A DNA stretch of 64,000 nucleotides, from positions 3,354 through 67,353 of the forward strand of contig CAWFQG010000028.1 in assembly GCA_963817825.1 (NCBI GenBank), in the 5' to 3' direction. The position numbers were made by a program, and so were the translations under genes. This DNA is from an uncultured Actinomycetota bacterium. GTDB taxonomy: Bacteria > Actinomycetota > Actinomycetes > Mycobacteriales > Mycobacteriaceae. Below, piece by piece: positions 1 through 64,000 of the stretch. Under the pieces are notes generated by a model. The model ran no database searches. It was not told the DNA's origin and worked only from the letters and a program-made list of their open reading frames with translations. The stretch's first letter is position 1. Every line of letters starts with the position of its first letter.

Positions 1-1
1 C

Positions 2-670
2 TCGGCCCGTCTGATTCCGTTGTTCCTCTCGCAGACGATCATCAGCGCGAACCTTGTCGTGACCGCGGTGTTAGGTGTCCTCATACTCGGCGTTCGCCTG
101 CGTCGGCGCGACTGGATGGCCATCGCCACAGTCGTAGGGTCGTTACTGGTCTTGGGACTCACCGCCGGTCATCCCGGTGTTCGGCCGGCGGAACGGGCCT
201 TGCACTGGGGTGTGCTGGCGGCGTCGCTGGTGATCCTTGGCGCCGGCATCGCTCTGATCCGCGTGCTTGGCGCTCGCGCTGCGGTGTCGGCCGGGCTGAT
301 CGCGGGGGTGTTATTCGGTGCGATGGCGGTGGCGGTGCGGGTGACCGACGGTGTCGCCCCCCTTCGGGTAGGCGTCCTGCTCACCGACCCGGCGTCATGG
401 ACGATCGTCATCGCCGGACTGGGCGGCTTCTACCTATTTACTGTGGCGCTGCAACTGGGTTCGGTCAACGGCGCCGCCGCCGCTCTCGTGGTCGGAGAGA
501 CCGTGGTGCCCGGTGTGATCGGCGTGGTGCTGCTTGGTGACACCGCTCAACCAGGGCTGCTGTGGCTGGCCGGCGTGGCGTTCGTGGGTGCGATCGCGGG
601 TGCCGTGGCCGTCGCGATGTTCGCAACGGTCGAGCAGGCGCACGGCACGGCGAGGGTCGACACCGATTAG
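2..670 (+). CDS. Integral membrane protein, DMT/EamA-like (5' end outside window)
   Basis: Frame open from the window edge; a series of hydrophobic helices with the DMT-like 'ETVVPGVIGVVLLGD' segment. Confidence 0.7.
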   Translation, partial: SARLIPLFLSQTIISANLVVTAVLGVLILGVRLRRRDWMAIATVVGSLLVLGLTAGHPGVRPAERALHWGVLAASLVILGAGIALIRVLGARAAVSAGLIAGVLFGAMAVAVRVTDGVAPLRVGVLLTDPASWTIVIAGLGGFYLFTVALQLGSVNGAAAALVVGETVVPGVIGVVLLGDTAQPGLLWLAGVAFVGAIAGAVAVAMFATVEQAHGTARVDTD

Positions 671-693
671 AACTAGGAGACGGTCGACCGACT

Positions 694-936
694 TTACCGG
701 CATCGCACCCATAGATTTTGACAAAACATTCCGACGCCGCCCCACTGGGTTGATGGACCGCCTTCATCACTCGGATCTACCGACAGTGCCGGAGTCGACG
801 TCACTAATTGATCAATGATCGACGGCACCGGCGGCGAAGGGTCTGGCTGTGCGCTGGCTACGCCGGTGCCGGACGCGAGGGCTAAGACGCCGATCCCACC
901 GGCGAGCAGTCTCAGAGCGCACCTGTGACGTTTCAT
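694..936 (-). CDS. Small secreted protein (80 aa)
   Basis: Sec signal peptide ending GVASA|QPD, Pro-rich linker, C-terminal GGVGMFCQNLWVRCR. Confidence 0.7.
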   Translation of the reverse strand: MKRHRCALRLLAGGIGVLALASGTGVASAQPDPSPPVPSIIDQLVTSTPALSVDPSDEGGPSTQWGGVGMFCQNLWVRCR

Positions 937-1163
937 CGTTGCCCCCTGTTGGCATCTGCGCGCAAGAGTGGTATCTCCAGGTTATATGCCACCGTCGGAG
1001 ATTTGTGGATATGGCATAAGGCAATTGGGGTTGCCGGCCCCTCGTCGAGCGTCATCACTTCACACCCTTATCGCGTACCCATTACAAACGCGCAACAACT
1101 TCAGTTCGCCCGGCCTGCCACAGCCGTTACTTGAATCCGACGGTGCTTACGGTATCGGCCGTG

Positions 1164-1850
1164 ATGCCGATGGCAGCGGTACTCCGGCGCGCTGCGGTGG
1201 TCTTCGCCGTTTGCGTTGTCGTCTCGGCGACCACCGCACCTTCGGCAGTTGCTGATACCGACCCTGGCCCTGTCCCTCCCGACGGACGAGTGCCGTCGGG
1301 TGATCTGGCAACGGTCAACACTCCTGACGGCTGGTCCCTGACACTCGGGGCCAAGGACGAGATGCAAGTCCCGGTGCAGCCGTTGACCACCGCGCTCTCT
1401 TCTCGCGAATACCTTGCCAGCGGAACGTTCCTCGGTTCGCTGAGCGGACCCGAAGAGCCTCGGGGAGTCCTCGAGGTCGGTTATGAGATCGGTTGCGGAA
1501 TCGACATGAGCACATCCAACGGCGTGACGATGGCCGGTAGCGCAGGCATGACGCCATCACTCGGCGTATCGGGACCGCTAGGCGCTTTGCCCACGGCTGT
1601 ATTGCCAGTGATTTCTACGCCGGTCAACGGAGTGATCACCGTGGGCCTCAAGCCCGGCCTGGTCATCGTCGTGCCGGTCGACAAGAAGGAGTTCAAGAGT
1701 CCCCGCCCCTGGGTCATGATTAGCAACTTTCACGTCAAGATCGACGGATGCGTGGGCCAGTCATTCATCCGCTCGTATGCGACGCTGACGCGACAGACGG
1801 ATCAATCCGACGTTGTGTTGTCCTACGTCGGCGTAACCAAAACCGTCTGA
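1164..1850 (+). CDS. MspA-family porin
   Basis: Signal peptide followed by MspA-like motifs TPDGWSLTL, PLTTALSSREYL, LEVGYEIGCGID, GLKPG, HVKIDGCVGQSFIRSYA; start chosen at ATG 1164 (ORF track begins at 1131). Confidence 0.85.
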   Translation: MPMAAVLRRAAVVFAVCVVVSATTAPSAVADTDPGPVPPDGRVPSGDLATVNTPDGWSLTLGAKDEMQVPVQPLTTALSSREYLASGTFLGSLSGPEEPRGVLEVGYEIGCGIDMSTSNGVTMAGSAGMTPSLGVSGPLGALPTAVLPVISTPVNGVITVGLKPGLVIVVPVDKKEFKSPRPWVMISNFHVKIDGCVGQSFIRSYATLTRQTDQSDVVLSYVGVTKTV

Positions 1851-1880
1851 TCAATAATGTCGGGTTCAATAATGTCGGGT
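1851..1880. repeat. Perfect 15-bp tandem duplication (TCAATAATGTCGGGT x2)
   Basis: Read directly: 1851-1865 and 1866-1880, immediately after the porin TGA. Confidence 0.9.
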
Positions 1881-2055
1881 CGGCACCGCCGCCACGACAC
1901 TTCGCGCACACCGTCTGCGAAGGGGTGGGGGGTGCCCCCGTCGCCGTCAAGCGTCTGCCTCGCACGGCCAGCTCGTTCCATCTGCACTCGTCTCGGCTGC
2001 ATACCCCGTCGACCAAGCAACCATCCCGGCTGATCAAGGGTGCTTAGCTAATGGG

Positions 2056-2718
2056 ATGGAGGAGCAGGCTCGGTTGAGCCGACAGAAACGAGTCGTTCTC
2101 CGGCTGGTGTTGGCGGCAACGGTCGGTCTTGCAGTGTCTACGGCGGTCGGTGTCACGGCCGGCTCGACCTATGCGCCGGCCGTCGGGTGGATCGCGGCGG
2201 CGTGCGTTTATCTCGGGTGGACGTGGATCGTTGTTTTCCCGATGAACGCCGAGCGGACGCGCAATCATGTTGGCCCCGAGGACCCGCCGAGGGGGTGGGC
2301 CAGCGATGTCGTCGTCCTTTTGGCCTGCGTAGCGAGTCTGGTTGGTGTCGGCCATCTGCTTGCCGCAGGATCGAAGTACGGAGTCGAAAGGGATGTCGCC
2401 GCAGCGGTCGGGGTGGTCAGTATCGTCGCGGCGTGGTTCGTTGTCCACACGGTCTTCAGCCTCCGCTATGCCGACGTCTACTACTCGAACGCAGGCCGTG
2501 GAATCAGATTCAAAGGAACTGAGGAACCGTGGTTCCGAGATTTCTTCTATCTGGGTTTTACCATCGGCATCGCCTACCAGGTGTCCGACACCGAGCTGGA
2601 GACACGGCAGCTTCGAGTGATCGCACTATGCCAGGTGTTGCTCTCCTATTTCTTTGGAGCGGTGATCCTCGCGGTCACCATCAATCTGGTTGTCGCACTG
2701 AGTAACTCGGTCAGCTGA
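2056..2718 (+). CDS. DUF1345-family membrane protein
   Basis: TM helices plus 'HTVFSLRYADVYY', 'DFFYLGFTIGIAYQVSDT', 'LSYFFGAVILAVTINLV'. Confidence 0.85.
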   Translation: MEEQARLSRQKRVVLRLVLAATVGLAVSTAVGVTAGSTYAPAVGWIAAACVYLGWTWIVVFPMNAERTRNHVGPEDPPRGWASDVVVLLACVASLVGVGHLLAAGSKYGVERDVAAAVGVVSIVAAWFVVHTVFSLRYADVYYSNAGRGIRFKGTEEPWFRDFFYLGFTIGIAYQVSDTELETRQLRVIALCQVLLSYFFGAVILAVTINLVVALSNSVS

Positions 2719-2733
2719 ACAGCTGATCGCAGC

Positions 2734-2779
2734 GGCCTGCGGTGGTCGGACGTCGACCTGAAGGCCGGGCACCATCACG
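2734..2779 (+). pseudogene. Tyrosine integrase remnant (GLRWSDVDLKAG/TIT)
   Basis: Translates to GLRWSDVDLKAG, then TIT after a 1-base slip; resembles the segment following the catalytic Arg box of phage-type integrases; no start or remainder of the gene. Confidence 0.5.
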
Positions 2780-3359
2780 GCTGTTCACGGCACCGGCAGG
2801 TATTTGTATTCACCCTTGACCATGACGAACGGGTGGTCGGGTCGAACAGGGCCGCGGCACCGAACTGCGCCACGAAACGCGTCGGTGTTGTTAAGCGGCG
2901 GCCACGGCGACGGTCGCGGCTGCCGCTTCACCCCACCCCATTGACAAAACGTCCCGGCGCGGACTGGACAACGTGATACGCGCCAGCACAATCGGTTTCA
3001 CCCTGGCAGTGTGTGTGGGGGCCGGGGTTCTTGACTCTACCGGCTCACGGTGGGAGACGAGGTTTCGACGGGGCTTCCTGTGTCTCACTGGAAGAACTCC
3101 ATCGCGCTCCGCCGATGCAAACGATCACGGCACCGGTCGGTATCGGCCTAAGCGAACACAAATCCGGTCCGTATCGATGGCCCGAAATCGACGTCTGGTG
3201 ATTGCTTCTCAGTCGTCGACACTTGCGCTACCCGATGCGGCGATCTTGTTGCAGAACGCTGCCTCGAAGCGGGTGCGTGGCTCGACGATCCAGAGGGCCT
3301 GACTCGCCACGAAGTGGTCGATCTGGTGATGCTTGTATTCGACTCCGTCGCAAGGTCTC

Positions 3360-3473
3360 TCACTTCCGCCCCGGCGTGAGCAAATCGTTGGCTTCGGCTT
3401 CGGCCCACTCTTGAAATGACGTGGCGTCGCGTCCTAGTACGTCGGCGATGTCGCGCACATCGATGAATCCCCG
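3360..3473 (-). pseudogene. NmrA/NAD(P)H-binding protein remnant
   Basis: RGFIDVRDIADVLGRDATSFQEWAEAEA joins two motifs resembling NmrA-family middle (FIDVRDIA) and C-terminal (VLGRxATSFxEWA) segments. Confidence 0.4.
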
Positions 3474-3482
3474 CTACCAGGT

Positions 3483-3517
3483 AAAACGGCCCCCGGAGAC
3501 TTTCCGGGGGCCGTTTT
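3483..3517. terminator. Bidirectional intrinsic terminator
   Basis: Perfect 15-bp inverted repeat AAAACGGCCCCCGGA-GACTT-TCCGGGGGCCGTTTT with A/T tails, downstream of the minus-strand gene ending at 3553. Confidence 0.85.
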
Positions 3518-3552
3518 CATGCTTGGCCAGGCAATGATCGTCGTCAGCGTGA

Positions 3553-3876
3553 CTACTGCAGGCTGAGCTGGGACGGCGGAACGGGCTGGACCCTCAGCCG
3601 GTAAAAGTTGTAGTCGGTGACCGTGTATTCGGCAAGGAGCTTGTGGTTGGGGTCGTACAGCGAGCAGATCTGGTCGCGGTCGGCGCCCCGTCGCTGCGTG
3701 TGGTACACGCCGAGCACTGCTCCGGCGGCGTAAGACCCGGGATTCTGCTCGCACGACGCCTGGATGCTGTTCGCCGCGCTGGCCGGTGCGCTCATCGCGA
3801 GCGCGCCGACGGCGATGGCGCTAGCGCCGATCGCGCTGGCGACCAGGCGGTGGAAGGTGGTGATGGTTGCGTTCAT
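3553..3876 (-). CDS. Small secreted protein with two Cys
   Basis: RBS AGGAGA before ATG 3876; signal peptide ending APASA|ANS. Confidence 0.75.
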   Translation of the reverse strand: MNATITTFHRLVASAIGASAIAVGALAMSAPASAANSIQASCEQNPGSYAAGAVLGVYHTQRRGADRDQICSLYDPNHKLLAEYTVTDYNFYRLRVQPVPPSQLSLQ

Positions 3877-4416
3877 GATGTTTCTCCTTCTGGTTGGTCG
3901 CGGCGCGTATGCCGCGTTCACAGGTAGGAGCCGTCCACTCGTAGGAATCCCTCACTTTTTTCGGAAGTTTTTTGGGCCTGGCGTGTACGGCTAAGCCATC
4001 CGTGCTCGTTAGGGACGCTCGACTGGCTACCCGCCGGTCCCAGCGGAGCGTAATAACGGGGCAGCGATAGACCTTGTGATGTACATCTGGTTCCTCGCAG
4101 TCGGCGCTCCCTCCGCTCTTGCGGGTGATACACGGCATTTCGCAAGGCAAGTACGCAGGCATATCCCAGAATCCCCAAAGCAAAAGCAAACCCACACTGT
4201 GGTTTGCGCCGCCAACGGTGTGGGCATGCCGTTAGTTGGCTCATGTTCGCCTGTTTGAAAGCTGCTGTCGCACTGTGGATGTACTTGAGAATCCCTATGT
4301 TCTTTGTGCTGCAAGCATTTTCACAGACATCCGTACCACTATCTCCAGATATCAGGGATACCGTTAACGGCCTGCGCATCGTCTGTGCGTGCGCAAAAAA
4401 GGAAGGAGCAACTGCA

Positions 4417-4650
4417 GTGCGTAAACTCGCTTCTCAGATGTGCCTTGCCGCCGGCGCTTGCGCGCTGATCGCTGCCGCACCAATTGGATCGTTGGCGATT
4501 CTCCAGAGCGCTGGATCGAGTCTCGGTCCGCTCAGCACCGGGATGACCGAAACGGAGACAACACCAACGACCGTGCCGGCGACCTCGATGGCCGTCCCCG
4601 CAATCAAGGGTCCCGCGGCACTGCCCAAAGAAGAGCAAGGTCTGCCGTAG
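4417..4650 (+). CDS. Small secreted/membrane-anchored Thr/Pro-rich protein
   Basis: RBS GGAAGGAG before GTG 4417; hydrophobic N-terminus, tail TETETTPTTVPATSMAVPAIKGPAALP. Confidence 0.6.
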   Translation: MRKLASQMCLAAGACALIAAAPIGSLAILQSAGSSLGPLSTGMTETETTPTTVPATSMAVPAIKGPAALPKEEQGLP

Positions 4651-4796
4651 CGTGCCGATGGCCTGAGCCAATCTCGGACTTCTCCTGCAGCCGATCATCG
4701 TGGCTGTAGGTGATCGCGCTTAATTCTCGTGCCGTCCGGTGTCTATATCGATGGAGCTCATGATTCGGCTCATCGACACCGGAAGGCGGAACGGCA

Positions 4797-5471
4797 GTGA
4801 AAAATCCCCCGATAGCCACGGCCCAGGAGTGGGAGGCTGCGCGCGAAAAGCTGCTCGACAGGGAGAAAGAGGTGACCCGCGCACAGGACGCGCTGGCGGC
4901 AGAGCGTAGACGGATGCCCTGGCTGGCGGTGGAGAAGAACTACGAGTTCCTGGGACCAGACGGCCCGGCAAGCCTCGTCGACCTCTTCGGCGGTCGACGC
5001 CAGCTGGTGCTCTACCGCGCGTTCTTCGAACCGGGTGTGCACGGCTGGCCCGACCACGCCTGCCCCGGGTGCTCGCTCATGGCCGACCAGGTGGCGCACG
5101 TCTCGCATCTGCACGCCCGCGACACCAGTCTGGTGTTCGCCTCGCGCGGACAGCGGGCCGACATCGACCGGTTGAAGACGAGGATGGGGTGGGAGGACAT
5201 CCCCTGGTACACCATCACCGACGACTTCGACGCCGACTTCGGTGTGGACGAATGGCACGGCACCAACATGTTCATCCGCGACGGCGACTCGGTGTTCCGC
5301 ACCTACTTCATCAACAACCGCGGCGACGAGAAGTTGGGCGGCACCTGGGCCTACCTCGATCTGACGGCGCTCGGTCGGCAGGAGCAGTGGGAGGACTCCC
5401 CGGAGGGCTACCCGCAGACACCGCCATACCAGTGGTGGAATTGGCACGACGAATACGACCACTCCTCGTGA
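4797..5471 (+). CDS. DUF899 thioredoxin-like protein
   Basis: 'LAAERRRMPW', 'LVDLFGGRRQL', 'ACPGCS', 'YLDLTALGRQE' typical of DUF899. Confidence 0.9.
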   Translation: MKNPPIATAQEWEAAREKLLDREKEVTRAQDALAAERRRMPWLAVEKNYEFLGPDGPASLVDLFGGRRQLVLYRAFFEPGVHGWPDHACPGCSLMADQVAHVSHLHARDTSLVFASRGQRADIDRLKTRMGWEDIPWYTITDDFDADFGVDEWHGTNMFIRDGDSVFRTYFINNRGDEKLGGTWAYLDLTALGRQEQWEDSPEGYPQTPPYQWWNWHDEYDHSS

Positions 5472-5884
5472 CCGGTCGTGCACCGCTCGTCGCCGGTCGG
5501 GTGGCTGCTGCGCTCGCGGTGACTTCGGCTGCGCTGCACGTGATCATGGCTGTCCATGCCGCGGAGATCGCGGTCTCCGTGTTGATCATCGCGATGGCTT
5601 TGATGTGCCTGCTGTGTGCCCGCGAGCTGTGGGCTGCGCCGACGAAGCGGGTGTGGGGTCTAGTGGCGGCGACCAATCTGGCGATGATCGCGCTGCACCT
5701 TCCGGCGCCCAGCGGGCATCATCACGGCAGCGCCATTCTCACGACCACGTCCGGCCATCCCGCGACACTCATGGTGCTGGCGACCGCGCTTGCCGGGGTC
5801 GAAGTCGTGCTCGCGACCGCAGTCCTCTATGCCTGGAGCCGTGAGGAGGCCCGGATCCTCATTCCGCGTCGCTCTGGTCGATGA
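5468..5884 (+). CDS. Hypothetical membrane protein with His-rich loop
   Basis: GTG overlaps the DUF899 TGA (GTGA); about 4 TM helices; GHHHG loop. Confidence 0.65.
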   Translation: MTGRAPLVAGRVAAALAVTSAALHVIMAVHAAEIAVSVLIIAMALMCLLCARELWAAPTKRVWGLVAATNLAMIALHLPAPSGHHHGSAILTTTSGHPATLMVLATALAGVEVVLATAVLYAWSREEARILIPRRSGR

Positions 5885-6842
5885 GTACCGCCCCGTCGGG
5901 ATCGTCTCCCAGCGTCTGGAGCCCGATATCGGTGCCTTCGGTTGTCACGCGGATGATCTGGGCTAGCTGCCCCGGGGCGTCGCACTGCAGATAATGGTCG
6001 GCGGTCGGCAGCACCCAATAGCGGTTCCGGCCCGGTTTGTTCTTCAAATACTTCTGCCACACGTGGTTCGGCACGCGTAGGGGCGAGACGGTGTCGTGCA
6101 CACCCCACACAAGCGTCGTGTCGATGTCGCTCCTGGAAAGCCTTTCCAGCCAACTGGTTTCATCGGCGGCGCGCTCATGCAGGTACTGAATCGTGTCCGG
6201 CAGCACGCGGATTCCGTCGTTGTGGGCGAAGCATTTCACCAGCGCGGCGATCTCCGGGTCTTCCAGGTCCCGCCGCGGCATGAATGTGCTCGCTCCAAGA
6301 CCCGCCGCCAACAACTCCGGCGTGGTCGCCGCCGCGGTGGCGCGGCCGGTCGCGTCGTCCAGCAGTGCGGTCTGGAAGGCGGTCAGGTTGGCCAGCGGCA
6401 GATAGATGTTGGCATTGGTCATGAAGACGTCGGCCGGTGGATGAGCAGCCGAAAGCATGTCCAGTGCGATCATCCCGACGCTGCTGCCGCGGTCGTGAGT
6501 GACCATCCGATAGTCGGTGAGATTCCAGACCTCGGTGATCGCGTGCACGAGCAGACGCGCATCGTCGTAGAGCGAGTAGACGTACGGCGCAGGCGGCTTG
6601 TCGGAGAGGCCGTAGCCGGGAAAGTCCAGCACGAAGATGTCGAACTCGTCGCTCAGTTCCTGTGCCAGCGCATAAAAGTCGATGCTCGACGTGGGGAAGC
6701 CGTGAACGCATACCAACGCCGGTGCGCCCTGGGCGCCACAGCGCCGGCTGAACACCGTGACTTCCTGTCCGCCGTTGGCCTCGGTTGACGACCGCCAGCC
6801 AAAGGTCACTGCGTCACTGCGCCACTCGGCGAAGATGTCCAC
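5859..6842 (-). CDS. Alpha/beta hydrolase (epoxide hydrolase/MEST-like)
   Basis: HGFPTSS oxyanion motif, THDRGSS nucleophile elbow, ADHYLQ catalytic His; GTG 6842 with GGAAGG RBS. Confidence 0.85.
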   Translation of the reverse strand: MDIFAEWRSDAVTFGWRSSTEANGGQEVTVFSRRCGAQGAPALVCVHGFPTSSIDFYALAQELSDEFDIFVLDFPGYGLSDKPPAPYVYSLYDDARLLVHAITEVWNLTDYRMVTHDRGSSVGMIALDMLSAAHPPADVFMTNANIYLPLANLTAFQTALLDDATGRATAAATTPELLAAGLGASTFMPRRDLEDPEIAALVKCFAHNDGIRVLPDTIQYLHERAADETSWLERLSRSDIDTTLVWGVHDTVSPLRVPNHVWQKYLKNKPGRNRYWVLPTADHYLQCDAPGQLAQIIRVTTEGTDIGLQTLGDDPDGAVLIDQSDAE

Positions 6843-6897
6843 GATGCCAGCCCTTCCGAGTGATCCGAAGATAGCGGACCCGAAGGGCAGGCCCGAC

Positions 6898-7344
6898 CTA
6901 TCCGGTCCAGTCGATGGGGTGGCGACTCCTCGCGAGGTGGTCGAGTCTGGCCAGCGCATCGCCGATGTCACCGACGACAGGCAACTCGTCATCGGGATCG
7001 CAGATCCGCAGAATCCGCAGTGCCGTCGGTCCGGCCACGATCATCCAGTCCACATCGCGCCGGGCGCAGTGCACGCTGACGAAGTGCAGTGCCGTGAAGC
7101 CCTGGCTTCCGAAGAAGCCCACCGAAGTGAGATCAAGGATGAGTTGCTGGGAGATGCGCGAGTGGCGCTCGACGAAGCGTCCGATTGCGTGGCGGTTCGT
7201 GGCGTCGACCTCGCCTCTGACGGCGATGAGCACGCGCGCCGCGGCCAGATCGTGCACGTGGAGTACGGCTCGGCCACACCGTTGAGTCTCATCGGCGGAC
7301 GGCAGATGGACACGACGCAACTCAGCGCTGCTGACAAGTGACAC
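6898..7344 (-). CDS. STAS-domain anti-sigma-factor antagonist
   Basis: 'VRGEVDATN', 'LILDLTSVGFFGSQG' (phosphorylatable Ser), 'RILRICDP'. Confidence 0.85.
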   Translation of the reverse strand: MSLVSSAELRRVHLPSADETQRCGRAVLHVHDLAAARVLIAVRGEVDATNRHAIGRFVERHSRISQQLILDLTSVGFFGSQGFTALHFVSVHCARRDVDWMIVAGPTALRILRICDPDDELPVVGDIGDALARLDHLARSRHPIDWTG

Positions 7345-7475
7345 GGTGAACTCCCCTTTCCCCAGCGCGAAACGGCGCCCGAGCGGACTCGAACGGCCCT
7401 GCAGTCTGAAGGCCGGATGAGCGATGCTGCGATTGCGCACCGCGACCGGCTGTAAGCTCAACCTCTGCTGAGAAT

Positions 7476-7494
7476 ACTACGGATTCCGCGTAGT
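7476..7494. promoter_or_regulatory. Inverted repeat ACTACG-N7-CGTAGT
   Basis: Read directly in the divergent intergenic region. Confidence 0.35.
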
Positions 7495-7660
7495 GAGACG
7501 AAGCTCACTAATCTCTTACGAATCCATTGCGGTACTTCCCTTTTCAGATATTTCGGCATCAATGTGACCCCGCTGTAGTTGCCGAACCAGGCATGATCCC
7601 GACGGAATCCGTTTCCTTTTCCCAGCGCAATCGCGCGGTGTACGTTCGCGCGATGTAACT

Positions 7661-7675
7661 ACTACGCAACGTAGT
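7661..7675. promoter_or_regulatory. Inverted repeat ACTACG-N3-CGTAGT (candidate operator)
   Basis: Same half-sites as 7476-7494, about 45 bp upstream of the hydrolase operon. Confidence 0.4.
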
Positions 7676-7720
7676 TGTTTTGCTGCATGCCGTCGGTTTG
7701 GCGTCCCTTACGATCCGAGG

Positions 7721-8596
7721 GTGACGACAGCACCCGAGCCATTCGTGACCGACGGGCCCGGCGGCATCCGCATCGTCTCGGACCGACTCGGTGACCCCTC
7801 GGCACGAGCCGTGGTGTTCCTGCACGGTGGCGGGCAGACCCGCCGCTCCTGGGCCCGCGCCGCTGCCGCTGTTGCGCAACGCGGTTGGCAGGCCGTCACC
7901 ATCGACTTCCGCGGCCACGGCGAGTCCGACTGGTCGACCGAAGGCGACTACCGCGTCGTCACGTTCGCCGAAGACGTCCGCACGGTTGTGCGCCAACTTC
8001 CGCCGAACCCGGTCCTGGTCGGCGCATCCCTTGGCGGCTTCACCTCGATGCTCCTCGCAGGCGAGCTGTCGCGGGGCATCGCCAGCGCCGTTGTGCTGGT
8101 GGACATCGTGCCGGACATGAACCCGTCCGGGGCGGCGCGGATCCACGACTTCATGGCGGGCCGGATGGTTGAGGGCTTCGAGTCACTCGACGAGGTCGCG
8201 GACATGATCGCCGAGTACAACCCGCATCGGCCGCGCCCGACAGATCTGAACGGTTTGCGGGCCAACCTTCGTCGCCGCGGTGACCGGTGGTACTGGCACT
8301 GGGACCCGCAGTTCATCGACGGCACCGCCGCGAACCCGCCGATCGAGGTGACAGATCCGGAGCGCATGCACAATGCTGTCGATGCGATCCTCGCGGACGA
8401 CGTGCCCGTGCTGTTGGTGCGCGGACAGGTGAGCGACCTGGTGAGCGAAGATCGCGCCGAGGAGTTCCTCGCGCGCTTTCCTCAAGTCGAATTCGTCGAC
8501 GTCCAGGGTGCGGGCCACATGGTGGCCGGCGACCGCAACGACCTCTTCGCCGAGGCCGTCGTGGACTTTCTGAACCGGCACGCAAACGCGCGATGA
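7721..8596 (+). CDS. Alpha/beta hydrolase
   Basis: HGGGQT, GASLGG nucleophile, AGHMVAGD catalytic His. Confidence 0.9.
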   Translation: MTTAPEPFVTDGPGGIRIVSDRLGDPSARAVVFLHGGGQTRRSWARAAAAVAQRGWQAVTIDFRGHGESDWSTEGDYRVVTFAEDVRTVVRQLPPNPVLVGASLGGFTSMLLAGELSRGIASAVVLVDIVPDMNPSGAARIHDFMAGRMVEGFESLDEVADMIAEYNPHRPRPTDLNGLRANLRRRGDRWYWHWDPQFIDGTAANPPIEVTDPERMHNAVDAILADDVPVLLVRGQVSDLVSEDRAEEFLARFPQVEFVDVQGAGHMVAGDRNDLFAEAVVDFLNRHANAR

Positions 8597-9516
8597 CAGT
8601 TCCATACGATCAGCGCATGCGCGGATCCAAGATCTTGATCACCGGACCCAGCGGCCAGGTCGCCGCACCCATCGCACGAGCCCTCGCGGCCGACAACGAG
8701 GTCTGGGGCATCGCCCGCTTCTCCGATGCGGCGGCGCGGGAGAGCCTCGAGAAGGCCGGCGTTCGATGCGAGACCGTCAACCTGTCCGCAGGGGACTTCA
8801 CCGCGATCCCGTCCGACTTCGATTACGTCCTCAACTTGGCGGTGGCCAAGAGTGGCCGGTGGGACAAGGACCTCGGCGCCAACGCCGAGGCGGCTGGCCT
8901 GCTGATGGCGCACTGTCGCGGCGCAAAGGCCTTTCTGCACTGCTCGTCCGCGGCTGTCTACGACCCGCCGGACGACGAGCCCCGGACTGAGCGCTCCGCC
9001 CTGGGTGACAACCACAAGCCTTTGTTCCCAACGTATTCCATCTCCAAGATCGCGGGGGAGGTCGTCGTGCGGACGATGGCGCGTGCGCTTGGCGTGCCCG
9101 CCACCATCGCCCGCCTCAACGTGCCCTACGGCGACAACGGCGGGTGGCCGTTCTTCCACATGGAGATGATGCTGGGCGGCATCCCGATTCCCGTCCCGCA
9201 CGGCGCGCCGGCGCTGTACAACCCGATCCACGAGGACGACATCATCGCAGGCATCCCGAAGCTGCTCGAGGTGGCGTCGGTCCCTGCGACAACCGTCAAC
9301 TGGTGCGGAGAGCAGACCGTCAGCCTCCAGGAGTGGTGTACCTACCTCGGCTCGCTGGTCGGCAAGGAGCCGGTCTTTGAGGAAAGCGCGCAGGCGCTGC
9401 GCGGAAATCCGACCGACGCGACCCGCATGCGCGAGCTGATCGGCGGCACCACGGTCGACTGGCGGGACGGCATGCGCCGGATGGCGGCCAAATTCCACCC
9501 CGAGCTGGTCGGCTAG
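8593..9516 (+). CDS. NAD-dependent epimerase/dehydratase family protein
   Basis: ATGA overlap with upstream gene; ITGPSGQV Rossmann motif, YSISK (YxxxK), RLNVPYG. Confidence 0.85.
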   Translation: MTVPYDQRMRGSKILITGPSGQVAAPIARALAADNEVWGIARFSDAAARESLEKAGVRCETVNLSAGDFTAIPSDFDYVLNLAVAKSGRWDKDLGANAEAAGLLMAHCRGAKAFLHCSSAAVYDPPDDEPRTERSALGDNHKPLFPTYSISKIAGEVVVRTMARALGVPATIARLNVPYGDNGGWPFFHMEMMLGGIPIPVPHGAPALYNPIHEDDIIAGIPKLLEVASVPATTVNWCGEQTVSLQEWCTYLGSLVGKEPVFEESAQALRGNPTDATRMRELIGGTTVDWRDGMRRMAAKFHPELVG

Positions 9517-9522
9517 CTGCCG

Positions 9523-10275
9523 GTGGCCGAGCGCGTCAGGTTCGCCAGCACCACCGGACCCGCTCTGGCAGGCCTGGTTGATCTACCCGAAGGCGACCCG
9601 CGCGGGTGGGGCGTCTTCGCGCACGGCTTCACGCTCGGCAAGGACAGTCCGGCGGCGAGCAGGATCTGCAAGCAGCTCGCCAGCGAGGGCATCGGAATGC
9701 TCCGATTCGACAATCTCGGCCTCGGCGACTCCGAAGGGGACTGGGGTGACGGGTCGTTCTCGAACAAGGTCGCGGACACGGTCCGCGCGGTGGAGTTCAT
9801 GAACGAGTCCGGTCGTGAAGTCCACTTGATCGTCGGCCACTCGTTCGGGGGCGCGGCGGTGATCGCCGCCGCCCATGAGTGCCCGACCGTCAAGGCGGTG
9901 GCGAGCGTCGGCGCGCCCTACGAGCCTGGCCACGTCGAGCGCAACTATGACGCCCTGGTGCAGCGAATCGAGGCCGACGGCGAGGCGCCGTTCCTCGTCG
10001 GCGGCAAGGCGCTCACGCTCAAGCGGCATTTCATCGAAGACGTCCGCAACGCCGATCTCCGCGAGCAGATCCGCACTCTGCGCAGGGCGCTGCTGGTCAT
10101 GCATTCGCCCACCGACAACACCGTCGGGATCGCCAACGCGAGCGAGATCTTTCGCGCCGCCCGGCACCCCCGCAGTTTCGTCTCACTCGAGGGCGCTGAT
10201 CATCTGCTCACCGGCAAGAACCAGGCCGCGCGGGCGGCCCGCATCATCAGCGCCTGGTCAGACCCGTATTTGTGA
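9523..10275 (+). CDS. Alpha/beta hydrolase (OsmC-associated type)
   Basis: AHGFTLGKDS, GHSFGG, HSPTD, ADHLL. Confidence 0.9.
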   Translation: MAERVRFASTTGPALAGLVDLPEGDPRGWGVFAHGFTLGKDSPAASRICKQLASEGIGMLRFDNLGLGDSEGDWGDGSFSNKVADTVRAVEFMNESGREVHLIVGHSFGGAAVIAAAHECPTVKAVASVGAPYEPGHVERNYDALVQRIEADGEAPFLVGGKALTLKRHFIEDVRNADLREQIRTLRRALLVMHSPTDNTVGIANASEIFRAARHPRSFVSLEGADHLLTGKNQAARAARIISAWSDPYL

Positions 10276-10360
10276 CGTCGACACTCAGGTTGTTTCGCTG
10301 CGGCATGCCGGGGTAATTCCACTGACAGCCCGACAGATATGTCGACACGTGGGGAAGGTC

Positions 10361-10783
10361 ATGAGTGGAAGACATCGACTCCAGTCCAAGTCGAACCTGA
10401 TAATCGGTTCGATTGCCGCGTCCGTCGGCATCTCGAGCGTGCTGTCCGCTGCGATCGTCGAGTTGGTGTCGTCGGAGCCGCCGACGGACGCGCAGTCCTC
10501 TCAGGAGATCTCTGTGACCCAGCAAGGCAGACTGATCGCGGTCACCGACGATTCGCTCACGGCGCAGAGCGCCAACGGCGAAACCCGAACGTACGCCATC
10601 ACTCCCAACACCGCCGGGATCACCGACAGTAGTGGTCAAAGCACAAGCACAGCAGCATCTTTCGCCGTCAACGACCAGGTGTCCATCGTCGGCACACACC
10701 GGGGCGGAGCGGTCGTCGCCACTGCCGTCACCGATACGTCCATGGTGGGACCGCAGGGTCGGCCTATGGACTCCGGCGTATGA
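10361..10783 (+). CDS. Membrane-anchored hypothetical protein (DUF5666-like beta domain)
   Basis: MSGRH N-terminus, one TM helix, beta-rich segment 'GRLIAVTDDSLTAQ...VNDQVSIVG...VVATAV'. Confidence 0.65.
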   Translation: MSGRHRLQSKSNLIIGSIAASVGISSVLSAAIVELVSSEPPTDAQSSQEISVTQQGRLIAVTDDSLTAQSANGETRTYAITPNTAGITDSSGQSTSTAASFAVNDQVSIVGTHRGGAVVATAVTDTSMVGPQGRPMDSGV

Positions 10784-11606
10784 GACGGCATTCCACGCCG
10801 AAGTGATCGGAGGGGAACAGCCGAGGTTCTTCAGCCGAAATCGGTTCGGTGCCGAGTAACTCGACAGACGCAGCGCCCCAATCATTCCCTTTGAGCAGCA
10901 CGCGGTCGAATCGAACGTGCCTGTGCTTGGTCTTCATGTCATAGCGCATCAGGTTGATCGTGGTGTCTTCGGTGAAGCCGTCTTCGTGTGGTCTCAAGTC
11001 CGGCCACACGTCGCAGTAGGGCGCGGCGATGCGCGCGTTCTCTGCGTCGCGCATATTGAAATCACCAAGCACCACAGCGTTCTCCACCGGCTTCAGCGTG
11101 CGGAATACTCTGCCCAGCTGCCAGGAACGCAGCCGTGACGAGGACTTCCCGCTGTCGAGATGTATGCAGCAGACGACGTCGCGAGTGCCGTTGAGGGCGA
11201 GCTCGGCCTGAAGGAACCCGCGCGACTGGCGGGTGGGTAGCCGCGTATAGGTGACCCCGGTGACGGGCAGCCGGGACAGCATCAGCATTCCGTAGTCGCC
11301 CACGTCGCCGCCGACAACCGCCGCGCGCGTGTAGTCGTGGCGGATCCACGGCTGGGCGAGGAAGACTTCGAGCGCGGCCGGAGTGACTTCCTGGAATACC
11401 ATGATGTCGGGCGCGCGCCGGGAAAGCAGTTCCGCCACAGCGAGATTGCGCCGTTCGGCGTCGAGGGGGGCGTTCCAGATGTTGTACGTCGTGATGGTCA
11501 GGTCGTCGTGGTCGACGGCACCCGTGACGTCCACGTCCGTCCATCGACCGGTCGCCGAATCGAACGTTCCGACCGGAACGCTGCGGCGTCGCCGAAGGAG
11601 TCTCAC
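10764..11606 (-). CDS. Endonuclease/exonuclease/phosphatase (TDP2-like)
   Basis: EEP motifs TYNIW, QEV, HLDS, LGDFN, RFDRV, SDHFGV; GTG 11606 overlaps the upstream stop. Confidence 0.9.
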   Translation of the reverse strand: MRLLRRRRSVPVGTFDSATGRWTDVDVTGAVDHDDLTITTYNIWNAPLDAERRNLAVAELLSRRAPDIMVFQEVTPAALEVFLAQPWIRHDYTRAAVVGGDVGDYGMLMLSRLPVTGVTYTRLPTRQSRGFLQAELALNGTRDVVCCIHLDSGKSSSRLRSWQLGRVFRTLKPVENAVVLGDFNMRDAENARIAAPYCDVWPDLRPHEDGFTEDTTINLMRYDMKTKHRHVRFDRVLLKGNDWGAASVELLGTEPISAEEPRLFPSDHFGVECRLIRRSP

Positions 11607-12574
11607 CGAATCTTGACGACGACCTTGCCCTTGGCGGTTCGGTCCTCCAGCGACGCGATGGCCTCGCCCGCCCGCTCCAGCGGATAGATCTCGGGTTGGG
11701 GTGCGGACACGGCCCCCGAGGCGAGCAGGGGTTCCAGCTCCGCCCATTGCTCACTGAGGTAGCCGGGATGGGTCCCGGCCCACGCGCCCCAGCCGACGCC
11801 CACGGCATCGACATTGTTGAGCAGCAGACGGTTGACCTTGACCGTAGGGATCTCGCCTCCGGTGAACCCGATGACGAGGAGCCTGCCGCCCGGCGCCAGG
11901 CAGCGCAGCGAGTCGGTGAACCGGTCACCGCCGACGGGGTCGACCACGATGTCCACCCCGCGCCCGCCCGTCAAATCCTTGACCGCGTCCTTGAAACCGT
12001 CGGCCAGCACCACATCGGATGCGCCTGCAGCCTTGGCAATTGAAGTCTTGGCCGCATCGCCGACGACCGCGATTGTCCGCGACGCTCCCCACGCCGGCGC
12101 CAGGCGCAGCGTCGACGTGCCGATGCCGCCCGCGGCGCCGTGCACGAGCACGGTCTCGCCGTCGGCCAGCCGACCGCGGGTGCGCAACGCGTGATGCGTG
12201 GTGAGGTCGTTGAACAGCACACCCGCGCCGGCCTCGAAGGACACCGCATCCGGCAGCTTGAACACCCTGTCCGGTGGCAGCGCAACGACTTCGGCCATGC
12301 CGCCGTTCAGCATCGTGAGCCCTGCGACGCGATCGCCCTTCGTGAAACCGCTGCCGGCGGGCGCACTGCGCACAACGCCTGCGATCTCGGCGCCCGGCAC
12401 GAACGGCAGCTCGGCCTTGTGCTGGTAGAGCCCACGCGATTGCAGCGCGTCCGGGAATGCCACCCCGGCCGCGTGCACGTCGATGAGTACCGCGCCGTCG
12501 CCGGTCGGCTCGTCGATCTCGACGAGCTTCGCAGCCTGCGGCCCGTCGAGGCTGGCTATCTGAATTGCGCGCAT
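11603..12574 (-). CDS. fadB4: NADPH:quinone oxidoreductase (zeta-crystallin/MDR), Rv3141-like
   Basis: AAGVAFPD, HGAAGGIG, VKVNRLLLNN, AKGKVV; closely resembles my recollection of Mtb FadB4. Confidence 0.85.
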   Translation of the reverse strand: MRAIQIASLDGPQAAKLVEIDEPTGDGAVLIDVHAAGVAFPDALQSRGLYQHKAELPFVPGAEIAGVVRSAPAGSGFTKGDRVAGLTMLNGGMAEVVALPPDRVFKLPDAVSFEAGAGVLFNDLTTHHALRTRGRLADGETVLVHGAAGGIGTSTLRLAPAWGASRTIAVVGDAAKTSIAKAAGASDVVLADGFKDAVKDLTGGRGVDIVVDPVGGDRFTDSLRCLAPGGRLLVIGFTGGEIPTVKVNRLLLNNVDAVGVGWGAWAGTHPGYLSEQWAELEPLLASGAVSAPQPEIYPLERAGEAIASLEDRTAKGKVVVKIR

Positions 12575-12666
12575 CGCACCATTTAACAGCCTCGCGAGAG
12601 AGGGCCCAACGACGCCTGTCGTACGATTTGCCGGCGGCAGCGTTGCCGCGATCGATCGGAGTAGCC

Positions 12667-13638
12667 ATGCCACGCGGTCCGCGGGTGAACGGCAGTACGC
12701 GGCGACTAGCCGCTGTCGATGCGTTGCCGCCGGGCCGCCCGATGGCCGTGCGCGCGAGCGACGGCACACTCCTGCACGCCGAGGTATTCGGTCCCGAGGA
12801 CGGCTATCCGATCGTGCTCTCTCACGGCATCACCTGTGCCATCCGCGTGTGGGCCTACCAGATCAACGATCTGGCCAGGGACTTTCGGGTGATCGCATAC
12901 GACCACCGCGGTCACGGCCGCAGCGGCGCGCCGACTCGGCGTGCGAACTACGGCCTGAACTTCCTTGCCGCCGATCTCGACGCCGTTCTGGAGGCGACAC
13001 TGCGGCCCGGCGAGCGTGCCGTCATCGCGGGCCATTCCATGGGCGGGATCGCGATCACCTCGTGGGCCGAGCGTTATCCGCGGCGGGTGAGCGAGCGCGC
13101 CGACGGCGTCGCCCTGATCAACACCACCACCGGCGAGGTGCTGCACCACGTCAAGTTGGCGCCCGTGCCCGCGCGGCTGACCGACGCCAGGGTGCGGACC
13201 GCGGGAACACTGCTGAAGACGTTCGGCGCGGCGCCGCTGGTGCGCGCAGTGGACCGGCCGAGCAGGCGGTTCGTCTCGGTGATCGCGGTTGGGCGCGATG
13301 CGGACCCGGCGATCGCCGATCTCGTCTACGAGCTGTTCATGGCCACGCCTGCGGCCTCCCGTGGCGGCTGGACCCGCGCGCTGGTCGACGCGCTCGGGAC
13401 GCACAAGCACATCGGGCTGCAGAACCTCACGGTGCCGACGCTGGTCATCGGCAGCGAGGAGGACCGGCTGCTGCCGATGGTCTCGTCGCGCCACATCGCG
13501 AGAACGGCGCCCAACGTGGCGGAGTTCGTCGAGCTCTCCGGCGGGCACTGCGCAATCCTCGAGCGACCCGACGAGGTGAACAGGCAGCTGCGCTGGCTCG
13601 TCGAGTCGATCGGCCAGGAGCGGCGCGCCACGTCCTAG
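12667..13638 (+). CDS. hpx: Alpha/beta hydrolase, non-heme haloperoxidase Hpx-like
   Basis: [20 protein letters not shown]; convergent with aofH as for Rv3170/Rv3171c. Confidence 0.8.
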
Positions 13639-15071
13639 CCCGACAGCTCCCGGTGCACCTCGGCGGCCGCCCGCCGCCCGGACCGCACCGCCCCGTCGAG
13701 GAACCCTGTCCACTCGTCGGCGGTTTCGGTGCCTGCCCAGAAGATTCGCTCTACCGGCTTGCGTAGCCACGGCCCGTAGCTGGTCCACGACCCGGGCGGC
13801 ACTGCGGCCGTCGGTCCGCCGGGTGCGAAATCCTCTGCCCCCCAACAGTGATCGAGATAGTCGACCGGTTGCAGCGCCTCGTCGCCGAACAGGGTCGCGA
13901 ACCCGGCCAGGGCGCGCTCGCGGCGTTCGGCCTGCGTCAGCGAATCGAACGTGCGCGCATCCGTGAAGCCCAGCAGGATGCCGGGACCCTTCTCGTCGGG
14001 GCTGACGTCGAACGTGATGAACACCGGCCCCTCGTCGGACAGCGCCTCACCGGAGCATCCGTTGGCCCGCCAGAACGGCGTCGCGTATGCGGCGTAGGCC
14101 TTGCTCAGATTTCCCTGTGGCCAGTGCTGCGCGAGCTTCTCGTACTCGGCGGGCAGGGCGGGGGAGAAGTCGATGGCCGCGCGGTGGGCCGGCGGGATGG
14201 CCACGATGACCGCCCTGGCGGTGATGTCGCCGCTGTCGGAGCCGACGGTGATGGTGCCGTCGGCGTGCCGCTCGATGCGGCGAACGACGGCGTTCCTCCG
14301 AATGCGCGGCCCCAGCTCGTCGGCCATCCGCAACGCGATCTGCTGGGTGCCGCCGGGGAAGCGGTCCTGCTGTGCGCCGCCCTCCACGTCGAGCATCCGC
14401 CCGAGTCCGCCCGCGGCCTTGACGTAGCGCACGGCGTGCAGCATGGACACCTGGTCGGGCTCGCACCCCCAGGTCGCCCTTGCCATGATCGCCATAAGGT
14501 CACGCGTCGACGCGCTGGCATGCAGTGAGCGCAACCAGCCATCGAGCGACTGCTCGTCGAGGGCGAGCGCATGGGGGGCGGTCCACGGCTCCGCGACGCT
14601 GACACGTCGCGAAACCCGATCGAATCGCCACTGGATGCGGGAGACGTCGAACAGTTCGAGCATCGACAGCCGCGGAATGGTGCTGCGATACGCGCGGACC
14701 CGGCCGCGCCACCGGATCAAGTTCTTGCCTCGGACGTGGGTCCGCACCGTCTCGCATCCCAGTTCGCGCGCCAGCTCGATGACGGCGTCCTGCGTCGGAC
14801 CCACGAACGTTCCGCCCAGGTCGACCGGGGTTCCCGCGATCGTCGCGGTCGACGACCTGCCGCCGACCCGGTCGCGGCCCTCCATTACGACGACGTCGTA
14901 TCCGAGCCGGACCAGTTCGCGTGCCGCGGACAGCCCCGCGAACCCCGCTCCGACGACGAGGACGTCGGCGTTGGCCGTCTGTCGCCCTGCCCTTCGGGCG
15001 GGTGGGCCCCCCGCTTGCGTGGGGAGTGCCCCCACTTCGCGCGAGCGCTCATCGCCGGTTGCGTGTGTCAC
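13635..15071 (-). CDS. aofH: Flavin-containing monoamine oxidase
   Basis: [48 protein letters not shown]. Confidence 0.9.
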
Positions 15072-15090
15072 GGGACTAGGCTCTCACGCC

Positions 15091-16071
15091 GTGAAGGTGA
15101 TGACGGCGCTCTACGGGCCCAACAACGCGATCGAGCAGGCGCGAGCCTTCCGCGACGCCGGTGCGAGCGGGGTGTTCACCTTCGAGGGGACGAACGACGT
15201 ATTCGCGCCGCTCACCCTGGCGTCGACGGTCGGTGGTCTCGACCTGATGACCAACGTGGCAATCGCGTTTCCGCGCAACCCGATTCACCTCGCCCACCAG
15301 GCAATCGACCACCAGGTGCTCAGCGAAGGCCGGTTCGCGCTGGGACTGGGCACCCAGATCCGCACGCAAATCGAGAAGCGGTTCGGCGCGGAGTTCGACA
15401 GACCGGTGGCCAGGATGACCGAGCTGATCGCGGCGCTGCGGGCGATCTTCGACTCCTGGACGACGGGCGAGCGGCTCAACTTCCGCGGCGAGTACTACCG
15501 CCATACGTTGATGACACCGAACTTCAGGCCGGCCGAGCATCCTTATGGACCGCCGCCGATCTACGTCGGTGCGCTGGGTCCCCGGCTCACCCGCGCCACC
15601 GCCGAGCACGCCGACGGCCTGCTCGTCATGCCGTTCGGAAGCAAGCGCTTCCTGCACGAGGTGACGATGCCCAACGTGCGGGATGGCCTTGCGGCTGCAG
15701 GAAAGGCGGAAAAGAGCTTCGCGGTGATTCCGGAGATCATCGTGTCCGTCGGAGACGACCACACCGCCACCCGCCGCCTGCTGGGGTTCTACGGCTCCAC
15801 GCCCGCCTACCGCCCGGTGCTCGATGTGCACGGCTGGGGCGAGCTGCAGCCCGAGCTGAATGCGCTGTCGAAACAGGGCCGCTGGGAGGACATGGGTCGG
15901 CTGATCGACGACGACGTGCTGCACGCCATCGCCGCCTGCGGCACGCCCGCCGAGATTGCGGCGCACATCCGTGACCGGGTGGCAGGCGTCTCCGACGAGA
16001 TCTGCCTGTATCAGCCGGGTCCGATCGCGCCGGAGACGTTGGCCGAGATCGTTGACGCGCTCGGCCGCTGA
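15091..16071 (+). CDS. F420-dependent LLM-class oxidoreductase (TIGR03617-like)
   Basis: TNVAIAFPRNP, GLGTQIRTQIEKRFG, YRHTLMTP, FYGSTPAY. Confidence 0.9.
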   Translation: MKVMTALYGPNNAIEQARAFRDAGASGVFTFEGTNDVFAPLTLASTVGGLDLMTNVAIAFPRNPIHLAHQAIDHQVLSEGRFALGLGTQIRTQIEKRFGAEFDRPVARMTELIAALRAIFDSWTTGERLNFRGEYYRHTLMTPNFRPAEHPYGPPPIYVGALGPRLTRATAEHADGLLVMPFGSKRFLHEVTMPNVRDGLAAAGKAEKSFAVIPEIIVSVGDDHTATRRLLGFYGSTPAYRPVLDVHGWGELQPELNALSKQGRWEDMGRLIDDDVLHAIAACGTPAEIAAHIRDRVAGVSDEICLYQPGPIAPETLAEIVDALGR

Positions 16072-16112
16072 CCACATATCGTGGTACCCAGGCAGACCAG
16101 AAGGGGAGCCGT

Positions 16113-17621
16113 ATGGGCCATGAGCGCTTGCGCGAAGAGCAGACTGACTCCGAGGGCGAATACTCCGACGTTCTGATCATCGGCGCGGGTATCTCAGGGA
16201 TCGGCGCGGCCTACCGCATTCATGAGAAGAACCCCAACCTGTCCTACACCGTGCTGGAACGGCGGGAGCGGATCGGCGGTACATGGGACCTCAATCGGTA
16301 TCCGGGCATCCGGTCCGACAGCGACATCTTCACGTTGAGCTATCCGTTCGAGCCGTGGACGCGCCCGGAGTACGTCGCCGACGGCGCTGACATCCGCGAG
16401 TACCTGACGGCGACCGCCCGTAAATACGGCATCGATAAGCACATCCGCTTCAACACCCGCGTGCTTTCGGCCGACTGGGATTCGGGCACCGACACCTGGA
16501 CGGTGCAGACGGAGGTCGACGGCGAGTCCAAGTCCTACCGCGGTCGGTTCGTGTTCTTCGGCTCCGGCTACTACAACTACGACGAGCCGTACAGGCCGGA
16601 CTTTCCCGGCATCGATCAGTTCAGCGGCGAGGTCGTGCACCCTCAATTTTGGCCCGAGGATTTGGACTACAGCGGCAAGAAGTTGGTGGTGATCGGCAGC
16701 GGCGCGACGGCGGTCAGCATGATCCCGTCGCTGACCGAGAAGGCATCTCATGTGACCATGCTCCAGCGCTCGCCGTCCTACCTGCTGTCGACACCGCGGA
16801 TAAATCCCGTCGTGCAGGCATTTCGGAAGGTGCTGCCATCGCGGGCCGCCGATGCGGCGATTCGGTTGTTCGCCAAGACATTTACGGTGCTGATCTATGC
16901 GGTCGCCCGCGGCGCACCCCGCTTCAGCAAGCGGTACATCCGCAGTAACGCGAAACGCAATCTGCCGAAGGACTATCCCGTCGACGTCCACTTCAAGCCT
17001 CGGTACGACCCGTGGGATCAGCGGTTGTGCGTCATGGTCGACAACGACTTCTACGAAGTGGTCGGTGATGGCCGCGTAGACGTGGTGACCGACCACATCG
17101 ACCACATCGACGCCGACGGTGTGGTACTGCGCTCCGGCAAGCGGATTGACGCCGATGTCATCATCACCGCAACGGGTATCCAGTTGCAGGCACTCGGCGG
17201 TGTCGCGCTGAGCATCGACGGCGCGGAGGTCAAACCGCAGGACAGGTTCGTCTACAAGGAGCACTTGCTCGAGGATGTGCCGAACGCGGCGTGGTGCGTC
17301 GGCTACATCAACGCGTCATGGACGCTTCGGGCCGACCTGACTGCCCGTGCCGTGGCAAGGCTGTTGGCGTACATGGGTTCTCACGGCTACACCCACGCGT
17401 ACCCGCACCTCGGCGACGTTCCGATGCAGGAGAAGCCGGCGTGGAACATCAACGCGGGCTACGTTCAGCGGGCCTTGCACGCGCTGCCGAAGTCGGGCAC
17501 CCGCAGGCCGTGGAATGTGCGGCACAACTATGTGCTGGACGCGATCGATCACCGCTTCGACCGGATCGAGGAGTCGATGGTGTTCGGCCGGGTGGACGCC
17601 AAGGCCACGCAGTCAGCCTAG
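16113..17621 (+). CDS. Baeyer-Villiger-type flavin monooxygenase (EthA-like)
   Basis: GAGISG, YPGIRSDSD, fingerprint FSGEVVHPQFW, GSGATA, MLQRSPSY. Confidence 0.9.
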   Translation: MGHERLREEQTDSEGEYSDVLIIGAGISGIGAAYRIHEKNPNLSYTVLERRERIGGTWDLNRYPGIRSDSDIFTLSYPFEPWTRPEYVADGADIREYLTATARKYGIDKHIRFNTRVLSADWDSGTDTWTVQTEVDGESKSYRGRFVFFGSGYYNYDEPYRPDFPGIDQFSGEVVHPQFWPEDLDYSGKKLVVIGSGATAVSMIPSLTEKASHVTMLQRSPSYLLSTPRINPVVQAFRKVLPSRAADAAIRLFAKTFTVLIYAVARGAPRFSKRYIRSNAKRNLPKDYPVDVHFKPRYDPWDQRLCVMVDNDFYEVVGDGRVDVVTDHIDHIDADGVVLRSGKRIDADVIITATGIQLQALGGVALSIDGAEVKPQDRFVYKEHLLEDVPNAAWCVGYINASWTLRADLTARAVARLLAYMGSHGYTHAYPHLGDVPMQEKPAWNINAGYVQRALHALPKSGTRRPWNVRHNYVLDAIDHRFDRIEESMVFGRVDAKATQSA

Positions 17622-17709
17622 GTTTCGAGCACGCCCATTCAACGGACGTTCACCTCGCGTATGCATTTGGTTTGCCTTTTGTACCAACGCCATAGCTTTA
17701 TGGTGCTCT

Positions 17710-18207
17710 ATGCGGTTGTCGGAAAATGCTCTCAAGAAACTCATCAAGGGCACGTTCCTGGCGACCCTCCTGCTGGCGGCCCAAGAGGGCGGTAGGCCGC
17801 TGCATGAAGCGGCGTGGATCCTCGTCGGTGCGTCGCTGACCACGGTGGTCGACGCATACGCAACACATCTCTCGAACCGCAAGTACGACAACCTGCGGGC
17901 CTATGTTCGCAGCCTTTGGATAGGCATCGTCGAGGATTCGCCGCGCACGTTCGCGACCTTCCCGACGGTGTTGCTTCTGTGCTGTGCGTGGACGTTTCAT
18001 TGGAACCACGACCACCGGAATCCGGATGGCACAGTGGTTGCCGGCTACGAGACCATCGTATTGAACGTCAACGTCGTGCTGCTCTTCGTCTTCGCGGTTC
18101 TTGCCGCGCGCCGAATTGGGACCTCGCCACGCGGGACGGTCCTGTTCGGGTTTATGAACGCTGTCCTCGGTTGGCTCATCGTCACGATCGAACTGGCACT
18201 CGAATGA
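17710..18207 (+). CDS. Integral membrane protein, VIT1/CCC1-like topology
   Basis: 4-5 TM helices; more A/T-ending codons than neighbouring genes. Confidence 0.6.
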   Translation: MRLSENALKKLIKGTFLATLLLAAQEGGRPLHEAAWILVGASLTTVVDAYATHLSNRKYDNLRAYVRSLWIGIVEDSPRTFATFPTVLLLCCAWTFHWNHDHRNPDGTVVAGYETIVLNVNVVLLFVFAVLAARRIGTSPRGTVLFGFMNAVLGWLIVTIELALE

Positions 18208-18286
18208 GCGCGCTGGCAGTGATGAGGCCGTGCGCAGGCCGCTTGAATATGTTGCGGTACGACATTTTTCGCGATCCAGCAGCGAC

Positions 18287-18323
18287 TATTGCACAGTTAT
18301 CCACAGTCGTCGTTTCATCCACA
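18287..18323 (+). promoter_or_regulatory. Cluster of DnaA-box-like 9-mers
   Basis: TTATCCACA (18297-18305, perfect), TCATCCACA (18315-18323), TATTGCACA (18287-18295, degenerate), all same orientation. Confidence 0.5.
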
Positions 18324-18347
18324 GGTAGTGGTTGACGTGGTGGTTTG

Positions 18348-18369
18348 GGTCGGCGGGAGGTAGTAGATT
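18348..18369 (+). promoter_or_regulatory. PafBC/RecA-NDp-type DNA-damage promoter
   Basis: GGTCGG-N10-TAGATT vs consensus TGTCGG-N10-TA-N3-T. Confidence 0.6.
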
Positions 18370-18384
18370 CGAATGTATGTTCGA
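18369..18384. promoter_or_regulatory. LexA (SOS) box
   Basis: TCGAATGTATGTTCGA, one mismatch to TCGAAC-N4-GTTCGA, overlapping ATG 18377. Confidence 0.8.
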
Positions 18385-19846
18385 TGGATTGCTGCCCGAC
18401 ATCGACGCGTTGGCGGCTGTAGACGACGCCACCTTGGTCGACGCGATCGGCGCCTGGTCGCGCACAGAAAACGCGGCGTGCGCACGCAAGCTGGCTGCCG
18501 TCGCCGAGCTCTTCTTCCGGCGCACCAATCTCAACAGTGCCCAAGAACGTCAGGACTGGTGGGTCGACCCCGAGGGCGCGGTGAGTGTCGAAATCGGAGC
18601 GGCCATGGGGACCAGCCGGGGGCTGGCCCTGGCCCAGGCGCACCGCGGGGTGGCATTGCGAGACCGGCTGCCGCAGGTGGCCGCGTTGTTCGCCGCCGGC
18701 GAGATCACCGATCTGTTGGTGCGCGCCATTGTGTCGGCGCACCCACCTCATCGAGGACCCTGAGGCGCTGGCCGCCGTCGACGAGGACCTGGCCGAGCGG
18801 GTGCGCCGATGGGGCGCGCTGACGGTGACCAAGACCGAGCAGGCCATCGACGCGATTGTGCTCGACCACGACGCGGGCGCACTGCGGCGCAGCACGGCCG
18901 CCGGCCACACGCGCGACGTCCAGTTCGGCTCACCCACCGACGAGGCCGGCTTTACCAGCATGTGGGCCCGGCTGTATGCCCACGACGGCGCAGTCCTTCA
19001 GCAGCGGCTCGACGAAATGGCCCACTCGGTGTGTGCCGATGACCCGCGCACGATGGCCGAAAGGCGTAACGATGCGCTGGCAGTTCTGGGCACTGGGAAG
19101 AAGCTGGCCTGCGGCTGCGGCGACGCGGCGTGCCCGGCAGGCGAACCGGGCGATGCGACGAGCAACATCGTCGTCAACGTGGTGGTCAACGATTCGACGG
19201 TAGCAGCGGCGAGCGCCGCCGAAACCCGGAAATGCACGCCGTCAACGGCTTTCGTGATGGGTGGCGGGATCATGCCCGCTGCGCTGCTGGCCGCGACCCT
19301 GGACCGTTCGACGGTCCGCGAAATACGGCATCCGGGCGACACACCGCCCGAACCGCGCTACGTACCCTCCCCAACACTGGCCAACTTCGTCCGGTGCCGA
19401 GACCTCACCTGCCGCTTCCCCGGCTGCGACAAGCCCGCCCAGTATTGCGATCTGGACCACACCGTGGCCTACCCGGTCGGACCCACCCACCCGTCAAATC
19501 TGAAGTGTTTGTGCCGCTTTCACCACCTCCTGAAAACCTTCTACAACGGCGTGCGCGGGTGGCGGGACCGTCAACTGCCCGACGGCACGATCATCTGGAC
19601 CTCACCTACCGGCCACACCTACACCACCCACCCCGGCAGCTTGCAGCTGTTCCCGACACTGTGTGAGCCCACCGCCACCCTGTGGACCGGCGAACCACCC
19701 ACCCCGGACACATCCACTGACCGCGGCGTGATGATGCCCAAACGCCGCCACAGCCGCGCCCAAGACAAGCCGCCAAAGCATGAGCCGCAGAACGCCGACT
19801 CAACGACCCCCTCGTCGCCGAACGCAATCGGCCACCACCCTTCTGA
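18377..19846 (+). pseudogene. REP13E12 DUF222/HNH endonuclease, frameshifted
   Basis: 'RTENAACARKLAAVAEL', 'VRCRDLTCRFPGC', 'CDLDHT', 'SNLKCLCRFHH'; +1 slip near 18737 and a second disruption near 19770; native end ...AERRLND...RPPPF-TGA at 19846. Confidence 0.85.
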
Positions 19847-19923
19847 GGGATGTGATCGACTCCATCGAAATGCATCGGGTGCACAAGCGATTACGGCGTG
19901 CGGAATCAGATTCGCCGCAGCCG

Positions 19924-21259
19924 CTACGGAGACGCGACGGCGAACAGGCGCCATTCGCCGGGTACGCCCTTGAGTGCGTGAGCGCCGCGGTCGTCGAATT
20001 CGAGCCCTGAGCCGATCACGAGGTCGCGCAGCGTGCTGGACACCAGTACGTCGTTCGGCCCTGCCAGTGCGGACACTCGCGCGCCAATGTGCACCGCGAT
20101 TCCGCCGATGTCGTCGCCGCGTACCTCGCACTCGCCGGTGTGCAACCCGGCACGCACCTCGATGCCCAACGCCTGCACCGCATCGCGAATTGCCATGGCG
20201 CAGCGAATCGCTCGCTGCGGACCGTCGAACATCGCCAGGAAACCGTCACCCGACGTGTTCACCTCGCGTCCCCGAAACCGCGCAAGCTGTGACCGGACGA
20301 CGGCGTCGTGAGCATCGAGCAGCGCGCGCCAGTCCCGGTCGCCCATCTCGGCGGCCCGCCGCGTCGAATCCACGATGTCGGTGAACAACACCGTGGCGAG
20401 AACACGGTCGTCGGCCACGTCAGCCTGGTGGCCGGTGAGGAACTCGGCGATCTCCTGGAAGGAATCTCGCCACGGTTCAACGAAGTGCCACAGGTTGCGA
20501 CCCGGCAGCTCGACGTACTTCGCACCCGATATGTGATCGGCAATGTATTTGCCCATCACAGGCTGGATGATCTGGTCGTCGGTGTGGTGGAGCACCAATG
20601 TCGGGACGCGGATACTCGGGAGCACGGCGCGCACGTCGGTTTCGAACAGGAGCGGCAGCATCAGGGCCAGGGTCCGTGGGCTCGACGCCAGGCGTTCGAA
20701 TCGAGCCCATGTCGCCCGGATCTCCTCGTTCCACGGCATGTCCGGATTCCAAATAGGTTGCAAACCTCCGGTGCCCCACATGCGGGGAGTAACGGTGTCA
20801 ACGTCGTCTTCGAACACGGCGGCGCGGAGTTCCTCGGGCCATTCGGCGACCGGATCGCTGGCGTATCCCTCGGCCACGACCAGCGCGGTGGTGCGAGACG
20901 GATGCGTCGCGGCGAACAGCGCCGCCGGTGCGAACGCCCCGTGGAAACCCAGGAGGACCGCTTCCCGGCTCCCGAGATCATCGAGCACCGCGGTGATGCT
21001 GTCGGCCCACTGCTCCAACGTCGGTAGCGCGCCCGGCGAGACGGGATCGGACGCTCCCGAGCCCGGCTGGTCGAAGAAAATCAGCCGACCGAGTGACGTC
21101 ATCGCCTCGACCCAACCCTGAATGGACGGTAACTCCGCAAAGAACCTCACAGCTCGTGAACCAGTTCGGGACGACCACAATGTCGCGCGCGCCCTCTCGC
21201 GACGCCCGATAGGCGACGCCCAAGTCCCCGTTCAGCGCATACCGCGTCTCCGAGAGCAC
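19924..21259 (-). pseudogene. LipJ-like alpha/beta hydrolase-adenylate cyclase fusion, frameshifted
   Basis: N-terminus VLSETRYALNGDLGVAY in one frame; rest (FFDQPGSG; TVLFTDIVDST; SGDGF; RAGLHTGE; LKGVPGEW) in another; extra T in the TTT at 21139-21141. Confidence 0.8.
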
Positions 21260-21511
21260 GGGCCGAAGTCTAAAGCCGGGAGCAGATCGCGTTGCGGTGT
21301 CTTGCAAGGTGCTCGCTTAAAGCGTTCTTCAGACAATCGCTGCCATTATCTGCTCAGCGACTTTCACCCGTGCTTCAGGATCACGACCTCAAAGGCCGCA
21401 AAAGTCAGGTACATAAGCGGTAGCGTCATTGGTTGCTGGCTGGGCTGTCGACGGTATTTGCCACCCGAAGCACTCGGCAACGCCCCAGCGGCGTTGTAAC
21501 GGGAGACAACC

Positions 21512-21802
21512 ATGAAGCGCTGCATCGTCGGAGGATTGGCTGCCCTGCTGATGGCCGCGGAGTTGATCACCTTGGCGCCGCCGGCCAGCGCCGGCTGCCA
21601 GTACGGAGGACCCGTTATCAGCAAGTGCGATGGACCCGTCCAGCCTGACGGCACCTGGCAACGTTGCGTGGCAGTTGCCCGCTTGATACCTAGCGGCCTC
21701 AGTTCCTACCTAGTGCCCGAGCGGCACTGCGATTCGATGGGCCCTGACCAGGGCCCTGGGGATCTCGCCTTCGCCGACCCACCAACGCACATCGACGACT
21801 GA
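21512..21802 (+). CDS. Secreted CDGP-domain protein
   Basis: Signal peptide PPASA|GC, motif CDGPVQPDGTWQRC, C-terminal PPTHIDD. Confidence 0.85.
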   Translation: MKRCIVGGLAALLMAAELITLAPPASAGCQYGGPVISKCDGPVQPDGTWQRCVAVARLIPSGLSSYLVPERHCDSMGPDQGPGDLAFADPPTHIDD

Positions 21803-21950
21803 GTTGCGAACCCTACGTGAAATGAGAGAACCAAGGGCCAGGGGTCTACGCCCGTCCCGGTGAAGCGTAGTTAAGCCAATCGGTGACACCACCTTCGAAA
21901 ACGTTTTGGAACGGCCTGGGGGGTGGCTCGACCGACAGTTGCCAGGCGGG

Positions 21951-22187
21951 TCAGGCGGTTGGAGTCAGTTCCAACAATCGATCGCGATTCGCGGCAAGCA
22001 GGGCCAGTTCCTTGCGCGCCCGACGTTCGACGAGCAGCAGAATGTAGTCGCGGATCACGCTCGGCGCCAGGTGCATGTAGGCATCTTCGACGGCGGTGGC
22101 GATCAGGCCCGCAGGCAATTGAGAGAACTTGCCCACAAGGCGTCCTACGACCTCGTCCAGCAGCTCTCGCTCACTTTTCTTTGCCAT
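21951..22187 (-). CDS. Three-helix-bundle (DUF3562-like) small protein
   Basis: 'VVGRLVGKF...IATAVEDAY...IRDYILLLVERRARKEL'. Confidence 0.75.
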   Translation of the reverse strand: MAKKSERELLDEVVGRLVGKFSQLPAGLIATAVEDAYMHLAPSVIRDYILLLVERRARKELALLAANRDRLLELTPTA

Positions 22188-22210
22188 GCCAAGGATTGTG
22201 AGGGCTGCAC

Positions 22211-22245
22211 TTGACGCCCGTCAAATAACGTCAATTAATGTGACG
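22211..22245. promoter_or_regulatory. Two adjacent inverted repeats with TGACG/CGTCA half-sites
   Basis: TTGACG-CC-CGTCAA (22211-22224) and CGTCA-ATTAATG-TGACG (22229-22245). Confidence 0.35.
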
Positions 22246-22319
22246 AAGACCTCATAGCCCCTGTCCTCACGCAGGTAGCTTCCCCGTCGTGTGGACCTCA
22301 CCGACGTCCGAGGCTTAGA

Positions 22320-22700
22320 TCACAACTGGCCACCCGGCGGCATGTACGTGCTCGAGTAGTAACTGGCCAGGTCCTCGAAATAGTTGACGTGGTCGGTAAC
22401 CTCCGGGACCGGGTCGACCCTGGGCGCGTGCTCGATCTGGTCCTTCGTACGGTCGACGTACACCTTCCTCTCCGTTGCGTCGATCCGCTCCACGACACCT
22501 ACAGGCAACATCACGTGGTGGCCGAAAAGCCACGACCCGACGTCTACGTAGAGGTGCGCCGGGCGGGGGCCGTCATACTCTGCCTCGACGACTTGACCGA
22601 GATCGCCGTCGACAGCGACAAGCTTGTAGCCGGTTAGCTCAGTCCCCTTCACGAACCCGGCCTCGGCCCGGTACTCCCACGGCTTGAAGGTGGTCATCAT
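22320..22700 (-). CDS. PRC-barrel domain protein
   Basis: 'LTGYKLVAVDGDLGQV', 'LYVDVGSWLFGHHVMLP', 'KVYVDRTKDQIEHAP'. Confidence 0.85.
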   Translation of the reverse strand: MMTTFKPWEYRAEAGFVKGTELTGYKLVAVDGDLGQVVEAEYDGPRPAHLYVDVGSWLFGHHVMLPVGVVERIDATERKVYVDRTKDQIEHAPRVDPVPEVTDHVNYFEDLASYYSSTYMPPGGQL

Positions 22701-22825
22701 TACCCATCTCCTTCCTATCCTGTAGGCACTTGCTCGATTCCTCAATCCTCCACCCGCCGCTGCCCGCCGTCCACGAGCGGCCCGGAGTGTTCCTCCTGCA
22801 GGAAATACGTGGTGTCACCCGTCAA

Positions 22826-23030
22826 TCCCTCACCGGGCACAGCTACACGACGTATCCGGGCAGCAAGCACCTGTTCCCGAAACTGTGCGCACCGACCGCC
22901 ACGCTGTGGACGGGTGAACCACCGATTGTTGAGTCGACATGTGACCGCGGGGTGATGATGCCCAAACGCCGCCACACGCGCGCCAAAGACCAAGCTCGCC
23001 GCATCACTGCAGAACGCCGACTCAACGACC
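22826..23030 (+). pseudogene. 3' fragment of a second REP13E12/DUF222 gene
   Basis: TGHSYTTYPGSKHLFPKLCAPTATLWTGEPP...DRGVMMPKRRHTRA...AERRLND aligns by eye with 19601-19810. Confidence 0.8.
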
Positions 23031-23062
23031 GCCGCACGAAACAAGCCACCACCGTCAGGTGT

Positions 23063-24177
23063 TCAGGGCGCGACGGTGAGCCAATCGGCGAAGCCCGATG
23101 GATCGTGGCGTCCTAGTGCGCCGTGCTCGAACAGGCCCCATCCCTCGGCAGGCGTGCCGTTACCCTCGGTGCACACCGCACGCCCGACGTGGTCGATCAC
23201 GCCGAAGCCCGCGCGACCGATGATCGCCGGATCGGTCATGTCGTAGGTCAGCCGCTCGGTGAACTTGTCGCCCTTCCACATGCCGTGGATCCAGTCCGAG
23301 TCGCCGCCGTATCCACCGCCGACGTGAATGGGTACGGGCAGTTTGGATTCCACATCGAACCGCACCGGCGTGCCGTCGGCCGCGGTCGCGTCGATCGTCG
23401 CACCGGTCGGTATCCGGGTGCCGGACGTGTAGTGGATCTTCACCCGCGGCCAGCCCAGCTGCTCGACGCGGCCGTCCTTCCAGACGCGGGTGCAGTCGTT
23501 CAGTGACCGGAATCCGCTGGGCTCCTCCTGGATGATGAGCACGATCGAGAAGTCGTCGAACGCCATCGGCACGTACAGCCACCACATGCCCTCGAACGGC
23601 GGATCCGCAGGCCGCCCAGCGGGTTCCGCCTCACCGATCGGCCGGATGCCCCAGGACCGGTCCCTTGACCCGATCCACACCGACGGGTCGACGGTGATCT
23701 CCTCGCCGTCGATGACGACGTGCCCACTCCACGAACCCACCTGGGCGAATCGCTGCGCGTCCAACGTGATTCGGGTACCGGCCCGCAAAATGTGCCGTTG
23801 CTCCTGGACGACGTCGAACAGCCCGTTCCATGTCATGTCGACGGCCATGCCCTCGGTCTCGTCCATGACGATGCGCAACTGGTGCAGCGGGTCGGTGACC
23901 TCGACGCGATAGCCCAGCACCTTCTGGTTCAGCCGATCCTGATCGAGGGCGTCCGAAAGATGCACCGCGGTCTGCTCGTCGCCGCGCCGGACGAGCACGA
24001 ACGCGTCCTTCACCCCGAGGTTGGGGTAGTGGCCGATACCGGAGATCAGGAAGATGTCGCCGCTGCGGTCGTGGGCGTTGAAGTACGACCGGTCGTAGAA
24101 GTTGCGGTCCGAGCTGCCCGGCCACGCGATCGGCTGGGGGATCTGGTGGACCGGGAACTCATCCATAGGGCCGAGCA

Positions 24178-24178
<1 letters not shown>
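23063..24178 (-). CDS. Conserved actinobacterial protein (Rv3169-like)
   Basis: 'DEFPVHQIPQP', 'DRNFYDRSYF', 'RDRSWGIRP', 'GLFEHG'; coupled to the phosphotransferase. Confidence 0.8.
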
Positions 24179-25352
<1,174 letters not shown>

Positions 25353-25354
<2 letters not shown>

Positions 25355-25955
25355 GAAAGCAGACCCGACATCGATTGACAAGGCCCCGTCGGCCGGGCGG
25401 CCCCGGGATCCTCGTATTGACGCTGCCATATTGCGCGCGACCACGGATCTGCTTGTGGAAATCGGCTATTCGAACCTGACCATGGCCGCGGTCGCCCAGC
25501 GGGCGGGTACCACCAAGACGGCGCTGTATCGCCGGTGGTCGAGCAAGGCCGAGCTCGTCCACGAAGCGGCCTTTCCCGCCGCGCCAACGGCGATCGAGAC
25601 CCCGCCGGGGGATTTCCGCGCCGATGTCCGCGCGATGATCGCCGCGGCAAGGGATGTGTTCACCAGCCCGGTGGTGCGGGCGGCGTTACCCGGTCTGATC
25701 GCCGACATGACGGCAGACGCCGAACTGAACACGCGGGTGATGGACCGGTTCAACGACGCGTTCGCCGCCGTGCGGTCCCGGTTGACGGACGCGCTGCGGC
25801 GCGGCGACGTCCATGCCGATATCAATCCCGACCGGCTCATCGAAGTCATCGGCGGGACCACGATGCTGCGCCTGCTGTTGTGGCCCGACAAGGAACTCGA
25901 CGAGGAATGGGTCGACGAGACGACTGCGATCGTCGCCCACGGTGTGATTGCCTGA
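25353..25955 (+). CDS. TetR/AcrR regulator (Rv3167c-like)
   Basis: GRPRDP...LTMAAVAQRAGTTKTALYRRWSSK HTH. Confidence 0.9.
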
Positions 25956-25959
25956 CACC

Positions 25960-26643
25960 ATGGTTCAGCCGTTCCCCACCGAATGGCGCACCGCGCTGGT
26001 GCTGGTGCCTCATCCCGATGACCCCGAGTACGGCGTGGCCGCTGCCGTCGCCAAATGGACCTCACAGGGCAAGACCGTGTACTACGCGTTGGCGTGCCGC
26101 GGTGAGGTCGGCATCAAAGGTATGCCGCCCGAAGAGGCGGGCCCGCTGCGCGAGGGCGAACAACGGCTTTCGGCGGCCATCGTCGGGGTGGATCACGTGG
26201 AGTTCTGGGACTTTCCCGACAGCCAGATATTCGACACGCCCGAACTGCGCGCCAAGATCGCCGAAACGATCACCGAGTTGGCGCCCGACGTCGTGCTCAC
26301 GCTGTACAGCGGTCCGGAGTGGGCGCCGGGCGCACCCAATCAGCGAGACCACATCGAGTTCTCGAATGCCGTTGCCGCCGCATATCATTCGCTGCCCGAC
26401 CCGCCGCAGTGGTTTTTCGAGTGCGGTCCGTCCGGGACGCACGGCGAGGTGGTGGACGGGTTCATCGACGTCGCGGTCGAATCGCTGTGCGCCCACGATG
26501 TCTACCTCTCGGTGCTCGATCCCGACACACCGGTCGTCGAGCAGGCCCGAAATCAGGTCGACAGGACGACGCAGCCGCCGCTGCCTGGGCTCGACGGCGA
26601 TCGTTCGGTCGAGTTCATCCTGAAAAAGCAGGTCGGCAACTAG
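25960..26643 (+). CDS. PIG-L/LmbE-family deacetylase
   Basis: PHPDDPE, REGEQ, NQRDH motifs. Confidence 0.9.
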   Translation: MVQPFPTEWRTALVLVPHPDDPEYGVAAAVAKWTSQGKTVYYALACRGEVGIKGMPPEEAGPLREGEQRLSAAIVGVDHVEFWDFPDSQIFDTPELRAKIAETITELAPDVVLTLYSGPEWAPGAPNQRDHIEFSNAVAAAYHSLPDPPQWFFECGPSGTHGEVVDGFIDVAVESLCAHDVYLSVLDPDTPVVEQARNQVDRTTQPPLPGLDGDRSVEFILKKQVGN

Positions 26644-27419
26644 CCGCCGTCGATCTGTCGCTTGTTGCGCTCGGACACTGCGCGGAACTGGTCGCCGAGG
26701 CCCTCGAAATCGCGGTGCTGCGCGAACGCGATCTTCCCCTCGGCGGCCAACGCGGGATCGATCACCGCGGCGGCACCTGTGGTGTAAATCTCCTTGAGCC
26801 CCAGCATGGTTGGGCCGGGTACCTCGGCGATCTGGCCGGCCAGCTCCAGTGCGCGGTCGAGCAGCCGGTCATGAGCGACGACCTCGGTCACCAGCCCGAT
26901 GCGTTCGGCCCGCGCGGCGTCGACGACCTCTCCGGTCATCGACAGCCGCCGTGCCATGGCGAGGCCGACGAGCTGGGGGAGTCGCGCGGTCATTCCGCCG
27001 CCGGGCAGGATGCCGACGCGGGCGTGGGTGTCGGCGAACACCGCGCGCTCGGACGCGATGAGAAAGTCGCAACCCAGCGCCATCTCCAGGCCGCCGGTGA
27101 ACACCGCCCCGTTGATCGCCCCGATGATCGGCGTGCGCATCTTCGCCACCGCGGCGATGCAGCTCTGCGACCGGAACTCCTCGAAATACCCGAGGCCGTC
27201 GCGCTGCGCCTCCTTGAGATCAACGCCTGCGCAGAACGCGGGATCCGTCCCGGTGAGCACCACCACCCGAACCGACTCGTCGGCGTCGGCCTCGGTCAGC
27301 GCCGCGTACGCGGACCTGATCAGGTCGCGGCTCAACGCGTTCCTGGCAGCGGGCCGGTTCAGCGTCAGCACCCGAACCGGACCGTGATCGGCCGTCAGGA
27401 CAAGCGATTGGGTACTCAT
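26640..27419 (-). CDS. Enoyl-CoA hydratase/isomerase
   Basis: NRPAARNAL, AFCAGVDL, TGGLEMALGCD, DTHARVG. Confidence 0.9.
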   Translation of the reverse strand: MSTQSLVLTADHGPVRVLTLNRPAARNALSRDLIRSAYAALTEADADESVRVVVLTGTDPAFCAGVDLKEAQRDGLGYFEEFRSQSCIAAVAKMRTPIIGAINGAVFTGGLEMALGCDFLIASERAVFADTHARVGILPGGGMTARLPQLVGLAMARRLSMTGEVVDAARAERIGLVTEVVAHDRLLDRALELAGQIAEVPGPTMLGLKEIYTTGAAAVIDPALAAEGKIAFAQHRDFEGLGDQFRAVSERNKRQIDGG

Positions 27420-27428
27420 GACCGATGG

Positions 27429-29006
27429 CTAGCGCAGGAACTGGTTGGCGATGTTGGCCAGGTCCAACAGCGGTTGCGGAAGCGCGCCGAGCGCGAACGT
27501 GACAGCGGCGGTGACCGTGACGACGGCCGTGGTGAAGACGCTGGGCACCACCACGTCGGGAGCATCGTCGGGCCGGTCGGTGAAGAACATCAGCACGATG
27601 ACCCGCACATAGAAGTACGCGGCGATCGCGCTGGCGATCACACCGACGATCACCAGCGGTATCGCACCGCCCTCGCCCGCCGCCTTGAACACCGCGAACT
27701 TGCTGACGAACCCGCTCGTCAGCGGGATGCCGGCGAAGGCGAGCAGGAAGAGCGAAAACACAATGCCGACAATGGGATAGCGTCGACCGAGGCCGGCCCA
27801 GCGGGCCATCGCGGTCTCTTCCTCACCCGCCTTGTCGCGAACCAGCCCGACGACTGCGAACGCGCCGACCGTGCTGAACCCATAGGCGAACAGGTAGAAC
27901 AGCGTCGACGACAGGCCCGATTCGTTGAGGGCGATGACGCCGGTCAAGATGAACCCTGTATGCGCGATGGCGGAGTAGGCGAGCATCCGCTTGACATCCG
28001 TTTGGGTGACCGCGGTGACCGTGCCGACGATCATCGTCAGGATCGCGATCGCCCACAACACCGGACGCCATTCGGCGTGCAGCTCGGGTACCCCGACGTA
28101 GAAGATTCGCAGCAGGGCGCCGAACGCCGCGATCTTGGTGGCCGCGGCCATGAACGCCGTGATCGGCGTCGGGGCGCCCTGATAGACGTCGGGAATCCAC
28201 GAATGGAACGGCACCGCGCCGACCTTGAACAACACACCGACGAGCAGCAAGCCGACGCCGATCAGGGCCAGTGACGTGTTCCCTGAGCCCGCTGAGATCG
28301 TGTCGGCGATCCCGACCAGGCTCAGTGTGCCCGAGTAGCCGTACAGCATCGCCGCGCCATACAGGAAGAACGCCGATGAAAATGCGCCGAGCAGAAAGTA
28401 TTTCAGCGCCGCTTCCTGCGACAGCAGCCGACGACGACGGGCCAGTCCGCACATCAGATACAGCGGAAACGACAGTACCTCGAGCGCGATGAACATCGTC
28501 AGCAGATCGTCTGCCGCCGGGAACAACAGCATCCCGCCGACGGCGAACATCGTCAGCGGGAACACCTCGGTCTGCATCACCCCGGCCTTGGTGGCCAGCT
28601 TCTCCGCGACACTGCCCACGACGGCAGACGCTTGCGGGGTGAACGAATCCAGCCCGCCCCCTTCGCCTTCGGACGCCGAGCCGGTGCTGATTCGTCTTTC
28701 GGCGATCAACAGCACCCCGAGCACACCGACCAGCAGGATGGTGGCCTGTAGGAACAGCGCGGGGGCGTCGACGGCGACCGCGCCGGTGACCGCCGTGCGG
28801 CCGACTGCGCCGTGCAGCCCACGGGCCAGTTGCACCACCGCGACGAACGCGGCCACCAGCCCCACCAGGCTCACCAACACCTGGACCACGTAGCGCCTTT
28901 CGCGCGACACGAACGCCTCCACCAGCACGCCGACGATGGCGGCTCCAAACACGATCAGCATCGGCGACAGCAGTCCGTACTCGACGCTTGGCGTTGGCAT
29001 GTTCAT
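27429..29006 (-). CDS. nuoN: NADH-quinone oxidoreductase subunit N
   Basis: EAALKYF, FKVGAVPFHSWIPDVYQGAP; last gene of the nuo operon. Confidence 0.97.
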   Translation of the reverse strand: MNMPTPSVEYGLLSPMLIVFGAAIVGVLVEAFVSRERRYVVQVLVSLVGLVAAFVAVVQLARGLHGAVGRTAVTGAVAVDAPALFLQATILLVGVLGVLLIAERRISTGSASEGEGGGLDSFTPQASAVVGSVAEKLATKAGVMQTEVFPLTMFAVGGMLLFPAADDLLTMFIALEVLSFPLYLMCGLARRRRLLSQEAALKYFLLGAFSSAFFLYGAAMLYGYSGTLSLVGIADTISAGSGNTSLALIGVGLLLVGVLFKVGAVPFHSWIPDVYQGAPTPITAFMAAATKIAAFGALLRIFYVGVPELHAEWRPVLWAIAILTMIVGTVTAVTQTDVKRMLAYSAIAHTGFILTGVIALNESGLSSTLFYLFAYGFSTVGAFAVVGLVRDKAGEEETAMARWAGLGRRYPIVGIVFSLFLLAFAGIPLTSGFVSKFAVFKAAGEGGAIPLVIVGVIASAIAAYFYVRVIVLMFFTDRPDDAPDVVVPSVFTTAVVTVTAAVTFALGALPQPLLDLANIANQFLR

Positions 29007-30580
29007 CGCGCCGGGCCTTCCGCCAGTTTGGGTGCGGGATCGGGTTGGTCGATCGTGGTCAAGGTGTGGTTGACGGCCGGATTGATCACGTCCAGAGCCA
29101 CTTTCGGATATACGCCGAGCACCAGTAGCAAGGCGATCAGCGGCGCCACCACCGCTAGCTCGCGGGGCACGAGATCGCGCAGCCGGTCGTTACCGTCGGC
29201 TAGATGGTCCGGCACGGGTCCGCCCATCATCCGTTGGTACATCCACAGGATGTAGACCGCGGACAGCACCAGGGCGCTCGACGCGACCACCGCGAACACC
29301 GGGTAACGCGTGAATGTGCCGATCAGCACCAGGAATTCGCTGATGAACGGCGCCAGCCCCGGAAGGGACAGCGTCGCCAACCCGGAGACCAGGAACGTGC
29401 CAGCCAGCACCGGTGCCACCTTCTGCACGCCGCCGTAGTCGGCGATCAACCGGGTTCCCTTGCGGGACACCAGGAATCCGGCGATCAAGAACAGTGCCGC
29501 CGTGGATATCCCGTGGTTGACCATGTAGAGCGTGGAACCGGACTGGCCCTGCGATGTCATCACGAAGATGCCGAGGATGATGAAGCCGAAGTGGGAGATC
29601 GACGTGTACGCGATCAGCCGCATGACATCGGTCTGCCCGATCGCCAGGATCGCGCCGTAGACGATGCCGACCACCGCCAGCGTGATGATCAACGGCCGGA
29701 AATACGCTGATGCGTCGGGGAACATCTGCAGGCAGTACCGCAGCATGCCGAAGGTGCCGACCTTGTCCATGATGGCCATCATCAGCACCGCGCTCGCCGG
29801 GGTCGCCTCGACCGCCGCATCGGGCAGCCAGCGGTGGAACGGCCACAGCGGTGCCTTCACCGCGAACGCGAACATGAAGCCGAGGAACAGCGCGTTGAGG
29901 ATCGCCGGGTTCACCGCGAGGGCGCCACTGGACACCGCCGCGACGATCGCCCGGAAGTCGAAGGTGCCTGCGCCGAAGGCGTCGCTCTGGGCGGTCACCA
30001 CGTACAGGCCGACGACCGCGGCCAACATGATCAACCCGCCGAACAGGTTGTACAGCAGGAATTTCACCGCAGCCTTCGAACGCTGCTCGCCGCCGAACCC
30101 GCCGATGAGGAAGTACATCGGGATGAGCATGGCCTCGAAGAAGACGTAGAACAGCAGCACGTCCAGCGAGATCAGCGACATGACGACCATGCCCTCGACG
30201 GCCAGCGTCAGCGCCAAGTACGTGTGGGTGGACCGGCCGCGCAGACCGACCTGGTCGTCGGCGTCGTTCCATCCGGCCACGATCAGCAGCGGCACCAGGA
30301 CTGCCGTCAGCACGATGAGCGCCAGCGCGATGCCGTCGATGCCGAGGATGTAGCCGGTGCCGAAAGACGGTATCCAGGGATGGGATTCGACGAATTGGTA
30401 TTGCGGGCCGCTCGGGTTGAAGCCGACCGCCAGCGCGATGCCCAGCGCCAGCACGACGACCGAGATCAGCAGCGCGAACCATTTGGCCAGCGCACGCCCT
30501 GAGGCGGGAATGAGCATCACCAGCGGGGCGCCCAGCATCGGCACCGCCCACAGAATCGTCAGCCAGGGGATCGAGGTCAC
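29003..30580 (-). CDS. nuoM: NADH-quinone oxidoreductase subunit M
   Basis: [25 protein letters not shown]; GTG 30580 overlaps the nuoL stop. Confidence 0.97.
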
Positions 30581-32490
30581 CACAGTTGCACCGCCAGGAA
30601 CACCGCGACGACCAGCACCGCGCCCGCGAGCATGGACAGCGCGTAGGAGCGGGCGAACCCGGTCTGCAGACCGCGTAGGCCGTCCGATACCCGACCGACG
30701 ACTGCGGCCAATCCGCTTCCGGCGCCGTCGATGCCCTTGTCGTCGAACCAGACCAGGTCCTTGGTCAGGACTTGGCCTGGCTTCATGAGCAACTCCTCGT
30801 TGATCGCATCGCCGTAAAGGTCTCTGCGCGCGGCCACGGTCAGCGCCGACACGTCTTCGGGCGCGGTATCGGGCACCGTGCGCTGCGCGTACATGCGGTA
30901 GGCGATGACGATGCCGACGGCGACCACAGACAGCACGATGACGGTGACGACCCAGGCGGGCAGCGCGTGATGTTCTTCGTGCGTGCCGACGACCGGTTCC
31001 AGCCAGTGGTCCAGCGTGCCGTTGATGGCCAGTGCGCCACCGGATACCACGGAGCCGACGGCCAGCAGGATCATCGGCCATGTCATCACGCCCGGTGACT
31101 CGTGCGGGTGGGGCTCTACTGTTTCTCCCGTCGCTGCGCTCGCCGAGGGTTTCCACCGCCGCTCGCCGAAGAATGTCATCAGCATGACGCGGGTCATGTA
31201 GTACGCGGTGATGCCTGCACCGAGGATCGTCGCGAGGCCCAGCACGATGCCCTTGGCTCCGCCCGCCCCGAGCGCGGCCTCGATGATGCCGTCCTTCGAG
31301 AAGAAGCCCGCCAGCGGCGGTATGCCGATGATCGCGAGGTAGCCGAGCCCGAAGGTGGCGAACGTGATCGGCAGCAGCGTGCGCAGGCCGCCGTAGTGGC
31401 GCATGTTCACTTCATCGTCCATCGCGTGCATCACCGAGCCTGCGCCGAGGAACAGGCCGGCTTTGAAGAAGCCGTGGGTCAGCAGGTGCATGATCGCGAC
31501 CGCATACCCGGCGGGTCCGAGGCCCGCGGCGAGCACCATGTAGCCGATCTGGCTCATGGTGGACGCGGCGAGCGCCTTCTTGATGTCGTCCTTGGCGCAA
31601 CCGATGATCGCGCCGAACAGCAGGGTCACCGCGCCGACGATGACGACACCCAGCTGGGCACCGGGAGCGAGGTTGAACAGCGGGCCCGACCGAACGATCA
31701 GGTAGACACCCGCGGTGACCATCGTCGCCGCGTGAATCAGCGCAGACACCGGGGTGGGGCCCTCCATAGCGTCGCCGAGCCAGGACTGCAGCGGCACCTG
31801 TGCCGACTTACCGCAGGCGGCGAGTAGTAGAAGCAGCCCGATGGCGTTGAGCGTGCCCTGGCCCAGCTGCGGCGCGGCGGCGAAGACACCTTCGAACGAG
31901 ATCGAACCGATGTAGGCGAACATCACCATCTGCGCGATGGCGAGGCCGATGTCACCGACACGGTTGACCACGAACGCCTTCTTGGCCGCGGTGGCCGCCG
32001 ACGGCTTGTGCTGCCAGAACCCGATCAGCAAGTAGGACGCCAGGCCGACGCCTTCCCATCCGACGTAAAGGCCGAGGTAGTTGTCGGCGAGTACGAGCAG
32101 CAGCATGGCGGCGAGGAAAAGGTTCAGAAACGCGAAAAACCTGCGGCGCTCGGGATCTTCGGCCATGTAGCCGACCGAGTAGATGTGGATGAGCGAGCCG
32201 ACGCCGGTGATCAGCAGGACGAAGCACATCGACAGCTGGTCGAGCTGAAGGCCGAAGTCGACGTGCAGCGCACCGACCGGCACCCACGAGAACAACTTCT
32301 CGTGGATCAACCGCTGCTCTCCGGTCTGGCCGAGCATGTGGGCGAACAACATCGCCCCGACGGCGAACGACGCGAGCGAGGTGGCACAGCCAAGCAGGTG
32401 CCCCCACGGGTTGGAGCGCTGCCCGGACAGCAGCAGTATCGCCGCGCCGGCCAGGGGCAGGGCGATCAGGAGCCAAACCGGAATCGTCAT
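30577..32490 (-). CDS. nuoL: NADH-quinone oxidoreductase subunit L
   Basis: [38 protein letters not shown]. Confidence 0.97.
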
Positions 32491-32497
32491 CGCGGCC

Positions 32498-32797
32498 CTA
32501 GTTTTTCAGCAGGCTGGCGTCGTCGACCGAGGTCGACCGCCGGGTGCGGAAGATGGTCATGATGATGGCCAGGCCGACCACCACCTCACAGGCCGCGACC
32601 ACCATGGTGAAGAACGCCACCACCTGGCCGTCGAGGTGCCCGTGCATACGGGAGAACGCCACGAAGGCCAGGTTCGCCGCGTTCAGCATCAGCTCGACGC
32701 ACATGAACATCACGATGGCGTTGCGGCGCAACAGGACTCCTGACGCGCCGATCGTGAACAACAGTGCGGACAGATACAGATAGTTATCGGGGTTCAT
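32498..32797 (-). CDS. nuoK: NADH-quinone oxidoreductase subunit K
   Basis: [22 protein letters not shown]. Confidence 0.97.
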
Positions 32798-33491
32798 CCA
32801 CGCTCCGTCGTTGCAGGATCGCGCTGACCGACAGCTCGGAGCCCGAACCGTCCGGCAGACGCGCCTCGATATCCACGGCGTTGTGCCGGGCGAACACGCC
32901 GGGTGCTGGCAGCGGCGTCGGGTGCCCGCCGGGCCGGAACCGTTCCTCGGCCAGTTCACGCTGAGTCTTGGCGTGCTCGAACCGCTCCCGATGCGCCAGC
33001 ACCATGGCGCCGAGAGCGGCGGTGATCAACAGCGCGCCGGTCAACTCGAACGCCCACAGGTAGCGGGTGAAGATCAGCGCCGCCAAACCTTCCACGTTCA
33101 TGTTGGCGTTGGCCTCCGGCAGCCCCTTGAATCCGCCCACCGACACGTTGCCGATGCCCGCGACCAGCAGCACGCCGAAGCCGACGCCGGAGATGATCGC
33201 CGCATAGCGTTGGCCGCGAATGGTTTCCACGAGCGACTCCGACAGGTCAACGCCGATCAGCATCATCACGAACAGGAATAGCATCATCACCGCGCCGGTG
33301 TAGACGACCACCTGAACGACGCCGAGGAACAGCGCCTCCTGCGCGATGTAGAGCACGGCGAGCGAGATCATCGTGGTGGCAAGGAATATCGCCGAATACA
33401 CGGCCTTCCGCGCGGCCACCACCCCGATCGCCCCGAGCAGCGCGATGGCGCCGACCACCCAGAAGACGACCGCCTCCGCCGTCGACGTCAT
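32784..33491 (-). CDS. nuoJ: NADH-quinone oxidoreductase subunit J
   Basis: [24 protein letters not shown]. Confidence 0.95.
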
Positions 33492-34012
33492 TGGATGTCC
33501 TCGGTGATGGGTTTGATGTTGCCCAGGTAGTAGTCCTCGTCGGTGCTGCCGTGTTGCATCGCGTGCGGCGGCGCCTCCATGCCGGGCTGCATCGGCGCGA
33601 GCAGCTTGTCCTTGCCCCAGATCAGGTCGGCGCGATTGTCGTCGGCCATCTCGTAGTCGTTGATCATGGTCAGCGCGCGGGTGGGGCAGGCCTCGATGCA
33701 CAGCCCGCAGCCGATGCACCGCAGATAGTTGATCTGGTACACCCGGCCGTAGCGCTCGCCGGGTGAGAACCGTTCGTCCTCCGTGTTGTTGTCACCCTCG
33801 ACGTAGATCGCGTCGGCGGGGCAGGCCCATGCGCACAGCTCACAGCCGATGCACTTCTCCAGCCCGTCGGGGTAGCGGTTCAGCTGGTGCCTGCCGTGGT
33901 AGCGCTTGGCCACCGGCCCGGGCTTCTCCGGATACTCCTCGGTGATCGGCTTCTTGAACATGGTCCCGAAGGTGACCGCGAAGCCTGCGATGGCGTCGAG
34001 GAACTTAGGCAT
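33488..34012 (-). CDS. nuoI: NADH-quinone oxidoreductase subunit I
   Basis: Two 4Fe-4S motifs [12 protein letters not shown] and [12 protein letters not shown]. Confidence 0.97.
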
Positions 34013-35225
34013 CAGCTCTCTCCTTTGCCGTGGGTAACGGCGGTACCGGGAATGCGTTGGCATCTATGGCCTGCTCCGGGATCTTTCGAACGGTTCTGGC
34101 TCGCAAAGCCCGCCACAGCGCCAGGGCGACAAGGAGCGCCAACACGGTGCCGACGGTGATGAGGGCGGTGGCCCATGCGGTGTAGCCGTGCGTGCGCAGG
34201 CTGTGTGTGGTGGCCACGATCGCGATCCATACCAGCGAAACCGGGATGAGGATCTTCCACCCGAGGCTCATGAACTGGTCGTAGCGCAGCCGCGGCAGGC
34301 TGGCTCGTAGCCAGAAGTAGACGAACAGGAACGCCCACACCTTGGCGGTGAACCACAGCAGCGGCCACCAGCCGGTGTTGGCGCCGTCCCATATGCTGAT
34401 CGGCCATGGGGCGTGCCAGCCGCCGAGGAACATCGTGGTGGCCAGCGCCGAAACGGTGGTCATGTTGACGTATTCGGCGAGCATGAACATCGCGAACTTC
34501 AGCGACGAGTACTCGGTGTGGAAGCCGCCGACCAGTTCGCCCTCGGCCTCGGGCAAATCGAATGGGGCGCGGTTGGTTTCGCCGACCATCGACGTCGCGT
34601 ACACCAGAAACGACGGCAGCAGCAGGAACACGAACCAGATGCGGTCCTGGGCGGCCACGATGCCCGAGGTGGACATGGTGCCCGCGTAGAGGAACACCGC
34701 GGCGAATGACAGTGCCATGGCGATCTCGTAGGAGATCACCTGCGCGGACGACCGCAGCCCGCCGAGCAGGGGATAGGTGGAGCCCGACGCCCAACCGGCC
34801 AGCACGATGCCGTACACCCCGATCGAGGTGACGGCGAGGATGTAGAGCACCGCGACCGCCAGGTCGGTCAGTTGCAACGGGGTGTGGTGACCGAATACCG
34901 AGACCACCGGACCCATGGGGATGACGGCGAACGCCATGAATGCCGGGACGGTCGAGATGATCGGCGCGAGCAGGTAGATGGGCTTGTCCACGCCTGTCGG
35001 GATGAGGCCTTCCTTCAGGCCGAGCTTGATGCCGTCGACCAGTGACTGCAGCAGCCCTTTGGGGCCAACCCGGTTGGGGCCGAAGCGCATCTGCATGCGG
35101 CCAAGCAACTTTCGCTCGATCAGGATGGCCGCCAGCACGGTCAGCAGGAGGAACACGAAGATGCCGAGCGCCTTGACCAGGATCAGCCAGATCGGATCGT
35201 GCCCGAACGCCGAGAGGTCAGTCAT
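34005..35225 (-). CDS. nuoH: NADH-quinone oxidoreductase subunit H
   Basis: [41 protein letters not shown]. Confidence 0.97.
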
Positions 35226-37612
35226 TGTTCAGCCCGCCCGATCGAGACCACGGCACCCGTGGTCACACCCAGTTGTTCATTGACCGCGGACCCAGGTGAG
35301 TTCAGCGGTAGCCACACCACTCGGTCGTCCATGTCGGTGACCTCGAGAGGCAACGTGATCTCACCGCGCGCCGTGGCGACGGTGATCGAATCTCCTTTGG
35401 CGGCGCCGATTTCGGCCGCTGTGGCTGCAGACAGCCGGGCAACGGGCGCGTGGGCGGTTCCGGCGAGGGAGGGCTCGCCGTCCTGTAGCCGCCCGGCATC
35501 CAGCAGCATCCGCCAGCCGGTCAGCACCGCCTCGCCCTTGCCGGGCTGGACGGTGTTGGCCGCAGCGACGTCCGGCGCGCTCGGCCGCGTGCCACCCCAC
35601 CAGCCGAGCCGGGCCAGTTCCTCGCCCGCCGCCGCCGCGTTGGGGAGACCGAGGTCGATGCCGATCTCGTCGGCGAGCGTGTACAGCACCCGCAGGTCGG
35701 GCGCCGCGTTAGTCGGCAGCGCAGGCTCGAATGGGCGAATCCGGCCTTCCCAGTTGACGAATGAGCCCGCCTTCTCGACCACGGGCGCGACCGGGAAGAC
35801 CACGTCGGCGAGGTCGGTGACCGCGCTTTCCCGCAGCTCCAGGCTGACGACGAAGGGCACCGCCTCGATGGCCGCCAGTGCGGCGTCGGGTTCGGGCAGG
35901 TCGGCGGCTTCGACACCACCGATCAGCAGCGCGCCCAGCTCGCCACCGGCCGCCGCGGCGAGAATGCCTGCGGTGTCACGGCCTTCGGCGTCGGGCAGGT
36001 CGGACATGTGCCACGCTGCGGCGGTCTGCTCCCGCGCGGTGCCGTCGGCGACCGGCCTGCCGCCGGGCAGCAGGTTGGGCAGCGCGCCCACCTCGAGTGC
36101 CCCGCGGTCTCCCGCGCGTCGGGGCACCCAGCCCAGCCGCGCGCCTGTCGCCGCCGCCAGTCTGTTTGCCGCGGAGAGCGCTCCCGGCGATGTCGCAAGC
36201 CGCTCACCGACCAGGATGACGGCGCCCGGTTGGTTGAGCAGCGTCTCTTCGGCAAGGCCATCGAGCGCTGCCGCTTCACCGCCCGGCGCGCTGCGGATGA
36301 GCTTGCCGGACATCTTGGTCAGGCCGCGGGTGGCGAACGGCGCGATGGAGAGCACCTGCACACCGTTCTTGCGGGCGGCCTTACGCAGCCGCAGGAAGAC
36401 GATGGGGGACTCCTCCTCCGGCTCGAAGCCGGCCAGCAGTACCGCGGGTGCCTTCTCCAGGTCGGCGTACGTGACCGCCATCGGCTGGCCCGCGACGTTC
36501 GACGCAAGGAACTCCGCCTCTTCCACGCTGTGCGGGCGGATCCGGAAGTCGATGTCGTTGGTGCCCAACACCATCCGGGCGAACTTCGAGTATGCGTAGG
36601 CGTCCTCGACGGTGCTCCTGCCGCCGACCAGCACCCCGGCACGTCCCGCCGCGGCCGCCAGCCCGGTCGCCGCGACGCGCAGCGCTTCCGCCCAAGACGC
36701 GGGCCGCAGTTTGCCATCCTCTTCCCGGATCTGTGGCGTGGTGATGCGGTCGCCGACCGTGGCGTAGTTGAACGCCCAGCGGCCCTTGTCGCAGTTCCAC
36801 TCCTCGTTGACCTCGGGGTCGTCGCCCGCCAACCGGCGCAACACTTTTCCACGCCGGTGGTCGGTGCGCTGGGCGCATCCGGACGCGCAGTGCTCGCATG
36901 CGCTTGGGCTCGACACCAGGTCGAAGGGCCGCGCCCGGAACCGATAGGCCGTGTTGGTCAACGCGCCGACCGGGCAGATCTGCACGGTGTTACCCGAGAA
37001 ATACGACGAGAACGGCTCACCGGGCGCGATGCCGACCTGCTGCAGGGCACCGCGCTCCAGCAGCTCGATGAACGGGTCACCTGCGATCTGCTGGGAGAAG
37101 CGGGTGCATCGCGCGCACAGCACACACCGCTCGCGGTCCAGTAGCACTTCTGCGGAGATCGGAATCGGTTTGGGGAACGTGCGTTTGACGTCTTCGAACC
37201 GGGTCTCCGCGCGGCCGTTCGACATGGCCTGGTTCTGCAGCGGGCACTCGCCGCCCTTGTCGCATACCGGGCAGTCGAGTGGGTGGTTGATCAGCAGCAG
37301 CTCCATCACACCCTGCTGGGCCTTGTCGGCGTCCTCGGACGTGAACTGCGTGCGGACCACCATGTCGGGGGTACATGTGATGGTGCATGACGCCATCGGC
37401 TTGCGCTGGCCCTCCACCTCGACCAGGCACTGCCTGCAGGCGCCCACCGGATCCAGAAGCGGATGATCGCAGAACCGCGGGATCTGGACGCCCATCAGTT
37501 CTGCCGCGCGAATCACCAAGGTGCCCTTGGGCACACTGATCGGCACGTCATCGATGGTCAGATTCACCATCTCCACTGCAGTCGCATCCTGCGTCGGTTC
37601 GGTCACCGTCAT
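35222..37612 (-). CDS. nuoG: NADH-quinone oxidoreductase subunit G
   Basis: PRFCDH...[35 protein letters not shown]. Confidence 0.97.
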
Positions 37613-38937
37613 CAGGCACCCACCCCCTCGGTCGCCATCAATGTCGAGGCGTGCGGATCGAACGGGCAGCCACCGTCCAGGTGCTCGACGTACTCGTCGC
37701 GGAAGAACTTGATGGACGACAGGATCGGGCTCGCCGCGCCATCGCCCAAGGCGCAGAACGACTTCCCGAAGATGATGTCGGAGATGTCCAGCAGCTTCTG
37801 GATGTCCTCTTCGGTGCCGCGCCCGGTTTCGAGCCGCTCGTAGATCTGGCTCAGCCAGTACGTGCCCTCGCGGCACGGCGTGCACTTGCCGCACGACTCG
37901 TGCGCGTAGAACTCGGTCCAGCGCCGCACCGCGCGCACGACGCAGGTGGTCTCGTCGAAGATCTGCAGTGCCTTCGTACCGAGCATCGAGCCGACTCCGG
38001 CCATGCCCTCGTAATCCAGTGGCACGTCGAGGTGTTCGTCGGTCAGCAGCGGGGTGGACGAGCCGCCCGGCGTCCAGAACTTCAGCGAATGATCGGCCCG
38101 GATCCCGCCGGCATACTCGAGGAGCTCGCGCAGCGTAATGCCCAGCGGCGCCTCGTACTGGCCGGGATTCGTCACATGCCCAGACAGCGAGTACAGCGTG
38201 AAGCCGCGTGACTTGTCCGTACCCATCGACCGGAACCAATCGATCCCGTTGAGCATGATCGGTGGCACGCTCGCGATGGATTCCACGTTGTTGACCACCG
38301 TGGGGCAGGCATACAAGCCGGCCACCGCTGGGAACGGTGGGCGCAGTCGGGGCTGACCGCGCCTGCCCTCGAGGGAGTCAAGCAGTGCAGTCTCCTCGCC
38401 GCAGATGTAGGCGCCCGCGCCCGCGTGCACGATCAACTCGAGGTCGAAGCCCGAACCCTTGATGTCAGTGCCCAGATAGCCGGCCTCGTAGGCCTCGGCG
38501 ACCGCGGCCTGCAGCCGCCGCAGCACCGGGATCACCTCACCGCGCACGTAGATGAAGGCGTGGTGCGCCCGGATCGCGTACGCAGCGATGATCGCACCCT
38601 CCACCAGGAAGTGCGGCGTCGTCAGCATCAACGGAATGTCTTTGCACGTACCGGGTTCCGACTCGTCGGCGTTGATCACAAGATAGTGCGGCTTGGCGCC
38701 GGCGCCGGTGTCCTCCTGGGGGATGAAGGACCACTTGGTGCCGGTCGGGAAGCCCGCGCCGCCGCGGCCGCGCAGGCCGGAGTCCTTGATCATTGCGATG
38801 ACGTCGTCGGGACCCATCGCCAGCGCCTTGTCCAGCGCGCGGTACCCGTCGTGGCGGCGGTAGGTGTCCATCGACCAGGGTTCGGGATCATCCCAGTACC
38901 GGCTGAACACGGGTGTCAGAGGAGTAGCAGGTGCCAT
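37612..38937 (-). CDS. nuoF: NADH-quinone oxidoreductase subunit F
   Basis: [42 protein letters not shown]. Confidence 0.97.
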
Positions 38938-38938
38938 A

Positions 38939-39838
38939 TCAGTCGCGTGAATCCGTTTTGTTCGGGTCGGTTTCGGGGGTGGCTGCTTCAGCAGGAACGG
39001 TCGCGGACGGTGCGGGCGCCGGTTCGTCCTTGGTGGTTTCGACGGCCTCGGGTTTGGTGCCGTCGTCCTTCGGCGGCCTCGTCGTCCTGTCGTCGCCGTT
39101 CGGCGGCGGTGGCGCTTCCATGCCGAGTTCGCGCGCGACGCGCAGCCCGGCCAGTGTCGCTGTGGGCACCTGGCCGTCGGCCGTGACCGGGCGATCGTCG
39201 TGCAGACCCGCGAGTATGCGTTCGGTCTCGCGGAAGGTGCACAGCGGCGCACCACGGCTGGGAACCACGGACTCACCCGCACGCAGCGAGTCGACAAGAT
39301 CCCTTGCGGTGGAAGGGGTTTGGTTGTCGAAGAACTCCCAGTTGACCATGACGACCGGCGCGTAGTCGCAGGCGGCGTTGCACTCGACGTGCTCAAGGGT
39401 GACGCGGCCGTCGTCGGTGGTCTGGCCCGCGTGGATGCCCAGGTGGTCCTGCAGCGAATCGAGGATGGCGTCGCCGCCCATGATCGCGCAAAGGGTGTTC
39501 GTGCAGACGCCGACCAGGTATTCGCCGGTGGGGCTGCGCCGATACATCGAGTAGAAGGTGGCGACCGCCGTCACCTCGGCGTCGGTCAGGTCGAGCTGGG
39601 CCGCGCAGAATGCGATGCCCGCCTTGGTCAGGTAGCCGTCCTCCGACTGCACCAGGTGCAGCAGTGGCAGCAGAGCCGACCGCGAGCGCGGATACCTGGC
39701 CATGATGTCCTTGGCGGTGGTCGCCAGCCGGGCGGTCACGTCGGCCGGGTAGGCCGAGGTGCCGCCGATCGGTGGACCGGCCTCGTCGGGGCGCTGGCCC
39801 AGCTCGATGAACACCGGCGAACCGTTGGGCGTCGTCAT
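38939..39838 (-). CDS. nuoE: NADH-quinone oxidoreductase subunit E (with P/E/T/D-rich C-terminal tail)
   Basis: CTNTLC and CNAAC 2Fe-2S ligands. Confidence 0.95.
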
Positions 39839-41169
39839 CTGTCAACACCGCCCATTACCGGGTCGATAGACGCGACCGCGGAGATGGCGTCGGCGACCAT
39901 GCCGCCTTCACACATGGCGGCCACGGCCTGCAAGTTCGTGAACGATGGGTCGCGGTAGTGCGCGCGGTAGGGCCGGGTGCCGCCGTCGGAGACCATGTGC
40001 ACGCCGAGCTCGCCGCGCGGCGACTCCACCGCCACGTAGACCTGTCCCGGTGGCACCCGGATGCCCTCGGTGACGAGTTTGAAGTGGTGGATCAGGCCCT
40101 CCATCGAACGGCCCATGATCTTCGCGATGTGCTCCGGTGAGTTGCCGAGCCCGTCGGGCCCCAGTTTCAGGTCGGCGGGCCAGGCAAGCTTCTTGTCCTG
40201 GATGATCACGGGTTCGCCGGCCAGCCGCTCGAGCCGCTCGACGCACTGCTCGATGATCTTCAGCGCTTCGTGCATCTCCTTGACCCTGATCAGGTAACGG
40301 CCGTAGGCGTCGCATCCGTCGTCGGTGATGACGTCGAAGTCGTAGGTCTCGTAGCCGCAGTACGGCTGCGACTTGCGCAGATCGTGGGGCAGCCCGGTGG
40401 AGCGCAGACACGGGCCGGTGATGCCGAGCGCCATGCATCCGGCCAGGTCCAGGTAGCCGATGCCCTGGGTGCGGGCCTTCCAGATGTAGTTCTCGGTGAG
40501 AAGGTCCTCGAGGTCCTTCAACCGCTTCGGCATCAGCTTGAGCATGTCGCGGATCTGCGGGAGGGCTTCGTCCGGCAGGTCCATCGCGACGCCACCCGGC
40601 CGGATGTAGGCGTTGTTCATCCTCAGCCCGGTGATCGTCTCGAAGATCGACAGAATCTGCTCGCGCTCCCGGAATCCGTAGAACATCGCGCCCATGGAGC
40701 CCAGCTCCATCCCAGCGGTGGCAAGCGCCACCAGATGCGACGAGATGCGGTTCATCTCCATCATCATCACGCGGATGACGTTGGCGCGTTCAGGGATGTC
40801 GTCGGTGACATCGAGCAGTTTCTCGACGCCGAGGCAGTACACGGTTTCGTTGAAAAGCGGTGAGAGGTAATCCATTCGGGTCACGAACGTGACGCCCTGG
40901 GTCCAGGTGCGGTACTCCAGGTTCTTCTCGATGCCGGTGTGCAGGTATCCGATGCCGCAGCGGGCCTCGGTGATCGTCTCGCCCTCGATCTCCAGGATCA
41001 GCCGCAACACCCCGTGCGTCGACGGGTGCTGCGGGCCCATGTTGACGACGATCCGTTCGCCGGCCTGCGCCTGGGCGGCAGCCGTGACCACTTCGTCCCA
41101 GTCCTCACCGCCGACCACGACGACGGTGTCGGTTCCCCCGCTGTCCGGCGGGGTTGATGGCGTGCTCAT
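39835..41169 (-). CDS. nuoD: NADH-quinone oxidoreductase subunit D
   Basis: [32 protein letters not shown]. Confidence 0.97.
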
Positions 41170-41855
41170 CAGTTGTATGACCTCCGCTCGTCGGGCGGTG
41201 GGATCTCGGCGCCGTGGTACTCCACGGGGATCCCGCCCAACGGGTAGTCCTTGCGCTGCGGGTGCCCCACCCAGTCATCGGGCATTTCGATGCGGGTCAG
41301 GGCGGGGTGGCCGTCGAAGATGATCCCGAAGAAGTCGTAGGTCTCCCGCTCGTGCCAGTCGGTGGTCGGGTAGACGGTGAACAGCGACGGGATGTGCGGG
41401 TCGGCGTCCGGTGCGGCGGCCTCGACCTGGATGCGCCGGTTGTGAGTGATGGACATCAGCGGATACACGGCGTGCAGTTCGCGGTCGGTGTCCTGCGGGT
41501 AGTGCACGCCGCTGACGCCAAGGCACAGCTCGAAGCGCAGGCCGGGGTCGTCCCGCAGCGTCTGCATGACCGCGGGCAGATGCTCGCGCCGCACCTCCAG
41601 CGTCAGCTGGTCGCGGAACACCACCACCCGCTCGACCGCCGCCAGGTATGCCTCTTCGCCGAGTGAGGCGGTCAGCGCGTCGACGACCTCGTCGAAGTAA
41701 CCGCCGTAGGGCCGCGGCGAGCTGGCGGGCATCGCCACCTCGCGGACCAGTCGCCCGTATCCAGAGGTGTCGCCGCTGCCCGTCGGGCCGAACATGCCGC
41801 GGCGCACGCCGACGACTTCCTGTTCGCTCTTGCTGTTGGTGTCGCTGTCCGTCAC
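41169..41855 (-). CDS. nuoC: NADH-quinone oxidoreductase subunit C
   Basis: [22 protein letters not shown]. Confidence 0.97.
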
Positions 41856-42406
41856 CGCAACAGACCCTTCAACTCGATCGTCGGCGTGACCGCGAGCGCC
41901 GCCTTTTCGGCTTCGCGGACAGCCTCCTCACGGTTGACGCCCAGCGGCATCTCCTGGATCTTGTCGTGCAGCTTCAGGATCGCGTGCAGCAGCATCTCCG
42001 GCCGCGGCGGGCATCCGGGCAGGTAGATGTCGACGGGAACGACGTGGTCAACGCCCTGGACGATGGCGTAGTTGTTGAACATCCCGCCCGACGAGGCGCA
42101 CACGCCCATCGCCAGCACCCACTTGGGCTCGGCCATCTGGTCGTAGACCTGCCGCAGCACCGGCGCCATCTTCTGGCTCACGCGGCCGGCCACGATCATC
42201 AGGTCGGCCTGCCGGGGCGTCGCCGAGAACCGCTCCATGCCGAATCGCGAGATGTCGAAACGCGGCCCGGCGGTCGCCATCATCTCGATGGCGCAGCAGG
42301 CCAGGCCGAACGTCGCGGGCCACAGCGAGCCCTTGCGGACGTAGCCCGCCAGCTTCTCGACGGTCGACAGCAGGATGCCGCTGGGCAGCTTTTCCTCTAG
42401 TCCCAA
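41852..42406 (-). CDS. nuoB: NADH-quinone oxidoreductase subunit B
   Basis: [25 protein letters not shown]. Confidence 0.97.
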
Positions 42407-42768
42407 CTCAGGCCTCCCCGCCGCCAGACATAGGCATAGGCCACGAACACCGTGGCCATGAACAAAAGCATCTCGACCAGCGCGAACACCCCGAGGCCGT
42501 CGAAGGCGACCGCCCAGGGGTAGAGGAACACGATCTCGATGTCGAAGACGATGAACAGCATCGCCGTCACGTAGTACTTCATCGGGAACCGCTGGCCGGC
42601 CGCCTGGGGATTGGCCATTTCAGGCACCGGCTCGATGCCGCACTCGTAGGCCTCCAGCTTGGCCCGGTTGAAGCGCCTCGGGCCGCCAAGTAGCGCAGCG
42701 ACTACCGAGAACACGGCAAACCCGGCGGCAATAGCGCCGAGCACCAGGATGGGCAGATACAGACTCAT
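42397..42768 (-). CDS. nuoA: NADH-quinone oxidoreductase subunit A
   Basis: [23 protein letters not shown]. Confidence 0.97.
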
Positions 42769-42801
42769 GCGATAGTGACCGCTCCCTCGTGGGCTTTCCG
42801 A

Positions 42802-42817
42802 TGTGAGCTGACCCACA
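42802..42817. promoter_or_regulatory. CRP-type site upstream of nuoA
   Basis: TGTGA-GCTGAC-CCACA, one mismatch to TGTGA-N6-TCACA. Confidence 0.55.
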
Positions 42818-42934
42818 GCCTAGCGATGTTTCAATTGGCCGCCACAACTTGGGGTTAATATCGCATTTCGCGGCGAGCCGCCTACTTTGTTGTGCCGCGA
42901 AGAATCAACGGCGGCAGCAGAATTGGCGAAGCGG

Positions 42935-43336
42935 CTATTGCACGGGTGCCCGCAGCAGTGACACCACGGCCTCGCCCAAACGGATCGGGTCGATCGGGTG
43001 CGGAACCGCGGCTTCGGCGCGCGACCAACGTGCCAGCCAGGCGTCGTCCGGGCGCCCGGTCAGCACCAGGATCGGCGGGCAATCGTCGAGCTCGTCCTTG
43101 AGCTGCTTGGCTATTCCCATGCCGCCGAAGGGGGTGGCCTCGCCGTCGAGGATCACCAGATCGAATCCGCCCGCGTCCATCTGCTCGATCACCATCGGCG
43201 CGGTGGCCACCTCGAGATAGCTCAACTCGGGTAGGTCCGGAGACACACGCTTGCCCAGCGCCAGCTGAACCTGTTCGCGAGTCCTCGGATTGTCGCTGTA
43301 GACGAGGATCCGCAGCGGCCGAGATGAATCGGGCAT
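42935..43336 (-). CDS. Stand-alone receiver-domain protein (Rv3143-like)
   Basis: ILVYSDN, DLVILDGEA; immediately upstream of nuoA. Confidence 0.9.
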   Translation of the reverse strand: MPDSSRPLRILVYSDNPRTREQVQLALGKRVSPDLPELSYLEVATAPMVIEQMDAGGFDLVILDGEATPFGGMGIAKQLKDELDDCPPILVLTGRPDDAWLARWSRAEAAVPHPIDPIRLGEAVVSLLRAPVQ

Positions 43337-43359
43337 GTGCCAGATGCTAAACCAACCGG

Positions 43360-43896
43360 CTAAGACCCGGTGCGGCGGAACACGACGTCGCCCGAGATCG
43401 TCGCGTTGTCGCCGATCATCCCCATCATGTTGCCGTCGACCCCGAAGTCCTGGCGGTTGATGTCGGCCTGGCTGGTGATGCGCACGGCGCCGTCGTCGAG
43501 CACCGTTATCTTCGCTTTCAGGGGTACCGGCGTGGTGGTGCCCTTGACAGTGAGATCGGCTCGCAGATCGACCGTGTCGCTGCCGATTCCGTCTGTGCCG
43601 GTGATGACGACGCTGATGTCGGGGTACTTCTCGACTTCGAAGAAATCGGCTGAGCGTAGATGATTGTCACGCTTGCCGATCTTCGTGTTCAATGACGCGG
43701 CCTTGATGTCAATACGTCCGAAAATTGTTGCAGGATCGGTTATTTGACCGTCGCCGCTGAAGTCGCTGTATGTTCCCTTCACCGGGACGAGTCCCCACAT
43801 CGACTTTGCCTTGAATCCGATGGTCGATCGTTCGGGTACGAGGGTCCACACACCCACCGATTGGGCGTTGGTGAGCAGTTCTTTCAAGTTCGTCAC
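43360..43896 (-). CDS. YceI-family lipid/polyisoprenoid-binding protein
   Basis: 'KSMWGLVPVKG', 'KRDNHLRSADFFEVEKYP', 'LTVKG', 'NRQDFGV'; own GTG at 43896. Confidence 0.85.
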   Translation of the reverse strand: MTNLKELLTNAQSVGVWTLVPERSTIGFKAKSMWGLVPVKGTYSDFSGDGQITDPATIFGRIDIKAASLNTKIGKRDNHLRSADFFEVEKYPDISVVITGTDGIGSDTVDLRADLTVKGTTTPVPLKAKITVLDDGAVRITSQADINRQDFGVDGNMMGMIGDNATISGDVVFRRTGS

Positions 43897-44274
43897 AACA
43901 ATGGCTCCACTTCTCTCGGGTCGAAATATTCGTCGATTCGCTCTATCAGGCCGTCGGTCGCCCACCTTAATGACGATGCAGACCCGCATTTCGATCGATC
44001 CACCGTTGCGGCCGGTGGCATGGAGGATGTGCTGCTGAACGAAACCGCCGTCGAAAAACTGCCGGTCGAGTATCTCGTAGCGCCGCTCGGTGGTGGTGTT
44101 CATGAACCAGAAGATGACGCGCAGCGCTCGTTTCTTCGCCTGGTCCTCGGGTTCGGCGGACTTCCACACCACGACGTCGTCGTCCCAGAGTGCCGCGACC
44201 GCATCCGCGTCGCCCGCCTCGATAGCGGCGAACAGTCGGTCGGCGACGCCGGCGACGGTATCAACGGCGGTCAT
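43893..44274 (-). pseudogene. SnoaL/NTF2-like protein; +1 insertion reads it through in frame into YceI
   Basis: The shifted frame after about 43957 gives the expected end DGLIERIDEYFDPREVEPLL-TGA overlapping the YceI GTG. Confidence 0.75.
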
Positions 44275-44295
44275 TCAATACCTCCTCGTGCTCAG

Positions 44296-44326
44296 TTGAC
44301 CTGAAGTTCGGTTGAGGTACAACACT
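44296..44326 (+). promoter_or_regulatory. MerR/SoxR-type promoter-operator
   Basis: TTGACC (-35), dyad CCTGAA-GTTCGG-TTGAGG (44300-44317), 19-bp spacer to AACACT. Confidence 0.6.
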
Positions 44327-44332
44327 GACCTC

Positions 44333-44962
44333 ATGGATACGACTTCTGCCATCTCCATTTTCGAAGAGTTCTATCGGTCGAGTACCCCGCCGTGGGTGAT
44401 CGGCGAACCACAACCCGCGATTGTCGAGCTGGAACGGGCGGGGCTGATCAAGGGCAAGGTGCTCGACATCGGCTGCGGAACGGGCGACAACACGATTCTG
44501 CTCACCCGGCTGGGCTACGACGTGCTCGGCATCGATTTCGCGCCGCGGGCCGTGGAGCAGGCCCGACGGAACGCCGAGGCCGAGGGCGTTGGCGCGCGCT
44601 TCGAGGTCGCCGACGCGATGAATCTGGGTCACGAGCCGCGCTACAACACCATCGTCGACAGCGCGCTGTTCCACATCTTCGACGAGACCGACCGGCCCAA
44701 GTACGTCGCCAGCCTGCATGGCGCGTGCCAACCCGGCGGCATCGTGCACGTGCTCGCGCTGTCCGATGCGGGCCGCGGATTCGGGCCGTCGGTGAGCGGG
44801 GAGGTCATTCGGGAAGCATTCGCCGACGGGTGGGTGCTGGAGTCGCTGGAGCCCTCGACCTATGGCGGCATCGTGACCGAATTGCACGCCGACGCGCTCA
44901 ACCTGCCTGTCGGCACCCGTCTCGACGAGCCTGCGTGGCTCGCCAGGGCTCGTCGCGTCTGA
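44333..44962 (+). CDS. Class I SAM-dependent methyltransferase (Rv0560c/TPMT-like)
   Basis: PPWVIGEPQP, VLDIGCGTG, GIDFAP, IVDSALFH. Confidence 0.9.
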   Translation: MDTTSAISIFEEFYRSSTPPWVIGEPQPAIVELERAGLIKGKVLDIGCGTGDNTILLTRLGYDVLGIDFAPRAVEQARRNAEAEGVGARFEVADAMNLGHEPRYNTIVDSALFHIFDETDRPKYVASLHGACQPGGIVHVLALSDAGRGFGPSVSGEVIREAFADGWVLESLEPSTYGGIVTELHADALNLPVGTRLDEPAWLARARRV

Positions 44963-44979
44963 TTCAAACGACACAAAAC

Positions 44980-45345
44980 TCACTTGCCCTCGTCATAGCC
45001 GGGGTGTGCAACGGCCAGCCGGTGACGCACCAGCGTGCGTAGGCACGGCAACACCTCGACTGCCCTGCCGTCGAGTTCGCCGGCGCGGATGGCCGCCGCC
45101 AGCTGGGCCTCGTCGTCGAACCCCAGGTCGCCCAGCGCCGCGGTGACCTCGCCCGCGGTCTGATCGAGCAGTTCGCGCTCGACGGTGCGCAGCACGTTGG
45201 CGGCGACGCGGGCGTGGAAGGACACCTGCCCTGCGTCGACGAGCCGACCATCAGGCCGGAGCGCCTCCCGCACATCGCCTTCGAGGAAGTCGGCGACGGC
45301 CGCGACCAGTTCGGCGGCGGTGGGTCGCCCGTACATCGAGCTCAC
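44980..45345 (-). CDS. Small helical protein, DUF6285/LvaB-like
   Basis: 'GRPTAAELVAAVADFL...FHARVAANVLRTVEREL...LAVAHPGY'; GTG overlaps the kinase stop. Confidence 0.75.
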   Translation of the reverse strand: MSSMYGRPTAAELVAAVADFLEGDVREALRPDGRLVDAGQVSFHARVAANVLRTVERELLDQTAGEVTAALGDLGFDDEAQLAAAIRAGELDGRAVEVLPCLRTLVRHRLAVAHPGYDEGK

Positions 45346-46301
45346 CGTGGGCCGCCTCCCTCCAGCAGGTCGAGCACGTCCCATTCGGTCTCGCTGACGC
45401 GTCGCCCGATCGCGGCCAGCTCGACCGACGGGGTCTGCCCGGACAGATGGCGCTCGGCCTGAAACCGGCAGATGACGCCCCAGCGCAGCGTGGCCACGGT
45501 CAGCCACCACCGGAACGCGTCGCGGTCGACGGTCACACCGGCAGCCTCCTCGTAGGCGGACAGGAAGCTCTCGACGCTGCCGAGGCCGCCTGCGCCGAGC
45601 GCCTCGGGCGCGCCGAACCGCCATGCCCTGATGCAGAACCAGGCCAGGTCCTCGTAGACCTCGCCGATGTGGACGAGTTCCCAGTCCAGGACGGCGGCCA
45701 GGCCGGACTCGTCGACGATCAGGTTGCCCATCCGGAAATCGCCGTGCACCAGCCGCGGCGGTGTCGGCGGCGGCCGATGTGCGGCCAGCCACCGAAACGC
45801 CCACTCGAAGGTTGCGGTGGTGTCGCCCATCTCGTCGAGCCGGTCGCGCCACTCGGCCAGTTGTTCGGTCTGTGCAAGGCCGATCCCGTCGGGGTCGGCA
45901 CGATGGATGGCCGCAAGTGCCTGGGCGCACTGCCGCAGCAGCCGGTTGCGCCCGGCGTCATCGAGGGCGCGCTGGATCCGCCTGACGATCGTCTCGCCTT
46001 CGATGGCGTTGCAGATCAGGTACGGATTGCCCAGTGCAGCAGCCGAATTGTCGGCCGCCAGGATATCGGGGACCGGCGCCCCTGCCGCCGCCGCCCGCTG
46101 CTGGACGGCGGCTTCGAGTTCCATGGCCGCGTGCACGTCGTCGGGTGGGCCGGTGCGAAGAATCAGAGCCTGTCGGGTGCCGTTGGCAACCGCGTCGAAC
46201 GCCCACGTAGTGCGGCTGGCCCCGCCCGTCAGGGTGCACAGGTTCTCGATGCTCACCTCGCCGATGACCGGCCGGAGAACTTCTGCGAGTTGGTCATTCA
46301 C
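45342..46301 (-). CDS. APH-family phosphotransferase (LvaA/ACAD10-kinase-like)
   Basis: LTGGASRTTW, HGDFRMGNL, LDWELVHIG. Confidence 0.9.
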   Translation of the reverse strand: MNDQLAEVLRPVIGEVSIENLCTLTGGASRTTWAFDAVANGTRQALILRTGPPDDVHAAMELEAAVQQRAAAAGAPVPDILAADNSAAALGNPYLICNAIEGETIVRRIQRALDDAGRNRLLRQCAQALAAIHRADPDGIGLAQTEQLAEWRDRLDEMGDTTATFEWAFRWLAAHRPPPTPPRLVHGDFRMGNLIVDESGLAAVLDWELVHIGEVYEDLAWFCIRAWRFGAPEALGAGGLGSVESFLSAYEEAAGVTVDRDAFRWWLTVATLRWGVICRFQAERHLSGQTPSVELAAIGRRVSETEWDVLDLLEGGGPR

Positions 46302-47536
46302 TTGCGGCCGAATCCGAAGAGCCGCTGCGCCACTCGGCGGATCTGGATCTCTTCTGCGCCCTCGGTGATCCGGTAGCGCCGGTGATGGCGGTAGATGTGC
46401 TCGAACGGCTCATGCCTGCTGTAGCCGACGCCACCGAATACCTGCATCGCCCGGTCGGCGGCCTCGCACACCAGCCGGTTGGCGCGATAGTTGGCCATCG
46501 ACACCTTGTCCGACACTTCCATATGGTGGTTGCCGTCGAGTTGGGTGGCCGCGTAGTACACCAGCAGCCGCACCATCTGCGCCTCGGTCTGCAGCTCCAC
46601 AAGCGGCCACTGCACCGCCTGGTTGACGGCCAGTGGCTTGCCGAACACGTTGCGGTCGTTGGCGTATCCGACGGCGCGGTCGATGCAGTACTGCGCGGCG
46701 CCCAGGCTGCTCGCTGCCTGCCGAATCCTGTTCTCATGCAGGAACGTCTGCCCGACCTCGAGGCCACGGTCCACCTCGCCGAGCACGGCGTCGCCGGGCA
46801 CTCGGACGTCCTTGAGCTCGACCTCACCATGGTCGGTAGGCATGTTGAACGTCCACCAGTAGTACGGCACGGTGAATCCGGGCGTGTTCGTCGGCACCAG
46901 GAACGCGGTGATGCCGCGGGCCTGGCCCGGCTCTCCCGAGGTGCGTGCGAAGACCAGGTCGTGTGTGGCCCTGTGCACACCGGTGTTGAACCGCTTGGCG
47001 CCGTTGATGACCCAGCCGTCGCCGTCGGCCTCGGCGCGTGTCTCGAGCCACGTGGCGTCGGACCCGTGGTTCGGCTCGGTCAGCCCGAACGCCATCGACC
47101 GCTCACCGGTGATCAGCGCGTCGGTCCACTCCTGCTTCTGCGACTCGGTGCCAAACCGGTCCATCATGATGACCTGCGGGAAGTTGCCGACGATCGACGA
47201 CTCGTCCTGCAGGTCATTGTGCAGCCCGAGGCCCTTGTGCGCCAAGTGTTCCCGGATCACCGCCATGTCGATGTTGGTGCCGTCACGGCCGCCGAAGCGC
47301 GACGGCAGCCCGTATCGTAGCCAGCCCGCCTTGTCGGCACGCCTGCGCATCTCGCCGAGCAGGTCCTCCCACTCCCGCCGCGGGATTCCGTCGTTGTCCC
47401 AGTCGGTGCGGGCGTTCTCGCGACGCTGGTCGAAGTACTGGATGTTCTCCCGTTCCAGCGGCTTGATCTCCTCTTCGATGAAGGCATCCATTTCGGCGAG
47501 TAGGCCCGGAAGGTGCTCGGGGAGAGCGAAATCCAC
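46298..47536 (-). CDS. Acyl-CoA dehydrogenase family protein (LvaC/ACAD11-like)
   Basis: GLTEPNHGSDA, RITEGAEEIQ. Confidence 0.9.
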   Translation of the reverse strand: MDFALPEHLPGLLAEMDAFIEEEIKPLERENIQYFDQRRENARTDWDNDGIPRREWEDLLGEMRRRADKAGWLRYGLPSRFGGRDGTNIDMAVIREHLAHKGLGLHNDLQDESSIVGNFPQVIMMDRFGTESQKQEWTDALITGERSMAFGLTEPNHGSDATWLETRAEADGDGWVINGAKRFNTGVHRATHDLVFARTSGEPGQARGITAFLVPTNTPGFTVPYYWWTFNMPTDHGEVELKDVRVPGDAVLGEVDRGLEVGQTFLHENRIRQAASSLGAAQYCIDRAVGYANDRNVFGKPLAVNQAVQWPLVELQTEAQMVRLLVYYAATQLDGNHHMEVSDKVSMANYRANRLVCEAADRAMQVFGGVGYSRHEPFEHIYRHHRRYRITEGAEEIQIRRVAQRLFGFGRK

Positions 47537-47554
47537 GTTGATCTCCTTGTGTCG

Positions 47555-48157
47555 TCAGAACCCGTACAGCGTCTTCTTCCAGATCGTCGAGAGCGTCGCG
47601 ATGGCGTCTTTGTCGCCGATCTCGACGCCGAGGCCGGACCGGCCGACGAAGACCGTGGTGAAGTTCTCGAACAGCAGCGCGATCGCGGCGGCCGTGTGCT
47701 CCGGGTTCAGCTCGGCGCCGTGGCCCTGTTCCTGGGCCCGGCGCACGGAGGCCGCGACGATGTCCATGCCGAAGCGCCGAAACTCGTTCTGGACATCGGC
47801 GAATCGCTGTTGGGTCGCGGCCAGCTGGGCGACCGCGATCATGATCCCGATGTTCTGCTTGAACATGTTCCAGTAGCCGGTGACGACCGACGTGAAGAAC
47901 TCGCTGTCATCGGGCGAGTCGGGCAGCGGCACGCTCAACCCCGACGGTGTGACGATGTCGCGCAGGAAGGACTCGGCCAACGCGGCCAGCAGGTCCTCCT
48001 TGTCGTCGAAGTAGCGGTAGAACACCGCCGGTGACTTGCCCGCCGCCGACGTGATGTCGGCCAGCGTGGTGCCGTGAAAACCGCGCTCGGCGAACAGCTT
48101 CCTGGCCGCCTGCTCGATGGCGTGCCGGGTCTGGCGGCCCTTGGGCGTGAGTGACAC
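47555..48157 (-). CDS. TetR/AcrR regulator
   Basis: TTLADITSAAGKSPAVFYRYFDDKEDL HTH. Confidence 0.9.
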   Translation of the reverse strand: MSLTPKGRQTRHAIEQAARKLFAERGFHGTTLADITSAAGKSPAVFYRYFDDKEDLLAALAESFLRDIVTPSGLSVPLPDSPDDSEFFTSVVTGYWNMFKQNIGIMIAVAQLAATQQRFADVQNEFRRFGMDIVAASVRRAQEQGHGAELNPEHTAAAIALLFENFTTVFVGRSGLGVEIGDKDAIATLSTIWKKTLYGF

Positions 48158-48160
48158 GGA

Positions 48161-49069
48161 CTATCCGGCCTGCAGCCGGTCGCCCGCGCGCAGCAGGGCG
48201 CCGGGCAGCTCGTGCCCGACGGCGGCCTGCGCCACCTCGGCCGCCGCGATCGCGGCCTGTAGGTCGACGTCGACGTGGATTCCGCTGTCCCGCAACAGGT
48301 ACACCAGGTCTTCGCTGGCGATGTTGCCGCTGGCGCCCGGGGCGAACGGGCAGCCGCCGAGGCCGCCCACCGAGGCGTCCAGCCGGGTGATGCCGGCGCA
48401 GACGGCGGCGTACGCGCTGGCCAGCCCGGCTCCGCGGGTGTTGTGGAAGTGTGCGCCGAGCGGGATGTCGCCGATCAACGGGCGCACCAGGGCGACCAGG
48501 TCGCTGACCCGTTTGGGCGTCGTGGTGCCGATGGTGTCCGCGATCGCCAGCCGGTCGACGTCGTTGTCGCGGGCCGCCGACACGATGTCGAGCACCCGCT
48601 GGGGTGGGGTTGGGCCGTCGAACGGGCAGTCCCACGCGGTGGCGACGATGACCTCCACCGTGGCCCCGCTGTCGTGCGCAATGGCGATGATGTCGGGGAT
48701 CTGCGCGGCGGCCTCCGCGGTGGACCGGCCGACATTGGCGCGGCTGTGCCCGTCGGCCGCCGACACGACGTACTCGATCGATCGCAGGCCGGCCGCGATG
48801 GCCCGCTTGGCGCCGTTCGGGCTGGCCACCAACGCCGAGAACTCGACGCCGTCGTAGTTGGACAGTTCTGCGGCGAATTCGGCGGCGTCCGCGAGCGCGG
48901 GCACCTTCGTCGGCGAGACGAACGCGGTGGCCTCGACCTCCTTCACGCCCGTCGCGACGATCGCCTCGAGCAGTTTGACCTTGTCCGCCAACGGAATCGG
49001 GTCTTCGATCTGTAGGCCGTCACGCAGTGCGACTTCGCGGATGACGACATGTGTTGGTAGCTGGCTCAT
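48161..49069 (-). CDS. HMG-CoA lyase-like (DRE-TIM) enzyme
   Basis: REVALRDGLQ, HFHNTRG, GLGGCPFAPGASGN. Confidence 0.9.
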   Translation of the reverse strand: MSQLPTHVVIREVALRDGLQIEDPIPLADKVKLLEAIVATGVKEVEATAFVSPTKVPALADAAEFAAELSNYDGVEFSALVASPNGAKRAIAAGLRSIEYVVSAADGHSRANVGRSTAEAAAQIPDIIAIAHDSGATVEVIVATAWDCPFDGPTPPQRVLDIVSAARDNDVDRLAIADTIGTTTPKRVSDLVALVRPLIGDIPLGAHFHNTRGAGLASAYAAVCAGITRLDASVGGLGGCPFAPGASGNIASEDLVYLLRDSGIHVDVDLQAAIAAAEVAQAAVGHELPGALLRAGDRLQAG

Positions 49070-50271
49070 ATCACGCCCGCCTCTCTCAAATTCTCCAACT
49101 CGCGCTCGGACTTGCCGAGCAGGCCGCCGTACACCTCGTCGTTGTGCTGGCCAGGCCGCGCCGGGCCTGCATTGCGGATGGTTCCCGGGCTCTCGGAGAG
49201 CACCGGCACCACGCCGGGCCCGAGGACGGTGCGACCGATTCGTTCGTCGAAGTGGTCGGCGAGCATCCCGCGCGACTGCAGCTGCGGATCCTCGACCACC
49301 TCGGCCACGGTGTTGATAGGCCCGCTGATCACGCCCGCGTCAGACAGGGTGGAGATGATGTCGTCGGGGCTGCGCTCGGATGCCCAGTCGCCGATGATCT
49401 TGTCCAGCTCGTCTTGATTGCGCCCGCGCGCAACGTGATCGGCGAAGCGGTCGTCGGTGGCCAGTTCCGGCTGGCCCATCGCCGCACACAGCCTGCGGAA
49501 CACGGTGTCCTGGTTGGCGGCGATCACCACCCAGCTGCCGTCCGCGGTCGGGTAGATGTTCGACGGCGCGATGCCCTCCAGGCGGGTGCCCGACGGCCCG
49601 CGCACCACACCGCCGACGTCGTAGTCGGGAATGGTCGACTCCTGCACGGCCAGACAGGATTCCGTCAACGCGGCATCGACTACCTGCCCCTCGCCGGTGA
49701 CGGTGCGTCGGTAGAGTGCCGCCATCGCGCCCTGTGCGGCGAACATTCCCGCCAGGCTGTCGCCAAGCGACAGCGCGAGCCGGGGCGGGGGTCCGCCGGG
49801 GAAGCCGTTCATGTGGCGCAGCCCGCTGGCCGCCTCGGCGACCGAGGCATAGCCCGCCTTGTGTGACTCGGGCCCGGTCTGGCCGTAGCCGGAGACCCTG
49901 ACCAGGATGATGCCCTTGTTGCGGGCCTTGAGCGTGTCGTAGCCGAGGCCCCATTTCTCCAGCGTGCCCGGCCGGAAATTCTCGACGATGATGTCGGAGC
50001 GCTCGACGAGGTCGAGGAAGAGCTCGCGACCCGCGTCCCCGCGCAGATTCAGTGTGACGGCTTTCTTGTTGCGGGCGTGCACTGTCCAGAAGAAGTGGTG
50101 ACCGTCGAGCTCTGCCTGACCCCAGGTGCGCAGCGGGTCTGGGGCGCCAGGCGGCTCGATCTTGACGACCTCGGCGCCCATGTCGCCAAGTAGCCGGCCT
50201 GCGAACGGGCCGGAGATCAGCGTGCCGACCTCGATCACGCGGATGCCGTCCAGCGGGCCGGTGGGTGTCAT
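49066..50271 (-). CDS. CaiB/BaiF class III CoA transferase
   Basis: GAEVVKIEPP, ARNKK, ENFRPGTLEKWGLGY, GDSLAG. Confidence 0.9.
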   Translation of the reverse strand: MTPTGPLDGIRVIEVGTLISGPFAGRLLGDMGAEVVKIEPPGAPDPLRTWGQAELDGHHFFWTVHARNKKAVTLNLRGDAGRELFLDLVERSDIIVENFRPGTLEKWGLGYDTLKARNKGIILVRVSGYGQTGPESHKAGYASVAEAASGLRHMNGFPGGPPPRLALSLGDSLAGMFAAQGAMAALYRRTVTGEGQVVDAALTESCLAVQESTIPDYDVGGVVRGPSGTRLEGIAPSNIYPTADGSWVVIAANQDTVFRRLCAAMGQPELATDDRFADHVARGRNQDELDKIIGDWASERSPDDIISTLSDAGVISGPINTVAEVVEDPQLQSRGMLADHFDERIGRTVLGPGVVPVLSESPGTIRNAGPARPGQHNDEVYGGLLGKSERELENLREAGVI

Positions 50272-51500
50272 GCCGAGGTCCCCGTGAACCCGTGCCTACT
50301 CAGCCAGTCCGTGCAGACACCGACGGCCCGGCGCAGCGTCACGCGCTGTTCCGGTCCGGAGTAGTAGTGGTTGGCACCGGGTATTTCGTGCATCTCCTTG
50401 TCAGGATGCCCGATCGCGTCGAACAGCCGGTGGGTATGGCTGGGAGTGCACGCGTCATCAGCGAGGTTGCCGATGACCAGGGTGGGCACAGCGATGTCGG
50501 GTCCGCACTTCACCGCGTCACCGTGGGCGTCGTCGAAGCTCCACTGGGACAGCCAACTGCGCAGGGTGCAGAACCTGGCCAGCCCGACGGGGCTGTTGTT
50601 CACCCACTGCGGGTCACCGAGGTAGGTCATCTGCGGTGCGCGTTCGTTCGGGTCGACGGTCGGGTCGAGCCAGCGCGGGTCGGCCATGGTGCCGTGCACA
50701 ACGAACGAGTACTCGTCGTCGGGTCGACCTGCGGCCTTCAACTCGGCGAGTTTCTCCTTGACCCACTTGGTGATTCGCCGGTTGCGCGCGAGCTGCGCGT
50801 CCCGGTAGCGCTCCAGGAACTCGGCCGTGTACGGCGGCTGGTTAGGGTTGTCGGGGTTGTAGAGGTCCAGCTCGGGATCGCGCTTGGACGGGTCGGATTC
50901 GTCGAGAATCGACGCGTCCATCCACTCGGTGAGCGTGCCGTGGCGGCTGACGTGTGCGGCCAGCAGCATGATGCCGTCGGCCGGGATGAGACCGAGCGTG
51001 GTCAGGTCCGGGCCGTCGCCGGACGGGCTCGCGGTGATCGTCGGCTTCTGCGCCTGCTGCTGGTAGAACACCGACAGCGAGCCGCCGCCGCTCCAGCCGG
51101 CCAGCACCACCTTGTCGTAGCCAAGCCGGTTCTTGGCGTCCTTGATGCACTCGCCGAGGTCTTCGACGACCTTCTCCATCAGCAGCGCGGAGTCGGTGCC
51201 GCGGAACCGGCTGTTGCAGTAGATGACGTGATGCCCGGCGCGGGCCAGCGCGTTGATCATCGGAAGGTAGGCGCCGCCACCGATGGGATGCATGAACACC
51301 AGCACGGTATTCGATGTCGCCGCCGTGGCGGCTCCGGCGGCAGACGGCTCTGGGCTCTTCGGCCGCAGGAGATAGCTCTCCAGCACCACCAGCTCCGCCA
51401 CGCCTCCGTACACGTCGCGGACGGCCGAATTGTTCTGGTAGGCAACAAGGTAAGGGATGCGGTCGTACTCGTGGCGCACGGGTGTGTCGGTCGCGGTCAT
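50268..51500 (-). CDS. Alpha/beta hydrolase
   Basis: MHPIGG, GWSGGGS nucleophile, DDAC, ANHYY. Confidence 0.85.
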   Translation of the reverse strand: MTATDTPVRHEYDRIPYLVAYQNNSAVRDVYGGVAELVVLESYLLRPKSPEPSAAGAATAATSNTVLVFMHPIGGGAYLPMINALARAGHHVIYCNSRFRGTDSALLMEKVVEDLGECIKDAKNRLGYDKVVLAGWSGGGSLSVFYQQQAQKPTITASPSGDGPDLTTLGLIPADGIMLLAAHVSRHGTLTEWMDASILDESDPSKRDPELDLYNPDNPNQPPYTAEFLERYRDAQLARNRRITKWVKEKLAELKAAGRPDDEYSFVVHGTMADPRWLDPTVDPNERAPQMTYLGDPQWVNNSPVGLARFCTLRSWLSQWSFDDAHGDAVKCGPDIAVPTLVIGNLADDACTPSHTHRLFDAIGHPDKEMHEIPGANHYYSGPEQRVTLRRAVGVCTDWLSRHGFTGTSA

Positions 51501-52603
51501 CAGTGTTGCCCCAGATCGTTGGCCAGCACCTCGTCCGACGGGACCAGCCGTCGACGGGTGTCGATAGCGATCACCGACCAGTCGACCCTGTCGTAGTCGT
51601 CGAACTTTCGCCGTGCCCGTTCGCGCGCCTTCTCCGGTGCACCGTGGTGAACGCCTTGTGGCGCATGCGAAATCAGGCCGGGCGGCATCGGAATGCCGTA
51701 CAGCGTCCCGCCGTGGAAGAACGCGATCTCGTCGTAGTCGACATTGCGGTGATACCAGGGTGTGCGTTCGGTACCGGGCACGCTCTCGGCGGGTTTGGGC
51801 AGGAAGTTCATCACGTAGACGCCGGTGGCCTGCATGAAGAGGTGAACGGTCGGCGGCAGGTGCACGCTGTCGGAGGTCACCACGTTGTAGTCGGCGATAT
51901 TGAACGTGAAGGCGAAGTTGTCACCGCGCCAGCCCTCCACGTCGAGCGGATTGTGTTGGTAGAACAGGGTTGTCGGGCCGCCGTCATGAATCAGCCGAAC
52001 CTCGTACTCGCCGCGGTCGTCGTCCTCGATCGGCGCGGGGTCGGGGATGACAACCTGTGACGGGTCGAACGGGAAGTGGCGCCCGAGGGTGCCGGGCGGT
52101 GGCACGCGGAGTTCGTCGGTGGCCTGGATGAGAAGGAGTGTCGACGCTCCGTCTCCTCCACTGTCCGGCACCTGGCGGAACGTGCAGGCCTTCGGGATGT
52201 ACACCCAATCGCCTTCGCGATAGCGCAGCGGGCCGAACTCCGTCTCGAGAAGGCCGGAACCCTTGTGCACGAAGGACAGCAGATCCCCGTCCACGTAGCG
52301 GACGAAGAACGGCATCGGCTCGGTGCGCCGCGAGAGCAGCACCTGGCAGTCGGCGTTGGAGAACAGCAACATGGGCCCGCCGGCGGCATCGGTGGCATCG
52401 CTGGGCTTGAGCTCGCTGGCCAGCACGTCGACCGGCCGCAGCGGCCCGGAGCTCCGGTAGGCGGTGGGGTCGTTGCGGCGGTACATGTTGGCCGTTCGGC
52501 CAGTGAATCCACCGCGGCCGAGCTCGTCGTCCTTCAGGCCGTCCAGGTCGGCGTGTAGTCGCCGCGGTGTTGTGCCTTTTCGCAGGTGAACAAACGATTC
52601 CAT
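51500..52603 (-). CDS. Homogentisate 1,2-dioxygenase-like cupin
   Basis: 'RYVDGDLLSFVHKGSG...TEFG', iron-ligand region PWYHRNVDYDE...HHG. Confidence 0.8.
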   Translation of the reverse strand: MESFVHLRKGTTPRRLHADLDGLKDDELGRGGFTGRTANMYRRNDPTAYRSSGPLRPVDVLASELKPSDATDAAGGPMLLFSNADCQVLLSRRTEPMPFFVRYVDGDLLSFVHKGSGLLETEFGPLRYREGDWVYIPKACTFRQVPDSGGDGASTLLLIQATDELRVPPPGTLGRHFPFDPSQVVIPDPAPIEDDDRGEYEVRLIHDGGPTTLFYQHNPLDVEGWRGDNFAFTFNIADYNVVTSDSVHLPPTVHLFMQATGVYVMNFLPKPAESVPGTERTPWYHRNVDYDEIAFFHGGTLYGIPMPPGLISHAPQGVHHGAPEKARERARRKFDDYDRVDWSVIAIDTRRRLVPSDEVLANDLGQH

Positions 52604-52635
52604 GGTCGCTCCTACCGAGGGTGCGGGCGGAAAAG

Positions 52636-52655
52636 TAAAACTGACTTTAGTTTTA
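52636..52655. promoter_or_regulatory. Operator-like inverted repeat upstream of the dioxygenase operon
   Basis: TAAAACT-GACTTT-AGTTTTA, AT-rich, about 33 bp upstream of ATG 52603. Confidence 0.65.
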
Positions 52656-52677
52656 TCAGATGATGGCGTCAACGCCG

Positions 52678-53067
52678 CTAGTCGGTCAGATCCACCCGGA
52701 TCGTGAGCAGGTTCGTGCCGAAGGTGCGCACGCCAACGCTGTTGAACTGGGGCAGCGAGCGCAGCCGTTGGTGCGGGTCGTCGTCGGGGACCAGGTGGGC
52801 CGTGCCGTTGTGCCATCGTCCGCCCAGCCTGACCCGCACGTCCGGGTTGGCCTTGATGTTTTTCACGTATTGCGACTTCTCACCGAACTCGGAGACGAAC
52901 CAGAACTCGTCGCCGACCCGGCTGCCGCCGAGCGGGGTGCGGCGCGGCTGGCCCGACGCACGTCCGGTCGTCTCGAGCAGGGTCTGGATGGGTAGCCGTC
53001 GCATCAGCGGGTTGGCCACCCGCTTCTGGAACCCGTTGGTGATGCGGTCGCGTAGCTCACCGGCCAT
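52678..53067 (-). CDS. Deazaflavin (F420)-dependent nitroreductase family protein
   Basis: LLETTGRASGQPRRTPL, YVKNIKANPDVRV. Confidence 0.85.
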   Translation of the reverse strand: MAGELRDRITNGFQKRVANPLMRRLPIQTLLETTGRASGQPRRTPLGGSRVGDEFWFVSEFGEKSQYVKNIKANPDVRVRLGGRWHNGTAHLVPDDDPHQRLRSLPQFNSVGVRTFGTNLLTIRVDLTD

Positions 53068-53077
53068 GAGATTCCTT

Positions 53078-54244
53078 TCACACCATTGCGGTCCGTGGGA
53101 CATCCATTCCCAGTATCAGCGCGCCCGCAAGCTCGCGGCTGGTGTCGTAGTCGAACACCACGTGACCAGACAGTACGTCGACGTCGCGCTTGATCCGCTG
53201 CAGTGGATTGTCCAGGAAGTGCGCACTGGCTCCCGACGCCCCGAGCAGGCGGCCGATCAGCGCCCTCGACTCGTGCACGATATACGCCGCCGCCAGCCGT
53301 GCCTCGCCGCGCACCGGCCGAGGTACGGGATCGCCCGCGGCAATGATGGTTTCGAGTTGGCCGACGGTGTCGTCGAGCAGCCCTCGCAGGGCGCGCAGCC
53401 GCACCCGCGCCTCGCCGAGATGGGCCTGCGCGATGGGTTTGTCCCTCTGTGTGACGCCCTCGTAGGCCAGCACGCGTTGCGACAGGCGCTCGGCGTAGAT
53501 GTCGACGACGCGCTCGGCGCTGCCGAGTGCGGGCATCGCCGCCAACAGCGCCAGCGCGGGCACCATCGGCCAGCGATACGTGTCTGCATCGTGCAGGGCG
53601 GCGCCCGGCGCGGTGCCTTTGTAGATATCCGAGACCTTGACCAGGCGATGGGCGGGGACGAAGGCGTCGGTGATGACGGCGTCGTTCGATCCGGTGGCAC
53701 ACATGCCGTCGGTGTGCCACACGTCCTCGATGTGGACGTCGCCGATGGGCAGCAGCGCCAGCGCGGGGTAGATGCCGTCGTCCGGCCCGCACAGGGCACC
53801 CACGATGATCCAGTTGCCGTCCATCACCCCGGTGGCCCACGACCACCGTCCAGACAGCCGGATGCCGCCGTCGGCGGGCACGCCGCGGCCCGTCGGGGCC
53901 AGGGGAGCGGGCGCCAGGAACGGCCGGGTCGCGAAGGCTTCCTGCTGGGCCTCCTCGCCGAACAGCGCCATCATCCAGTTGTGCAGGGTGTAGAAGCCCA
54001 GCGTCCATGCGGTGGACGCGCATCCGTGCGCCATCCGACGGACCGGATCGAGGATCGCGGGCCATGGCGCCTGTGCGCCGCCGTAGCGCGCGGGTACGAG
54101 CAGTTCGGCGAATCCGGATGCGACGAAGTCGTCGACGGTGGCGCTCGGAAGCCTGCGCAGGTCCTCAGCCTCCTGCGCGCGCTCGGCGAGCCTTGCGACT
54201 AACTCCTGGCTGATGTCGGGCGACGTGGCCGGAGCAGCGGTCAT
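53078..54244 (-). CDS. Flavin-dependent monooxygenase, HsaA/ACAD-fold oxygenase
   Basis: LSGRWSWATG, WHTDGMCATGSND, LQRIKRDV. Confidence 0.85.
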   Translation of the reverse strand: MTAAPATSPDISQELVARLAERAQEAEDLRRLPSATVDDFVASGFAELLVPARYGGAQAPWPAILDPVRRMAHGCASTAWTLGFYTLHNWMMALFGEEAQQEAFATRPFLAPAPLAPTGRGVPADGGIRLSGRWSWATGVMDGNWIIVGALCGPDDGIYPALALLPIGDVHIEDVWHTDGMCATGSNDAVITDAFVPAHRLVKVSDIYKGTAPGAALHDADTYRWPMVPALALLAAMPALGSAERVVDIYAERLSQRVLAYEGVTQRDKPIAQAHLGEARVRLRALRGLLDDTVGQLETIIAAGDPVPRPVRGEARLAAAYIVHESRALIGRLLGASGASAHFLDNPLQRIKRDVDVLSGHVVFDYDTSRELAGALILGMDVPRTAMV

Positions 54245-54257
54245 AGTGGCGAACGTA

Positions 54258-54275
54258 CCATACTTTTAGGTATGG
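54258..54275. promoter_or_regulatory. TetR-type operator upstream of the monooxygenase
   Basis: CCATAC-TTTTAG-GTATGG. Confidence 0.65.
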
Positions 54276-54285
54276 AAAGTCGGTG

Positions 54286-54852
54286 TCAGCGCGCCAGCAT
54301 CAGATCGAGAAAGCGCTCTCGGCGGGCCACCCCACGGGCGTTCGGCTGTTGTCCGGACAGATGGAGGAACCCGATTCCGGCGGCGAAGGTGGCGTTGGCG
54401 CGCAGGTCGGCGTCCTCGGCATCGAACCCGTAGTCGACAAACGCCCGGCGCACGGCGTCCAGAATCCGTTGATCGGCGGCTCGGACGCTGGCGGCGACGG
54501 CGTCATCGGTTCTGGCCCACTCACGCATGGCCCGTTCCAGCGTCCAGTGCCTGGCGCTCAACAACGACGACATCATTTGCGAGAGCCGTTCCCGAGGCGG
54601 GATTCGGGCCAGCTGACCGAAATCGCTTCGGTCGTCGTCGCGCAATTCACCCCACGCTTCTACCAAGGTGGCGCGATAACCGGCGATATCGGTGAAATGC
54701 CAGTAGAAGCTGCCTTTTGTCACCGCCAGTCGATCGCACAAGCGGTCAATCTTGAGCGCTGTGATGCCCTCCTCGGCGAGGATCGAGAAGCCAGCCTGAA
54801 CCCAGTCGTCGACAGTTAACCGGCTGGTGGTGCCCCCGCGATCGATGGCCAT
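54286..54852 (-). CDS. TetR/AcrR regulator
   Basis: LKIDRLCDRLAVTKGSFYWHF HTH. Confidence 0.9.
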   Translation of the reverse strand: MAIDRGGTTSRLTVDDWVQAGFSILAEEGITALKIDRLCDRLAVTKGSFYWHFTDIAGYRATLVEAWGELRDDDRSDFGQLARIPPRERLSQMMSSLLSARHWTLERAMREWARTDDAVAASVRAADQRILDAVRRAFVDYGFDAEDADLRANATFAAGIGFLHLSGQQPNARGVARRERFLDLMLAR

Positions 54853-55101
54853 CAGCGCCCACCCTACGACGGATCGCATGCCTTCTGAATTGACTCTGGC
54901 GTCACCCTAAATTTCGCTTACGAATACGGCACAGAGTGACGGCCGGGGTTTTCCCTGTCCTGGTCACATGTTTTACTCGACTTCGCACAACTGAAATTAC
55001 TCGGTCCGCTCTCTGCCGACGAAGACGTCGGTAGAGCGGGCGCGACAGCGCAGTGAAGACTTGGCTGCGGTGCCGGGGCGAAGGTCGCTCTCGGGACGTA
55101 G

Positions 55102-56112
<1,011 letters not shown>

Positions 56113-56376
56113 TCAGCGCCTGATCGTTGGGCTGTGACCAATCCCCGTCGAGGGTCTCCTCGGCGGGGATTGGTTTTGCGCCATCGAGATGCACGTGCCG
56201 AGATGGCCTGCGACGCAAGGCACACCGTTCATCGTCGGTACGGGACCGCCGGAAATGACGGTCGGGACGCCGTCGCCGTAGGGCTTGTAACCTGAATTGT
56301 CGCCTGCGGGTTGGGCCGCCGCCGTCGGGGCGGTGGCGATTGCGACGGCGAGCACGCCGACCATAATCAGGCGCAC
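56113..56376 (-). CDS. Small secreted protein with a Cys pair
   Basis: GTG overlaps the upstream TAG; signal peptide PTAAA|QP; VPCVAGHLGTC. Confidence 0.55.
   Translation of the reverse strand: MRLIMVGVLAVAIATAPTAAAQPAGDNSGYKPYGDGVPTVISGGPVPTMNGVPCVAGHLGTCISMAQNQSPPRRPSTGIGHSPTIRR
56137..56177 (+). terminator. Intrinsic terminator after antigen 85
   Basis: ACCAATCCCCGTCGAG-GGTCTC-CTCGGCGGGGATTGGT followed by TTT. Confidence 0.75.
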
Positions 56377-57374
56377 TAAAAGCCTCCGGTCACCCGAACC
56401 ACGGCTCGGCCCGAATACCGACCAGCACGGATCTCGTCGAGCACACCGACCACGTCCTTGACGTCGACGTCTTGTGATATGTCCGAAAGATGTTGTGGCC
56501 GTAACGAACCGCCCAACTTCTCCCACAGTTCGCGTCGCGGTCCGATCGGCATCAGCACAGAGTCGATGCCCAACAAGGCCACTCCGCGCAGAATGAACGG
56601 CATCACGGTGGTGTTCAGCCCCGCCCCGCCGGTCAGTCCGCTCGCCGCCACGGCACCGCCGTAGCGAATGGTGCTCAGCACATCGGCCAGAGTCTTACCG
56701 CCGACGCAGTCGACGGCACCGGCCCATCGGGTCTTGCCCAGCGGCCGGGGCTTGGCGTCCGGGTCTTCCGGCAACCTGCCGATGACGTCGGCGGCGCCCA
56801 GCGCCTTCAAACGCTCGGCCGCGTCCGGCTTCCCCGTCGACGCGACGACCTCATAGCCCGCGGCGGCCAGCAGGTCGATGCTGACCGACCCGACCCCGCC
56901 GGTGGCGCCGGTCACCACGATCGGCCCGTCGTCCGGCGTGATGCCGCGGTCCATCAGCGCCTGCACGCTCATCGCCGCGGTGAAACCGGCTGTGCCGATG
57001 GCGGCGCCGTCACGAGGGCTCAGCGAGCCGAGCGAGACGACCCACTCCGCGGGCAGCCGCGCGTACTCGGCGTAGCCGCCGTGGCGAGCCGTGCCGATCT
57101 CGTAGCCGTGTGCCAGCACCGCGTCACCGACCGCGAACTCCGGTGACTGCGACTCGACCACCTCGCCGGTGAGGTCGACGCCCGGCACGATCGGATAGTC
57201 CCGCACCACACCGCCGTTGGGTGTGACGGCGAGGGCGTCTTTGTAGTTGACGCTGGAATAGGCGACGCGAATCGTCACCTCACCGGACGGGAGGTCGGAC
57301 TCCTCCAGGGCTTCGACGGCGCAATCGATGCGGTCGTCGGTCTTGCGGGCGACGAGGGCCTGAAAGGTGTCCAT
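56376..57374 (-). CDS. AcuI/YhdH-family MDR (acrylyl-CoA reductase-like)
   Basis: YSSVNYKDALA, IGTAGFTA, TGATGGVGS, PFILRGVALLGIDS. Confidence 0.9.
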   Translation of the reverse strand: MDTFQALVARKTDDRIDCAVEALEESDLPSGEVTIRVAYSSVNYKDALAVTPNGGVVRDYPIVPGVDLTGEVVESQSPEFAVGDAVLAHGYEIGTARHGGYAEYARLPAEWVVSLGSLSPRDGAAIGTAGFTAAMSVQALMDRGITPDDGPIVVTGATGGVGSVSIDLLAAAGYEVVASTGKPDAAERLKALGAADVIGRLPEDPDAKPRPLGKTRWAGAVDCVGGKTLADVLSTIRYGGAVAASGLTGGAGLNTTVMPFILRGVALLGIDSVLMPIGPRRELWEKLGGSLRPQHLSDISQDVDVKDVVGVLDEIRAGRYSGRAVVRVTGGF

Positions 57375-57403
57375 GCCCAGAGGGTACGTCGCTGGCGTTT
57401 GGG

Positions 57404-58618
57404 CTACTTCAGTTCGGCCGATGACAGGCCGAGCAGCCTGCGCGCCACCACCAGCTGCTGAATCTGCTGGGTACCCTCGAAGATGTCAAGGATCTTCGAG
57501 TCACGCGACCACTTCTCCAGCAGGGTCTTCTCGGAATAGCCTGTGGTGCCTGCCATTTCGACAGCCTTGAGGGTGATGTCACTGGCCACCCGGGCCGCCT
57601 TGGCCTTACCCATCGACGCTTCCTTCGAGTTCGGAATGTCGTTGTCGGCCTGCCATGCCGACCGCACCGTCAGCAGGTATCCCGACTCCCAGTCCGCTTC
57701 CATCCGGATGAACTCCGCGGCGGCCGCGCTCTGGGCGTGCGCGGGCTTGTCGTAGGAGATCTCCACGCCGGCGTCGACGAGGATCTTGCGCAGTTCCTCC
57801 AGCGCGGCACGGGCGATGCCGACCGCCATCGCGGCGACGACGGGCCGGGTGTTGTCGAACGTCTCCATGACCCCGGCGAAGCCCTTTTCGACCTGGATCT
57901 CGGGGCTGCCGAGCAGGTTGTCCTTCGGGATCCGCACGTTGTCGAAACGGATGACGGCGGTGTCGGAGGCCTTGATGCCGAGCTTGTCCTCGAGCCGCTC
58001 GACGGTCACGCCGGGATAGTCGCGCGGCACGATGAACGACTTGATCGCCGCGCGGCCCAACGACTTGTCCAGTGTCGCCCACACCACGATGTGGGTGGCG
58101 CGTGAACCGGCGGTGACGAAGATCTTCTCGCCGTTGATCACGTACTCGTCGCCGTCGACCTTCGCGGTGGTCGACACCGCGGCCGAGTCGGAACCGAAGC
58201 CCGGCTCGGTGATGGCCATCGCGGCCCATACATCCTTGCCCAGCCGCTCCAGCTGCTCGTCGGTGGCTACACCGCTGATCGCGGCGTTGCCGAGGCCCTG
58301 TCGCGGCACCGACAGCATCAATGCGACGTCGCCCCAACTGATCTCCATCACGTTGAGCACGGCCGACATGTTGCCGCCGTTGTGGTTGGTCTCCTTGGCG
58401 TCTTCTGCGTCGCGGAATGCCTCGGCACCCGCGAACGCGACAAAATTTGCCTCCGAGATGCCTTCGAAAAGGGTGGCCAAGGTATCCAGCTCGACCGGAT
58501 ACTCGTGTTCGCGGAGATCCCACTTGCGCGAGATCGGCCGCAGCATCTCGGCGGCACCCTGATGCGCCTTCTCGATCACCGCGTTGAGCTTGCGCGGCAG
58601 TTCCAGATTGATTGCCAT
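57404..58618 (-). CDS. fadE23: Acyl-CoA dehydrogenase
   Basis: MAINLELPRKL start, TEPGFGSDS, ILDIFEGTQQIQ; downstream of fadE24. Confidence 0.9.
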   Translation of the reverse strand: MAINLELPRKLNAVIEKAHQGAAEMLRPISRKWDLREHEYPVELDTLATLFEGISEANFVAFAGAEAFRDAEDAKETNHNGGNMSAVLNVMEISWGDVALMLSVPRQGLGNAAISGVATDEQLERLGKDVWAAMAITEPGFGSDSAAVSTTAKVDGDEYVINGEKIFVTAGSRATHIVVWATLDKSLGRAAIKSFIVPRDYPGVTVERLEDKLGIKASDTAVIRFDNVRIPKDNLLGSPEIQVEKGFAGVMETFDNTRPVVAAMAVGIARAALEELRKILVDAGVEISYDKPAHAQSAAAAEFIRMEADWESGYLLTVRSAWQADNDIPNSKEASMGKAKAARVASDITLKAVEMAGTTGYSEKTLLEKWSRDSKILDIFEGTQQIQQLVVARRLLGLSSAELK

Positions 58619-58635
58619 GAGAGTCTTTCCGTCCC

Positions 58636-60027
58636 CTAGATGACTACGACGCCCTCGGCGACGCCTATCACGCGCAGATCGCGGTACCAGCGTTCGACGG
58701 GATGTTCTTTGGTGTAGCCGTGGCCGCCGAGCAGCTGGACGCCATCGAGGCCGATCTGCATGCCCTTGTCGGTGCCGAGCCGCTTGGCCAATGCCGCCTC
58801 GCGGATGAACGACAGACCCTGGTCGGCCCGCGCCGCGCCACGCCAGGTGATCAGCCGCAGGCCGTCGAGTTCGATCGCGATGTTCGCGCACATGAAAGCG
58901 ACCGACTGGCGGTGGGCGATCGGCTCGCCGAACGCCTGGCGCTCCTTGACGTAGGGGACGACGTGGTCGAGCACTGCGTGGGCGGTGCCGACGGCCAGGG
59001 AGGCCCACCCGAGCCGCGACAGCGCGACGGCCTCGGAGTAGTCCTCGTCGGTCGCGTCGTCCTCGCCTAGGCGCGCCGACAGCGGCACGGAGACGTTGTC
59101 CAGTTCGACCTTGCCGAGCGACGCTGCCCTGATGCCCATGCCCGGATCGGGTGTGACGGTCAGGCCTTTCGACGACGACTCCACGATGAACAGTGCAGGC
59201 TTGCCGTTCAATTGCGCTGCCACGATCAGCAATTCGGCGTCTTTGGCCGCCACCACCAACGACTTCGCGCCGTCGAGGCGATAGCCGCTGGGCGTCCGGA
59301 CGGCCGTCGTCTTCAACGCGGTCGGGTCGAACAGCGGGTGCGGTTCGGCGATCGCCAGGCACGCCTGGGGCACGTTCTCGCGGGCGAACTCCTTGAGATA
59401 GGTGGCCTGCTGGTCGGCGCTGCCCCAGTGAGTGAGGGCCGATGCGACGCCCGAGGGCGCGAGGATCGGCAGCGCCAATCCCATATCGCCGTAGGCGAGT
59501 GCTTCGGCGACCAATGCGTTCGTCACGGCGGCGCGGTGCTCGGCGATGCCGTCGTAGTCCTCGGGGATGTTGATCGCCGTGATGCCGAGCTCACTGGCCT
59601 TCGCGACGAGATCGGCTGGGTAGCTTGCGCTTTCGTCCGCTTCGCTGGCGGCGGGCCGGAGCACCTCTTCGGCGAACTCGCTGACGGTCTCGACGATCAT
59701 CTTCTGGTCGTCGTCGGGCGTCAGGTCGAAGTAGTCGGCTCCGCTGGCTTTGAGTCGCGTCGGGCCGCTCTTTGCGCCCGATACCTTCTTGAACTGGCGG
59801 TTGGTGGCGCCAACGACGGAGAAGACCTGCTTCACGCCGTATTTGAGCCCGCGGTTCAACGGGTCGCGGAGGTTGTGTTTGTCCAGGAACTCCTGCCCGA
59901 CGATTGGCGTGATCAACGCCAAGCCGATGTCGGTCGGGGTTCGCTTGTGCTTCTGTCGTCCGACGGCGCTCTCACGCCCGTTGCGTTTGGGCGCGCGAGC
60001 TGACTTACGGTCGATTGTGTTGGTCAT
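58636..60027 (-). CDS. fadE24: Acyl-CoA dehydrogenase
   Basis: TPIVGQEFLDK...DPLNR, EALAYGDMGLA, GGHGYTKEHPVERWYRD. Confidence 0.9.
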   Translation of the reverse strand: MTNTIDRKSARAPKRNGRESAVGRQKHKRTPTDIGLALITPIVGQEFLDKHNLRDPLNRGLKYGVKQVFSVVGATNRQFKKVSGAKSGPTRLKASGADYFDLTPDDDQKMIVETVSEFAEEVLRPAASEADESASYPADLVAKASELGITAINIPEDYDGIAEHRAAVTNALVAEALAYGDMGLALPILAPSGVASALTHWGSADQQATYLKEFARENVPQACLAIAEPHPLFDPTALKTTAVRTPSGYRLDGAKSLVVAAKDAELLIVAAQLNGKPALFIVESSSKGLTVTPDPGMGIRAASLGKVELDNVSVPLSARLGEDDATDEDYSEAVALSRLGWASLAVGTAHAVLDHVVPYVKERQAFGEPIAHRQSVAFMCANIAIELDGLRLITWRGAARADQGLSFIREAALAKRLGTDKGMQIGLDGVQLLGGHGYTKEHPVERWYRDLRVIGVAEGVVVI

Positions 60028-60067
60028 GTCAGCAGCCTTGGTTGGTAGGGGCTTGTGCCAATTACCG

Positions 60068-60089
60068 TATCTTACTCCGGAGTAAGATA
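60068..60089. promoter_or_regulatory. Perfect 22-bp palindrome, probable FdmR (Rv0238)-type operator
   Basis: TATCTTACTCCGGAGTAAGATA about 40 bp upstream of fadE24, a recalled FdmR target. Confidence 0.7.
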
Positions 60090-60109
60090 GAAACCGAATG
60101 TTATTTGCT

Positions 60110-60892
60110 TCACACCGCGCTGAGGCTGCTCAGAGCCGCCTCGTGGAGCAATCCATTGGTGGCCAACGCGCCGCGGCCGTGCGGTCCAGGTCGGCCCTCC
60201 AGATTCGTGAACGAGCCGCCTGCCTCACGCACCAGGATGTCGAGCGGCGCGACGTCCCACAGGTTCACCTCGGGCTCGGCGGCAATGTCAACGGCACCCT
60301 CGGCCACCAGGCAGTAAGACCAGAAATCGCCGTAAGCGCGAACCCGCCACACGGCATCGGTGAGATCGAGGAATCGCGGCCTTACCTCGTCCCAGCCGGT
60401 GGTGAGATCCGAGAACGACAGGCTGGCCGAGCCGAGGTCAGTGACGCCGGAAGTCGAGATGCGCCGCGTTGCGCCGCCGAACGACGTGAATGCGCCCTCG
60501 CCGTCGCCCGCCCACCATCGGCGGCCCAACGCAGGCGCGCTCGCGACACCGACGACGGGCACACCGTCGACAAGCAGCGCGATCAGGGTGGCCCATACCG
60601 GTACGCCGCGGACGAAGTTCTTCGTGCCGTCGATCGGGTCGATCACCCATTGGCGTCCGCTGAAAGCCGCTGTGCCCCCGAGCTCTTCACCGAAAACCGA
60701 GTCATTCGGACGATGGGCCGTCAGCGACGCGCGCAGCAGCTCCTCGGTTGACCGGTCGGCATCGGTCACCGGCGTGAGGTCGGGCTTGGTGTCGACGCGA
60801 AGGTCGAGCGCGCCGAATCGATCCACTGTCAGCGCGTCGGCCGCATCGGCCATTTCCAGAGCGAGCGAGATGTCATTCGCGACCGAGGTCAT
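60110..60892 (-). CDS. hisN: Histidinol-phosphate phosphatase (IMPase family)
   Basis: [29 protein letters not shown]. Confidence 0.92.
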
Positions 60893-60915
60893 GGCAGCAG
60901 TCCTACCATGGCCGT

Positions 60916-61260
60916 GTGTGGGAATTAGCGATCCTGGTTTTGCTCATCGGCGCCGTCGTCGTGGTCGCGGGACCGTGGATCAGGGGGCGTCGCGGCATCC
61001 GAGGCGAGGTGGCGCACGGTCAACTGGTGGTCACCGGTGTGAGCCCCCGGCCGGATGCCACCGGTGAGCAGCTGGTGACGATCACCGGCGTCATCAACGG
61101 GCCGACGGTCAACGAGCACGTCGTCTATCAACGGCTCGCGGTCGACGTGAACAACTGGCCGACCATGGGGGAGTTGTTCCCGGTGGTGTACTCGCCGAAC
61201 AATCCGGACAACTGGCGCTTCGCGCCACCGGAGCAGCCGCCGGTTCCACCGCCTAGCTAG
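60916..61260 (+). CDS. Conserved membrane-anchored hypothetical protein
   Basis: N-terminal TM helix, beta domain, [12 protein letters not shown], Pro-rich tail. Confidence 0.75.
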
Positions 61261-61338
61261 GCGGCGTCCCGTTCGGCGATGGCGATGCCGATTCTACTTC
61301 GAGCTCGGTCATTTCGATGGCTGGCGTGCGCAGCAGTG

Positions 61339-61368
61339 GCGGGGCGGTTGATCTAGATCGCGCCCCGC
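61339..61368. terminator. GC-rich hairpin between convergent genes
   Basis: GCGGGGCG...CGCCCCGC; no U-tract. Confidence 0.4.
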
Positions 61369-61552
61369 TGGGTGTCACGAATTCCGCTGTGTGGACGCCG
61401 ATTTTCGGTACCCGCTGTCACCCGCCAGCCCGGTGACTCCTTGACGTAGTTGCAGCGTTCGCAATCACCCAGGCCGTTTCGGCGTTGGTGGGCCCGTCGC
61501 GGTGGTGCGGTTGGGCGTGGTCATGGTGCCGAATCGGCGCATCGCAGTAGGC

Positions 61553-61822
61553 TCAAGCCTGCGACCATTGACAGGCGGACGCTAGTCGCTTCACCTTGGT
61601 CGTACCGTGTCCCCACCCGTTGTTCCACCCGCCGTTCCAGTTCGGGCCCCAGTCGACCCATCCCGGCCCGTTGACGCATGCGGATGCGTACCCCCAAGGG
61701 CCGTTGACGCAGATACCAGGATCTGCTGACGCCTGCCCCGCTCCCGCAACTGCGAACACCACTGGCGCCGCTACCGCACCCAATCCCGCCGCCGTCTTTC
61801 CGAGGCGTCCTGACCAGTTCAT
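61553..61822 (-). CDS. Small secreted Trp/Gly/Asn-rich protein
   Basis: Signal peptide GQASA|DP; CVNGP twice; WGPNWNGGWNNGWG. Confidence 0.7.
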   Translation of the reverse strand: MNWSGRLGKTAAGLGAVAAPVVFAVAGAGQASADPGICVNGPWGYASACVNGPGWVDWGPNWNGGWNNGWGHGTTKVKRLASACQWSQA

Positions 61823-61982
61823 AACTGTGCCTCCAATACTTAATATCCATGAGCCTAGCCCTGTTTGGGGTCATAGCAGCACCCCCACCGATACGTTCGC
61901 CGCACAGTCTGATAGATGCCTAAAACCTTCTTCGAAGGTCGCTGTGACCACCGAATTTCGGGCGTCGCCGCCGCGCCCAACT

Positions 61983-62054
61983 TCATGCGAGTTGAGGTGG
62001 CTCCTCGCTACGCGCGATGCGCGAGATGAGTGCGACATCGGATGATTCGAACAT
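61983..62054 (-). pseudogene. 23-codon stub resembling a DUF222/13E12 N-terminus (MFESSDVALISRIA...)
   Basis: ATG-TTC-GAA embedded in an SOS box, same geometry as at 18377. Confidence 0.45.
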
Positions 62055-62062
62055 GTGTTCGA
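62047..62062. promoter_or_regulatory. Perfect LexA (SOS) box
   Basis: TCGAACATGTGTTCGA matches TCGAAC-N4-GTTCGA. Confidence 0.9.
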
Positions 62063-62083
62063 CACTGCGACACCGGTCCGACA
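62062..62083 (-). promoter_or_regulatory. PafBC/RecA-NDp-type promoter
   Basis: TGTCGG-ACCGGTGTCG-CAGTGT on the minus strand; -10 has C for T. Confidence 0.55.
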
Positions 62084-62118
62084 AATATGCTCAACCCAGA
62101 AAGATACGGAGGAACCGC

Positions 62119-62523
62119 GTGCCTACACCCTTGCCTGCCGAACTGATCGCGCTGCTGCGGCGGCCGAGCCCGTGCTTCGTCGCCACGCTGATGCCCAACG
62201 GGTCGCCACAGCTGACGAAGACGTGGGTGACCACCGACGGCGAGAACATCGTGATCAACATCGTCGACGGCATGCAGAAGGCGCGGAATCTGGGGCGCGA
62301 TCCGCGCGTCGCCGTCAACGTCGTCGACCCCGACAACGGCGACCGGTACTACGCCGTGCGCGGGCGCGTCGTCTCGATGAAGACCGAGGGCGGCCGCGAG
62401 AGCATCGACGAGATCTCGCAGAAATACCTCGGCATGCCGTATCCGAACTTCACCGGCGAGCCGGAGCGCCGCGTGCTGATCACCATCGTCGCCGACTCGG
62501 TGACACCGCCCGCGCGCGACTAA
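62119..62523 (+). CDS. PPOX-class F420-dependent oxidoreductase
   Basis: RBS GGAGGA; VATLMPNGSPQLT, KARNLGRDPRVAV. Confidence 0.9.
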   Translation: MPTPLPAELIALLRRPSPCFVATLMPNGSPQLTKTWVTTDGENIVINIVDGMQKARNLGRDPRVAVNVVDPDNGDRYYAVRGRVVSMKTEGGRESIDEISQKYLGMPYPNFTGEPERRVLITIVADSVTPPARD

Positions 62524-63901
62524 GAGCCGTGGGCGATCCGCAGCAGCTCGGCCACGCTGGTCACCTTCACCCGCGGCCTGCCTCCCGACCCGCCGGTGGT
62601 GCGCTCGTACTCGTCGATCAGCTTCCAGTGGTCGTCGGTGACAACCTTCGGCTGCCGCTCCACCAGCCACTCGGCGATCGCCTCGGAATGGTTGTCGGCG
62701 AAATCGGCCAACTCCGCGGTGCTCAGGTCCTCGACCAGTCTGTCGACGGTCTCCTGCGAGTCGCTCTTGTTGCTCCCGATCACGCCCGTCGGCCCGCGCT
62801 TGATCCAGCCCACCACGTATTCGTTGCGGCTGCCGTCCACCCGGCCTGCGGTGTGCGGGATGGTGCCGTTCTTCTCGTCGAACGGCAGCCCCGGCGTCGG
62901 AACACCGCGGTAGCCGACCGCGCGCACCACCAGCTGCGCGGGTACCTCCTCACGCTCGCCGGTGTCCTTGGCCACCACGCGCCCGCTGTCGTCGGCGGCA
63001 AGTTCGTTGCGGCCCAACACGATCGACTCGACACGGCCGTCACCCTTGATTTCGATCGGCGACGTGCGGAACCGGAACACGATCCTGCGCTTGGCCCCCT
63101 TGGGCGTTTGGTCGGCGTATCCGCTCAGCACCTTGATGTTGTTGCGCACGGTCTTGCCCGCGGCTTCCAGGTCGTCGTCGGAGATGTCGGCGAAATCGGC
63201 CGGGTCGATCACCACGTCGACGTCGCCGAGGCCCTCGAGATGGCCGAGCTCGCGCAGTTCCAGCGTGGTGAACGGTGCCTGCAGTGGACCGCGTCTGCCG
63301 ACGATGAGCACCTCCTCGACACCGCGGTCGTGAAGTGTCTTGCAATGCGTGATCGGCGATGTCGGTGGTGGCCAAGCACGTCAGGGTCGGTGACCAGGAT
63401 GCGCGCCACGTCCAGCGCGACGTTCCCGTTGCCGACCACGACGGCCCGCCCGGTCGACAGGTCCGGTGCCATCTCCTCGAAGTGCGGGTGCGCGTTGTAC
63501 CAGCCGACGAAGTCGACCGCGGGCACGCTGCCGGGCAGATCCTCGCCGGGGATGCCAAGCGACCGGTCGGACTGCGCGCCGACGGCGTAGATCACCGCGT
63601 CATAGCGGTCGGCCAGCTCGGCGGCCTGCACGTGGTCGCCGACCGCGATGTTCCCGAAGAACCGGAACCGGGGGTCCAGCGCCGTCTTCTCGAATTGGCC
63701 GCTGATCGACTTGATCTTCGGATGGTCCGGAGCCACGCCCGAGCGGACCAGACCCCACGGCGTCGGCAGCATCTCCAGCATGTCGACCCGCACATCGGCC
63801 GTGTCGTCGGCATCGGCGAATTTCAGCAGCGAGGCCGCTGCGAAGTACCCGGATGGGCCTGAGCCGACGATCGCCACGTGGTACGGGCGCCTTTGGGGCA
63901 T
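62520..63901 (-). pseudogene. fprA: NADPH:ferredoxin reductase, apparently doubly frameshifted
   Basis: GSGPSG, PWGLVRSGVAPDH, GNGNVALD, GRRGPLQA, GWIKRGPTGVIG; +1 insertions near 63374 and 63338 (may be sequencing error). Confidence 0.8.
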
Positions 63902-64000
63902 ATGTGTGCCTTACTGTCGCTGCTCGTCGGCGTGCAAGGGGCTGTCGCACCGTCGCCAAGCTGGGTTGCCATCCCGATGTTGCCACGCCGGTACCCTGAA

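Follow-up and report, generated by a model that had tools for sequence, protein, structure and literature searches.

The 58-bp gap between two divergently oriented genes of the window, i.e. the whole 64-kb stretch of DNA analysed here, is predicted to be a SoxR-type promoter of the MerR activator class, a reading to which we assign a probability of roughly 0.78. We infer that SoxR binds to the predicted site and would activate a single-gene unit with a probably leaderless transcript, for which the same estimate holds. What is new is the predicted target of SoxR; the regulatory logic is textbook and does not represent a new system. The elements of the locus are the following:

44296..44301, plus strand: -35 hexamer TTGACC, read from the sequence and invariant in 21 orthologous promoters
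44299..44318, no strand: predicted SoxR-type operator A-CCTGAA-GTTCGG-TTGAGG-T with core dyad 44300-44317, identified by matrix score and conservation
44321..44326, plus strand: -10 hexamer AACACT, 19 bp after the -35 hexamer and 3 nt after the dyad, conserved in 21 loci
44333..44962, plus strand: methyltransferase gene (209 aa), a class I SAM enzyme of the Ecm18/Htm(Rv0560c) clade, assigned by Pfam, PDB sequence matches and Foldseek
43893..44274, minus strand: SnoaL-like (NTF2-fold) gene, Pfam SnoaL_2, its frame broken by an extra base at 43960
43360..43896, minus strand: YceI-like (polyisoprenoid-binding type) gene, Pfam YceI at 5e-34, with PDB matches to TT1927b and polyisoprenoid-binding proteins

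The gap is delimited by the two start codons, CAT at 44272-44274 and ATG at 44333. Within it, positions 44296-44326 read TTGACC/CCTGAA-N6-TTGAGG/TAC/AACACT, in which an 18-bp dyad lies between -35 and -10 boxes. The dyad is composed of a left half CCTGAA (44300-44305), which shares 2 nt with the -35 box (the last two bases of TTGACC), the N6 sequence GTTCGG (44306-44311) and a right half TTGAGG (44312-44317); the same overlap of -35 box and dyad is found in soxR-adjacent boxes of other taxa. The dyad is imperfect, as its left half reads CCTGAA instead of CCTCAA, the reverse complement of the right half, so that CCTCAA-N6-TTGAGG is matched at 11/12 positions in the window and at 12/12 in most orthologues. 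A spacer of 19 bp (44302-44320) separates the -35 and -10 hexamers and has the same length in all 21 loci. Two features of the window count against a SoxR-type promoter: the CCTGAA half-site departs from the consensus, and the -10 hexamer begins with A and not with T. The ATG of the methyltransferase gene follows this hexamer after 6 nt. No promoter with a standard spacer of 16-18 bp was found between 43300 and 45100. The geometry is the same as that of the E. coli soxS promoter. The individual elements (TTGACC, CCTGAA-N6-TTGAGG, AACACT, the 19-bp spacer and the 58-bp gap) had already been named in a first-pass annotation, and the coordinates confirm all of them.

Phylogenetic footprinting, which the first-pass annotation had proposed as a check, was run on orthologous loci whose enzymes share 62-85% protein identity with that of the window. 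The dyad is kept in 20/20 assessable promoters, i.e. those with intact upstream sequence, and the box lies at an equal distance from the ATG in each; these 20 loci and the window make up the 21 loci considered throughout. Identity to the consensus across loci is 100% for the -35 hexamer, 98% for the left half-site, 94% for the right half-site and 94% for the -10 hexamer, 71% for the N6 spacer and 46% for 30 nt of upstream flank. The conservation profile peaks at the -35 box, the half-sites and the -10 box, dips in the N6 spacer and is accompanied by diverging flanks. Within the -10 hexamer, all 21 loci have A at position 2 and T at position 6, and 6-7 nt separate this hexamer from the ATG in each of them. 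The dyad varies only at position 4 of a half-site, and none of the changes is compensatory. Upstream of the distant homologues L022-L080, no box was detected. The locus is held mostly by environmental mycobacteria, among them the assemblies that bear the titles M. lehmannii and M. novocastrense as well as numerous soil-metagenome genomes. The window sequence itself, from an uncultured soil Mycobacterium, is matched in soil metagenomes only.

The degenerate pattern CCTSAA-N6-TTSAGG occurs once in the window. A search for the exact E. coli soxS box with up to 3 mismatches returned no match, because the window site differs from the E. coli sequence at 4 positions, three of which fall into the N6. 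With a position matrix trained on 26 boxes adjoining soxR genes of unrelated taxa, the window site reaches 27.0 bits (training sites, 23-38 bits), in a test that is partly circular since the training sites were chosen with the same loose regular expression. The runner-up among about 128,000 positions in the 64 kb scores 5.4 bits, and the top matrix score in 200 shuffled controls is 21.3. Conservation across orthologues provides evidence that is independent of the matrix test. The dyad in the window is not a product of chance. Boxes with the same geometry adjoin soxR in many taxa (e.g. L109, TTGACCTCAAGTTAGGTTGAGGTCTTATAGT), CCTCAA-N6-TTGAGG recurs beside soxR genes in Proteobacteria, Actinobacteria and Deinococcus, and the CCTGAA variant is also present in the soxR-adjacent box of L279.

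The predicted product of the methyltransferase gene matches Pfam Methyltransf_25 at 7.6e-20 and also Methyltransf_11, and its N-terminal clade motif PPWxIGxPQP aligns with 7bgg and 4nec. The designation "Rv0560c-type" in the first-pass annotation is appropriate at the level of the family (Rv0560c/Htm, 7bgg: E 1e-29, 106.3 bits, 39% identity over 162 aa) and does not extend to orthology, since Ecm18 (4NEC) is the closest solved relative (E 1e-45, 158.6 bits, 51% identity over 135 aa). By these alignments, the enzyme is homologous to Rv0560c/Htm without being its orthologue. Foldseek reproduces the sequence ranking with Ecm18 on top and gives a TM-score of 0.75 to 7ndm/7bgg for a low-confidence model (pLDDT 65.6, built from a shallow alignment), which lends weak support. 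The best 120 homologues of the enzyme are all close orthologues. As the gene that follows is convergent, with an ORF ending at 44980, the methyltransferase gene forms a unit of its own. A Shine-Dalgarno sequence (GGAGG) was not found upstream of the methyltransferase ATG in any of the 21 loci, and the transcript is probably leaderless with a predicted start at or beside the ATG. In a search of sequencing runs for transcripts, one run of unknown type yielded scattered low-depth contigs only.

On the other strand, the GTG start of the YceI-like gene overlaps the SnoaL stop codon (GTGA). In the window, both genes appear as one 304-aa ORF solely through the extra base at 43960; deletion of this base restores the SnoaL frame, one metagenome contig lacks it, and the orthologous loci contain two separate genes with an intact SnoaL of about 125 aa. 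SnoaL is preceded by a GGAGG ribosome-binding site, therefore its mRNA would be leadered. It had been suggested that SnoaL and YceI belong to one detoxification locus with the methyltransferase. The three genes are always syntenic in orthologous loci, yet the -35/-10 pair points only toward the methyltransferase. As judged from this arrangement, SnoaL and YceI are syntenic yet outside the predicted activation geometry.

The position of these genes allows for a different assignment of the dyad, in which SoxR or another protein mainly controls divergent SnoaL-YceI transcription by occlusion or road-block, and the methyltransferase promoter is constitutive or secondarily affected. MerR and SoxR act in this manner at their own divergent promoters, and the same dyad occupies a repression-type position at soxR itself. 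The SnoaL start is located 0-25 nt from the box, with the frame entering the operator in L003, L006, L007 and L021, so that the SnoaL transcript must start either within the SoxR site or past it; the constant synteny of the three genes also fits such control. Against this, the invariant TTGACC and the conserved -10 hexamer flank the dyad with 19-bp spacing only in the methyltransferase direction, and the opposite strand is devoid of a TANNNT hexamer in the conserved block. We regard predominant control of SnoaL-YceI as rather unlikely, and it can coexist with activation of the methyltransferase gene.

If the methyltransferase promoter is activated by SoxR, the regulator would have to be supplied in trans. 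The first-pass annotation had stated that the window contains no MerR gene, which holds for all 64 kb; a weak MerR-like match at 30122-30340 lies inside a nuo membrane-subunit gene and was rejected as spurious. Likewise, soxR was not found within ±6 kb of any orthologue. The genome search for soxR that the annotation had suggested was run on the orthologue genomes and revealed canonical soxR in at least 11 of them, elsewhere in genomes with orthologous promoters, in agreement with a regulator acting in trans. With a narrow DNA pattern, canonical soxR was located in 10 genomes whose assemblies contain 11 orthologous loci (L002, L003, L005, L006/L012, L007, L008, L009, L011, L014 and L021); the pattern gave no match for 9/20 orthologue genomes, a result that is uninformative and not negative. 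One of these nine is M. lehmannii L013, for which soxR was then seen via isolate runs. In total, soxR is present in Logan contigs of four isolate genome runs, of which X21 and X22 contain the complete L013 locus (assembly titled Mycobacterium lehmannii) and X29 and X30 part of the L013 locus only. In Mycobacteriaceae bacterium 1482268.1, soxR and the methyltransferase gene are both present. SoxR proteins are defined by a MerR-type HTH and the [2Fe-2S] motif CX2CXCX5C. These SoxR proteins score 217 bits against NCBIfam TIGR01950 (cut-off 116.9) and share 61% identity with E. coli SoxR, the DNA-binding region being near-identical. The dyad also stands at the gene start of 54/55 mycobacterial soxR genes, which ties this SoxR to the sequence. 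A search of plasmids for soxR yielded no Mycobacterium match. M. tuberculosis is not known to encode soxR. For M. smegmatis, a soxR mutation has been described to raise the expression of soxbox-preceded genes, and only three soxboxes were predicted (bioRxiv 10.1101/2022.12.18.519879).

The dyad could also serve as operator for a different MerR-family regulator that has a SoxR-like recognition helix and responds to another signal (metal, electrophile or drug). MerR-family proteins are numerous in mycobacteria, and some metagenome-assembled Mycobacteriaceae genomes contain a divergent second SoxR-like protein (the L108 type), whose relatives are mostly found in non-mycobacterial actinobacteria. 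In addition, soxR never adjoins the methyltransferase gene, so that the two are linked by sequence match alone. However, CCTCAA-N6-TTGAGG is the SoxR half-site pair, located beside soxR in the three groups named above and at 54/55 mycobacterial soxR genes, and the genomes in question encode canonical SoxR. To our knowledge, the operators of other well-studied MerR-family members differ from the SoxR dyad. A regulator other than SoxR is thus considered improbable. A role of the inverted repeat as nucleic-acid hairpin (terminator, attenuator or RNA element of the SnoaL 5' leader) was rejected as highly implausible: the repeat can be folded on paper into a 7-bp stem and a 6-nt loop, and 92.5% of alignment cells pair, yet base changes in the dyad are never compensatory, the single variable pair is broken one-sidedly in 10/21 sequences, no T-run follows the repeat, no terminator is predicted, and the conserved block reaches past the stem to the -35 and -10 boxes.

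Activation of the methyltransferase gene by SoxR would follow the established scheme. Redox-cycling compounds (phenazines, quinones and viologens) oxidise the [2Fe-2S] clusters of SoxR, upon which the bound dimer untwists the spacer and transcription begins. At the locus in the window, the 19-bp separation of TTGACC and AACACT would be too long for efficient unaided use by RNA polymerase, and a SoxR dimer, supplied from a gene elsewhere on the chromosome, would occupy the dyad between the hexamers. Once oxidised, SoxR would untwist the spacer and turn on methyltransferase transcription, and the transcript would begin at or beside the ATG and encode one protein, the 209-aa SAM-dependent small-molecule methyltransferase. 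Given such a promoter, the methyltransferase would very probably be induced by redox-active toxins. The enzyme may methylate a redox-active heterocycle or a thiol/disulfide toxin and thereby render it harmless, an assignment for which the odds are close to, or somewhat short of, even. More speculatively, and less likely than not, the SoxR response of a clade of soil mycobacteria could possess a chemical-modification arm, in which the toxin class that oxidises SoxR is methylated and inactivated by the SoxR-induced enzyme. Candidate toxins for this reading include phenazines, quinolone N-oxides and dithiol/disulfide antibiotics of the epidithiodiketopiperazine and dithiolopyrrolone types, and the conserved neighbours SnoaL and YceI might bind or handle the compound concerned. 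If true, this would represent a sensor-matched, inducible drug-modifying defence, where pumps and reductases are otherwise the rule.

Little of the SoxR regulon of mycobacteria has been mapped, and SoxR would gain a new class of output through a conserved methyltransferase target. The gene also provides a candidate for an enzyme that possibly inactivates redox-active natural products in soil competition. Antitubercular leads are inactivated when the related Rv0560c methylates them (PMC5526998). A relative inducible by SoxR in environmental and opportunistic mycobacteria would therefore bear on intrinsic drug tolerance. Furthermore, the promoter offers a compact natural case of predicted MerR-type activation that feeds a predicted leaderless mRNA.

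In comparison with known SoxR promoters, the window shares the 18-bp dyad of the CCTCAA-N6-TTGAGG type, the 2-nt overlap of the -35 box with the dyad, the 3 nt from the dyad to the -10 box and the 19-bp spacer. It also resembles known cases of direct regulation, in which SoxR controls a small gene set itself and not through SoxS. Differences are the probably leaderless mRNA, the G at position 4 of the half-site and the lack of linkage between soxR and its target. Among the known targets of SoxR are pumps, oxidoreductases, monooxygenases and similar proteins (PMC4146615), in line with the ten targets of soxR-adjacent boxes sampled here, whereas the predicted target in the window is a methyltransferase. 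None of these ten was a methyltransferase, which counts against the prediction. Dietrich et al. reportedly made a statement about transferase targets in 2008. Reported mycobacterial SoxR systems have in common with the window the same genus-level regulator, a soxbox at soxR and a link to redox-compound and drug resistance, whereas published studies of them describe no methyltransferase target and the window locus occurs in different, mostly environmental mycobacteria.

With Rv0560c/Htm, the heterocyclic toxin methyltransferase of M. tuberculosis (PDB 7BGG, 7NDM), the window enzyme shares membership in a clade of small class I SAM methyltransferases and the PPW-IGEPQP motif. Enzymes of the Htm type methylate N-hydroxy or N-heterocyclic toxins such as HQNO. 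Rv0560c is an inducible, xenobiotic-modifying enzyme that is derepressed by salicylate via the MarR protein Rv2887, which binds to a 27-bp site (PMC5526998); its control by Rv2887 and not by SoxR sets it apart from the window promoter, which is predicted to be of the SoxR type. Ecm18, the best solved relative, is SAM-dependent and converts triostin A to echinomycin, the disulfide of the former becoming the thioacetal of the latter; the identity of PDB 4NEC as Ecm18 is confirmed in the literature (PMC9558604). It contains an extra stretch of about 27 residues (172-198) that is absent from the window enzyme, and a 19-aa echinomycin-binding stretch of Ecm18 has been described as absent from M. 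tuberculosis Rv1377c (PMC9558604). Finally, Ecm18 is a biosynthetic enzyme encoded within a gene cluster, whereas the window enzyme is encoded by a stand-alone gene under a predicted stress promoter.

The gap between the divergent start codons of the SnoaL-like gene (CAT, 44272-44274) and the methyltransferase gene (ATG, 44333-44335) reads TCAATACCTCCTCGTGCTCAGTTGACCTGAAGTTCGGTTGAGGTACAACACTGACCTC. The following features are recognised here:

44296-44301, + strand: -35 hexamer TTGACC (from sequence)
44300-44317: dyad CCTGAA-GTTCGG-TTGAGG (from sequence)
44321-44326, + strand: -10 hexamer AACACT (from sequence)
44333 (ATG) to 44962, + strand: methyltransferase ORF, 209 aa
43893-44274, - strand: SnoaL-like gene with one extra base at 43960

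The hexamers are spaced by 19 bp, the dyad shares two bases with the -35 element and is followed, after three bases, by the -10 element. This geometry, that of the Escherichia coli soxS promoter (TTTACCTCAAGTTAACTTGAGGAATTATACT), is also found in fetched boxes adjoining soxR genes, e.g. at locus L109 (TTGACCTCAAGTTAGGTTGAGGTCTTATAGT). The first-pass annotation had described a SoxR-signature box in a 19-bp-spaced promoter; re-reading of the coordinates upheld this description, including the 58-bp gap, and the region has every sequence-level feature looked for in a SoxR-dependent promoter. A standard promoter scan over 43300-45100 found no promoter, as expected for a 19-bp spacer. Judged by sequence, a SoxR-type operator and promoter in front of the methyltransferase gene is probable (about 0.8).

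A single match to the loose pattern CCTSAA-N6-TTSAGG is present in the window; with one mismatch permitted, chance predicts ~0.2 matches. A symmetric matrix derived from 26 boxes located no more than a few kb from soxR in unrelated genomes assigns the site 27.0 bits (training range 23-38), compared to 5.4 bits for the second-best window position and a top score of 21.3 over 200 shuffles. Since the training boxes were selected by the same loose pattern, more weight is given to the phylogenetic footprint. Using one genome per species, 21 orthologous loci were found among Mycobacterium and Mycolicibacterium isolates and metagenome-assembled genomes (protein identity 62-85%). Footprinting had been proposed as a check on the dyad, which is kept in all 20 loci with intact upstream DNA.

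Identity of promoter segments to the consensus, with loci anchored on the box
30 nt upstream flank: 46%
-35 hexamer: 100%
left half-site: 98%
N6 spacer: 71%
right half-site: 94%
-10 hexamer: 94%
-10-to-ATG stretch: 61%

The -10-to-ATG length is invariably 6-7 nt. Dyad variants are confined to base four of the half-sites (CCT[C/G]AA, TT[G/C/T]AGG), a position that also varies in boxes adjoining soxR genes, and the window variant CCTGAA recurs unaltered in an independent soil metagenome. No box was found upstream of ~59 more distant homologues, mycobacterial paralogues included.

That the window lacks a MerR gene, as first annotated, was borne out: no MerR-family protein carrying the SoxR cluster motif is encoded there or in the flanking ±6 kb retrieved for each orthologue. 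As the window stems from an uncultured soil Mycobacterium, soxR was sought in relatives. Assembled contigs of isolates holding the orthologous locus were aligned to a Nocardia soxR, yielding short matches; translated, their overhangs read GLIHSRRTSG, LGIPLSRIRE and SLKTCALSNP. A pattern built on one overhang retrieved 57 loci, every one from Mycobacteriaceae, which apart from a few truncated or frameshifted copies encode a complete SoxR of ~145 aa (...SALHFYEREGLI-SRRTSGNQRRY...CIGCGCLSLKTCALSNPGD...). Two of these mycobacterial proteins score 217 and 213 bits with the NCBIfam SoxR equivalog (cut-off 116.9), and one shares 61% identity with E. coli SoxR, its helix-turn-helix region being almost the same, which explains the shared operator. 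In ten assemblies this canonical soxR lies away from the boxed methyltransferase.

Methyltransferase and soxR loci in the same assembly
L002 and L295
L003 and L288
L005 and L310
L006 + L012 and L282
L007 and L315
L008 and L319
L009 and L321
L011 and L289
L014 and L284
L021 and L312

Both genes also occur in Mycobacteriaceae bacterium 1482268.1 (soxR locus L285; protein entry P0063). A gap-free 412-nt soxR (~84% identity) is present in four isolate runs, two of which contain the complete L013 methyltransferase locus (assembly titled M. lehmannii) and two a part of it. The other nine orthologue assemblies gave no soxR match with the very narrow pattern, an uninformative outcome; one of them, M. 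lehmannii, is covered via the isolate runs. Mycobacteriaceae contain two distinct SoxR types, the canonical one (L282-L338; SALHFYE...SGNQRRY...SLKTCALSNP) and a divergent one (L108/L202-L205; SAIRFYE...GGQRRF...SLKRCAISNP) that also occurs in Rhodococcus, Pseudonocardia and Frankia.

At 54 of 55 mycobacterial soxR loci, the soxR ATG is preceded at 1-3 nt by the end of the dyad CCTCAA-N6-TT[G/T/C]AGG (≤2 mismatches), in agreement with a published soxbox ahead of the M. smegmatis soxR gene (bioRxiv 10.1101/2022.12.18.519879). Here, N6 is mostly CTATGG or CTATTG, creating TATGGT or TATTGT 7 nt before the ATG, a plausible and likely -10 element. This arrangement suggests autorepression and a leaderless soxR mRNA; in contrast, the methyltransferase site has the activation geometry. 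At L319 (6836-6860), an example of these loci, the divergent neighbour encodes an arginine deiminase (Pfam PF02274, 4.7e-105).

SoxR dimers stay DNA-bound in both redox states, and redox-cycling compounds oxidise their [2Fe-2S] clusters by one electron. Classical activation of the methyltransferase promoter is the most likely reading: oxidation of a dimer on the box would remodel the over-long spacer and allow RNA polymerase to open the promoter. The sequence features are directly shown by the analysis; SoxR binding, induction and the transcript start at this promoter are inferred. The fixed -10-to-ATG distance, together with the lack of any Shine-Dalgarno sequence ahead of the ATG, points to a leaderless mRNA, a common type in mycobacteria. 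M1, D2 and T4 are invariant in close orthologues, and the in-frame TTG at 44312, within the operator, is an unlikely start codon. Some gene callers begin upstream, adding 5 residues to protein database entries.

SoxR at the box may also control SnoaL-YceI by road-block or occlusion. SnoaL has a GGAGG ribosome-binding site, hence a leadered mRNA, and starts 0-25 nt from the box, so that its transcript must originate within or beyond the operator; however, no TANNNT hexamer was found on the SnoaL strand of the conserved block. A hairpin as the conserved feature is rejected, since compensatory changes are absent and 10 of the 21 sequences disrupt the sole variable pair. In L003, L006, L007 and L021 (about 5960-5975), the SnoaL 5' part directly adjoins the -35/dyad and the sole visible in-frame start is a TTG inside the operator (reverse complement of CCTCAA), so translation start and SoxR site would overlap.

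Gene order (response regulator <- YceI <- SnoaL, box, methyltransferase -> <- DUF6285 <- APH-like kinase <- acyl-CoA dehydrogenase) is kept in all orthologous loci. Conservation is much lower across the three central genes (44-91%) than in the flanks (82-97% for most loci), as is typical of an accessory module. On one side, the module closely follows the nuo (NADH dehydrogenase I) operon and the gene of a receiver-only response regulator; on the other come the DUF6285 gene, the APH-family kinase, the acyl-CoA dehydrogenase and a regulator of the TetR family (window 29000-42816 and 42935-48157 overall). The YceI part is similar to polyisoprenoid-binding proteins; the SnoaL part matches solved structures marginally. 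The extra base at 43960 joins both in frame into a 304-aa ORF; without it, the SnoaL frame is KVGTDGLIERIDEYFDPREVEPLL*, with a stop that overlaps the YceI GTG (GTGA), as in orthologues. In a soil-metagenome contig from run X2 this base is missing, as is one at 43986; the extra base reflects either misassembly or a frameshift specific to the strain. The YceI match is partial in several metagenome-assembled genomes (L001, L002, L012, L014, L021) and the L021 methyltransferase matches in one segment, residues 1-123 alone, reflecting either assembly indel errors or accessory-module decay.

The methyltransferase gene is solitary, the next ORF (DUF6285) being convergent and ending at 44980. Its product matches generic class I methyltransferase domains in Pfam, TehB and TPMT more weakly, and no NCBIfam model at its cut-off. 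Among 1,909 homologues in the protein database (E ≤ 1e-10), the best 120 are 77-100% identical, 204-215 aa long and mainly from soil metagenomes, indicating an orthologue group common in soil mycobacteria. The top solved structure is 4NEC (E 1.3e-45, 51% identity over 135 aa), Ecm18, which forms the echinomycin thioacetal from the triostin disulfide (PMC9558604). Rv0560c follows (E 1.3e-29, 39% over 162 aa), recorded as 'heterocyclic toxin methyltransferase / 2-heptyl-1-hydroxyquinolin-4(1H)-one methyltransferase', then two Methanosarcina enzymes, thiol methyltransferases and TehB; the fold ranking agrees (low-confidence model, pLDDT 65.6). The initial label 'Rv0560c-type' therefore holds for the clade but not as orthology, Ecm18 being nearer. 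By analogy, candidate substrates may be a heterocyclic N-hydroxy or N-H toxin, after Rv0560c (Htm), or a dithiol/disulfide compound, after Ecm18 and thiol methyltransferases; an oxyanion such as tellurite, after TehB, is less likely. Methylation defence against redox antibiotics, as first proposed, is a tentative reading, with the odds somewhat against it.

Compared to known systems, Ecm18 carries ~27 residues between its positions 172 and 198 that the window enzyme lacks. Rv0560c is controlled by the MarR protein Rv2887 and salicylate (PMC5526998), which makes the predicted SoxR wiring a real difference. The direct targets described for SoxR are pumps, oxidoreductases, monooxygenases and proteins of that kind (PMC4146615). 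Ten sampled soxR-adjacent box targets comprise MFS, ABC, VOC/glyoxalase, ABM, transketolase, FMN/flavin reductases, RidA and ferredoxin, with no methyltransferase among them. A 2008 survey by Dietrich and colleagues reportedly includes transferases among predicted SoxR targets. For environmental mycobacteria, the boxed methyltransferase is a well-supported prediction of a new member of the SoxR regulon; the regulatory logic is ordinary.
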